DNA from: Chrysomallon squamiferum
Lineage: Eukaryota; Animalia; Mollusca
Length of the DNA stretch: 64,000 nucleotides
Direction of reading: 5' to 3'
NCBI GenBank assembly: GCA_012295275.1
Contig: CM022673.1
Location: 19,034,001 to 19,098,000 of the forward strand
Each line of letters starts with the position of its first letter. The stretch's first letter is position 1. The notes below the pieces were generated by a model that was not told the origin of the DNA, ran no database searches, and saw nothing but the letters and a program-made list of their open reading frames with translations. Both the position numbers and the translations under genes were made by a program. Of the stretch, positions 1-64,000 are shown one piece after another.

Positions 1-333
1 ATTGAATTAACAAATACGTACCACAAAATGTCGAAGAACTATATTTTTGCAATAGTTTTCAATGTTTCACTTTCAACACATTTGGACAAGAGCTGATGAG
101 TATTTGAATATTTGAATACTTTTATTACATATCCACATCACTCTAAATTGATCCCCTTTTTCTCTATTGTTTTTTGTTGGTTTTTTTGTGAGAAAAACAG
201 TCATATTTCAAACTTGAAGATCCTTTTCAAACATTTAATATTCCCTTTTTTTTTAAATTATTGATATGAGAAAGCAGTTTTTACATGTAATGAACAGGCA
301 AAATAGAGTTTGGTATTTTTGTTTTGTTTACAG

Positions 334-3300
334 AAGTCTGGCTGATGGCTGGAAGGCTGTTGCCACTGCTATGGAACAAGAAGCAGAACTTCACAAGTGA
401 GTATGATTAAGTAAATATAGAATCATAAAAGTGTTAGTTTTTTAAATTATTCTTTCACACAGATCATTCAAATTAGTGATTTACATATACACAATTTTTT
501 TTTTTTTTTTTGGTATTTATAACTTTATTTCTTTTATAATTTAGGTGTAATATCTTCCATTCTTCTCTCAGCAGGTTTGTTTGAATCACAGATGAAAAGA
601 TCTCTTAATTCAAATCAAATTATACAGTCAAATGCTTTTTTTTATACATATATATATATAAAATAAGCACTTCTGTTTATTTTTATTTTTAGAAATCTTG
701 GTTCTGGGTTAATAGAAGAAATAGGAAAACCTGTTAAAGGTTTGATTGAATCTCAAAGTAAAGCCAGAAAACCAGTAAGCCACTAAATCCTTAACAGATT
801 AATAATGTTATTATTTATTTAACACTGTTTTATGTAAATTCTTATCTGGATATTTTTACTATTATATATATATATAATAGTATTTTAACTTCTTCAAGAA
901 CAATTAACATAAACATATTTTACATAAAAGCTGTAAGACATTTCTTATTACTGTATATTATCATTTTTACTGTATACTTTGTACATTGACTTCTTTTTCA
1001 ATTTTTAAATTTCTTCACAATAAACAGATGTAGTTTATAACTCTAAAATGTTTTGATGTTAATGAACAGTGTATTTGCTCCAACATTTTATTGTTTCCAT
1101 TTCAGGTTGAGTCAATGGTAGACAAAGCCTATAAGAATCTTACTGACAGAAGAGCTGAAGAATACCGAGTAAGAGACAAATATTAATACAATTATTATTT
1201 TCCCAAAAACTGTAACCAAACTGTTTTACACCTAGTACTTTGCGATAATGCTGTATTAGGTTAGAAATGTGATATAAAAGATTATTAAGTACTGAATCTA
1301 GACATGAACTAAAGTAATTGCATTAACATTAATATCAATAAATCTCTAAATCTGATGTGTCATTGCAGGCTAAAAAACAATGCTATTCCTGTGCAAAGGA
1401 GTATGAGAAAGCAGAAGATGCATCAACTGATGCTAAAGGTGGCAAACCTAAAGATATGACCAAAGTAAGTGGCCAAATCTAAGTGTGGTTTGCTGGAAAG
1501 TGAATTTTAACTTTGTCTATTGAAGTCTAAAATACTTTTGCTTTAAATGGGTATTACACTGGAATTGCTAGGATATCAATAACAATATATTATTTGAAAA
1601 CACTCATCCATTCACACCGCTCAGTTACTGAATTCACTTTATTTACTCAAAATTTTAGTCTTTCAGGATTTTTCTTCCTTAAAATGTACAGAATGGTAAT
1701 GCATTTAATTACACGTTTGTCATTTTCAGATTGAAAAACGATGCAAACATTCCCTATCTGCTGTTACGAAGGCTGATAAAGACTACACAGAGTTAAGTTA
1801 CAAAGCAGAGTCAGTGAGGCAAGACTGGGATCTTACAGTGTGCAAGGTAATAACACTAACTGATGTAGTTCAGATGTAGTTCTTTGATGATGATATTGTA
1901 AGATCAGTCCTCTTGAGCCTGGCTGTTGGGCTGTGTAATGTTCCATCAAATACCATACCAGTGTTTTATGTTAAATATAAGTTTTGTTTACTTGTGAAAG
2001 AACAATTGATATCTAATGTCCATTAATATTAAAATTTTAGATATTAACCTTGTGTGTGTGGGTTTTTTTTTCTTCACAATGTATCTAATTCACTTAAATA
2101 TAGCAATCAAAGGAAATGTTAATATTGAATATAAATGATATTATTCTGTTCATGTATATTTTCTTTGTGAATTTCAGGGTAGTATCCAAATGCAGCGTAT
2201 TGAAGAAGAAAGAGTGAAACATATGCAAGACTATTTAAACAAATACAACAGCCAGGCGTCAGTTTTACCACCCAGGTTAACACAAGTGAGTGTTTTAATT
2301 CTGTTAGTTATAGAAAATACTGGCAGTTTTGAATAAAATATATTTTTAATTTGAATACTGAAACATATTGTTAATGAATATTATTATTTGCTGCTTAAAT
2401 TTTCATTTGTGTATTTAAGGTTAATAATTGTACTTGTCTAGAAGTATGTTTCATGAGCAGTCCCTGAGATTTATTTATAATTTTTCATGTGAACACAGTA
2501 TTTTTTCTCAAATGACTGTTGGTGGAATTATTTCTATAACACTTTTGTAAATAGGATATATTTCACTACTTCTGTTGTGTTTGAGTAAGTTATTGGGTAC
2601 AAAAATGTATTTATTATTATTAATTTTTTTTTTATTTAATAAAGATCAGGTAGTAGATTGAGAATGCTAGATTATTTTCTTTCTGTCATGTAGTTTAATT
2701 TTACCCAGTTATAATGTTGGCAAAAAAAAGAGAAGAAAAAATGAAACATGTTTTACTTTATTCAGCTGACACTTCATAAGTCTGAGATAACATACTGTTA
2801 GAAATGTGCTGCAAATATTTTTTAGAAACATAAAATAAAATGAGTAATAAATATCAATAAATATTCACAATTACTTTCTCTTTCAAGGTTTATGCATATA
2901 TTGAAGCCATTTTGATACCATTCATTCAGCATCAAAATTTTACTGAGTTTCCTGCATGACATCATTGCATTTTATAACAAGATTTCTTCCCAAGTAGAAT
3001 TTTATTTGTGTATTTGCTGAAAATATTTTTTTGATGAGATTTTTAACACTTTAGGAGGCATTTTCTTTATTATGGATTTCCATTTGAACATAAAACATTA
3101 TTGCAATGATTTATGTTGCATCTAGAATAATCCTTTCATACTGTATCTGAGCTATTAAGCAGCAGATTCACTTTATAATTAATTATGCCTAAGATTCAAT
3201 CATAATGTTTTATCAACTTCTTTACTCTACTAACTGTTGTTTATTTGTTAAATTTTAGACATTTGATCGACTGAATGAAGCTGTGATATCGGTAGATCTT

Positions 3301-6300
3301 CAAAGAGATTTACAACTAGTTATACAACAAAAAGGTGTCAAAACTCCCAAACAGCCTGAACAAATGTTAATAGACTGTTATGTATGTATTTATTCATTTT
3401 AAATATATTGACATAGATTTATTTTATCTATTTTCATGTTTTCTTTCTTCTATATGAAACTGGTTAAAATCTTCTTGAAATGTTATTTATATAAAAGTAA
3501 TAATATTTTATTAAAATTAATATTATTCATAACTCAGCTTAGAATCTGACATTAATCTGGATGCCAGTCTATGCTAATGTTAATCATTCTTCTTAAATAC
3601 ATTTATTAGGAATACTAATTCAACCAGTAAATTTAACTCCAAAAAATCACATATTTTAAATTAAAGTCTACACATGATGGAAAAGATACATATTTTTATT
3701 TTGTATATTTAAAACAAATATTTTTCCTTAAGTATATAAGATTTTGTTATATTTTTTTGTTCAGTTGTAAAATAAACATGATTACAGGAAATAAAGAGAG
3801 GTGTTTTTAAATCACTGTTTACAGGCAGAAGACTCTCAGTTCAGCATGAAATTAGAAAGAAGGAAAGAAGCATTACAGAATTATCTTGTCTATATTCAGC
3901 AGGCAATTGACAGAGACAGAAGGGGGAGAGAAGGTAAAAATTTAAAACTCTAGGAAATAGGAAACTGTGTTTGTCTGAAAGATGTTCTTTTACAGACTTG
4001 TATTTTAAGTACTCTTACCACTGTAATTTATGTAATATTCTTTATAGGTGTTCAGAAATTAGTTGATGTTTACAGAAATAAACCAAATTTTGGAGATGCT
4101 GAAGCTCAGCAAGATGTCATACAGAGGTTAGAACAGGTAAGATTAATATTTCTCAGTTAAGTTATAATAGGTAAGTCTCTCTGTACATCTTACGTGTCAC
4201 ATATTTCTGTTATATAGTGGTTGCAGTAGGTAAGTTTATTATGTACATCTTATATATTAGTAAGTCATTAAGCTGTCAGTGTTATTAGCTGCTTCATTTG
4301 CTACATCAGTACATATAATATGTTTTCTCTTTATTTAAAAAAATCAGTAAAATCTTTTCAGTTACTGATTTATTGTTCCAGTAAACAAGAAAAATGATAA
4401 ATACAGATAACTGTTTGTATTTGCAATTTATTTTCTGGATTGTAATTTGTAATACTAAAAACAATTTTTTTTGTTTCAGACAACATTCATGTTGAATTTC
4501 CTTGAAGCTAGTCATTTCAAAATCTCTGCTGCATTAGCAAAGTTCAGCCAGAGAGAACCACCACAGCATAAATTCTCTCAGTATATAGAAACCACAAGAG
4601 AAAAACAGGTTTTTCATTTCTAATGCTCATGCATGTTTTGTAGTAAAATCATCCAATGTGTATTTCAGATCTATTTATATGACCCATAGTATTAGCAGTT
4701 ACATTTTCTAATAAAAATGAGCTATTATTATGTCAATATTTATTTCAAGATTTCTAATTTTAAGGATGTAATTTGGTATATAGCAAAGCAAAATTAAAGT
4801 AGATTATGATTAGAGTATATGCTTTTGTTTGATCCTGTCACATTTTGTACTCAGGGCATGCTGGTTAGTTTGTTGAAACTACCACTGAATCTCGCACTGG
4901 AAGGAAGCAATGAATATACAGCATTTCCATCATCAACCAATAACTACTACCAAGAACTGCAACCTCTTGATGAAGAAGGTGAATTGATAATTTCTTCTTT
5001 TTTTCTATTCTTTTCTACAGAATAAGATAACCTTAAATAAAAAATAAAAATAAAAAACAGTTTTAATTTTTAAAAATTGTGAATATTTGTCTTCTAATAA
5101 ATAAATGTTAATTTTAAAAAATGAATTGCACATATACAGCAAATTTTAGTAGATATTGGAACAGTTATTGTTAAACATTTTTAATATGTCATTAGATAAG
5201 TGCATATAGAATATTATATTAACTTGTTTTTAAAAACATCTTATTTTATTTTAATTCAGGTTACTATGGTAAGTTTTTTAACTTATTCCTTTATAAAATG
5301 TATATAATTGTAACCTCTTTGCAAGTTACTTTTTTAATTTTAATTTTTTGTAATAGAGTATATCACAGAAGAATGATCAGCTGTGACAGTTTTTATTTTG
5401 TTTTGGCATGCCATTTTATCTTTTTATGGTAATTAGAGAAATATAAAACTACTCACTATACTCTCAGATATACCTAAACAGTCTGTGTAGGACACTGATG
5501 TGCGTGTGGAACATGCCATTTAAACATTTTTGATAGAACTGTATGAACTGTATACACAGCTTGTACATTTTTTTTTTTTACATTAACATTATTGGTTTCA
5601 CTGACAGCTTTCAGAAGTAAAAATATTACAGTGCTCTGTGCTCAAATTTTTATTTATACAGAGTTTAAATTAACTATATTATTAAATTATAAAAAATACT
5701 TTAATAACAAATATTTTGATTTACAACACTAGATTTAATAACACTTTAATAACACATATTTAGATTTATAGTACTGTGTGTCATTAACTTCTATCTTGTT
5801 GATATTTTAAATGTGGTCAAATGTAAATGTTATTAATTCCTTTAGAATAATAAGTTTTAAATATTACATTCTCTAAGAGTTTGAATCGATGCACATTTTA
5901 AATTATTGTTCTATTAATATTGTTTTGATACTCATAGCAAGCAGTCATCATTGTGTGTGTGTGTGTGTGTTTAGAAAACTGTATTGCTTGTCTGAAAAAC
6001 AGGAAATAGAATAATTTAAAATGTATTTAAGATTTATTTCTGTCAGTTATAAAAACATCAAAAATGACATATATCTACTTTTGATTTCCTGCGTTCAGTA
6101 ACATGCCTTTTTAGTTTATAGTTTATATGTAGAGAAAAGAAAATAATTTTATTACTTTTTTTCTTAATTTTTAACTTTTGTTTACCTAATTTATGAACAT
6201 TGCAGAAAATGTAGATGATTTGCATCTCGGTAAGTTTGATAATGATTGCAAATTTGTGCTGGTTCAGTGGAAGGCAATGTTCCTTTTTGTCAGTTAAAAT

Positions 6301-8337
6301 AACACTTTAATTTTAAACAGGATACTTTTTAAAATCTTGTTTTATGTATCTATTAGCTTACAGTCTTTTCTTTTTAAAAGGAATATAGCTTTATTGCATG
6401 GAAAAAGTTACTTATCTATCTTATACTGTAGCATCAGTAACACTGCAGCATGAGTAAAGGACATACAGTCTGGCGAATTTAAATATAACAGTTTGACATT
6501 TCACTGATCAGAAAGCTCATGTTTCCCTATAAAATATTATTTTTATTTTCATCCATGATGATATAAATATACTCTTTCAATGAAAGTAATAAAAATATAT
6601 TCTGGCATGGTAGAGATTTCCTATTTCTATGATGCCTTGCCTGTAATCTGCTATTTAAAATATTTTGAGCATGAATGCTTCCACTTGATATCCAAAATAA
6701 TCATTAAATGGACAACTTCTAACAAATGTACTAATTGTGGTTGGCACTAGTTTTTCATCATCTTCCAGAAAAGGAATATGAGTTGAAGGTTTGGGACAGG
6801 CTTATTTTATATAAGGCTTTTTTTCTTTAAAACAAATATGAAATTTCTGGTTTTTAAATACTTAAATCATATTTGCAACAAATAAAATAATAATATTAGA
6901 TATTTTTCTTAGACACAGTTATAAAATAATTATATCTTTAGTTAAATCTTTCAGTGTACAGCAGTTTGAAGTTTCCTTATCTTTATACATATGTATATTT
7001 TAAATTGTATTATTCCTGTTTTTATCCTCACAACCACTTTTGTGTTTTCTTATATTTTTAACTGCTTATGTCTTCTTAAGACATCATGTTTTTTCCAAAA
7101 TTTGTTAGCAGCAGCTTGTTTTATTCACACAAGATTATCTTCAGTTCTGAGAATTCATTTGTGAGATTTTATATGTTTATTAAATGAAGGCACATCACAT
7201 ACATTTCTATTTGAATCAATCTGAATGATTAAGTGTTTATTTTTTCTCATACTTTTGGCAGAAGCAGTCCATTTTAATATTATATATATATATATATATA
7301 TAAAAAATTCTTTGGAAGTTTTAATTTGCAAATTGGAAATTAATTTTTTTTTTTTTTTTTGTTAAAGACATATTATTTGTTTCTAGGTCTTAGCAAATAC
7401 GTAATTGTATTATAAAGTTATGCATGTACACAGTGGTTCTTTTATACAGAAATCTTTTCCCCAGCTTTTTACTTCAGGAAATATATAACATTTCTTATAA
7501 TAACATCAAGATAAGTGATCAGCAAAATGACAGTTTTGAAAAACAACATAACTTTTTAGATTTTGGAGTATATTTGGTGAAAGCTGAACAGTATTTATTT
7601 TTAATCTTTTAATTAACTGTTAGAAGAATGACCATAAATAAAAATAATAATTTTGTGGACTGGAAAATGTTTTTGTTTTTCAGAATCACATGACCCTGAT
7701 TAAAGAATGACAATAGTGAAATGTTAATGTTTTCTGCTTGTAGGAAATGATTCTGATCCTGAATTTGACATGGACCCTATCGGTCAGTGTCGTGTGATAT
7801 ACAACTACACTGCTGCTGCTGCTGATGAACTTACAATAAAACCAGGTGGGTGTTACTTACCCTGTAATTATCATCAGATTATGATAAAACATTTTACAGC
7901 AGTTTTATTACTAGCTTCACAGCTTTTATTCATATTTGTTCACTCTTTCTCTTGTGACAGTATGTATCTTTGTTGGATAAATAGTGTAAATTAAATCTAC
8001 ATAACTTATTTTAAAAAGTTAACTTTAAGCAGTTCTTACAATATAAGTTTTAAATATGTATATATTTCTAGTTGACATACATCTGTGGCATCTTTGAAAG
8101 AAGATCAGGAAAGATTTTTTTTATAATATTGAAACTGATATTTGCTTTTTTATCTGTTGTGAAGTTTAATTTATAAATATAATTTTAGAAGTTACAATTT
8201 TCTTTTTGATAGCTTTATTAAATTATTTTTCAGGTGATGTAATCAAAATATTTGACAAGCTTGCAAATGGTTGGTGGCATGGTGAATTACAAGGCCAGGT
8301 TGGCATTTTCCCTTCAACTTATGTTGAAGAGTTTTAG
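334..8337 (+). CDS. NOSTRIN: NOSTRIN-like F-BAR/HR1/SH3 membrane-trafficking adaptor, 5'-truncated by the window edge
   Basis: GT-AG exons with consistent phases: 334-396, 693-774, 1106-1168, 1369-1464, 1730-1846, 2178-2285, 3259-3381, 3825-3933, 4048-4136, 4480-4608, 4855-4978, (microexons 5260-5268, 6206-6229), 7744-7845, 8234-8337 (TAG). Translation shows F-BAR helices (SLADGWKAVATAMEQEAELHKNLGSGLIEEIGKP; MQRIEEERVKHMQDYLNKY), an HR1-like segment (GVQKLVDVYRNKPNFGDAEAQ) and a C-terminal SH3 (CRVIYNYTAAAADELTIKPGDVIKIFDKLANGWWHGELQGQVGIFPSTYVEEF). Confidence 0.88.
5260..5268 (+). CDS. Candidate 9-nt microexon of the NOSTRIN-like gene (adds GYY)
   Basis: ttattttattttaattcag|GTTACTATG|gtaagt: long pyrimidine tract, perfect donor, symmetric phase 1 matching the flanking exons (4978 and 7744). 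Confidence 0.7.
6206..6229 (+). CDS. Candidate 24-nt microexon of the NOSTRIN-like gene (adds ENVDDLHL)
   Basis: ctaatttatgaacattgcag|AAAATGTAGATGATTTGCATCTCG|gtaagt: perfect donor, symmetric phase 1, open frame. Confidence 0.7.
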
Positions 8338-10416
8338 CAGACAGGAAACTCAGTTTAAACAAAATTACTTCTATTTCTCAAGCAGAGATCATTGCTGTAC
8401 ATTGTATCATTTCAGTACTTATTTAGGATATCTAAAGGCATCAGTGAACAGTTAAGATCAGGAATATTAAGTGTGTAGTTTGAACATCCGTGAATAACCA
8501 CAGAAACTCCTGAAGATGGTGTATCTATGGCTGATGATAATGTTTTATGAAGGTTTAAAATTACATAAATCAGGGATTTTATTTATTTGTATCTAATTTT
8601 ATTGTCACTAAACAAAAATCAATGAACTTTAAGATCAAAAGCATTCTTGATAGTGGCTGTATTTCTTTATTTTTTTTTATAACAGAATTTTCACTGAATT
8701 AACATTTTACTCTGATACAATACTGTAAAAAAATACTACAGAATACCAATAGTAAGTGGTATTCCACTACTTATAAAGGTGTGCTGTTGTTGAGTTTTGC
8801 CTTAATCAATGAATTACAGATGTGAACAAGAGGATAATTTTAATAATCAAGGAATAAAGTTACCAGTACACCAGTGAATGTCAGTATGTAAATACATACC
8901 TATATATAATTATATATGTAAAGATCTGTTTTAGTTTTGTTTTTAGTTTTGTTTTTAATGAAGTGTATTTTAATCTTTATATGTTTTGTAAATAGTCTAC
9001 ATTTTATGATTAAATGTATTACTCAGTTATTGTTTTTTCTAAAAACCTTTGTTATACACTTATTTCTTCTTATAAACTTAAATAAACTTTAATTTGTTTT
9101 AACAGTTTTTCATGATTGTAGATTATATTAAGAGAAGTAGGTTAAGGTATTGTGTTTATTATTTGTATTTTAGTACAGTTGTACAGGTATCAGAAACACT
9201 TTCTAGATGGATCAACCACTGTTCATTTAGTGCTCATGTAATTCATTCACGTTGTTCATTTTCCATCACATTTATCAAAAACTCATTAGGCATCATAATT
9301 TCAACATCCTAAAGTTTGATTAGATAAAGAACTGTGAAACTTCAACCAGAAAAATTTAAATTGCTGGGATAATAAACAGTTTCAAAGACAGCCAGACTAA
9401 AACAAACTTACTGATTTGAGAATTATAAAGTGTTTTTGTTATTGTAGATTGTCACTTTCACTTTACTTTTCTTTTGTTAGTAACAAAGATTGATGAAATA
9501 CAGTTGATTTGGACATAGTTTACTCTATTTTGTCATTTGGACAAATAGTTTCATCAGTGGATTTTTTAAAATATTTATCTTTTATAAGAGATTATAATTC
9601 TTTATATACATACTATTTAGATATTGTTAATATTGATGCATATGCTTTTATTACTACTAAATGCTAATATATTATAAAGTATGTTTATACTTAATGCAGC
9701 TTGTTCACTTTTGCAGTTAATAATTCAAAGAATTTACCACAAAAATTATCATTTCATAGAATTACATATCACTTTAAATCAAAATTAAATAATGTATTTG
9801 TACATACATACACATGCATACCAAAAACAAAGAATGTATGCAATCACACTACATAAAACCGTATTTTGAGCGATTTGTTTTTAACTTCATTTTTAATTGT
9901 TTGTTGTACGATTATAATCAAATATAATTGTGATGCAGATTAATTACAAATGTGTGTTATCACTCATTCTTAAGCACTGACATTGTACTTAACTTACTAT
10001 ATTCATAATAATGTAGCTTCTCCAATTGCTCATTTGCCTGCTGCAGACACAGGATACTCACTTAATTAGTTATTAAATGATGAAAGGATGGGAAGTTTAA
10101 ATTAGTACTTCAGTGCAATAAGTATTACACGCTTTCTCTGTGTATTTCTTTTATCAGGGTAATCTGGCTTACCTTCACAAGCTGGTCAGTGTTGTTACTT
10201 TGTTGTGTTGTGATGCATTTTATACAGTATTTATGCATATTTGGTTTATCCATACTGCTATGTCACTTACCATGCTGTTTCATAACTTTAATTTGAAACG
10301 GGCTTTGTGAAATTATAAGAGCCAGCATAATAGTTTGCTGTAATGTAAATATGTGGCATTATCAAAATACTGCTTTTTAGGAAATATTTTCTTTATATAT
10401 TTTTCTCCATGATTAA

Positions 10417-10472
<56 letters not shown>

Positions 10473-12168
10473 AATTCAAATAAAATACCCACATTTTAAT
10501 ATATTTGACATATCTTGCAAATTTATTTTTCAGGGTTTTCTTTTTGATTATTATTAGAGGAGATGATGGTTATTTTATTCTCTTTTTTTTTTTTATTATG
10601 CTGTTGTTCTTAACATTATAACAAAAAAATTAATTCAGGTAAAATCATCTCAGAAATAGCTAATTACAAAAGCACATTAGATCTGGGGTTTTTTGGTTTT
10701 TAATGGAGTATTTTATTGAACATCCATAAATGCATACTTCACACCCACACATATAAGACTTTGAAATATTCTGGGCATTATTTTCTGGAGTTGTTATTAC
10801 AAACTTATGTGCAGACAAATCATTAATTAATTTATAATGAAAATGCAAATACAGAGATTTATATTAAAATTAAAAATTAATATTTGTTCAGATTCTTTTT
10901 TTCCCCCTTAACCATTTACTTTACATATCATTAATTTTTTTAATTTTTTCTATTATTTTGAAATTAGGAAACATCTTTGTGCTTAACTTGTATTGCTGAT
11001 ATTACAAAATAATTGAGTAAGGATGTAGTTTTGCAGGGACCACAAAAAACAAAGTTAAAATAAAAACCAATGAATGGTCACCTTTTACACAAATATAAAT
11101 AATTTTAATACACCTTTGTAACATTTTGAACAACAGTAACATTACCACTATATTAATAGCAAAATATAATTTAAGTATTCAAAAGTTTCATTTTCATGCA
11201 CTATTTAAACTGATGTTATTCTTTAGTTGCCAGTTACTAGATTTATAAATTGCTATGACATTTTAGTTTTGTTCTTTTTCTAGATTGTTTTATTTATTAA
11301 GATTTGCTAATCAAATTAGATACTGTTATAAAGGTCAAATAAATATATTCCAGTCATCCAACATCATTCCAGTGTGATGTCAATAGATATAAGAATTAAA
11401 GATTATAGAAAAATTTGTGTTCAGTAACATTCACCATTTTGTAATATTGAATGTTGTGATACATATATTTTACTGTTACTTTTAAAATGTTACTTTTTAT
11501 GTCAGCAAATAAAATTCTTGCATAAGGTATGCCTTCTCATTATTTATTTTAATAAAATAGACATGGCAGATTATCCACAACCAACAGCAAATTTAATATT
11601 TCAGAAAAACTAATGAATCCAAAAATGTTTGGGGGGTTTTCAGCAAATATTAGCACATAGAAAGTATTTTATTATAGGATTAAAAATATTTTCAATATGT
11701 TTTATATATTTAAAAAAAGTTGATAACCATTAAAATAATTTAATTCTCAAATGACGGTCTTTATACAGGGCTGTCATATTTAACAAACGTGTCACAGAGC
11801 TAGCTTGACTGCAATATGTCACATCTGAGGATTATTTCAAATCATTAAACTCCAGCATATTCCAAAGATAAAAATGTGTTAATCAGGATTTTCTAACAAT
11901 TAAAACATCACAACTATTTTAAATGTAGATTTATTGCACTGAATAAATATTGTACTGCTGCCATTCAGAGATTAAGAAACAAAAAAAACGTTTTACTGTA
12001 AAAAAAAGAAGTAAAAAACCAGTTGTAAAATATTAAAAAACTGTTTTATCCAGCCTTGTACCATAGTTCTGAAGATAAAAGTATTGGAACTGTCTAACTT
12101 TTGATGTCCTTTCAACTAAACTGATCTTCTTAGTTTTGAAGATGTTAATGTTTGCACACAAGACCATT

Positions 12169-14487
12169 TCATAAGAGAAGCTTTGTGTGTCCAGCACTGA
12201 GAACTTTCTCTGCCAGTTTAACTTTTTCTTTCAAATCATAGTCTTCACTATTCTCTGACTTTAGTTTCTGCTTCAGTAAAAAGTGTTGCATAAACAGCTT
12301 TAAACCATCCTGTAGATGTCGTAGTTTTTCAGTGGAAGCAATTCTGAGAAATGCTGCCTCTACCATACTTTCAGAATGTTTGAGAATATCTCTGAGAGTA
12401 TGTTTCAGAAACTGAACCATTGCTTTACTAAGTGTTCCAAACTCAACAACCTGCAATATTAACAAGCAGTATGATAAAAATTTGCACAATTATTAAATAA
12501 ATAAAAAGAAAATGGAAGCTGCATTTAAGCTTAATTTGATATTAACTGTGATACTATTTGCATTAGAAATGATAGGAACATCACAAAACACATTATTATA
12601 GCATAAATAACGTGTAATTTATATTACAGCAATGTTTCTCCAGTCATGCAAAAAATCCAAATTTTCAATAAACATTAATAATGAATTGCATTTTTCTATC
12701 AATCTTGCTCCATAAAACAGACTTATTGAAGAAGCAAAAACAAATATAATTTTTTTAAGAATCTCACCTTTAACACGGAGAGAGAGATTCCCTTATTGAC
12801 GATCAAATAACTGACAAGTCTAGCCAGGTTTTCTCGATTGTGCTCTGATAAATTTCCCATTTCTTTAAATTTATCCCACAAACTGAACTGGAAAGTAATC
12901 TGAGTAAACAATTGTAGAATAAAAAATAAATAAACTATAAGGTAAAACTACTAGTATTTAATTTCAATACATAAAAATAATGCATGTTTTCTACATAATA
13001 TTAATATTACTGAGGAATTTTTAAGTGAACATTTATTTTTATTAAAATAAAACGTATATTTTTATTTTTCATTTTAAATGCTTACCTGAAATCTATGGTC
13101 ATGTTCACAGAATTTGTTTGTCAGTATTGCATAAAATGGATTGAACTTCTTTTCTTGGAGACAACAATCCTGAATGACATTAATTATCTCCCTTTCTTGT
13201 TTTTGTTTTAATCCAAGACGAAGCAGCTTTTCAAAAGCATCAAGAAAATCCTGAAAATATTTAATATTTTATTCAATGAGACAAACACTTAATTGATTTT
13301 ACAATTTGATCAAGATATTTGAAAGCTGTGGGCTTTAATATGTCAATAGGAATAATTTATGGTTATTGTGAGAGTAAAAGAGGACTTCTGTAATGAAATT
13401 ATTTTAAAATATGATCCTATAATCTCTTAAAAGTTGTTCTTTGCTTGAAATGAAGAATATCAAATGTTTTTATGAAACAGAAGATAGGTTAAAGATTAAA
13501 ATATAGCTGAAAAGAATATACCTCACTGGTCATTATTACACAGAAAATATTTTTTCTGATGTCTGTGTTCATTCTCATCTTGCGTGCCAAATTTAACAGT
13601 TTAGTGCTTGCCTTACTCGGTGACCCAGAGGATGCCACAGAACCTAGTGTCAAAAGAACATTATATATATTAACAAATTAGAAAGAAAATACTTTGATTT
13701 TAACAACTTTACAATTTATTACAGGAATATAGTATTTTTATCTCATCACATATTATGAACATTTTCATACTTATACAGCTTCTATCTCGTGTGATAGAGC
13801 AGAAAGTTCTTTGTGAATGTAAAACTGTAACTAGTAAGTACCTGTCTGTGTTATTTTAGTCTCACTGTCTCGCCCCTCCCATGCAGATCCAATGAGCCAC
13901 CAACGCCCTTTCTCTTCAGCTTGAAGTAAATCATCCAGACTGATGTCAAGTTGATTGTCAGCAAAACCACTTCCTGAAAAACAAATAATCAACAGGTATA
14001 AGAATTTTGTCTGTAAAAAAATCAGAACCTATTATTTTTAAGTGATTATATAAGCAATTTTGTTTTCTTTTGTGTTTATTACTTATAACATGACAAATAT
14101 TTTTATCCATAATATTTATTTACAAAAATTAATTACTAATTTTTAAAAAATAATATTCCTAAAATGAATCTTTGATGATACCAAGAAACTGTCTTAATAT
14201 ATTCTGCATATTTACTCTTTATATATTTTAGAATAAACTATTAATAATATACCTCTGATGTAATTTCTTGTAAGTTTTTTCAAATGTTCAAGATGATCTG
14301 GATTAAAATTTGGAATTTTTCTCATATTGTTGTTTTTAATTGCAAGTAAAATATCCAACATGAATTTGACTCGAGATTGGTCGGCAAATGTTGTTATGTC
14401 TGCTGAACTAGCTTTTGTCTGGATGTCTATAATTATTGCTTTCAAAGCAGAAGGGTCATCCTTTCTTAGAGTAAAACCTGAACCTGG

Positions 14488-14521
<34 letters not shown>

Positions 14522-17500
14522 TCCTGTACAACATTCATATTACAGATCAATATTAGAAACATAATGTTATATTTTGTCAAATTAAGATCTGATTTAGTAA
14601 ATAATCTAGAATTTTTCTCAGAAAATTTTAAAAAGTTCTTTATATAACAATAAATATGAAAAAGGATTAGAGTAAGTACATCTTATAAAGATTAATCCAC
14701 TGAAAGCCATCAAGTCAACTATTGTTTGTCTGAGGAATCTATCATGAAAAAAAAAAAAGTAACACTGAAACAACATCCAGCAGGATTTGAAGATGAAAAA
14801 TTTACTCACCTTTAAGTATAAGAAGGATTAGTTCAATATCTTTTTCTTGAAATGAATCAACAAATCTTTTTAATATATCAAACAGTAAAGTACTTCGTAT
14901 AACCTGAAACAATAAACAGTCAAGAATCACTTAAATTTTTATTTTCAGTTTATTGTATCTGTACTCTGTAGGGCTATATTGAATTTGAATAAACTGTATG
15001 TATATATAACAATACAGAGACCAGGTTTTTTCTAACTTTTTAGTACATTTAAAAATATAATTAAGAGTAAAATATAAAAATAACTTTTCTCTTTCTTAAT
15101 GGCCTAAACATTACCTTGAAATTGTAGAGACCTGTAAAAAGCATAACTATATTGTCAATCGTTTTATCACCACCATAACCAGCCTGCTTGTATAGTTCAT
15201 CAAATTTTTGGGCTAAATTCTGGATAAAGAAAGCACCTAAAAAAAATCAAGTTTTTATTTGTTTTTTATGAATTATTAAAAAAAAAAAAAAAAGTATGTT
15301 AACAGATTAATTAATAGTAATACACTTGTCAGATTTATTACACTACTGAAAAGGCTAAAGAAACATTCATTAAAAAAAGGATATATGATTATGTTCTAGG
15401 ATATAACATTAGTTATGTATAAAACAAATTAACAAAATCTGTAATTATACTTATGAAATGTATGACAAACTAATCATTATACAATTAAAAGTTATTTTAA
15501 ATTAGAGTTTTGAACTCTAATACAATTTAAAAAAAAAATTATTTAGTTAAAACATCAAGTAATAACTATGAACTCACCAACTTCATTACCAACATTACTG
15601 TGTAGCAAAGTAATCAACATAACAAGTTCCATTGTTAGTCTCTCTGGAGTGAGGCTGACAGACACACAGGCCTCCTGTATGAGACTGGTTAGTGTCTCAT
15701 TAACATCAGCTCTGCTGTTAGACATGTATATGTCTTCTATCTGCATGCTGATTCCTTGAATGTTAGACTCACTGGTTCTGTTAATATGTGAAACAACATA
15801 AATAACAGGCAAATTCAAGTGATTTATTTCTTTGCATGAATATTTAAAACTAATTTTCTACACAACTTACTATATGTGAAATTGAAAAACAATTTTATTA
15901 ATGAACTTTTAAAAATATGTAACATGCCCAAATGTGTGTGTGTGTGGCTTAGCATCATCTTAATTGCATACAAAGTACTTAAAATAAAAAGTCAAAATAT
16001 TTACGGTTCATACATGAATACAGTTTTCTATTCAGTGAAAAAATGCATCTTTTCTGTTTGATAAAAAAATTAATATTAAACTTATCTGTGTTAAATAAGC
16101 TACAACGGAAATCTGAGAACATTAATTTATTTGTGTTTGGAATAACTTGAAAGACTATAATTAACTCTATTTGATTAACAAACCTGTTTATAAGACCTTT
16201 CATCTGTTTCTTGAGTCGTTCCAAAACCTGTTTTCTCTTGTCACTGTCTTCTGTCACTGGTCTCCTTTTGGCTGGAGGGATGTAAGCACCACTCATTTTA
16301 GAAACAGGAATAACATTACCTTTTTCATCTCGGATGCGTCCATATATGTCTTCTGAAAGACTTTTCTTTTTTTCTCTCATGTAATCATCAGTTCTGTCAT
16401 CAATATTTTCCTCTTCTTCATTGTCACAGTCATCATCCATACTGTCATCATCAATGACATTATCTTCATCGCTGACCTCATTATCATCTTCATTGTCACT
16501 GTTGTCATCTGCCTCAGAACTGGTTTCATCATCATTACTGTCTTCCACATTATGAAACTTAACTTTCTTATCTTCTTTTTCTTTTCCATGTTCTGCTTTT
16601 AGAATTGATTTATTACTGTATTTATTTTGTTCATTTAATTTTGTATTTTTTTTAGTTTCTTCATCTATTTCATATTCATTGCTGTCTGAAAGATCACTTT
16701 CTGATTCATTTTCATCACTAGCCAGTGAAGGTAACTCAGCATCTGAATGCAGACAGAAGAAAATATAAATCAGATTAGAGGAAAAACAGTGAAAGAATAT
16801 ACTTAATTTGTTGCAGCTAATCATGTCACTTTAGTCAGTTCTTTATAAATTCAATGTTTCTTATTTTTGTACAAAGACTCATTAAACATGTAACAAAATA
16901 ATTACTGCACATTTTTTAAAGTAAAAAAAAAGGGAGAAAGCTGTTTTTTGTGTTTCAAGGAATAGCAGAGTACAAGTATACATAATATAAATATGTTCTT
17001 GCTTAAAAAACAAAAATGAAACATGTATAATTCTGTACCTTCATTATCAGATTCTAACATGGTTTCTTCAAAATTTTGTTCCCTGGCAATGTCAAGTTTT
17101 TCTGAATCAACTACATCTAAAAGAACTCATAATGTTAAGGGAAAAACATTCACAATCATTAAACTTTTAATACAAAACAAACTGTAAAAATATTATTATG
17201 TTTTCTTTATACAGAAAAAATTAAAAATAATGTAATAACTTTAAAAATCATAATTATAATTAAATTTTTAAGGATGCAGTCAAGCCCATCACTGATGAAA
17301 GCCTTAGGTAAGGTGTGCATTGATTTCTTCAGTTTCAGCTGTTTTTCAAGATGATGCAGTTCTCGATCTTCCTTTTCTATTGCCTTCAGATGTTGTTCTC
17401 GTTTCAAAGCTGCTTCCTATATTAAAAACAAATATTTGTATTTATAGGTTTCTTTTTAAATGCAAACATTATCTAGAAACAAAATAAAGGTGAAAATAAT

Positions 17501-19216
17501 TCTTATTTCAAACTGTAAATTAAATGTTTCATATCCAAAATCTTTAGCATGGAAAGTGTCTCAGATTTATCGATTTTTATATTTTGAATATATCATAGAT
17601 GAGAATGGCCTGACAATATTATATTATTGCTCCAAGAGTTAATTATGAATATGAAATACATTTCATGTACAATCAAAAAAAAGAAAAAGAAATACAAGAT
17701 TTTAAAAAGTATGAAAACTAATTTTAAATCATTAGAAAGCTACGTGATTACTATTGTTGGTTGTCAGGGGGTGTTCTACTGCAAACATTCTTGATTTCAT
17801 GTGCTGTTTATTATGACACATGTACTGCTATATATGTAGTGGTATATCTGTGATGTATTTAAAATATATTATTTATTTCACAAGGGTAGAATAAACTTTC
17901 ACTATCTTCTTTTTTCACTTGAGGAACTTGAACATTAATAAGCAATTTAAGCAAGAGTCAAGAAAGAACAACAGAGTCACACTCACTTGGAAAACACTCT
18001 ACTCTAGGTGATGTCATTTTATTTTAATAATAAAAAAGTAGTTATAGCTATTAAAAAATAACTATTTTATTTAAGGCAAATTCTTGAAAATGCATTGATT
18101 CGATTGAACATAGAAAAAACAATGAAAAAGATTTACCTTTTGTTTTGCAATTTTTTTCATTTTTTTCTTTGCTCGTTTCCTGAGATTACTTCGTCTTATC
18201 TTCTCTTTCTTCTTCATTTCTGAAAGTGCTTTCTGTTTAGCTTTGTCAAGATCTTCTTGAGTTGGAATCTATTAATTTACAGATTTTAAATGTGTGTGTG
18301 TATTATTTTCTTAACATCTATGCTAATTTTATGTCTCAACTTTAAGATATTTTGTTACAGCGAATATTTTATTTAAATAATATATTTTATTCAACAAAAT
18401 CACTATCAAACAACAATTTCTTCTATATGTAACATTCCTTCAACCCTTCAATTAATGTTTCCTGTTAAGGAAAACAATTATTTGTATTATAAAAATAAAA
18501 TGATACCAAAACTGATGTTTTTGATTTTCTCTGTTTTAGAAAGAACAACTGTGACTATTATGATTATAACAATAACAGTACTGACAGGAAATAACATTTG
18601 TAGTGTGAATGCTGTTGTACACAACAACGACAAGAATGATAAAAAATAAAAATAAAAATAAACCCTCTTAACTGATAATGCAATCTTAGAATCTATGGCT
18701 GTTTACTGAATGTGCCAGCTTTAAAAGACCGTCTACTAATATCAACCATCTACCAGAATAAATAATTTTTAGCCGTCTTTTCTCTTTATTTTTTCTTGGC
18801 GATAACGACGATATTTACTTATCTCATGTTTAACTAAACTATGGAAATTTACTCCGTCTGTGTTTTCAAGATTATTAATGTTTTGATGGTAACGTTTTGG
18901 ATTTTTCCCGTTGTCCTCTTTGAAAGTATTTCCAAATAATAATAATAATATAAAATGTTTTTCTAAAAATAACATAAAAATTATATATATACATATCAGA
19001 GGTTATATCTGTCCAAAATTTCATCTGGGCACTTACGGTCTTCTTCTGACTGAATGCAAGACGTCGGAGTTTTTTCAGCTGTCTTTTCTCTTTACGTTTT
19101 TCCTTTCGATAACGATGAGATTTGCTTATGTCATGCTTAACTAAACTATGAAAATTTACTCCGTCTGATCTTTCTAGATTATTTTGTTTTAATGGTGACT
19201 TTATGGATTTCCCCAT
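12169..19216 (-). CDS. NOM1: Nucleolar MIF4G domain-containing protein 1 (NOM1/Sgd1), MIF4G + MA3 domains
   Basis: Exons in transcript order: 19216-19037 (ATG), 18268-18137, 17416-17278, 17125-17039, 16742-16184, 15777-15578, 15236-15115, 14903-14810, 14483-14253, 13973-13842, 13643-13522, 13250-13086, 12899-12768, 12450-12169 (TGA). All phases are compatible. NOM1 motifs: DGLDFLL, EDIYGR, YIPPAKR, KGLINRTSESN, GFTLRKDDP, SRVKFML, KGRWWLIGSAW, RMNTDIRKNIF, TFQFSLWD. Confidence 0.95.
17126..17277 (-). other. U12-type (minor spliceosome) intron with a non-canonical GC-AG boundary in NOM1
   Basis: Minus-strand 5' end GCATCCTTAA (U12 consensus RTATCCTT with T2>C). Branch site TTCCCTTAAC is followed by attatgag| at the 3' end. 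Removal joins GAC T|TT CTT TTA GAT = DGLDFLLD and keeps the frame. Confidence 0.85.
18770..18925 (-). pseudogene. Degenerate tandem duplicate of NOM1 exon 1 lying in intron 1
   Basis: Aligns by eye to about 19075-19230 (NNLENTDGVNFHSLVKHEISKYRRYRQEK vs NNLERSDGVNFHSLVKHDISKSHRYRKEK). The ATG position reads ACG, small indels are present and the gtaagt donor is lost. Confidence 0.85.
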
Positions 19217-19283
19217 AGTCCTCTGGAAAAGTGGTTGCAAATAAAAAATCGTCGATTCAAGTTAACACATGCATCATGTGGGC

Positions 19284-19295
19284 GCAGCCATATTG
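19284..19295 (-). promoter_or_regulatory. YY1-like motif in the NOM1 proximal promoter/5' UTR
   Basis: GCAGCCATATTG matches GCCATNTT, about 70 nt upstream of the NOM1 ATG in a short CpG-containing patch. Confidence 0.45.
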
Positions 19296-19332
19296 TAGAT
19301 AGTGTAAGGGAGACAATTTTACAAGCTATTAT

Positions 19333-19333
<1 letters not shown>

Positions 19334-19403
<70 letters not shown>

Positions 19404-19420
19404 AATAAATAAATAAATAA
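19334..19420. repeat. (AAT)n/(AAAT)n microsatellite
   Basis: Direct reading. Confidence 0.95.
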
Positions 19421-20589
19421 AAGAATAAACCAAATTCAAACAAGGTGATATTTATTTTATTATTTTTAAGAAATGATCATCAAACTGAATAATTAGTATT
19501 TAAAAGAAATAAATAAAAATAAAATTGTTTATCACTGCTGACTGAGGAGTTACTTGCTGTTCTTATTATAAAACAAGAGAGTAAAAAAAAAAAATAATAA
19601 TTAAAAAAATTTCAAATTAATAAATTTTCTTATTATGAATATTCAAATATAGACATTTTAAAGCAATTAAAATATACTTTCAAGAATTATGTGACATTTA
19701 TCTTCTTCACTATAAATATCCAAAATGTTATTGTACTCAAAAATTGTTCAACTGAAAATAAAAAATTAACACATAATACTATGCTGCTTATATGTACTTG
19801 GTTCCCTATTTGTATACACATGAAAGATTTCAGAAAAGAAATTTACTTTAAAAAGGAATGCTTATTGCAAAAAATATAGCAAATGTAATAATGATAATAA
19901 TAGTAGTAAAAAAAAATATATAAAATAAAACAAAAATAATTTTTGTGATATCAACTGGATGTTAATTTCAGATGAACTCAGCACTTAAAAACATGTTTCT
20001 AAGGATTAATTAGCTACTGAGTTAGACTAAAAAGCATTAAAAAACACAAAAAAGAAAATACTAACTGAAGAGTTTTAGTTTCTTGATGAACTAACTATTA
20101 AATTATCTACATATAACAAAAACATGAATGATGAGATATTTTTAAAAAGCTTGTGATAAAGAATTAAAAAGAGACAAACAATACTTCTTTCAGTGGATTT
20201 TTTTATTATTTAAAAAAAAAAAATTAATTTCATTTTAGTTATAATCATTATAAACTAAAACAATACACATTTTCTAAATTATGGTTAATAATTCCTTGGA
20301 AATTTAAAACACTTAATATCTTTGTACATAATTAAAAAGTAAAACCAAATATCTAATTTTTGTTATCAGTCTCTTCAAGGTTTATTTATTTCTATAATTT
20401 ATTATAACATTCTCATGAAAATAATTATAAAAATAAAATAAATTATTAGAATATTTTTTCCCCCAGACAATATAATGACTGTGGGTTTAAAACTTAAACA
20501 AGAATTATAGTTAAAAAAAATAATAATAATAATAAATAAATTACTAAAAATTTAACAAAAAAAACCCAAAACACAAAAATGTCAATTTA

Positions 20590-23500
20590 TTAAAATGAGC
20601 TTGCTTTGTGTTTTGGTAGAAAGTTGAACTCAGGAGGAACTGGTCCAAGAAACATCTCACTGAAAAAGAAAAAAAAAAGAAAAAATAAAATTATTCCTTT
20701 TCTGAAAACAATGCAATGCTTTAATGAACATATTATTTGAAAAGCAAATGTGAAATCATTAAAATTATTATAGTTATTATATTTTTATTATTATTATTAT
20801 TCATAATTTTATTTCAGCAGAAAAAGTCCTAAAATTACATCTGATGCTCAACACAGTAATTTATTTAGCTTCAGGTTTAGTAATGTGTAACTGACTGAAA
20901 AGTTAACAAATTAACAAAATGCAAATGAAAGATGATAATCACAGTGGTAATTTGATTAAAGAACTAATTAAAGTTTCTCAGTTTAACACTTTACCTCAGT
21001 TTTATCCAGTCACTACAACTATAACTACTCATAAGTGTTTCCAAATCATTTCTACCAACAAATTGAGGAGGACGTTCATTTATTTTTTGTGGCAGTCGCT
21101 CCAGAAGTCCAACTGGAATATATCTTAAAGAAATAAAGTTGGAAATCAGTACATTTCTTTTTGCATTACTTGATAAACATAATCCTGCATCATAAAAATT
21201 TAAATTTTAAAATCTCAGTCACTGGATCAGGTGAAGAATAAATGTTTTTTTACGTCTTATGGCTGATCACTTACAAGAGAGAAAATATATTATAAAATTT
21301 TCAATTTTTTCATATTTTTTCCTGATGTCATCAACTGAGTTGCTTAGAATATCTTTCATTTGGAAAACAATTTTTATAATTAGAGTTCCAACATTTAAGT
21401 ACTAATATTATTCTTTCTATAATCATTTTTTGTATGTTGATGAATAAAAGAAAACTAGTGCAAGACGAATCATGAAATATTGACAAATGTAACATTTACC
21501 TGCAAGTAAAAGACAACCATTCCAGTAGAAAACGTCTTGTGTTCTCCACTCCCTGATAGTCTGAGCCCCAATGTTCCAGTCCAAAATTTGTGTATTCCTT
21601 TAGAATGTCCAGTCTTTCAGAGGCAGAGATATCCCAGTGTCGCCTTTCTTTGATCTCTGTGAATATCCATGGTTTGATTAGAGCTCCTCTATAAAAAAAT
21701 TAATTAAAAAACAACATAACACTCCAAAAAGAAAATGCAAAATCACAAGCTCACATCATTATAATTATTGTAACATTAAGAAATAAAACTCAGCAGAAGT
21801 GCTAGTATGATGAAGTGCTAGTTGAAACACATGATGGTTGATTCCACAGATTAACTCTGACAGAGACAGCTTTGTGTGTCATTTTTATGGTTTTCCCTTG
21901 AATTTAAATAGTCAATGAATCTTCTGGTTTTCAAAAACTAAATATACGTTTGTATAATGATTAACTGTTACCTCATTTGTAAAATATTTTTTAAACAAAG
22001 TCTAAAAACTATTAAATATAATGATTTTAAAATGTTATTTAAAATAAAATTTACATAAAAATTTCAATGACTCATTTCTAATATATATAAAGGCTGACTA
22101 AGTGTTATTTTATTAACTAACCTTCCAATCATAATACCAGACACTCCAGTGTTCTCAAGATGGTTATAGTAGTCTTCGTAAGATAAAATATCTCCACTGC
22201 CTAGGTAAAGCACACAAATTTTTACTTAATTTTGTAAAAATTATTATTTGTTGTAGTATAAATGATCTGACAATATACTTATAAAGCCAATCAAAATAAA
22301 TATTTAAAAAACATAATCTCACAAATTGAATTAAAAATATATTGATGTACAAAGAAATGAAAAATCTGTGTAGGCTAAAAAATACAAAAGCAGTAATTGA
22401 TTTTGCATGGTTTTGAATTCTCAGATTTTTTTATTTATTTGTCAGATCTATCATATATCTGTTTCAAAATTATATGATGCATTTAAAATAAAAGTCCCAC
22501 TTTTGTGTTTTTATTTATCAATTTCTTTTTTATCGACCATGAACTTTCATAACTATTGATATTTAATATTGTCATTACAGACTTTTGCTGCAAGAATTTG
22601 CACAAAATTACCTTCTGTGTATGTCAGTGACACTTTTGTGATAAAAATAAAAGTAGTGATATATGGAAGGCCTGTGGAGGACACATCTGAACTTGGAATG
22701 TATGCCCATCTTGTACAATGTGAAGAAAAGATTATCTGTGTTGTTTTGATAACATTTTCATGTACATTTCTTTTACATGTTTGTTACATTAAAATATAAA
22801 AGGTTAATACACAATGAACAGGCTTATCAGTAAAAAAAATTGTAATTCACAACTGAAAACATCATCTGCTTGTGTGAAAAAACTGATATGTGAATATGCC
22901 AAACCATCAACCTGTTTCCCAATAATCCAGTATGGTAGCTATTTATTAGTTTTCACAACAAAATAAGACATGTACAGAATTTCAGCTACTCTGAGACACC
23001 AGTGAATATCTGCAACATAAGATATTAATATCCATTTCTTTAGCTTAAATAAAAGATCTGTTAATTAATTATAAGAATTTTAAAAGATGTTTACCAAATA
23101 GTGGCATTGGTGCTGCTGCCTTAGAGCACTGATCTATGTACTCCCAGTCAGCCAGACGAGTGTACCGCTGTTCTCTGGATCGTCCATGCAGCTAGTGAAA
23201 CAGAGACAAAAATTATTTAAATAAAATAAAATATTTAACTACAAATGAAAAAGGAAACTGTTAGAAAAGTACACAACTAATCAAATGCATAAAATATTGT
23301 AAACAAAATTGCTGGACTTGATTGAGAAATATTTAAACTTATATTTAAAAATAATAAAAATAAATAAAATTCAGACGAAACATACAGTGGTTAAGGATGT
23401 TCCCCAATCTCTGAGCTTTGGCATCAGCAAATGAGCAGTGTTTTTGTGATGTGAAATTCCTGTTCTCACTTTTACTGTTAAAGGAACATCAAGAACAGAA

Positions 23501-26500
23501 GACATCCCTCTCACTATTTTCTCTAATTTGTTTGGTTTGTCTATCAGGGCTGATCCAGCTCCCTAAATTTAAAAACTGACTATTTCATACAAATGTTCAG
23601 TAAACCTTAAGAAATATCTAATATTAGCATAACATACTAAATGTTTAATAAAAAGACAGTTAATAAAACATATCAGTTTTTTTACTTTAAAGCTAACCTT
23701 CACACATTAAATTACACTGAAACATATGTTTGTTACTAAAACAATTGATAAATAAATATGAATAATTTTTCTTAATTGAGTAGTTGATCAAACTTCCATT
23801 AAAATATTTCAGAATGGTGAAGAAACAATTTTTTTCACAATAATTCTAAATTTTATTTGAAAGCAATTAAAAAATAAACCAATACATTTTTCTAGCAAAC
23901 AGCTCACTTTTTGATATACTATATCTATAGGGCAGCCACAGTTTATATCCAGGAAATCTATTTCTACAGTTTCATTCAAAAGTTGAGCACATTTTGTCAT
24001 AGTATCAGGAAATGCACCACAGATCTGTAGAAATATTTTGTGAAATATCTTTTAGTACTATGTAAAAAAAAGTTGTAACCTGTGAAACATGAATTAAAAA
24101 AAAAGTGATAAATTTTTCTTTTTATTAACATTTAAAGCAAAATGAAAAACATTTTAATCAATGATTATATTTAGTGTCAGTCACACACACACACACCACA
24201 TACACATACTTCTTTGTATCTATATGTAAAAGATATCTTGCTTCAAGGCACCCATCACTCAGCAGCAGTGAAATTTTTCTATCACATTATCACCACATAT
24301 AAAATACACGACTGATATCTAACAAGTATTTATCTAAAAAAATTGGTTTTAGTCATTCATTTACCAAATTGTGAAATATAGCAAATAAAGTGAATGTTTA
24401 CTTCAGTTTGTTTTTTATTTTGTTTGCACAAACAATACTTTGATATCTTGTAACTTAGAAATGATCTCTCTAATCAAGCACTGTACCTGAACACCAAAGA
24501 TGTCTTCTGTTGAATGGCGTTTTATAAGAGACCATTCTGACTGTTTACCCTGCAATAGGTTTGTTGCCATTGCCATTTCTCCACATGTTATATCAGCCCC
24601 AAGTTTCTTGCACATTCTCCTAAAAGGTAGATTACCCACCTAAAAAGAATAAAATGAATGATATCAATTCAGTTTACATTAAATTAATGAAACAACCATT
24701 TTATTACAAGCAATCATCAGAATATGTTACTGCAAGTATATAAATTCAATTATTCTTATTACATTAGATAACAAATAATATCATATAAAAATAATGTATA
24801 CATAAATATGATTTTAAATAATGTTTACAATGTATTCATAAATTTTATGGAAACTTACTGTTGTTAATGGAGCCAAATACAGTTTTTCTGAGAAATTTAT
24901 CTGAAAATGATAAAATATAATTTCCAAAATCATCCATTTTTATAGCCAATTATACATTATACAACTCAGAATTGTTTACTTGTATACATTTTATGATCTT
25001 TGTAAATTACATTCAAATTTTACTGAACTCAAGAAATTTAATATAGCTATGACTAATTGTTTGATAAAATTACTTTTTATCTCTTTCTGGCAGACACAAG
25101 TATTGATTAAATTTAATTAATAACACTCATTTATTTGAAATATCTTAATAGATAGATACGTACAAATTATTAACAAATTCATAAAATAATTAATATTTTT
25201 CTTCTAAATGTAAACAGATTACGGATACTATTTAATTGACAATCAACGAAATATTGAATACAGGGCATATTATAACATCTACAGATATTAATAATTATTA
25301 AACATAACTAAAATACATATTATTAATTACACCCAAAAAAACCTTCATAACAAACCATTTTCTTTTCAGCAGATTTTAATTTGATAACATTTTCATTAGT
25401 GATACACCCTATGTTATGTTCCTCCTCCACGTGGTTGCCATTAGTACTTGTCAAATCTACAGCAGTGCTGACTTCTATCTGGTTCTTTATTTCCTTCCAA
25501 AAACCACTTTGAACTTTCTCATCAACTGTCAGAGATTTAAAACCTTTGGAAATGACAAATTCTGATTTATGAAAATTGTATTTCTTTTTCCACAGCAGTT
25601 TCTGTAAATCTTTCGATAAAGTATTCATCACTTTATCTTTTGATGCCATCTTTTTATACAGTTCCTCATTAACAATGTTTTTAAAATTTTCATCAACATG
25701 ACAGTCAGAAAATCTACATCGAATTCCACAAGGACACTTTCCAAATGTTCTAAATATATGGCATTCATCAGAAATGTTGGGTATCTTAGAGTTTACAAAT
25801 TTGGCGACATCATGTAAGAATTTACATGAGTCACCAAAAGTACATTGTTCTTCTCTGACAATGGCTGGGCACATTTTTAATGAGGCATCTTGATGTTTGT
25901 TCCTAGGCCTGTTTTTATTACATCCTTTCAACTTTTGTTTCTTTGCTAGTGGCTCTCCTTCTTCTGATGGCTGTTTGTGAGGCTTTTCAACTGAAACTAA
26001 ATACCTACAAAAGACATTTAGCAAACATAATAATTCAAACATGATAATGCTTGTTACATTTAATTTTGTAATTAAATATGAAATAAAAAATTATGTTAAC
26101 TCTAAACATTAAAGACTGTATTTACATTTCAGGAATTACTGTATCTATAAGCTTTGTTAAAAATGCACAGACTTTTTCTTCTTTCTTTTCAGTGCAGATG
26201 ATAGTTTGACATATCTGAAATTTTGACTGATTTAACTTAACTGACTTTTACTTAGTACTTAAACCTCTGACTCACATATTTGTGACAATGAATGTTTTGT
26301 CCCACCTACTCCAGCTGAAACATACAGCCTGACTTCTAGATTGTTATCACTGAGAAAGATCAGAGGGTTGATCTTTTTATCTCTGTCCAACATTACATGT
26401 TACAGTTATAATGGAAAAGTTGGAATATTTTCACTCAAATAATTCCACATTTGCAGAAGATGTCCCATCATTAAAATTTACTATTTACAAAAATAGAACT

Positions 26501-26824
26501 GAATGACAATGAAATTCTGTGGCTGCAGATAGTTCATCAGCTTGGAGTGAAGGCTTAACTTGAATTTTAGCTGTACATGTTTATTGCATTTACATTTTTT
26601 GTTTATGAAACAAAGACTAGTATACAATGATACCTATGGCCTACATTCATAGTACTTAATATAAGAACTACTATATAGTTTAATATCAATATTATATATA
26701 CATACTGTTTTTTAATACATGCATAGCCTGACTTCATTTCCTTTGTAGCAGTTTCAGTGATTTTTCTCTTTTTAATATCATCATCAGAGGAGAAAACAGC
26801 AGAAATACAAGTTACAGTGCTCAT
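20590..26824 (-). CDS. DUS3L: tRNA-dihydrouridine(47) synthase, DUS3-like (two CCCH zinc fingers + Dus TIM barrel)
   Basis: Exons: 26824-26706 (ATG), 26004-25356, 24900-24859, 24639-24487, 24024-23908, 23562-23386, 23191-23095, 22200-22122, 21688-21500, 21123-20995, 20659-20590 (TAA). Motifs: [76 protein letters not shown] probable non-coding first exon has its donor near 27521. Confidence 0.96.
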
Positions 26825-28175
26825 GTTTTCAAATTCTTCTGAAAAAGTTAATTACAAAATATTTTTATACATTTTAAATACAGGTAGACATTAAGTCACA
26901 TATATATATGAACCTACCATTTCTGATTATAACAACACTATAGTAAATTGGAAATACTGTTACTTGTAGTTTAGGTATGTCTGCAGATGTTTTACTGAAT
27001 ATTTTGATAGTATTTCTTATTCGGCTGCTAGTTAAAATATAAAAAGATCAATCAAAACTGTTAAAGCTGACTGGATTGTTAAACATAATAGTTTTTTCCT
27101 ATTATATATATATAGATATATATATTAGTAAGTAAGTAAATAAATAAATAAATGGTTGACTCCAATAAACTGGTTTCATTAAAATAAAAGTAACAAATAT
27201 CATTTTCACCGGCTTCATGGAAGCGCTAGATCTAAACTGCAAAACTGCTTAGTGATTATATAACAATAAATATTTACAACTCATTATACTTTATAGATCG
27301 TGGATTTTTATTTTATTATTATATATATATTTTTTAATTGATAATATTAATCATAATGGGACGACAAAAAAATTGCCCATCCTGCCGATACTACTACGAT
27401 TACCACTCTTGATGTACCATGTACTGATTTAGGTTAACCCGTATATAACGTAAAGCATCTTTATAGGTACATTCCGGTAAATTAAATTATTGTATCGTTC
27501 AGTTATGAAACAACAATTTACCTCAGAAATGTACTAAAATAAGAAATATACTGAAATAAAAATCGAGAACAATTCCAACAGCTGTGAAATCTGCGAACGA
27601 TACTGCTAGCGAACACTTTATCGTCGGTCAGGTCTTTCAATCGGGAGCGTGAAAGTCGGAACAGGTCCAGTAACTTCGTGAATATTCATGTGAGCAATGC
27701 TATTTAAAGCCTATTGCTTTAGTTCGACTATTATTCGAATAACGGAAAAGATAGATTTTTGTTAGTCTGTTTCTTATCAACTTTAAGCCTTTTTTTTTTT
27801 ATTCGAAATACTTATTATAGGATGTAGGATGAAACCGGAATGAATTCAACAAAAATGCGCAATTATTTTAGAACCATAGTTATGATAGTATGATACTGAT
27901 AGTGGTGGCGCAGTCTTCATTAACACCATTTTTACTTATTATGAATATATTTTAATTAAGTATGACATAAGGGTTCTGCAATACATTCCCAGACTAATAT
28001 ACATACATATACATAGATAAATGAATAGAAATAATTTGTTTGGAGTAGTTCATTGCAGCATTTATTATTAGTAGCTGACGGCAGTGATGCATATATCCGG
28101 CATATCTTATTTGAATCAACCTTTCAAAGTCAGTAATGGCTATTAGCTGATTTAAATGACTTGTGTCAACCATAT

Positions 28176-28185
28176 AATAATAATA

Positions 28186-28230
<45 letters not shown>
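28176..28230. repeat. (AAT)n microsatellite
   Basis: Direct reading. Confidence 0.95.
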
Positions 28231-28298
28231 CAATAGCATGGTCAATTTTGAATTTATCTTAGGTGATTCACATAGGTGACCTGAAATTTATTCATATA

Positions 28299-29162
28299 CA
28301 GTATTCCCTCGCTATTCGCGGGGGTTACGTTCTTTACCCCCCCGCGAATAGCGAAAAACCGCGAATATTGGATGCAGTTTTAAAACGTCTATTATGAGAT
28401 TATATACGGTACTAAATGCTTCCCAAACACTTTCTAAAGACACTCTTACTCATTAATACAGTAATAATGTAGTAATATTGCATGCAGTTATGTATTTCAC
28501 TAATGTAGTAATGATAATGTAAACACAATTTTGTACTGAAACAATATTTTAATCAGAAAGAAACGTAAGTGCAGGAGGACAGTAACACCGCATAGCATAG
28601 TTACCCATACAGTATTACTGTACCGTAAAGTCATTTTCTATGCGTACAACAGAATTGACAGAAAGTGGAACAAATTTAAAGGCAAACAGACAGATAAATA
28701 CAGTACGCACAGTTCAGGTAATAATAATACAATTCAGTAATAATATGCAATTAAAAACATTATTAATACACGGTCACCAAAAATATGCACTGTACATACA
28801 GTGTATGCATTTATAAAAAAATACGTACTGTATTGCAATAATAATTGAAAAAATTTGATATTGTTTGTGCTGTCACCAATAATGAATGATAATAAAATGA
28901 TGATGAAATTTGCAGTGCCATACGATGATGATGATAACACTAATGTACAGTATGGCACAGCTTAGCTGCTGCTTTACAGCACTTCAGGTAATTATTCCTA
29001 CTCTTCAGGCACTTAAGTCTCTATGACCTACAAAAACCCGGTTTACCGAGCATTTGTTTTTATGACGTTATGACGCTCGCCTGGTATACCAGCACACGAT
29101 GCGAATGGGTTAAGAGCCTAACCCGCGAATATGCGGGGCCGCGAATAGGTGAGGGTATACTG
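28299..29162. mobile_element. Non-autonomous pogo/Tigger-like (Tc1-mariner superfamily) MITE, about 860 bp
   Basis: Left TIR CAGTATTCCCTCGCTATTCGCGG; right TIR reverse complement CAGTATACCCTCACCTATTCGCGG. TA flanks both ends (28297-98, 29163-64), with subterminal CCGCGAATA repeats. Confidence 0.88.
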
Positions 29163-29656
29163 TATCACTGTAATTTGTCATATAAGAAAATGATGTTCAC
29201 AACATAATTTCTTCAGTTAAGCCAAATTTTTATTATTATTATTATTAGTTCAGTGAATACAGTTAATAAGACACATAGAAGACAGATGATGTCAAAAGCA
29301 TGTTTTTATAAAGCTGGTGATGAGTAAACTAAAAATTCAAACATACATTCAAATTCTTAATACAGTCATTAATAATTCATACATTAAATTTACTATTTAA
29401 TTGACATATATGGAAAGTACATGCAATTCAGTACTTGATATTAGAACTCATGATTATATGTGATTCTGCAACAATGAAATCATCACAGCTCACATGAGAT
29501 GATTTCTGACAAACACTAAAAATATGTATTCATAGTTGTTTTGTTTTCTGTACATAAAAACAGAGTAAAATACCAAGCTCATATGACTACCCCAATAATA
29601 CAGCTGGTATTACAGTGACATGGTGTGTTTACACCCTAGTGATCTAATATCTAGAT

Positions 29657-30911
29657 GGGTCATTCCATGTCAAATCACCCCCCCCCCAAAAAAAAACCCC
29701 AAAAACCCGACTGTCTCAGATTTTTTTATGAAACTTGGTATACTTGTTGACTGGGATCCCACAACACCAAATCTGAAATTTTAGGCCAATCGGACCAGTG
29801 GTGTGGGGGATATGACCCACCGAATTTTGAGATTTTTGGAAAAAATGAGCGTGACCACCAACCTTTGAACCCTCATATCTCAGGAACTACTGGGCCAATC
29901 TTCATAAAATTGGTATTGTTGAAACGGCAATATGACAAGAATTTCAAATTTGGGGGTCACTGACTTTTTGACCTTTGTTAGGACCTTGAAATTGACACTG
30001 TCGATTATGTGACCTTGAGATGACCTTTATTGAAATTTAATCTCCCACATGTAAACTAAAACATAGAAAAGTTTCCTGGGTGTAATATTTTTTGTTTAGC
30101 CACAGTATAGATTTAAAAAATGCATATCCATGAAAATAACACCTTTCCTGCCATTAACATCTGATTAACTAAAACCTGAATGATCAATTCTGGATACTAG
30201 GAATCACCATCTCTCTTGATCACCGAGTAAGACACTGTAGGCCTACATGTATGCATAAAGTTCACATACATTTGAGAGAACTATGTGTTTCTGATGCTTA
30301 ACCTTCTCACTATCTTTGTTTCAAATGCTCACTGTATCCTTCATTCCTAGACACATTCTACTGTTCTCATCACTTTCATAAAATTGGACTATTTCCTCCT
30401 TCAATTCATTTGACAGAACTTTCCCTTGTTTCTTATCACAGAGGGATAGAATCCCTTTCTTTTTCTTCACAGCTCGGCTTTTTTCACAAGGTAATTTGTT
30501 GTTTCAAATTCATTCATTGTCCTTTCAATGGAGATTAAATTTCAATAAAGGTCATCTCAAGGTCACATGATTCACAGTGTCAATTTCAAGGTCATAACAA
30601 AGGTCAAACGGTCAGTGACCCCCAATAATGACAGATTTGGAATCCTTGTCATATTGTCTTTTCAACAATACCAATTTTATGAAGATTGGCCCAGTAGTTT
30701 CTGAGATTATGAGGGTTCAAAGGTTGGTGGTCACGCTCATTTTTGCCAAAAATCTCAAAATTCTTTGGGCCATATCTCCCACACCACTGGTCCGATAGGC
30801 CTAAATTTCAGATTTGGTGCTATAGGATCCCAGTCAACAAGCATACCAAGTTTCATAAAAATCTGAGACGGTCAGGTTTAACCTATTGTGTGATTTGACA
30901 CGGAATGACCC
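29657..30911 (-). mobile_element. Internally deleted DNA transposon with about 385-bp TIRs and a 4-bp TSD, Sola2-like
   Basis: Termini GGGTCATTCC...GGAATGACCC with AGAT duplicated (29653-56, 30912-15). TIRs at 29657-30045 and 30530-30911. The minus-strand core (about 30243-30532) encodes a broken transposase fragment: EFETTNYLVKKA/RAVKKKKGILSLCDKKQGKVLSNELKEEIVQFYESDENSRMCLGMKDTVSI*. GRG termini plus a 4-bp TSD fit Sola2. Confidence 0.85.
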
Positions 30912-30944
30912 AGATCAGCTATGAAGTATGTGATAATACATTTA

Positions 30945-31325
30945 TACACGATCTTTTGTAAATTGCCCCTGAGCAAGGATCAGGTACCTCAGTGATACAG
31001 TATATACTATACTGTATTAAATATATTAATACATAATCTCTGTACTACAACACACTGAATAAGATAACTCAGTATAGTATCTACTAAAATTCTAAATATT
31101 TTAATAAATGATTTTGTATATTATCCATGTACAACATACTGAATAAAATACCTCAGTGATACTGTATCTTCTGAAATATTAAATATATTAAAACATGATC
31201 TTTGTATATTATCTCTGATCAACACATTGAATAAGGTATCTCAGTGATACTCTATCTACTATAACTATTAAATATATTATCTGTACAACAAGCAGATAAG
31301 ATACATCAATGATATACTATTTACC
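30945..31325. repeat. Diverged minisatellite, units of about 65-90 bp, 4-5 copies
   Basis: The core ctcagtgatac...attaaatatatt...caaca..ctgaataa recurs at about 30988, 31068, 31152, 31240 and 31306. Confidence 0.8.
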
Positions 31326-32689
31326 CACTGATATGTTCTGTTTTCCTTTTATGATATATATTCATACTTGATCTTTTTCAGATCTCAGTCATGTGTACCA
31401 TGATAATGTTTTAGGAACATCAGTATCACCCTCCTCCAGCACGAGAAAAGATAAATATTGCTTCAAGTAGTTTAAAATATACAATATACAAACATAAGTT
31501 AAATTCATGCAGACATGAAACAATGTTTAAACAGCAAATAATGATTGTAACAAATAAGATGCATCTAGCTACTCCATGTAACATATTCTTGAGATTTTAT
31601 AGATGCATACTCCCTGGAAATGAACTAATGAATGAAGATAAATCAGCTCAATCACATAAAGGTTTGTAAATTTAGAATCTTAATGTGTTGTAAAGATCAA
31701 AACCAGTTGCAAAATAAAGATAGGTCTTTCTAATTATAAATTCAGCATGTAAAAAAAAAGGTTAGAAGTAAAAAATCAGAAAGTGTAGAAAAGAATTACA
31801 ATAAATTATCTACAATGAAAGTTGGTTTAAATGTATAATTATGATATGTATTATTATAATTTTAGATGATGTAATTTCTGTTTGCATTGTGTAATTTTGT
31901 AAACAAGTATTATGTCTTCTTCTGAATACTAGATATAGAAACAAATGCAAATCATAATTTAATAGTGTTTGTCATTTAAATGCTCATCTCATGACTGTAT
32001 AAATAATATTATCTCCTGTATGCGTCTTCCAAAACATCTACTGGACAAGAAATGAGATTATAATGGATTTGATATGGAAAAGTAGTTGGTACTTGCACTT
32101 GAAAACAGCCACATCTCAATGCCCAACCCCATTTCTATTACAATAGATAAATACACCAGTAAAAAATAAATAATAATAAATCAATTAAATTGATTGCTGA
32201 ACTATGCTTGATGTGATAATAATCATTAAAATTTATTTTATATTAATATATTAGCTTTTTCATTATATTTTATATCCAACTATAATTCATAAGTTTTAAA
32301 ATTTAGCATTTTTGATAATTTTATTACTCTTATTAATTAATTTCAAAACAAACACAATACAAACAATACATTCATATATCATAATCGTTCAAACTTCCCA
32401 AATGTTTCGTCATTCGGGTGACTGAATATGAAGTTGCTGTGGCATAATAAAACTCATGGAGGGCATTGTTAGAGTCTTCTATATCATTATGTAATTTATC
32501 AATTTCACTTCTGTCTGCTTTAGTGGTAATGCTTCATTCATTCTCGGAAGCTATCACCAGCAATTGCTCGGTTGTGTTAATCACTTAGCTAAGTGATGCG
32601 ATCAGCAGGTTCTCGATTTGCCAAAAAATCACAAATGTAATTTTCGAGATAATATAAAATTTAAAAATATGTTTTCATCGCTGCTGACG

Positions 32690-33162
32690 CCACAGATGTC
32701 ACATGATTTAAAGGAAGAGATTGGGGTAAAGTGTTTCAGTCATAGAAAGATTGGACTGGATGCGATTACAGAAGAAAGCCTACTGGAACTGATTTGTTGT
32801 CAGCAAAGGAGAAGAATACGATATTTCGACAGAAGATTTAGGAGATTTATAACAACATGTGAATGCAGAGTGAAAGGAGAAGATGAATCGTATTGTGTTT
32901 TGAAAAAACTAAACATCAAGCAATTTCTTATGAATGGTAATTCTTTGAGTGAAATGGACCATGACGTGGAGTGAAGTGTCATTACGGGGAGTTTGAAGGA
33001 AGCAGTCAAATCTTATAATTAAATATTTTAAGAAAACACGAAAACTCACAGCCTAGTCCGTCTGTGATGGGTGACTGTGAAACAATGCGCCATTGTTGTC
33101 ACGGTCAAAACATCGTTGGCTTCAGCTAAATTCACTTGGCGAATAAACAAAAAACTTTACTG
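32690..33162 (+). mobile_element. Degraded pogo/Tigger transposase C-terminal relic with a possible right TIR
   Basis: Broken frames give IGLDAITEESLLELI, ISTEDLGDL and EMDHDVE*SVITGSLKEAVKSY, resembling Tigger C-termini (DPxxERS...CY). The region ends in ggcgaataaacaaaaaactttactg|TA, a CAGT-type TIR. Confidence 0.5.
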
Positions 33163-34045
33163 TACATTTTCTGTGATAAAATCGGGTAACATTTTATTAT
33201 TTGTTATTTAATACTATTATTAGCAACCATTTATGATAGCACACTTTTATAGAAATAAGTGTAGGCCCTATAGCATAAACGCACAACAACAAAAAGTATA
33301 ATAAATTCATTTTGCGCTGATTTTGTTTGCGCTCCTAATTCTGGGAACAAACATCGATGGTGAAACCAGGATAGTTTTAACTGGAAAATATTTTTAAAAG
33401 ATAGAATATACTCAAGTAATGTTTATAAAACACACACACACAGTAATTTAAATAATAATAATAATAATAAACAAATGTACTTGTTATCAGACTTGGATTT
33501 TATTTATTTATTTATTTATTTTTAATTAAAATATAAAAATATTGGAACAAAAGTTAAATCTGTGTCAATCTGCAGTGTCTACATGACTGTAAATATGGCA
33601 AAGAGCAAGAGAGAAGGTGACAAATTTTGAATCATATACTATGCAATAACCACATCTTGTATTCTAACAATTTTTTTTTTTTTTTAAATTTTTTTAACCT
33701 CATAAATGGTATTTGAATTTAAAGCAGTTAATATAACGAAAGTGCATTACCTGTCAAAAGACAAAAACCCAAGGTGATATAATGACTGAAGCTATCTGAC
33801 AATGAAAGTACATGTATCAGCTGACAGGAAATACATAGATCCATTACTATACATCCAGCACAAAATTGGTCAGGTTCTTTAATAATCTGATTTGACGGAT
33901 ATGTGACTTTAGCTCTTGCAATAAGCATATCTACCGTTTTGATGCGGTTAACTGATGTGAAGTCAGCTAGGTTTTCTAATAGGAGAGATGAGATGCATCA
34001 AAAGTAGTTAATATTTTATCAGAAGAAAAGTGGAAAAAAAAAAAA

Positions 34046-34212
34046 ATAATAAAAAAATTATGCAACAACAAAACAACAACAAACTACAAAAAATATATAT
34101 ATGTATACAGCCCCCCGCAAATAATAATAATAAAAATTATGCAACAACAAAACAACAACAAACTACAAATATAAAAAAATATACAGCCCCCCCCCGTAAA
34201 TAATAATAAAAA
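34046..34212. repeat. Two-copy tandem duplication of about 80 bp
   Basis: aaattatgcaacaacaaaacaacaacaaactacaaa...atacagcccccc occurs twice. Confidence 0.9.
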
Positions 34213-34608
34213 CATCTGACAGTTTATTGTCAAATATTAAATATTGTTTGTTTGTTTATTTTTGTTTATTTTATCTTATTTTATTTTTTTATTTATTTTT
34301 TTATTTTATTATTATTATTATTACGTAAAATTACGCAAAAATTAAAAGATGAACGATTGATAATACAGGTAGTATTAAAATGACTTGAAAATTCTTTTGT
34401 AAACAATTACACGTTTGATTTCTATTTTACTTTTTATTTAGATTATATCATGTACATGATCAAATAGCTTTTTACAAAACCTTTTTTTTAATTATATTAT
34501 ATATAAACAATTATTTTCACACACAGAGAAAGTGTCTTATTAGGCCTAATTATTATGTTTACGTATTAAGCGAACATTTAAATCTGCCATTTCTCTTTGA
34601 TACGCGTG

Positions 34609-35332
34609 TTAGCCAGCCACTAACACTGGCTTTAAGTAAGGTACAACAGTAATTTTGTGATGATGAGTTGTCTTGTGACTACAGCAACATTCACTAACGC
34701 AGCTACAGCAGCAACAACTATTATGTATATGATGCTCTCCATGGTGTCCATGACTGCGACTGCTGTGATGTTCATTATGATGGTGTTCGTAGTGGCTACT
34801 AACTACAGCGACAGAAGTTACAGCTACTGAAATTTACCAAAATTTAATGCATATACACGTTTTTCTTATAATAAAATAGTTATAACAAAATAACAAGACC
34901 CAGTCAATGCACAGAATTAAATTTCGCCAGTGATTCATTTTTTGATACAAAAGTTAATTTTCAAAGTCTAGATGTCTTATAATAGTCTGTCAGCTTTAAC
35001 CTTTTTGTGTTGCTGATGTAGCTAATTTCCTCTCGTCGTCAGTTTGTCTGTTACTTGTGTGTGTGTGTGTGTGTGTGTGTGCGTTGCGAACGCTGGCATG
35101 CTGCGGATTATTCAATAGTCTAACATTAAAAAAAAATTAAAAAATTAAAAATGAAACTCTGTAAAAGCCTGAAATTTAATATCTATTTAGTAATGTTTAG
35201 AAAAAATTATCAACAACAGTAATAATAATAATTATTATTAATAAAACTGCTGTATAACTAAGGAATGTCAAATACCAGTTAATTTCATAAAAACTTACCT
35301 ATGAAAAAAGCAATAAACAAGTACCATTTCAT
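34609..35332 (-). CDS. Novel 83-aa secreted His/Cys-rich peptide precursor (two exons)
   Basis: Exon 1 35332-35299 ATG...ATAG|gtaagt; exon 2 34826-34609 after aaatttcag|, phase 1 matched. Protein: MKWYLFIAFFIVAVTSVAVVSS-HYEHHHNEHHSSRSHGHHGEHHIHNSCCCCSCVSECCCSHKTTHHHKITVVPYLKPVLVAG*. The hydrophobic signal peptide is assembled across the intron. TATA box and initiator lie upstream, AATAAA about 170 nt downstream. Confidence 0.85.
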
Positions 35333-35360
35333 TTATAAGCGATTAGAAACTTGTTTTTCT

Positions 35361-35400
35361 GACTGATTTTAAACAACACTAGCTTTTGTATGATTTTATA
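35361..35400 (-). promoter_or_regulatory. TATA box + initiator core promoter of the His/Cys-rich peptide gene
   Basis: Minus-strand TATAAAA at 35400-35394 and TCAGTC initiator at 35366-35361, about 30 nt upstream of the ATG. The TATA-Inr spacing is slightly long. Confidence 0.55.
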
Positions 35401-36025
35401 GCAAATTAATGAGGAAATAAACACCGTAATTTTTTTATCAAAACACAAACTTATTTATTGACATCACAAAAATCATTCGACTCTTATGACTAGATGTTAT
35501 TAAGATTTCGTCCTGATGTGGTTAAAGAAATGTAAGTAGTGGAAATTCAAAATAAAAGGAAAGAGGGAAATACAGAAATCTTCGTTTCCCGAACCTTTAA
35601 ACAACATTAACAGACACTTATAACTTATCAATCAATAAAAGAAGTTTGTAAATCAGCATGAGACAGTAATCCGCTTGATAGTATAAAAGGATCCTGCTGA
35701 ATATATACGTTTTTATACTACTGTTTTTTTCATAATATTATTTTACTGATTTTAGACATTCTAATTAAATATACTCGATGGCATATGCATATATAGCTCT
35801 ATTTGTCTCTCTCTCTAAAATAATAATTATGCTTCAAATATTCGTATTTCATTAATAAAAAATATAACCCTTAAAAACGTAAATATCAGTCATATTTACC
35901 AACAAAAAACAAAACATGTTTTACATATTTTTTCTTCTTTTTTTTTTCACCTGAATTAAAGATGTCGGATAACTGAGGTAATATTTATTTCTTGCGTTTT
36001 TCGCATCTGTTTTTTTTTTTTTTTT

Positions 36026-38612
36026 TTATAGTAGTATACAAGGATTCTGTGATTTTTTGCTTGCAGACATCATAGCAATACGAGTAGCAGTTTCAAATAC
36101 ATCGCGCACACCGTCCTGTGTTTTTGCTGAGCATGCCAAAAAAGCACTAAAATGCAGACTGGTTGCCATCTTGCTTCCATCAGATCCAGTTAACGGGGCT
36201 TTGCCTTGTTTTGAGAGGTTGGCAATCACGCGTTTGTCATTGATCAAGTCACTTTTGTTTCCAACTAAGATGATAGGTACTTTTGGCAGATAGTGAACAA
36301 TTTCCGGTTTCCATTTCTCAGCTACATTCTGCAGACTGTCTGGAGAATCAAAGGCGAAACAGAGCAGAATCACATGGCTGTTTTTATAGGACAGAGGACG
36401 GAGCCTGTCATAATCTTCTTGTCCTGCAGTGTCCCATAGTTCAAGTTCAACCTGCAAGTTAATACAACGGAGAGAGGCTATTTTAAAACAAAAGATAACT
36501 GTTTTTATTATTATTATTATTATTATTATTTATTTTTTTTTCGTTTATTATGAAGATGATAATGAGGATTATTATTGTTTTTTCTTACTTCTAAATTTGC
36601 CAGGAGTCCGAACTCTATTTAGCAAGACCATATTTACTAATAATAACATTTTTAAATATTCACCAAAACAATCCTTTCCAAGCAATCAACAGTATATCTG
36701 TATATCCTAAATAATACCCACTATTTAGAAATATGAAATAATTCACCAACATATATGATTAAAACACACACACACTCTGCGAAAACTGGCCTTTGACTAA
36801 TCCCGATTTTTTCTGTAAACCGGTATCAGAGCCTTTTTGTTCCACTTACGAATATTTGTTTCACCCATTCTGGAATTAATTTCATGCGTAGTTCTGTATT
36901 CTGTTTGTGAAAATACTATATACAGTGTGTGTCAATTGAAACTGACTAAATACCACTGCAAACAGAGATTCACAAAAGCACATTTATAATTGTAGATAGG
37001 TGGATAAATAATTGAGGGATATATTTGTCTTGAAAATTGGGATATTCTTCTCTTTTTTTTTTAAATTAAAGTGAAAAACATTCATCCCTAAATCCATTTA
37101 TCTTTGTTAATTATTTGAAAGCATGTTGCATTGTGACCAATCCTTCAATTAAAGTGCTACAATAACACAATTTCTGTTGTTTTTTTTTGTCAAAATGTCA
37201 GGACCCGAGTCATTTGTTTGAACCTGAAGTGTCAAAATAAGTCCATAGACGAGACCCTTTATTTTGATATACATCAGTGATTATGATGATGAGGATTAAC
37301 AAGGTTCTAACCTATGAGACTGAAGAAAAATATCTTGAGTATTACTTTTTTTTTAAATCAGAAAAAAACACGTTACAAGGCAGCCGAGTTTTATTCAGTA
37401 AAAAATAGATTCCTACATTATTGTTACTCTGTTGAGAACGTGGTCAAATAGTCCCGTAAAGCCAACATTCTACAATCTGTTCATGATGATGAGTTACTAG
37501 GAGGATATTTTTCCTGGGAGAAAATATGGCAGAAGTTAAGGAACCATTTTTTTCTAGAACGGCATGAGTAATGATTGTAAGAACTATTGCACACATTAAC
37601 GATGCAACAAATTAGCCAAGACAACACCCATTGGGTTAACACCTGCACCTTTAGATTAGTATTAGTGTGTTGAGACCTAAGTTACTTAACCCATTTAGAT
37701 TTAATATCAAAAGCAGAAGTCTGCATAAATACGTATGGCGCACATCTTCCTGTTTTATTCAGTTCGACGTAATGCCAGAGCGACCTAAAAACCGGCAGCG
37801 TATCGAACTTTCTAAAGCCAAGCTATTGTCATGTATACAACGATGTTCTGTTTATAATAAAATAGGTTCTTTAATAAAATACTGTATATAGAACATGCCA
37901 TAAGTGATAAAATAATTTAACAAAACATTTTATCCTTAAGTTTGTTTACGTATACTTGAAGCCTACTTTCTTGAGTATTGGACCTCTACTTACATTGGTT
38001 TGTTAACTGTAATCTTTACTCTACATGTAATTATGTCAGTTAATTTAATTTGTTTACAAGTTTAAAATAACTGTGTTTAATGTCAAACTGTAACAACAAT
38101 AGTGAAACAATTCATTTGACGGAAATATCTGAAGTCCGTTGACCGATCGCAGAATGTGTTCCGAGATCGTTGGACAAAATGAAGGCAAAATGTATCGATA
38201 CTTTCAATGTCCAAGTGAGGTATTTAAAAAAAGAAAAGAAAAAAGAGGGCGACTTAGTCTTAGCCGTGGATAACAGTTAGTACAAACGATCTATTATTTT
38301 GCCCATTTTGCCCCTCGCTTGAATTCTGGCAATGCAGTTTAAAATTAAAGATAGGCAATATTTGATATTTTAGTGAGTGTTACCGACAATTGTACGAAAC
38401 TAATATCTCGACAGAGAATAACCACCGACAAATTCAAAAACCTATATGGACTGACGATATACACATTGACCCATCGACCGAACTGTCTTACAATAATAAA
38501 ACAAATTAAATCTTTTGCTGCTGCTTCCGAAAGCAGATGTTTGTCACCGATGTTAAACATGGAGGCCATGACAGAAGAGTTTGCTTTGGAGAGAAATATA
38601 AAAAAAAAGAAA

Positions 38613-38644
<32 letters not shown>

Positions 38645-38864
38645 TAATAATAAAAAAATAAAAATAATAATAATAAATAAAAGTAAAGATGAAAAAAGAA
38701 GAAGAAAATGAAATCGTCTATCACAGTTTGTTTCTCAGATGAGACGTTTAACAATAATATTTGCAATAAACCGTATTCCAATTTCATATCATTTTGATCT
38801 TTATAAACCGGCACTCTGTCTAAAGTGAATTCGGTTTTGACAGAGTCCACTGTATATATACATA

Positions 38865-38899
<35 letters not shown>

Positions 38900-39091
38900 C
38901 TGTACATGTGTTGTGTGTGTGAATGAGAATCATACCTTTTTGCCATCAACTTCAATAGTAGTAATACTGTTTTCGAATATTGTGGGTACGTACACCTCGG
39001 GAAAATCCTGATTACAAAACACAGTCAATAAACATGTTTTACCAGACCCGCCATCTCCAACAATCACAAGTTTAAACCTCTCGGTGGCCAT
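36026..39091 (-). CDS. RhoA-like small GTPase, divergent paralogue (193 aa, CAAX = CILL)
   Basis: Exons 39091-38936 ([52 protein letters not shown]) and 36451-36026 ([22 protein letters not shown]...GNKSD...CSAK...CILL*). All G boxes and the Rho insert are present. Confidence 0.93.
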
Positions 39092-39536
39092 TAGTAGTGT
39101 TCACTATATCAAAGTGACATTTGATACTTGATTCAGATTACTGGACTTATCTGCATAACCAGTACATCCGATGTAATATCGGCTACTGTATATATATATA
39201 TCCGTAATCTGAAACACTTAATATAACATGTTTAATAAAATTAATCAGTAAAAAATTCAAGCGACTGGAAATTAAGTTCATTTTGCTACATTTAATTTTA
39301 CAGACACATACATATAAACAATTTTATGATTTCAAGTCAGATAGCTTTTTTTTACCCTCAAGTATATTTTATAATACTTAAAATATTTTAATGCACCTTT
39401 TACTATTCTCCTCGCAGAACAATATATACTACTTATAATCCAAAATATTTATTTTTCTGTTAAACTACTGATGTTTGGTTGTTTCTTTCCTGTTTTAAAA
39501 TACAACTGATTTATTTATTTGTTAATTAATTAATTA

Positions 39537-39537
<1 letters not shown>

Positions 39538-39583
<46 letters not shown>
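39538..39583. repeat. (TTA)n microsatellite
   Basis: Direct reading; further AAT/TTA tracts at about 40040-40130 and 40238-40275. Confidence 0.9.
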
Positions 39584-39588
<5 letters not shown>

Positions 39589-40038
39589 TTTTTATGAATA
39601 ATTAATTCAATTTTATAAATGGTGTTTACATAAAGTAACCATGTCTATATATATAAATAGATAGATAGATAGATAGAAAAATAGAGATATAGATATAGAT
39701 AGACAAGAATAATATCTGATAAATGCATATATATATATCAAACGTAAAACTGACAATTTTGCCTCACACGAAAGAAAGGAGAGAAATAAGTCGCGGTTCA
39801 TCTCAATTGTCAATTTCCGGAATGGAAAGCTTTATAAGAAGTCGAGTATATGTCCTGTCACCAAGTTACAATTCATAAGTTGCACTTTAAAAAGCTTGTT
39901 CACACACACACACACACCGCGCGCGCACACACAAACACGAAATTCTAGACAGTGAATAGCAGTTAAAGTGTTGGTTTAAACTCGAAATCAGTTGAATGCT
40001 CCGTTTCGTTTCTTATCAAAACTTTTTCGTTCTTCTTT

Positions 40039-40081
<43 letters not shown>

Positions 40082-40232
40082 TAAATAAAAAATAAAAATA
40101 ATAAATAATAATAATAATAATAATAATAAATTAATTAATACAAAAACAATAAAAAAAAAGTAAAAAATAAATAAATAAACAAATTAAACAAATATGGTCT
40201 TTATGTTTTATAAATATTTGTTTAGCAGTTAC

Positions 40233-40276
<44 letters not shown>

Positions 40277-42060
40277 CATTACCTGATACTTGTTTTTAAA
40301 ACATTAATGATGACGTAATGACATGCTCCTATTCTGTGGGTCGTTGTCATTGTTTAGCATCAAGCATTCTTCTACATACATCTCCCCAGAGAAAGGTTCA
40401 TTATTTACCCTTTGATAAAGTATATTCCAGGCACTGGCAAATTAAAACTTCATTCAGAAGGACTACTGACAAGGACTGAATATGTTACATAGTAAGCTCT
40501 GGCCTAGGCTCCTTCTCTCGACTAAGCCACAAGCTATCTCTTGGTGAAGTTAAAACAAAGCATTTGAGAGAATGATTTCATTACATTCAGTATCTGGATA
40601 AATGTCTTTAGGATTAATTGTTACAGAAAAGACTCATCATCATGCAACGAGCCTTAAACCTTCAGCTATTCAAAGACATTCATTCGTTTATTATTATTAT
40701 TATTTAATTTAATTTAATTTCATTTACCTATAATATTTTATCATAATATTATCAAGAGATTCGTGTGTTCATAAGTGTCAGATTATTATTCATGTCGCTA
40801 CGAATGCTTAGGTTTTGGCAGCATAGTATTTTTCTTTTGGTTAAAGGGTTCTTGGTTCGGAAAACTAATCTGTTTGGAATTCCCATTCACTCATGTTTAG
40901 TTCTAAGAGACATAGTGGAAAATCTGCTAAATTTTTTCAAATATTAGTCCCCACAGCCTTAAACATTTTAGCAAAACTAACATAATTTGCATTCCATAAT
41001 ATCCAGTTATTTATAACAAACAGTACGTCCAGAAACAACCGAGTGTAAATTCGTGTGAAAGACGTTAGAAAGACACGCTTGCTTTTTTTTCTTTTAATAA
41101 TTATTGTTCTGGTATGGAAAAAGAAAATATTTTTATATTGTACCCTCGACATTAGTTTATTTTATTTAAACACTCATCACTAGTAAACAACTAGTTAAAT
41201 TTGAATCATCGAATTTTCGTATGTGTTGTGCGGAAACCCAAATAGAAGTTGAATAAAAGGTTCATAACAATATTAACAGATTCTGAATCATACATTGAAT
41301 ACTGAGAGACACGTGGAAAAATATAAACTGTTTATAGTGATACAAACCCATGTCTACCTACCAGGAAAAAACTCATTTTCATTCTATATTACTGTAGACA
41401 CACTAATTTTATGCTAGATGAAACTAAAAAAAAAAAAAGGAAAGAAAGAAAATTAATCGTTTTGATCAGTACTTGTGGTTTTTCAAGGCATGGTTTAGTT
41501 CTTAGTCCTTGTAATAAACAAATTATCAGTTAATTCTCGGCTTAGTATATAAAGGTTAGTTATTTTGTGGATCGGAGTTTAAGTTAACTTCATACCTGAA
41601 TGTTAGTGATGCCTGAAAAACTAATCATTTATTATTTTGCGATGGTACGAACTTCGACAATATGATTGATGTTATAGACACAGCATATTGCTAGTAAATA
41701 CAATCCCATTTAATATTGTATGTCAATTGTTACCGATCCATAAAAAAAAAAATGCCTCGCATTTTAATGAGAGGATCAAGGAATACTTGTGAAAGCAATA
41801 ATTATAGATAGATTAATGCATCACCTTATATTCAAATCAAAAGTTTCATCAGTTATGGTGGAAATTAAAAACGGAATATATTTAGTTTCGTAAAGTGATA
41901 ATAATTATGTCCTACTTAATTGCTAAACTATTAGAATGGAATTAGTTATTTCTACAATTCTTTTAGCGTTTTTTATACAACTATAACTAATGATTTTTAC
42001 CAAAAATTATAATTCGAATGTAAAATAAAATTCAGCTTTACTCTAAGAAATTCCCTCTAC

Positions 42061-42070
42061 GGCGGAAGTT
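42061..42070 (+). promoter_or_regulatory. ETS-type motif in the UBE2M proximal promoter
   Basis: GGCGGAAGTT about 100 nt upstream of the ATG, typical of housekeeping promoters. Confidence 0.45.
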
Positions 42071-42159
42071 AATATCATAACACAAACCCGATTATACGGA
42101 AAAAGTTATAAATTTATCTAGTTTGATGAAATTATACATTAAATCACCAGCTTAAAATA

Positions 42160-44350
42160 ATGATTAAGCTATTTTCCCTGAAACAACAAAAGAAGGATGG
42201 AGAGAGTGCACCAGATAGAGGAAAACGATCGTCTGCTGCCCAGCTGCGGATCCAGAAAGGTCACCACAAAAATAGTCATGACCAAATCTTGACTTGTTAA
42301 AATTTATCAGTGATGTATTCTCACTATTTGTGATATTAGATGATTAGTTTCTTCTCCAACATTTAACATAAAATACATTAATTTTTTATGTACAATTTTT
42401 ATCATCTAGTTGGCTCTCGTGGATAGCTTTTTAGATTTTTACGAAAATTAACTAATAATATAATAATAGTAATACTTATACTAATATTACTATACTGTAT
42501 AGAGTATAGACTATAGTACTGACCAGGCATAGGCCAGCTTTTTCGAGAAGCGGGCCACATGAACCATGGCTCATCCTCAGGCGGGCCGCAGGTACCAATT
42601 TACAGCATAAATGGAACAATTAGGCGCGCCATTCAGAAAGCCGCGCGGGCCGCTGTTTGCCATGACTGATTGACTGGTGTAGACTATAGTCTATGCTCTG
42701 TAGTTTTAGTAATAACTTTTAGCAGTCGTAGTCTACTTTAGTTCTTGACTCTAGTCTCTAGTCCACCACTTTCATTGATTTGTCGGTACATAATATATGG
42801 ATTCAAAACAAAACCACATAACACAAATGCCCACTGATTAATGAAAATTATGGGGGGAGGTGGATGTACTAAGAAATATTTCTTATTTTAGCAATCGCAC
42901 TTCAGAAGAATGATTTTGTTAAATTGAAATTTAGTTCTGTTGATTGCTGTTGTTCTTATGAATACCCTAATGATACACTGCAAATGTATGACCACTGGTA
43001 GATGGCTTCCTTTAAAATACAATAATCATGAAAATCATTTAATTACTGCTTATAATCCATCTGTCACATAATGCATAATCTGACTGATGTTTTTAAATTA
43101 TATTATCAATAATCAATCACACATTTTACCCAGTCTTGAAAAATAGCCATCGAGATAAGAAAGTTATCTATCAATATGTGACATATCTGATGTTCAGTGC
43201 AAAGTGCTTAGCCAGTAACAAACAGAAGACCATCGCAAACATTGATACTCAAAATGTAATCAGCTTTTTGTACCCCCTTCCTACCAGTTTTTCTATAGAA
43301 TATGCAACAAAATTAACACCAAAACTATGAATGGTAATATCAATAGGCAACATAATTCTTTTTATCAACATCGATAAATAATCCTGTGAATTACATTTTC
43401 TGTTGGTTGTATATTGGTGATCATAAATTTGTGTTTGATTAAAAAAGAAGGCTTTGAGTTTTTTCCTTTAGATTAGTTTGTTTAATATGAGGGAAGTGTG
43501 GTTTTTGTCAACTTCTGCTTTTGAATGTATATGGTTATGTCCAGTTACAGTAATGTAGTATATATGATATGTACATTTTATTGACCCCTTGGAGGAAGAG
43601 ATTGTTATGTGTTATTGATGTTAATAAATGTTATTATGATAAAACTTTCTGAGTTTTATTGTTTTAAAATTGAGGATAATTAACAAATTTATTTTAAAAA
43701 ACCAAGGAATAATTAGACATAAATATATATGTAAACTAAAAATTGTAAAATTTACATTAAAGTCATCAGTGATGATACTTCTTTTTCTATAATCTTGTTT
43801 CTGTCCTTTTAGCAATAATTGATTTATGCTGCTAAACTAGTGATGGTAATTTTTAGCCTTTTCTTTGCCTGTTCACTGAACAATAGTAAGTCATATCTTG
43901 CATCAGATCATTAGTTTATTACAAATCTTTATTTTTTAAATTAATCTTGGACTTGCATGTTTATCCACAGTCATTAAATATTTCAAACATACCTATTGTA
44001 ATAACATTTGTTGTTGTTGTTTAATTAAAAGATCTTATTTCAGATATTACTGAACTGAATCTCCCAAAGACTTGTCAAGTTGATTTTCCAGATCCAGATG
44101 ATTTACTAAACTTCAAACTCAATATCTGTCCAGATGAGGTGAATCCTTTTTTTTTATTCAGTTTTAGAAATTGTTTTAAACATTATTACTATCAGTCATT
44201 TCATTTATAATGATCAATTCTGTAACATTTATAACAGTTGTGAACTGTCCCAGGGAAAAACTCTGGATTGACTCCATGACATAACATAAAGGTATTTACA
44301 TTTAATCTATAAATAGATTAATGCTGATGCAGGTACTTCTTTTATATGAA

Positions 44351-44385
<35 letters not shown>

Positions 44386-45667
44386 GAAGTTGCAAACAAT
44401 ACCAAAATGTTATGTTTAATTTTTTTTTATAGACTTATATGTTATGAATGCATATTTTTTACAGTTATGATCACAGCAGATGAAGCTTTTTCAGATTTAA
44501 TACTGTTCTGAAATAATCATTAAAACTCACACTTATTTATACCTTTTCTTTTTCAGGGTTTTTACAGAGGTGGTAGATTTGTTTTTAGTTTCAAAGTAGG
44601 ACAAGGTTATCCCCATGATCCGCCAAAAGTTAAGTGTGAAACAATGGTTTATCATCCTAACATAGATTTAGAAGGAAATGTTTGCCTTAACATTCTCAGG
44701 TAATGTATATTGATTTTATTTTATTAAGTAACAGATATGAAGAATCTTGCACAAACAACTTACTTATTAATAGGTTTTGTCATATTTATTTTTTTAGAAA
44801 TGTATTATAAAACATTTTACATGTTTCTAAAAATGTTCTAAAATAACAGCTAGGTTTAACTATAAATATGACATTATCAAGTTCACTTTGTTAAGCCTAT
44901 TATATTGTAATATAAATGTTTGTATGTAATGTTAGATAAGAAATTGAAGTTTAATAAATATCTCAAAATACATTTTAGAAACTTACAAGTTCAAAATTAT
45001 TTCTTATAATGGATTCATTGAACGACTTTTTAATTTGTTTTTGTGGCCTAACGTAGCAATACACATTTTTGTGCATTATATACCATTTATCATTATTTTA
45101 CATGATAAATACTTTTACAGAGAAGACTGGAAGCCTGTTCTTACTATAAATTCAATAGTATATGGATTACAGTACTTGTTTTTGGTAATTATGTTTTTGA
45201 GTCTTTATCATTTTGACAATGTAAAGTGCAAAAGACATCAAATTTGAAATAGTGCATTATTACATAATTTAAAAAAAAAAAATTATTTCTTTTATGCTAC
45301 AGAGTTACCATTAACTGAATAAAAAAATACTTTTTAAATAAGCTGCAATGATTTAGGTGTGACAATAAAAACCTCCTCAGTAATTTCTTCTTTTTTAAAA
45401 ATCTATTTCAGACAGTGAGTTGTTATACAGTGTATGGCTGTAGATAGCAACACATTTTTCAGCTTATTTATAAGTTAATAATAATAATTTATTGGTCAGT
45501 TAATGAAAAGCATTTTTTGTGTTTAGGAGCCTAATCCAGAAGACCCTCTTAATAAAGAAGCAGCCGAAGTTTTACAGACAAATCGTCGTCTCTTTGAACA
45601 GAATGTTTCCAAATCAATGCGTGGTGGACACATAGGTTCTGTTTTTTTTGAAAGGTGCTTAAAGTGA
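42160..45667 (+). CDS. UBE2M: NEDD8-conjugating enzyme Ubc12 (180 aa)
   Basis: Exons 42160-42259, 44044-44138, 44557-44699, 45121-45184, 45527-45667. Begins [12 protein letters not shown], contains [11 protein letters not shown] and the catalytic [21 protein letters not shown], and ends FERCLK*. Confidence 0.98.
42524..42668. mobile_element. Short hAT/Charlie-like MITE in UBE2M intron 1
   Basis: GC-rich 145-bp island with CAGGCAT...ATGACTG ends and three GCGGGCC repeats typical of hAT-Charlie MITEs. The TSD is degenerate (gtatagac/gtgtagac nearby). Confidence 0.6.
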
Positions 45668-48600
45668 TTCGATAAAATGGAAACAATAGATAGAGTACTA
45701 AGATTACCACAGACTACCCAGCTAAATATTTAAAGACCTGTTTCCTGTTTCTGTGCGTATTGCTTCAACATGTGTGATAAACTCATAAAACAAAATTGGG
45801 TTTGTTAAAACCTGATGAGCTGTTATAAAAGAAAAGCTCTCATTTAGACCTGACATCTTCTGTTTGAAGCATTAGACATTTCAGAGAACTGGATTACATT
45901 TGTCAGTTCATGTTTACAGTGCATTCTAGGCATTCTGATTTATTACAATGTTAAAGAGATAATCTTGTTCACAGTAACTTTCATTAACTAATGTCCTATT
46001 TGAAGGCAAAAATGTTTGGACCACAGTATAAAAATCAGGCTTTAATTTTCCATTGTAGGACTTGAAATAAATATTGAAGCTTCTAATAATAATTTTGAAA
46101 AAAAAATCAACTCCTTATTATTTATGTATTACAACATGTGATGTTAATAATTAACTATTTTAAATGCTGTTTGAAAATATTGTCATGCTATATTGTTCCT
46201 AAATTGAAAACGAAAATACAGATTTAGTTTAATCTCATAAGTCAAGCAACAATACTTATTTTGTGTAATTTTAGTTTTGACCTTGCATTTTAATATAAAA
46301 TGTAGGCTGACAATGTATTTTAAACAAATTTATCTTCTTTTGAAACGTGTGTAAGAGAGAGAGATATAGAAATGAAACAAAAATAAATGATTATACATAA
46401 TTTAAAATCATTTATGTTTAAATTAACACTTTTCTCAAGTAAATTGTTATTAAGATGTAATATTATAATGTTTAATGTGTTGCTTGTGTGTAGACCCTTT
46501 GAGATAAGTTACAAGCTGTGGATCTGCATCTGTGAATTACAGATTGCTTCAAGAAATTATGTCTGCAAGATGAAGAGACTTGTTTGATCTTTAATTCTAA
46601 CAAACTTTATTTATTATCTGTTGTTGGATTTATTTTCATCAGAATCAACTATTTGTTTTCATCTTTGATTGGCTTCAGATTTAGTTATTGAAGTATTAAA
46701 ATTACAGATTTGATTGATTGATTGATTGATTTATTTTAATATAAAAAATAACTACTTGCAGAAATAATAGATTGTTTTTCAAGAATTAAATAAATGGATT
46801 ATTTAAGTATAACAAATACATAGTTTAATTTTATCATTCTGAAGCATGCTTTTCTTTCTATTTTTTTTCTTTCTTTTCTGTAAAATGGATCCATATTATA
46901 TCTGTGTCTTTGTCATCAACTTGAATTAATAAAATTATGATAAAATTACAATTTTTATGACTGTTGTATGGTATCACTAAATTAGATTTTAAAAGTGATA
47001 AAAATGTAGCTGTATAAAACTTATCCAGGTCAGTGAAATTGTTATGGGTGGCACTCAAGCTCTTCGTAAGAAACAATTTCATTAGGAATGAAATTTGTGA
47101 TCTATTAAAAAATAATAATAATTGATTATTATGTACATGTGTGTGTGTATTATTTTTTAATGTTAATTTTATTTTATTTAGTAAACATTACAACATCATT
47201 TTTTTTAATCATGATGTAATGATGTTTTTTTATTATTTTTTTTTTGGGGGATAGGGAGTTCTTAATTACATAGTCTTGATATTAAGAATTTGTTTCTTTA
47301 AATTAAAGTGTATCTGTATCAGTAGGAACAGTCTAAACCAGTTCTTTATACTTTTCAGTAATATTAGTTTGTTGACCTGTCATGATTAATAATAAGTTGT
47401 AACAATTATATAACACTGCTAGTTAAAAAAAGCATTTCAGTGTGATGGTGACATCATCACATAAGTGTTAGTGACAGCAAGTAGAAACGATACAAACAAC
47501 AACAAAATATTGGTAGTCCCTCTAATAAATAATAATACTTAAAACAACACAGATTATAAAAGTACACTTTAAAATTTATTTCCATAACTGGATCAAATAA
47601 ATAAAGAAAATATGACAACTCTAACAAATAAAACTTTCTTTCCTTATATATTTGAAATAAAAGTTCAAACATACTATTAACATGAAAAGGATAATCAGCA
47701 TCAAGGAAATACCTGTCATCATTGCTCAGCTGAGTAAGAGAACAGTAGTTCAATAATAAATACAGTGATTATTATTTTTATTATTAATACATACACATAG
47801 TACAAGGCATTCACCTAGTACTCAGTTTGTTTAATAATAAAAATAACAAAATGACAACAATAAATTTTATGGTCTATTTCTACAAAAGAAATAATTTTAA
47901 CTAGTAAATATATTAGTACATTCAGATAATAAACTGATAATATACATACCTATAAACTTCTTATTTTATGTTATAAAAGTACATATTATACATCAATTCT
48001 GATATGCTCTCCTGCTTTTTCATTGGCATTACCTTTCTTCTGTCTGACTAAATCCTACCTACCTGTTTGCTCTATTTCAGACATTGATACCTACTCCAGT
48101 TTTTGATTACTTAGCCAAATAACTGTAGACCATAAGTTTACAACTTGAACATGACAGTTCATTCAGAATATGAACTTTAGTGTTTATCATTATCAAATTC
48201 ATAAAGTAAATGTCCCAACTTACCTTCCCAAATTGAGTGTTCATCAGCTTCATAGACAGCATCAGTTACAGCAGCACACTCAGATGGAATATAGGCTAAT
48301 TTTGACTATACCTATCCTGTTGTGATGTACAGATCTGTTAGTCAGTTTCCTTAAGAAATTCTTACCAAGGTCTTTAGTTCTCCACATTGGCTAATGACTT
48401 TCATTTCTAATATATGTAATACTTGTTTTGATTCTTGTAGTACCCCTAGGGTACTGACGTTGGGGGAATCTCTCTCTCTGTTTCTATAGCAATCCCTAGC
48501 AAAATGTCCAGGGTTTTTGCATCTAAAGAAAACAGGGAAGTTGAACGTAATGGAGAACTAGTCTGGTGAATATATTGCATCATACTTCCAAAATATCAGA

Positions 48601-50246
48601 CAGATTTGTCAGTTTTAAAATAGCTTCAGGTCAAGTCAGATGGGCATTGAATTAAGGTTTCAAGAAGTGAATTATACAATGCTCAAACCAAAAATTATAA
48701 ATATATTTTCTATGAACTTTTTATTTAAATTAACATTTATAAATTGTGGAGCCTTTTTTTTTTTTTTTCATAAAATAATATTAGTTTGACAGTAAATTTA
48801 CTTTAGCTTTAAATTCATTATTATATACTGAATAAAATAAAATAATTAATCTACTTTGTTTTAGGTATCAGAACAAAGTAATTAACTATTTTCAGGGAGC
48901 TGACTTTAATATTCAGCACAGCAGTTTAACTTTGTTATTAATAGATTAGAACCAACTTCTTCAATAACTTTATTTTAAATATGTTTCTTCACCATTAATT
49001 GCCCATTCTTGGGGCTTTTAATTGCTCATGTTTATCTGTGCCACTAATGTGTCCATACGTAAAGAAATAACTGTTCATGTGAAATTCAACTCTGGACACC
49101 AACAGACCACCAATAATAATCTGAAGGGATATTCCTCAGACCACCATGTTTAACATTAATCACCTATTACTAATTGCAGTTTTAGCTTACATATTATTTT
49201 GTTAGAATAATTTGACTGAGGGAACGCCAGCATAGTTCACTTAACAAACATTTAACTCTTAAAACTGTTTATAATATAATCTCTCAGTTAAGCCATTCAT
49301 TCACATTCAAACATTTCAAACCACCTACCTTACATTGTTAGTGGCCAATAATAACAATTAAAAAACAACAAAAAAATCCAACAAAAACAACAAATCAGCA
49401 ACACAATAATGCAATAAGTCTGTAAGTTGAACTCTAATTATCCTGATAGTGTCAGTGTTTATCCATCATGCAGTTGTTGCTTCATAATACACCCATCTCT
49501 CTCTCTCAAAAGAAAAGTACAGTAGTATATCAGAGGTTAATATTACACATATACATGCATACATATACATACATACATGCATACATACATGTGCACACAC
49601 ACACACACACACATATGTATGCTTTCACAAGTACACAGATGAATGAGTATGTTCATACATACAGATGTACCTAATGTAAAATATGCATAATCATAGTTAA
49701 AATATCCTCCAGAAAATCATTTGTCATTTCAAACACATCATAAGATTATATATACATATATATTCAGTCAATTCAACACACACACGCACACATATATATC
49801 TTATGCTATGTTTGAATTGACTGAATATCATCATTCTGGAGAATATTTTAACTGGTATGCGTATTTAAATTATATACATTTATATGAAAGTGTATGTATG
49901 TATGTATGTACTAGTGCATCTACACTTGTTAGTATATACATATGTATGTATGCTTATGGATGAATGTGTGATATGTGTAATATTAAATTCTGATATAATA
50001 CTGTACATTGTTTAGCAAAACCAGGTGGCTGAGTAATGCTATATATTAATATACATGTATGTAACAATATTGCATGAATAAACAGTATTTTCAAAAGTAC
50101 TTATAATTTTTTTTCCAGATCTGCACACTGCCATTTCTTCAGGTGCCCTTTTTTCCGTACCCCTTTAATTCACACACACACACACACACACACACAATAA
50201 AAATGAAAACAGCCCACAATATAATTAACCTCATCATCTTAAGTCA

Positions 50247-52136
<1,890 letters not shown>

Positions 52137-52750
52137 AATCAAAAACATTTGTTGATTATTTATTAAGTAAATGAATACATTTTTAATATTTTTATCTGCT
52201 TTTCCATCAAGATTTTGCCCAGATAGTCATACAGTTTACTAGCATTCTCAATTGTTTACAGTACTGAGATAAACTGAAGAACAGAACAAGGTGTTTATTT
52301 GTAGTTAAGTTATTTGTTTGTTCCAAATGACAACACTACCCGACAATATGAATTATTCATTCATGTCGTAGCAAGTAAAGAAATTTAATCATTTTCTTTT
52401 GAAAGTAGTATGTGGATATAGGTGCTTGTGAATAACTTTATTTTTTTTTTTTTTTTTTAAGCTTGTCATGAGACCAAGACCATGACAACAAAATAAACAA
52501 ACAAGTTTTTCTTTGAGATTTGATTGTGAGAAGTAATGTGTAACTTATTTTATCATTCAGTTTGGTAACAGTAAAGGATTTATTATACAAACACCTGCCT
52601 CACATATTGCGTACAGAATAAATAAAATAACTGATAAACAAGTATGCTTAGTTTCAAGAAAACCTTTATATAATACTTAATATCTTAATCAAAAGAGGAT
52701 ATACATACATACAAGCATGCATCCCTTTGGAACAATTTTATGAAACATTT

Positions 52751-53600
52751 AAAGAAAAAGAAAAAGTAATACAGCAGCTGTAACAATAAATAAGACCTGA
52801 TAATAATACCTGTGTTTTAATAAAGATTTAGAAAGTTTTTATTGTATAAAGTTTATTGATTTCTTTTGTAATTTTTCAAGTTATTTTCTTTATTTGTTAT
52901 CTTAATGGAATTAATTAGAAAAAGAAAAAAAAACATATACATTTCATTATATTTTGCTTATCATTTTTGACTGAAGACAGTATTTTAGTAAATCCTGTTT
53001 TTATATGTGTTGATCAACTGCACCACATATGAATCCTAACTGCTAATATCGGTAGCATCTAAAAAAAACAAAAAACAAAACAAAAACAAACATGCCTTAT
53101 GAAAAACATTTGGGTAAAAATTAAATAAAGAAAATAATTAATTTTTGTTTGTTGTTTCCTCCATCAATTAATGTAGTTTTGATATAAGTGGTCGACTTCA
53201 GAGGATTAATTAATCATACTAATCAAGAGTTTACTGTTGTCATTATTATTATTTCTGTCCTCATTACCATTACTGGGTTTTTTCTTGTTGTCATCATTAT
53301 TATATTAATATGGTAAGATTCCAGATCTGACATTATCTCTCCTACTTCATGTGAGATAACTGGTATAACCTTTTAGCTGATTATTCCTAACTCTCTGTCA
53401 AACAGTTCAGAAGTAAACACAAACAAGCAGAATGTGAATGAATAGGAACCAGTTTCAACACATTATTTTTTTTAAGAATGTACATGTGTGTGTGTTTTGT
53501 TTATTTCTTTAAAATTATCATTTAAAAGAAACCTGAGGCACTATTAATAAAGTAGAAACACAAATGTTGGGACATAAAGAACAATGTTATTTATTAATTA

Positions 53601-53639
<39 letters not shown>

Positions 53640-53716
53640 TAACCATTATTAATAAAATAGAAACACAAATGTTGGAACATAAAGAACAATGTTATTTTTT
53701 TTTATTATTATAATAA

Positions 53717-53771
<55 letters not shown>

Positions 53772-55279
53772 TAACAAAAATATTTACATGTACTTCACAG
53801 TTCTTTATAAAAACTATTACAGCAATTATTATGTTTTATTAAACCAAGTAAACATCATTTCACAGAAAAAATTAATCTATATTCTGAATAGGAACTTTTA
53901 GTTTTCTCCATATCACAGTGATATAACATTCTAACAGCATCATATAATTTATTACACACTTCATAAAAAACCCCAGAGATTACAAATTAAAAATTAAAAA
54001 ACAACAAATCATCTCATTGTTTAGGTACATTTTGTTTTCATAAAAGGGTTGACAACAGTCCCCTTGGAGAGATCAGTTACAGTTTTTTGTAAAATCTAGG
54101 AAAGTCTCCATGATTTTGTAAAGTGTTTTTTGCATCTCATATTCAAAAACATCACAAATATTAAGAATCTTACATGTAATCTTATGCTTTTAAGCCTGTG
54201 TGTATCATTTTTATCATCAATCTTGAATAGAAACATTTTTTTTTTTTTTTTACAGCAATGTTAAAAGTGCAGAAATGATGCTACATTATTGGAAATAAAA
54301 CTCTGAAAGGAACCAAAGGGTTTAATACAGTAAAAATCATGTAGTATAACAATCAAGGTATTCAACAGGGTGGGTGGGGATAGAAATGAAACAAAATACT
54401 GAAAAATTCTGAAAAGTAAATTTCTTAAATACTTAAATTTGACATAAATTTGGTTACTGCCCTCCCACAATGAAAATATTTTATTATTATTATTTTCTAA
54501 ATTTATGTGGAAAAAACCCAAACTGCAAGCAATTATTTGTATAGACATTTTATTCTGTATTAGTTTCATTAACCATACAATTAAAAACAACAATTAAACA
54601 ATTGAAATAATAATTTTTTAAATTATACTTTATTTTTTTTTACATTTTAAAACATCTGAGTTTCTCCATTAATTTATATTACTGTTATTTATTTATTGAT
54701 TTTTGTTTTTCAAATTTGATTTATATAAATTGTCTTCAGATTTAAATTGCATAAAATAAAATTCAGTGTATTGTTATTATCATTTGAATTTTTATTATGG
54801 TCTATTTTTAAATCTGGATTTTGAATAGTTTTATTTATTTTATTTTTTCCTGAGATATGACTGAAAATACACACATACATTTGAATGACAGACGTGTCAG
54901 TATTTCTGGTATTCTGGTTCACCATACAAAAGCCAAGGCAAATATTAAAACAAACACACTGTTATGAGTGAACTAGGACCGAGTTAGAATAATATTATAT
55001 CTGTACAAAAAAAGAAAAAGAAATACAGCAGCTATAACAATAAAACACAACTAAATTAGGCTTGATTAAAAACACCAACTTTTTAAAAACTTTTAAAAGT
55101 TCTTGTTGTAAAGATTTGATACAAATTTTATTGATTTCTTTTGAATTCTAATTATTTGGTATATTTCTTATGACTTATCGTGATGGAATTAACTATAAAT
55201 TTATTATTTTTGAAATATTAGTTATACGCATGCTTTATTGGAAGTTTAACTTTCTATTTAATCCTGTGCTAGTATCAGG
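52751..55279. repeat. Diverged direct repeat pair (about 52751-53052 and 55011-55279)
   Basis: Collinear shared blocks: aatacagcagct(g/a)taacaataaa, tttattgatttctttt, atggaattaa, atcct..tgcta.tatc. Confidence 0.7.
53543..53697. repeat. Two 50-bp direct repeats separated by a poly-A tract
   Basis: attaataaa(g/a)tagaaacacaaatgttgg(g/a)acataaagaacaatgttattt at 53543 and 53648. Confidence 0.9.
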
Positions 55280-55843
55280 AGAAACATTCTCTTTAAAAAT
55301 AAAAATTTATATGTATTAGATGAAAATAGAAATAGTTTTTCAAATATTTGTATTATATGAAAGAAAAAGTTGTTACTTGATCAAAATAGAATACATCTGT
55401 TATAATGCCATTAAACCTGACTACTTCATTTACACAACTGAAATTTGTAAAACTGCAAAAAATTTATACTGTGTATATTTTGCTATTGTTATTATTTAAT
55501 TACAGAATAAAAAAATTAAACATAAAATATTTCAAGGTAGATAGATGGTGATATTCAAATATCTTAATTATGCATTTGTGGATTCATGGATGTTCAGTTA
55601 ATAAAAATAAACCATAATAATAAATATTATATTATAAAAATACATTTATTAGGAACATTACATAAATATGAAATATCTGTTTGAAATGAAATATTTTCCA
55701 ACTAGTAACACTTTAATTTGGAAAACTCTTATAATTCATAGATAAACAATTCCAAAATGCATACTGAGAGTTTAATCAAAACATGACACTGTTCTAGCCA
55801 TGTTCTTAACAGATAATGTAAACAAAAGGCTGTTTGAAAGGTT

Positions 55844-58800
55844 TTACAATCTGTCTCTGTGCCATATCCACTTTTTGCAAACATGATCGAAGTTATGTGC
55901 ACGCCACTGTTTTTCCAGCAATTCATATCTCTCCTTACTCAGAAACAGTGGCTTCCCACGCCTGCAAAACAACAACAGTTAATTAATATAATACTGGCTT
56001 TCTAACTGAAACTTTTTAATACCATCAAAATACCAATTTTACCAAACCAAACAGAAAAGATTAAATAAATTTTGTAATATAATCATCAGTAATAAATAAT
56101 ACAGAAAGTAAAAACTAAAGTTGGCCATAAATAATTATAAATCATGAATTGTTAAAATAATTCATTTTTATTACTAATATAGAAATTGAAATTGCAATTA
56201 AATTTGAAAATAAAAACACTGTATTAGAATTATAATTTCATACTTGAGATCTCTGTCCTCTTCTCCATGTTCATCCAGGTAGATAGACCCCCAGAGTGTT
56301 GCTCTAGGCCCACGAATTACAACAATCACACTGGAATTGATGAGGAGAAAAATTCCTGTTCCTCCTCCACAAGTGACAGAATGCTAGCAAAACAAAATCA
56401 ACAGTAAGAAACCAATCTCTTATAATGTGGATTATATATTTTCAGACAGGGATGTTATTTATTTTGTTTCTGGCCAATAAAGGAAAGTAACATTAAAAAT
56501 GTTTTGTTTTTTTGTTTTTATTTAATGACAGTTCCAAAAGTTTTATAATAATTATTTTTAAAAGAAAACATTTATTCAAAAATGATTTCATCACAACTTA
56601 CAAATACCAAAAATACCAAATATAGCCCCACAAACTTGCAAAATTTCATTTTCAACAAACTAGAACTGAACTAACCTGTACACATTCATAAACCAAATTT
56701 TGTCTGCAACAAGAATCTCTAAAACAGAGAAAATCACCACAGATGAGGCAGACAGTTGGGTCTCGTGGGGGTTTACTGCAAACTTCACACTGCTGACTAC
56801 GGAACTTCTGAAAGATGCGGTAGTACTGATCTGGCAGAACAATCAGATGAGGTCCATACCACATGGGCTTTATTAGCAACAATGACTGAAATGTTTTTTA
56901 AATAAATAAAAAGGATAACAAATACACTAACCCTCAGTTTAACAGACCTAGATTCAACAAACTATATTTAAGCATATTAGTTAGTTCATGAGTCAGACCT
57001 TTACATTTGGAGTTCAAGTACAAAACTGGTCAGATCTAAGGTGAAGTCTCCTAAATCAGAACATGATTCAGATCTGTTCATATTATTGTGCAAATATTTA
57101 GAAATTATTTTGAACTTACTGAACTTAAGCACAACATACAGCAAAATCCAGTAATAATTACATATGCTTAAACAAAATGAAAATAAAAACCATTACAAAC
57201 ATTTTAGTTTTATGCAGAATATTTTGCCAACATTTTGAAATGGTTTATTTATTAAAAAAAAAAACAGGGCAGAACGATAATAACATGAAAACTTTAAAAT
57301 ACCAATAAAATTATTTTATTTTTCCTTAATGTTAGCGCCACTGATATATTAACAATCTCTAACAACTCCTTTCATCAGACATTTCTGAAACATTATGCAA
57401 TGCTTTATTGCAAGATGAACGTTAATTTTGTTAAATCCTGTTTTAGTATCATGAGAAACATTGTCTTTAAATATATGTACTGGATGAAAATAGAAATTGT
57501 TATCAAAATATATATATGTATGATCAAAAAAATAAATTAATCTCATGCAAAAAGTTTTGATCTGGCAACTATTTTGTATCTCAGTGTCTACCTTTCCCTT
57601 TGGTATTATTATTTTTCCTAACAGATAGGACAGCAATATATATGAACCCAGCAAACACATAATTCTCATTATAACAACATATGTAGAACACACAGGAAGA
57701 TATAAAAATAATAAAGTGAATAAGTCAAAATCTAATTCCAATGATTGTTATGGAGACAAACCTGCTCTGAGCAATTCATTTCAAAATTAAAGACAATTCC
57801 TATCCTGCCTAGTTCACACTATTATGGAAATTTATAATTTACCAGAAACAGTTATTCATGTTTATTCATTTTATTTACTTTTCACAACCTATTTCACAAT
57901 AATTAGTCAACATCTCTGCATAGTTCCTTCTGATTAATAATAATAATAAAAAAAACAACAACATAAAAACACATTTTTATATATATCTTTTTTTCTCTTT
58001 CACCATAAATAGAACTCATCCGGTGAGATAATGATGTTGCTCAAGTAAAACTGAAAGCTAATATATGTTATCTGATACAAACCTTTGCATCAGCAAAGTT
58101 AATGCTGACAAAGTTGAGATAGTCTGTACACCAGGCCTGTGTCAGTTTGATTGGGTTTGGTACTGCCCACTGCATACATGCTGTTGAATTGGAGTCTGGT
58201 GGTGAGTCATGAGATGTATTCTTCATAAGACTGAGATACACAGCAAGATAGTGGAATTCTGAAATACTCTAACAAACAAATCATAGTCAAGGTTTAAAAC
58301 AAATTTATTAATAATTAAATATAGCTATAAGACATTGTTAATTTTAAGTACTTCAAAATAATAAATTCTCAGTAGTATAATAATTTTTATTTATTTTACA
58401 TAATATGTAATTATTCAATTTCTAAACAGTTTATTTAGCATTTGCATTTAACTAATTTTCATTACAATTAGAAAATCAATTTCAGATTAATAAGGTTAAT
58501 GGCTTAAAACACAACAGCTTATCTTGAAATTATATATATATTTAATCCAGTAATTTGTTTCACAAGAAAGTCTCATTAATTGTGTAACAAATATAGTCTG
58601 ATATTTATAACAAGCATAACAAACATGGTTTAAATATAATCACCTGAAAAAATACAAAACATGTAGAAGAAGATTCTTTGTTTACACACAAAAATATGAA
58701 AACAATTTTTTTTAAATGTTTAAAACAGATATAATCTTAACAATCTTAGACATACCTGAGAGGGAGAAAACTCTATTCCAAACAAATGGTGCTTTAACAA

Positions 58801-61800
58801 TGCTGCTATTCTCAAAAAGGGCAACACAAACTCTTCAATTGTATCTTCAACACTTTGAGGAGACCAAACACTCTGACAAAACTGAAAAGAAGTGAAATTA
58901 CAATTACATAACTAAATAACCTGTGTATATTAATTTTCTGTATGTCACAAATTCATCTGATACCCTTCCCATCTCCATAGTTTATGTGAATGTAAAGATA
59001 TATCTAGTTAAATAAACATTTTGATGTTAAGAAATAACTCATTCAGTATTATATTTTATATTTAAAAATGACTACTTTCATCAAACAGCAAACTGTGATC
59101 TATAAACAAGAATTTAATTAAAAGTTTTAAAAAATACAAAATTATGAAACCAATTACTTACAGCTGAAATACCTTTTTCCATATCAGCATCATCAAAAAG
59201 TCTACTCAGGCTAAGACGAGTTATTATATGGCTCAGTATGCCATCCATTGTTTCAAATGGAACCTGAAGACAAACATGAATATTTTATCTATATTTTCAA
59301 GACATCTATAGCATTAAAATAAACTGTTATTATTTAACAAGTTTAGAAAAAAATGTAGATTTTAAACAAAATTAATAAATTTGAGCATTTTTCACCAGTT
59401 ACACATTAATTAATGCCTTTAAGCTGATACAGTTTTACACAGCACCAGAAACATTTTTTTAAAAATTTTTTAAACAAGTATCTGTAACAATAAAAAAAGC
59501 ACTTTTACTTTCTGTCCTTTTTTCCTCCATGCTTCTCTCTCTTCTGATGTAAACTTACAGCTCATTACACAGAGTGCTTGGACACAAACAACATTATACA
59601 ACATCTGAACCAAGAAATCATAGTGCTCTGAAGATCACAAAAAAACAATAATAATAAGAATAATGTTAAAAGAAACTCAGAATAATAATTTTTTTAAATG
59701 CTTTACAAAACAACAAATCATAATTGTTATAAAAAACTGAATTTTTTTTTTTTAAGTATTCATCTATTAATTTATTTAATTTATGAAATTTTAAAGTGTC
59801 AGCATGTAAATGAAATTAGAAATCTGTAAAATACTTATTATTTGTAATACTTGAGTTAAAGATAATTCATTTCTATGAAACTAAAATTATTTTTTCTATT
59901 AAATATACCTGTTTCGATTGAAATTGGAAGAGTCAAAATGAACTGAATTAATAAAGCTGTAACATCTTTCAAGAGAAGTGGGACATTCTTCTGGTACTTT
60001 GTCACACTGAAAGCAAACCAAATACATCACAAAATAATTATCAACAAAAATCTTTAAAAAATATAACTGGTTGAATCAACAGTGAGACTAACACACAAAG
60101 TAAAGTTAAAAAATGTAACACTACCTGGTTAAATCAGCAGTGAGAGTAACACACAAAGTATAGTTAAAAAATGTAACACTACCTGGTTGAATTATTAGTG
60201 AGATTAACATAGAGTAAAGTTAAAAAATATAACACCACCTGAGTGAATCACTATTAGATTGATATTCAAAGAAAAGTTAAAAAATGTTAGATTACCTTGT
60301 GGAGTCACTAGTGAGACTGACACCTGTAATGTGAGCCCATAAATCTGTGTATGGTGTGGGTCTCATAGTCAACAACTTGCTGTGCAAACTCAGAACATGC
60401 AGCATTGGAACTGGAAAAAATGCCCTTCATTAATTAATAATTATTCTGTAAATGATTTAATTTTTGGTTGCTGAGTATCTCCATTTCATTCAATGACTAA
60501 CAGATTCACAAAAAGTAGTCAAAAGATATTTCTGTTATTTGTGAAGATCAATATTATCATGATTTCATATAAAATATTACAGGTGCAGTAATTGACAATA
60601 AATACTGTACTTCTAACTAACTATTGCTGAATTAAAACAACTCATTTTTAAAAACAGTCTAGCCCTTACGAAAGCAGTTTTTCTTTGTAAATGTGGATGG
60701 TGGTGGCTTGTCTAAAGTTCCATCTCTCTGTAATAATTCCACTTCAAGGTTAGTTCTACAACAAGCAAAATAAATATATAATGTTAATGACATTAGACTG
60801 ATAAACAGAAAAACAGATAAAAGTATAAAAATTAAGATGAGAGTAATAAAGTTTATCTCAAATTTTAACTTATTTCTAACAAGTAAAAGAAAAAGGACAT
60901 TTCTTTAATTGTTAATACCATAAAAATGATGGAAGTTCAATAATCTGAAAAGATGATTATGAAAACATCCATGAAATAATAATAGGTGACATAAAAAAGA
61001 AAGAAAGAAAAATAAATTAATTGCAAATAGAACTATGCTTTATGCTATCCATTAATATCAGTAACAAATAATTAAATTATATAACAATGACAAAATTTAA
61101 CAATTACTAAACAAAACAAATAAGTGTTTGAACACAAACCACTATAATTTTGAACACCACAAATTACTAGATGGACATGTACCATAAACATATTAATACA
61201 CAGGAAGTTTCATGTCTGGTAAAAACCTACAAAACATTGATCCATATTGTTAATTAAATGATTGACTAAATAATCCTTCATGACTGACACTTTTTTTGCC
61301 ATCTTTCAGTGTAATACTACTAGACTACTACTATCTCAGATTACTAAATCTTCATGGAAAATATCTAATTTTGAAAAATAAAAAACCTGAATACATTTTA
61401 TTTAATATCTGATAGATTTAATTAATACTAACATGTACAAAAATACTTAGAGAACCTACCTTGCCACAGAACAAACAAAGAGCAAAACACATTCTGAACC
61501 ATGTGACATTGTGTACGTTTTGTATACAGAATGCGTAGCATTTGTCAAATCTTCCATCACACTTCCCATGGCTTTTGTTAAGTTTGCTGATCCCTATATA
61601 ATAAATAAATTTTATGAATAAAATAATAAACCAAATTATCATTCTGGATATTAAAAATTGTAAACCAACATATTCAGAAGTTGAAAGTAAAATGGATTTA
61701 ATATATTTAGAGGTAATGTTGGAATTGATAACACACAAATGGTGTCAACCCCACCAAAAGAAACAAACAACGTCTTTTCAACAACAAAAATATTAAAAAC

Positions 61801-64000
61801 AACAGTTAAAAAGATGATTAACTGAATGCAATGAATTTGAAAACAGCAGTAATTCAACATGGTGCAAAATGTAATTTTATCATAATTAATATTTATTTTA
61901 TAAATTCTGAAAAACATACAGGTGTTATAGGTCTTTTAACCATCAGCTCTGCTAAGTCAAGTGCCATCTGATGGGAATCACTGGATACTGGTTTAACCAG
62001 AGCAAATTTGTTTTCATCGGGAACTATTGGGATGACAGAGTTGGAGAGCTGTCGACACAGAGGACACCAGTATTCTCCTTTGTTCACAGATAGATTTTCA
62101 TTTGGATTGTGGGTCTGAAAATTTGTTATTGATGAAGTTGTGCAAATGAATTCCTTCTCTCAAAATTAATTAATTTATAGTTACAGAAAAACCTTAAGTG
62201 CTACATGTAATTAAATAAATGCTAAAGATTCCTAACAGGAAAGTTAAGAGTGAGCTGGTTTCCTGAAAATATTCATTTAGTTATTAGTGTAGAGTGACAT
62301 TAAAATTATATTGTCACTTTTGTTTTAAAATCTTTAAAAATTGTTTTTTTTAAATAAACTATTTCTACTTTCCCAGAATATATATTAGGTAAGTATATAT
62401 TCAGCATAATTTTATTTTTGTTAACCTTTTATGATGGTTTATTTGTAACTTGATTAAAACAGTTAAAAAGATTAGTAACAGCTAAATTATATTTTGGATA
62501 ACTTAAAAAAGTATTAAGGTTTGCATGTTGGCTAACTTTAAGTGATTCAAGATAGGAACTGTGGCAGGTGAGATGGAGATAATGTCCACAGGTCTGTACT
62601 ACAACTCCACCTTCCCATCCAATGTTGAGAGACATCTGACAGGAACCCTGAAACAACAGTGTATGCATATTTGTATATTAATAAAACTGACATTCATTAC
62701 AGTAGGAGGATAGCTGATTAATAATAAATTGATCAGTGTTGATGGGTTCGTTTGCTTCTGTGTGGTTGTTGTATATGTAGATGTGAGTGTGTTTATTTGT
62801 AAATTTTATTTAGTGGTGAGATAATATGTGGGAAGCCTAAGTTTATTATTCTTGTATGTGAAGAAAACAAAAATGTGTTTTTAATGCTATAGTTTCATAT
62901 AATGAACACTTAAATAACTAAATACCTCCTCAAAATTTTTAAGTAGAGTCTCTAATTGTTTCTTCTGAAATTTAGCACACTGGGCTCGATGTAATTCCAG
63001 GCCATCCTCTAGAAGAACTGTTGGCTTCTCAGTCAACATTCGGTGTCCTAGGACTGGGAATATTTTTATACATTACAAGTGTATTTATTTATATTTTACA
63101 ATAATAACTTCATCCATTATTACGAGAGCAATATTTACTAAACTCAATAAGATGAAACAGAACATCAATTTTCATTTTTTAACTATGTCATTATGACATC
63201 ACTACAGTAAAAGCTAATTACTGTCATTGGATGCTTTCACCAAAAATTATAAATGGCCATCATAAACTAATTTCAACTAAGTACTATTTTTATTCTTATT
63301 CAATTCATTGCTATTTCTCCAGAAGATAATTAAAGTGATACTTAACCTATTTTTTTAAATTCTTTATAATACAGTCAACTGAAGTGTTAATTTTCATAAG
63401 CAAAATATCTTTTTAAACAATAACAATAAATTAAAACATATTAATAACAATAAAAATAAAAATGAATTGAAAACAGCTATAAAATTTAATATAATGATTG
63501 TATTATACACAATATGCTGTATCAGATTACCACTTGAAGACTGCAGAAAGACAACTAGACCAATTGGACTATCACCAGTGGATGGAGCGCTCTGACCACA
63601 AATAACACAGTCCAATAATTTTTCCTCAGACTTGGATGGTGAAGTTTTTTCATTTGTTTTCTCCTCTGATAAAATATCTTCTGTAAAGAACACAACATTT
63701 GTACTGTCAAAGACTTTCAGATTACTGCACCTTTGGAAAGTATAACCAGATATTTTATTTACAATTATCCAAATATTATTAAATTGCAGATATTATTTAC
63801 ATTTACATATAATTATCAATTATCAACAAAATATATAAGTGTAACAGTAATGACAATATAAAAAGGAAAATATTTTAACAAAAACAACAAATCTGCTGGT
63901 GACACATATCTACCTTCCTCTTCCATTGCTTGTTCCATGAAAGCCTTCTGCTTAGAGGCAAATTCTGCCATCAACTTTTGCTGACGTTCCCAAGCCTTTT
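55844..64000 (-). CDS. UBR3: E3 ubiquitin ligase UBR3, C-terminal part (RING-H2 and C-terminal domain); continues beyond the window
   Basis: Exons: >64000-63914, 63680-63531, 63053-62926, 62647-62537, 62114-61920, 61593-61460, 60755-60670, 60410-60296, 60006-59909, 59627-59509, 59263-59162, 58881-58756, 58268-58083, 56885-56676, 56383-56244, 55961-55844 (TAA). Motifs: [71 protein letters not shown]. Confidence 0.95.
60060..60323 (-). repeat. 58-bp tandem repeat derived from a UBR3 exon end plus its 5' splice site (4 intronic copies)
   Basis: The exon tail gtgtcagtctcactagtgactccacaag| is re-copied as ...gtgttagtctcactgttgattcaaccag in successive units. Each unit begins GT and ends CAG. Confidence 0.88.

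Follow-up and report, generated by a model that had tools for sequence, protein, structure and literature searches.

Intron 3 of NOM1 in Chrysomallon squamiferum is real, begins with GC and is spliced. In our judgement it is very probably a GC-AG intron of the U12 type that the minor spliceosome would remove, a reading drawn from its motifs and its orthologues. The initial annotation, made from the letters of the window (the whole 64,000-nt stretch of contig CM022673.1 analysed here), had proposed such an intron in NOM1, and the RNA joint, a C at intron position +2 and the GTATCC start of the orthologous introns bear this proposal out.

The junction of intron 3 in NOM1

The intron is 152 nt long, lies in phase 1 and ends in ATGAG; when exons 3 and 4 are joined across it (Table 1), the translation reads DGLDFLLDVVD. 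Evidence on expression and DNA was taken from contigs of four of 11 runs, namely DNA runs X3 and X5 and RNA runs X8 and X9; such contigs drop rare variants, and levels of expression or retention are not derivable from them. In X9, one 865-nt contig with a depth of 3.8 links five exons and skips exactly 17126–17277, passing from 17125 to 17278 through a joint that reads CT..GC on the plus strand, has 87 letters on its short side and leaves zero positional ambiguity. The full junction was therefore found in one of the two RNA runs, and the predicted joint of 17278 to 17125 is established by one unambiguous contig. In X8, an upstream contig ends 5 letters past the junction, beyond 17278, and fits the spliced form, and another contig is unspliced and extends from exon 4 to 53 nt into intron 3. 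Unspliced contigs (16952–17068, 16113–16213 and 15753–15903; depths 2–4) also span two major introns. Since ordinary introns are covered in the same way, at such depths, by contigs that give no levels, they allow no inference on splicing efficiency.

The C at intron position 2, on which the proposal depended, is the same in the window and in the contigs of X3 and X5, which come from two other studies, cross the site and have no differing letter at 17276–17277; thus it is not an assembly error. X5 represents a different haplotype, with 6 further letters unlike those of the window over 3.1 kb, and keeps the C. Three of its variants (16590, 17338 and 17364) are common to the spliced X9 contig, so that the spliced allele resembles the haplotype seen with GC. 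Coding variants between runs lie at these three positions and at 19078 and 19182; three alter residues (H231Y, R122Q and N12S) and two are silent.

Other ways of splicing this region were enumerated by combining all GT, GC and AT donors from 17345 to 17201 with all AG and AC acceptors from 17175 to 17061, which gave 15 in-frame pairs. The sole GT donor among them, at 17292, deletes DGLD, in agreement with the earlier statement that no GT donor preserves both the frame and this motif. This donor and the AGs at 17117, 17111 and 17102 are frame-compatible, entail the loss of conserved residues and are absent from the RNA joints; no use of an alternative donor or acceptor was seen in the RNA contig joints of intron 3. 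Reading straight through the donor, as DGLDC, leads to a stop after 23 codons, and Cys follows DGLD in none of 100 intact homologues (Y in 96, F in 3 and W in 1).

Table 1. Features of NOM1 and of its intron 3 (positions in the window)
Feature	Position	Strand	Basis or remark
NOM1 coding span, 14 exons, 858 aa	12169..19216	-	five upstream joints RNA-supported; the remaining eight rest on homology and an open frame
Exon 3, ending in DGLD and the first base of the following codon	17278..17416	-	RNA joints 17415/18136 and 17125/17278
NOM1 intron 3, GC-AG ends, U12-type signals	17126..17277	-	RNA contig joint 17125/17278 in X9; donor/acceptor enumeration
5′ splice site GCATCCTT, C at +2 (17276), exonic T just before (17278)	17270..17277	-	sequence; X3 and X5 DNA contigs with C
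U12-type branch site CCTTAAC, putative branch A at 17135 or 17136	17134..17140	-	motif; similar motifs in orthologous introns
3′ splice site AG (GAG), pyrimidine tract absent between branch site and AG	17126..17127	-	sequence; RNA joint
Exon 4, opening with the remainder of the Phe codon, then LLDVVD	17039..17125	-	RNA joints 16742/17039 and 17125/17278
In-frame stop at intron nt 69–71	17207..17209	-	retention would give a protein ending at 173 aa, ahead of MIF4G and MA3
Weak in-frame GT donor 15 nt upstream, would delete DGLD	17291..17292	-	enumeration; no joint of this kind in RNA contigs
In-frame alternative AG 9 nt downstream	17117..17118	-	enumeration; no joint of this kind in RNA contigs

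Aligned over 847 aa, the protein of the gene model is 51% identical to P0003, a NOM1-like protein of a chiton. Exon 12 matches MA3 (E 2.6e-11), MIF4G was scored on the homologues P0003 and P0020 rather than on the split exons of the window, and with these two domains and full-length similarity the gene belongs to the NOM1/Sgd1 family. A search with one conserved exon returned 159 proteins, and those bearing a name among the 120 matches listed are NOM1-like. In a quick tree of 25 proteins the window's NOM1 groups with those of molluscs (SH-aLRT 95) and, weakly, next to Patella and Haliotis (91), which makes the host a mollusc and likely a gastropod. Sgd1, the yeast counterpart, is reported to be required in the early pre-rRNA cleavages for the small subunit (PMC7237134).

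Two further observations concern NOM1 intron 1. At 18760–18925 (minus strand) some 160 nt of exon 1 recur in diverged form, with 143 identical positions in 202 alignment columns and no RNA contig over them; this copy is likely a dead partial duplication. At 18460–18475 (minus strand) a strong U12-like branch motif is followed immediately by AG, without a matching donor or RNA joint, and is probably there by chance. The neighbouring genes in the window are ordinary: an HR1/SH3 (F-BAR-like) gene (250–8330, plus), DUS3L, the next gene upstream of NOM1 and in the same orientation (20600–26600, minus), a Rho-like GTPase exon (36029–36529, minus), a ubiquitin-conjugating enzyme gene (44000–45700, plus) and a UBR/PRT6-type ligase (55800–64000, minus).

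U12-type signals at the ends of the intron

Against the U12 donor consensus RTATCCT(TT), the donor of intron 3 matches at +1 and at +3 to +8 and deviates with C at +2 and A at +9 (7/9). By consensus strings of this kind intron 3 is the best of the 13 NOM1 introns for the U12 donor (others 2–6) and for the branch motif (7/8; others 4–6), and the worst of them for the U1 complement (3/11; the 12 others 6–10). A occupies both +9 and +10, and T is found at +9 in 22 of the 28 distinct orthologous sequences. The tail of the intron reads CCTTAAC and then ATTATGAG. The motif itself and the 8 nt that follow it are as the initial annotation had described them, but these 8 nt run to the intron end and include the AG, so that the AG is 6 nt away from the motif and not 8; the putative branch A is 10–11 nt from the intron end.

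Taken alone, GCATCCT is unremarkable, with two occurrences in 128 kb where 2.26 are expected, and of 100 simulated windows 11 contained a donor followed within 400 nt by a branch site and an AG. Both motifs are located here at ends that were set by RNA and by protein homology, so the relevant chance figure is the joint one of about 2e-7, which follows from their frequencies in the window (donor motif at 6 of 9,312 G[CT] sites, branch motif at 2 of 6,273 AG sites).

In terms of class, intron 3 combines a U12-type donor match, a strong branch site near its end, excision in transcripts and a conserved position and type. It also has the features of the U12-type GC-AG subtype of Sheth 2006, namely GC-AG ends, a donor that reads GCATCC over its first six positions and an optimally spaced U12 branch site. 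As a U2-type GC-AG intron it fails, having a U1 match of 3/11 and a GAG acceptor rather than a pyrimidine tract with YAG. Within the window, an Rfam search returned no U11, U12, U4atac or U6atac gene, and a motif scan returned no second minor intron; a CCTTAAC at +44685 was rejected as such, being inside the apparent coding sequence of the ubiquitin-conjugating enzyme gene.

The same intron in other NOM1 genes

Metagenomes were searched with a degenerate motif of the end of exon 3 that admits minor donors of the GT, GC, AT and AC kinds as well as intron-less codons and excludes major-type donors. It found 102 loci; 72 scoring at least 25 bits against a profile of the NOM1 region were kept, and 30 below 25 bits were left out. 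L031, L058 and L071, which read T and then GCTTTCTT, were dropped, having 14–16 bits, no blastx match to NOM1 and no downstream exon. A locus search from the full NOM1 alignment, with patterns from its C-terminal half, confirmed no locus.

A phase-1 intron occupies the same codon position in 42 of the 72 NOM1-like loci, and each of the 42 starts with GTATC[CT]T, as had been anticipated with GTATCC; none starts with GC. They comprise 28 distinct exon sequences in 10 clusters at 90%, one of which holds 26 loci. Both ends are visible in 25 of the 42, amounting to 17 distinct introns that are all GT-AG and mostly carry a U12-like branch site 11–20 nt from the end; the downstream exon scored weakly in the L070 group. 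A large related cluster (L001, L012, L016, L039, L044 and kin; 10 of the 28 distinct sequences) has the donor GTATCTTT, with T at +6, and branch sites 12–19 nt from the AG; here the same intron has departed from the consensus in a second way.

The nearest named proteins are from an annelid for L052, an ant for L088 and cockroach- or termite-like insects for the L027 group. For L020, a neighbouring gene has its best named match in a sponge at only 50% identity, which may hint at an origin of the intron before the bilaterians. The remaining 30 NOM1-like loci have no intron at this position, and one intron-less NOM1 locus (L048) is fish-like in appearance. The simplest history compatible with these sequences would be an old GT-AG minor intron that several lineages have lost and whose +2 base turned from T to C in the ancestry of this mollusc. 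At this junction P0121, the nearest relative in our searches (80% identical), has DGLDCIL, a reading that fits read-through of GT and of GC alike. L024 (match 2141–2180, minus) is a NOM1 locus without the intron in which DGLD is followed by T and then ATATCCT, a perfect AT-type minor donor within coding Tyr-Ile-Leu. Perhaps a peptide after DGLD that spells a U12 donor offered a route for the first origin of the intron, a speculative idea.

Public gene models were surveyed at this junction in the 120 listed of the 159 homologues. Among these 120 matches the motif is intact in 102, 10 are fragments or start beyond it, and 8 are broken or otherwise changed at the junction; the last make up 8 of the 110 listed models that cover the region and are all from insects, P0106 for example reading straight across the donor as DGLD-CILL-YLL. 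In the insect loci seen the intron is GT, so models break where the donor is likely GT, and the failure of predictors, which the initial annotation had tied to the GC donor, is not special to GC. One public model from Tubulanus (P0011; 1,527 aa) joins a WD40 protein to NOM1 and is probably two genes fused by a predictor.

Competing readings, mechanism and known introns of this class

Could the major spliceosome remove this GC-AG intron, the U12 motifs being relics? GC-AG is far commoner among major introns (0.4–0.9% of U2 introns; PMC1557818), and dependence on the minor spliceosome is read here from motifs and orthology. Yet major GC donors are described as compensating with a near-perfect match to U1 (PMC1557818), whereas that of intron 3 is the worst in its gene; the T at −1, the GAG acceptor, the lack of a pyrimidine tract between it and the branch site, and the intact U12 signals at both ends also argue for the minor spliceosome, and we regard the U2 reading as very improbable. 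Scarcely credible is an ordinary GT-AG U12 intron in which the C is an assembly error or a rare allele: this would suit the GT in 42 of 42 orthologous donors and the loss of rare variants from contigs, but the C recurs in the window, X3 and X5, the last being a different haplotype.

A better case, still an unlikely one, can be made for the GC donor as a selected weak site at which minor splicing would throttle NOM1 and so 40S ribosome assembly. In a human reporter GT minor donors were reported to beat a GC one, and the GC-AG intron of LZTR1 is described as sensitive to loss of CENATAC (PMC8280824). The 173-aa product of retention would suit such a throttle, as would the X8 contigs, one unspliced within intron 3 and the spliced one ending so close beyond the junction. 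However, the same RNA runs hold unspliced contigs over two major introns, at depths of 2–4 and from contigs without levels, and GC was seen in no other lineage. Moreover, 30 of 72 NOM1-like loci are intron-less, and NOM1 is missing, as LZTR1 is too, from the human and mouse minor-intron lists that include PTEN in the accessible supplements of PMC6717393; the intron thus appears dispensable in many lineages, and its absence from these lists agrees with the intron-less, fish-like L048. Slightly less likely again is that GC was fixed as a throttle on 40S biogenesis sensitive to CENATAC or U11-48K, or that the U11-48K of this lineage is relaxed at +2, with GC in many minor introns.

For the GC-AG U12-type intron that we favour, a single T-to-C change at +2 likely turned an ancestral GT-AG intron into the present form. 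By the established mechanism, U11 would pair with the intact donor bases beyond +3 and U12 with the strong branch site, and +2 would be unpaired and touched by the U11-48K protein, so that a C there would weaken recognition and not abolish it; the AG would be selected through its short distance to the branch A. In a preprint, SNRNP48 is reported to cross-link to U+2, U11 pairing is described as short and the branch-site interaction is suggested to drive recognition (bioRxiv 2023.12.22.573053), in which case a strong branch site would sustain the use of a donor whose +2 base is C. Unspliced molecules are predicted to reach the stop 71 nt into the intron and to be degraded, and a loss of efficiency would then lower NOM1 output. 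The change would most simply be a tolerated, near-neutral substitution; that the GC donor could be rate-limiting for NOM1, as had been suggested, is plausible in view of the human reporter results.

U12-type GC-AG introns were defined in 2006 by the motif GCATCC, with four in human, four in mouse and one in fly, LZTR1 being conserved, and subtype switching was described as frequent among non-canonical minor introns (PMC1557818). An Lztr1 intron, which we infer to be the GC one, is listed as affected in mouse when U11 is lost and in fish when rnpc3 is lost (PMC11347168 supplement). NOM1 intron 3 is a further case of this rare class. Its rarity, asserted in the initial annotation, is supported by published tallies: GC-AG makes up 0–5% of minor introns per genome and 0.61% in human (PMC7367187), and among conserved minor introns of animals it accounts for 123 cases (0.167%; PMC10639083, supplement Table S1). 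We found no literature on NOM1 with a U12-type intron, and NOM1 is absent from the tables of minor-spliceosome-responsive introns in the accessible parts of the sources, including PMC11347168; the IAOD, MIDB and Larue and Roy tables may already list the intron.

NOM1 intron 3 offers a clean, polarised example of a conserved minor intron that has changed subtype from GT to GC, and the two natural forms at a single position can serve to gauge the weight of the +2 base in U11 recognition. It also settles a junction where public NOM1 models frequently go wrong. What is known of splicing would be altered only if high retention or a lineage-wide GC habit proved true. We take the fly gene CG9004 to be NOM1, and found no literature linking the two names. 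A honeybee gene annotated as CG9004 (100576775) has a GT-AG U12 intron (PMC3291851, supplementary Table S1, row 65, where no position is given). It is most likely the ortholog of NOM1 intron 3, its position being deduced from the presumed family, the GT-AG ends and the ant-like L088, which has its intron at DGLD.

Compared with known systems, intron 3 shares with the GCATCCT GC-AG introns of Sheth 2006 the donor, a U12 branch site near the AG and an exonic base at −1 unlike the U2 consensus, and differs in belonging to a mollusc NOM1 and in that its use of the minor spliceosome is deduced. The honeybee CG9004 intron is alike in its presumed NOM1 family, and has GT-AG ends where ours has GC. 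The fly GC-AG minor intron lies in CG16941/SF3A1 (PMC2831892; PMC3291851 supplement); it resembles the present one as a GC form in one invertebrate lineage and a minor intron missing from the human gene. The two differ in the gene concerned, and in that for NOM1 the GT orthologues were read directly in annelid-, ant- and termite-like and other loci.

Follow-up and report, generated by a model that had tools for sequence, protein, structure and literature searches.

A probable two-exon gene for a predicted secreted His/Cys-rich peptide without a recognised family in Chrysomallon squamiferum

Between DUS3L and a divergent Rho gene of Chrysomallon squamiferum, and within no other recognised gene, two short exons would encode a small secreted peptide rich in histidine and cysteine. 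Is this locus a real gene, and what would its product do? We analysed the 64,000-nt stretch of DNA that contains it (hereafter the window). The initial annotation had proposed a two-exon gene for a signal-bearing His/Cys-rich peptide of no recognised family; this core stands as probable, whereas the weight placed on its TATA, Inr and AATAAA signals does not. We consider it quite probable that the locus is a real gene, and its intact two-exon frame is likely to be that of a lineage-specific one, as judged from the sequence. For the product we tentatively prefer, at somewhat less than even confidence, a secreted peptide peculiar to this lineage: once released into seawater, its His arms would bind Zn, Cu or Fe, and its Cys cluster would join chains by cross-links into an extracellular matrix.

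Gene model and predicted product

Every coordinate and residue count of the proposed two-exon gene was reproduced to the base. The features of the locus, as read from the sequence, are given below.

35394..35400, minus strand: TATA-like box (TATAAA from 35400), a hexamer found in 13% of 95-nt stretches of the window
35361..35366, minus strand: Inr-like TCAGTC
35332, minus strand: start codon ATG
35299..35332, minus strand: coding exon 1, 34 nt, encoding Met-Lys and the first half of the hydrophobic signal region, with a perfect AG/GTAAGT donor
34827..35298, minus strand: phase-1 intron, 472 nt, GTAAGT...TTTCAG, 28% GC, containing a CA microsatellite
34609..34826, minus strand: coding exon 2, 218 nt including TAA
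34823 (82 aa) and 34802 (75 aa), minus strand: alternative in-frame acceptors within the exon 2 model
34795..34826, minus strand: end of the predicted signal peptide (residues 12-22), where 9-residue hydropathy peaks at 3.27
34723..34794, minus strand: His-rich arm, residues 23-46, 12 His plus Glu, Ser and Gly
34681..34716, minus strand: Cys core C4-x-C-x3-C3, residues 49-60, 8 Cys per 12 residues
34657..34677, minus strand: second His patch, residues 62-68, 4 His
34609..34656, minus strand: Val/Pro/Tyr/Lys tail with a terminal Gly, then TAA, hydropathy maximum 1.31
34433..34438, minus strand: first AATAAA past the stop, 170 nt away, a signal found in 43% of 200-nt stretches of the window

The spliced frame gives 83 aa, of which residues 23-83 form the predicted mature chain (~6.9 kDa) with 16 His, 8 Cys and a C-terminal Gly. 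His and Cys account for 24 of its 61 residues (40%): 26% are His and 13% Cys (8 of 61; 8 of 83 in the whole product), and three are Gly (5%). The Cys residues occupy positions 49-52, 54 and 58-60 of the 83-aa product, and the His residues of the mature chain form seven HH, four HxH and six HxxxH pairs. Its computed charge is +12 at pH 5.5 and -0.3 at pH 7.5. Dibasic sites and repeated peptide units are absent from the product, which has a single Arg and three isolated Lys. The hydrophobic segment at the N-terminus is split across both exons and peaks at a hydropathy of 3.27, in agreement with the signal peptide proposed earlier; the predicted cleavage site was placed by eye after residue 18, 21 or 22. 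AlphaFold, run on the single sequence, gave no confident fold and no helix (pLDDT 55.8, pTM 0.24). A disordered chain would be expected to lack a confident fold, but a model built from one sequence carries little weight as evidence. Two other readings of the product were rejected: a membrane or GPI anchor in the C-terminal tail, because the hydropathy is too weak (maximum 1.31), and a selenoprotein-P-like protein, because there is no in-frame TGA.

Regarding the processing signals, the donor is as perfect as had been claimed (AG/GTAAGT), and the window has 5 AGGTAAGT in all, this one included. The acceptor is modest, with a score of 0.0 against -1.0 to 10.5 for ten acceptors of conserved genes scored by leave-one-out. 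It ranks fourth among 31 nearby AGs, and the three that score higher would lead to products of 13-24 aa. The TATA, Inr and AATAAA flanks are all present, but the support drawn from them had been overstated, since such signals are common by background. The distance from the start of the TATA box to the A of the Inr is 36 nt, a long spacing; 30-31 is usual. Models that combine a TATA box, an ATG, a donor, a signal-like segment and 60 aa arise in 25 of 300 shuffled windows; in the real window, a TATA-bearing model of this type occurs at the peptide locus only, and one other model lacks the TATA box. Position -3 of the main ATG is a T. A second ATG (35327-35325, minus strand) lies 5 nt downstream in a better purine context and would give an 18-aa, Cys-containing, out-of-frame peptide over the same junction. 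The metal-response motif TGCRCNC does not occur between 33334 and 37588, and the whole window holds 11 copies against 12.7 expected. Rfam gave no match within 27700-35100.

Coding character and read evidence

The DNA of exon 2 argues for a real coding exon and not a decayed repeat. Its frame is open throughout from acceptor to stop and contains 16 CAY and no CAR, 8 TGY and no TGR, and 9 AGY and no AGR codons; a pyrimidine ends all 33 of the 33 CAN, TGN and AGN codons, and does so in one frame only. His is written as CAT ten times and CAC six times, and Cys as TGT and TGC four times each. In 20,000 dinucleotide shuffles, the count of His plus Cys never rose above 22 in any of the six frames, against 24 in exon 2. 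Among the one-transition neighbours of CAT, TGT and AGT, 12 of 14 changes are silent changes at the third position (p = 8e-5, post hoc test). A decaying repeat would spread its changes over the three codon positions; those of exon 2 are mostly silent, which favours coding. A looser test on neighbour codons is weak, with 19 of 40 changes at position 3 and 18 at position 1 (p = 0.044). The GC content of exon 2 is 42%, compared with 24-29% in the flanks, and the exon starts with 11 apolar or small residues that would complete the signal peptide (p = 0.0025, residue shuffle). The locus has no microsatellite made purely of CAT or TGC. The centres of the HxH motifs are His, Gly, Ile and His, and none is Thr. 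De novo His-Thr-His ORFs derived from (CA)n are described in the accessible text of PMC13756084 as having a CAC bias and Thr at the HxH centres; exon 2 does not match this pattern, as CAT exceeds CAC and no HxH centre is Thr.

Runs X2 (depth 53, 34331-35044) and X1 (34734-35044) carry DNA letters identical to the window. This letter-for-letter match indicates that the frame is not an assembly error, with X2 possibly being the assembly's own source. Of the RNA runs searched, only one contained the stretch, at 0.31 of its words. The RNA contig there is 350 nt long, has a depth of 5.4 and is unspliced: it begins in the intron and crosses the acceptor to end in exon 2, with neither a joint nor a loose end at 34826; RNA contigs were compared over 32500-35118, and exon 1 and the donor lie outside this stretch. 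Intergenic contigs in X1 and X4 have depths of 2.4-3.4, near that of the acceptor-spanning contig, which is DNA or pre-mRNA and not spliced message. Two of the three RNA runs compared, X3 and X4, gave no contig on the gene; this is weak evidence, because contigs drop rare forms. The contig result gives expression no support and counts weakly against high expression in those samples. Separately, a 21-nt match at two places in X2 (depth 7) was put down to low-complexity chance.

Genomic neighbourhood and search for relatives

The recognised genes of the window are as follows; the names of the housekeeping neighbours are partly assigned by sequence resemblance.

1-8500, plus strand: SH3 protein gene, housekeeping, of F-BAR type by resemblance
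12036-19261, minus strand: NOM1-like gene (MA3), housekeeping
20593-27680, minus strand: DUS3L, exons placed by tblastn, probable ATG near 26824
36026..36451, minus strand: final exon of the divergent Rho gene that lies upstream, 119 of 141 residues (84%) identical to Gigantopelta aegis Rho1
42130-45664, plus strand: UBE2M-like ubiquitin-conjugating enzyme gene, housekeeping
55700-64000, minus strand: UBR-type ligase gene, housekeeping

The divergent Rho GTPase has two exons (36026-39100, minus strand) and reaches at most about 62% with canonical Rho1/RhoA among the matches listed. The other matches to its last exon are a G. aegis paralogue at 67%, one further protein at 84% and, among the 120 listed of 3,516, the rest at 62% or below. 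From these matches, it looks like a neomphalid-specific Rho duplicate. Taken alone, the Rho match points to a neomphalid vent snail other than G. aegis as the likely host, with Chrysomallon one candidate. The repeat motifs given for the neighbours of the Rho1 gene CsqKR_Scaf55_26.44 in the accessible part of PMC7142155 are absent from the window, which leaves that gene without a link to this locus. A protein search with DUS3L gave 3 matches from 897 candidates, the best from Patella at 37% and none from Gigantopelta, in a search mode that may crowd out relatives. The GC content of the window is 28.1%; the available sections of the genome papers give 34.5% for Chrysomallon squamiferum (PMC7736800) and 37.2% for G. 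aegis (PMC7895826). For Rhynchopelta, too, there is a genome (PMC13768707, accessible part).

Several other elements were observed in the window. An 89-codon open frame at 33731-33997 (minus strand) contains a CxxC-x7-CxxC stretch and has no Pfam match; from an AG near 33985, exon 1 could join it in phase to give a second signal-bearing product, possibly by chance. Contigs of low depth from RNA runs X1 and X4 cover a 125-codon open frame at 32597-32974 (plus strand), which also has no Pfam match; it may be what remains of a transposon, or DNA background. At 33047-33092 (minus strand), a GTGAGT donor lies ~45 nt beyond an ATGGCG, and together they could mark the first exon of a transcript not yet recognised. 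Finally, a ~1.1-kb element at 29723-30861, with inverted arms of ~320 nt and 92-94% complementarity, resembles a non-autonomous DNA transposon, and a zinc-knuckle open frame at 48354-48557 (minus strand) is probably a retroelement gag remnant.

The peptide gene has no paralogue within the 64-kb window; structural peptides are often clustered. With exon 2 alone (71 aa) as the query of the homology searches, no homologue, family or fold was found in the collections searched, which bears out the earlier claim of an unrecognised family. A word-seeded search of 5.8 billion proteins (lengths 39-125 only) yielded two candidates, neither of which was accepted, and an orthologue was not found although the database searched includes G. 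aegis proteins. Pfam and the PDB sequences gave no match to exon 2, NCBIfam gave only E values of 7.4 and 9.4, and Atlas gave no usable match. None of 596 pattern matches in metagenome contigs and none of 600 in prokaryote genomes was accepted, a Rho-based scan for syntenic metagenome contigs yielded 0 of 599, and Foldseek, queried with the low-confidence model, returned nothing. The lone phmmer match among 1.84 billion proteins (P0006, E 4e-5) was rejected as a 668-aa tandem repeat whose score is the sum of ten copies.

In the literature, four peptide motifs had no occurrence in full texts, and topic searches turned up no such peptide. The same motifs are absent from the readable scleritome supplements of PMC11871041, whose tables hold mostly accession numbers and not sequences, and the peptide could be among the many unnamed shell proteins in those tables; the readable supplements of PMC7142155 likewise gave no match. 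Hpn is an example, in the accessible text of PMC4671568, of a short composition-biased gene missed by annotation. Since the query was exon 2 alone and short biased genes often go unannotated, uniqueness is not proven. None of the collections searched yielded a match to the predicted architecture of His arms plus a dense Cys core. Secreted peptides that are rich in His and bind metals are already known, and what appears new here is their combination with such a core.

Proposed function and rival explanations

We compared the peptide with four known systems, each described here from the accessible text of one paper. The Nereis jaw protein NVJP-1, the Glycera protein MTP and the squid beak HBPs are likewise secreted and His-rich, with a predicted assembly triggered by pH or metal, and the His content is close (26% here and 27% in NVJP). 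However, those proteins contain 20-50% Gly with GGH/GH or GHGXY repeats, compared with 5% Gly and no such repeats in the peptide, and NVJPs are 32-40 kDa, whereas the peptide is 7 kDa with an 8-Cys core and has no sequence match to them (PMC9999432). A His/Gly jaw or beak protein is ruled out by the 3 Gly in 61 residues. Helicobacter Hpn and Hpn-2 are similar in their ~60 aa, His runs and vicinal Cys, and in being easily overlooked by annotation; Hpn is bacterial, acts in cytoplasmic nickel trafficking and has 28 His and two CC pairs (PMC4671568), whereas the peptide has a predicted signal peptide, an intron, 16 His and the C4-x-C-x3-C3 core. A homologue of Hpn was rejected, as neither the protein searches, the prokaryote genomes nor NCBIfam gave a match. 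Mollusc metallothioneins are also small with clustered Cys, and one caenogastropod module places His beside Cys; they are intracellular, with 15-30% Cys and mostly a CxC-rich beta-1 domain, of which the peptide has none (PMC7826182). The beta-1, beta-3 and gamma Cys spacings and the H3-4C4 module HxHHHx2Cx3Cx6-9Cx0-1C taken from that source are absent, there being no HxHHH, and a metallothionein was rejected on the predicted signal peptide, the 13% Cys and the lack of a Pfam match. The tick peptides hebraein and microplusin and the tunicate clavanins are secreted, His-rich and pH-dependent, and microplusin chelates copper (PMC5198042). These are helical, and the two tick peptides are defined by a helical fold with disulfides and a His cluster at the terminus; the low-confidence model of the peptide shows no helix, and no sequence or fold match to them was found. 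The peptide may still act like metallothionein, Hpn or the jaw and beak proteins.

The preferred reading, a secreted metal-binding matrix peptide, would proceed as follows. The open frame and the splice signals present in the sequence give the predicted 83-aa precursor, which would be spliced and expressed in some gland or epithelium and, as its hydropathy predicts, would enter the ER and lose its signal. In acidic secretory granules, protonated His would make the chain cationic (+12 at pH 5.5) and keep it soluble. In seawater, the computed charge is about neutral (-0.3 at pH 7.5), and the His imidazoles would be free to coordinate metals, a pH switch that we infer from Nereis jaw and squid beak proteins. 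His would then bind Zn, Cu or Fe between chains. Eight Cys within twelve residues are unlikely to be all paired within one chain; we therefore propose disulfides between chains at the C4-x-C-x3-C3 core or, where the water is sulfidic, sites in which its thiolates hold metal. The resulting metal-loaded network may harden a matrix, trap vent metals outside cells, or both, and the candidate matrices are mucus, shell coat, operculum, radula or scale. The vent-snail host makes a metal-handling role more plausible, without proving it. In the accessible sections of the sources, seawater pH alters the structure of recombinant NVJP-1, which forms assemblies with Zn (PMC9999432), and peltospirid shells use many lineage-specific proteins (PMC11871041). 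Points that would favour a matrix peptide are the open frame with its read-supported letters, splice signals, composition, silent variation, GC contrast, split signal, anchorless tail, pH-dependent charge, His pairs, lack of a confident fold and vent-snail host; points against it are that the only RNA contig on the gene is unspliced, that the acceptor is modest, that the main ATG has a T at -3 and a second ATG close behind it, that no orthologue and, in the window, no paralogue was found, that there are no Gly-rich repeats, and that the DUS3L search gave no Gigantopelta protein.

The alternatives bear on both the gene and the product. An inactive locus, whether a copy that is silent or died recently, a proto-gene, or a His/Cys-biased tract that happens to be joined to an ATG and donor upstream of it, is unlikely, yet the strongest of these rivals. 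It would account for the unspliced RNA contig and for the two of three RNA runs with no contig on the gene, although contigs drop rare forms and their absence is weak evidence; similar architecture in 25 of 300 shuffled windows, the modest acceptor and the failure to find homologues in the databases searched also point this way. Against it stand the unbroken frame from acceptor to stop, the pyrimidine ending of 33 of 33 CAN, TGN and AGN codons in a single frame, the lack of a local microsatellite of CAT or TGC units alone, and HxH centres without Thr with CAT exceeding CAC, unlike the (CA)n-derived ORFs in the accessible text of PMC13756084. If the gene is active, a soluble secreted scavenger, with reduced Cys thiolates and His that bind Cu, Zn, Cd or Ni for detoxification in haemolymph or mucus and with no structural role, is rather unlikely. 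The vent habitat and the 24 His or Cys among 61 residues suit this alternative, but it leaves the hydrophobic tail without explanation, and no TGCRCNC lies between 33334 and 37588 (11 in the window against 12.7 expected). The ER oxidises thiols, which also counts against it. On its side, limpet metallothioneins have gamma domains that are rich in CC and take up four Cd (PMC7826182, accessible text).

Two further alternatives concern other kinds of peptide. A pH-activated, metal-withholding antimicrobial, possibly amidated at the Gly, would manage symbionts or surface bacteria as tick microplusin, hebraein and tunicate clavanins do, for which the accessible part of PMC5198042 describes His-dependent copper chelation and low-pH activity. 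The predicted product is small, secreted and cationic at acid pH; however, the chain is neutral at seawater pH, its low-confidence model (pLDDT 55.8) is without a helix, and Pfam and structure searches gave no match. Its Cys residues are also clustered and not spaced, whereas those of tick antimicrobial peptides are spaced. We consider this role quite improbable. An amidated signalling peptide or neuropeptide precursor is the least credible alternative: the predicted signal peptide and the C-terminal Gly-stop fit it, a Gly donor being necessary but far from sufficient, whereas dibasic cleavage sites and repeated units are absent and the single Arg and three Lys are isolated.

A more specific form of the matrix peptide concerns the armour of Chrysomallon. 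The peptide would be a secreted carrier of sulfur and metal, in which the Cys residues hold persulfide or thiolate sulfur in the scale or shell-coat matrix while the His arms capture iron, nucleating iron sulfide nanoparticles. In the scales, deposited sulfur reacts with incoming iron (PMC7142155, accessible part). According to the available text of the scleritome paper, the scales are built mostly with old co-opted genes, the sulfur columns are probably framed by Pif-like chitin-binding proteins, and spectra were searched against gene models (PMC11871041). We regard this role as very unlikely, because it requires the right species, tissue and chemistry together, and because old co-opted genes predominate in the scales.

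The water that vent snails inhabit is rich in metals and sulfide, and little is known of the molecules by which sulfur and metals are deposited in their organic hard parts. The 61-residue chain is cheap to synthesise and would allow a direct test of extracellular metal capture. If the peptide is unexpressed, or a generic mucus peptide, it would be one more orphan among the many lineage-specific secreted proteins of molluscs. If the armour role is true, it would represent a class of secreted His/Cys chelators that has been overlooked by proteomics against gene models.
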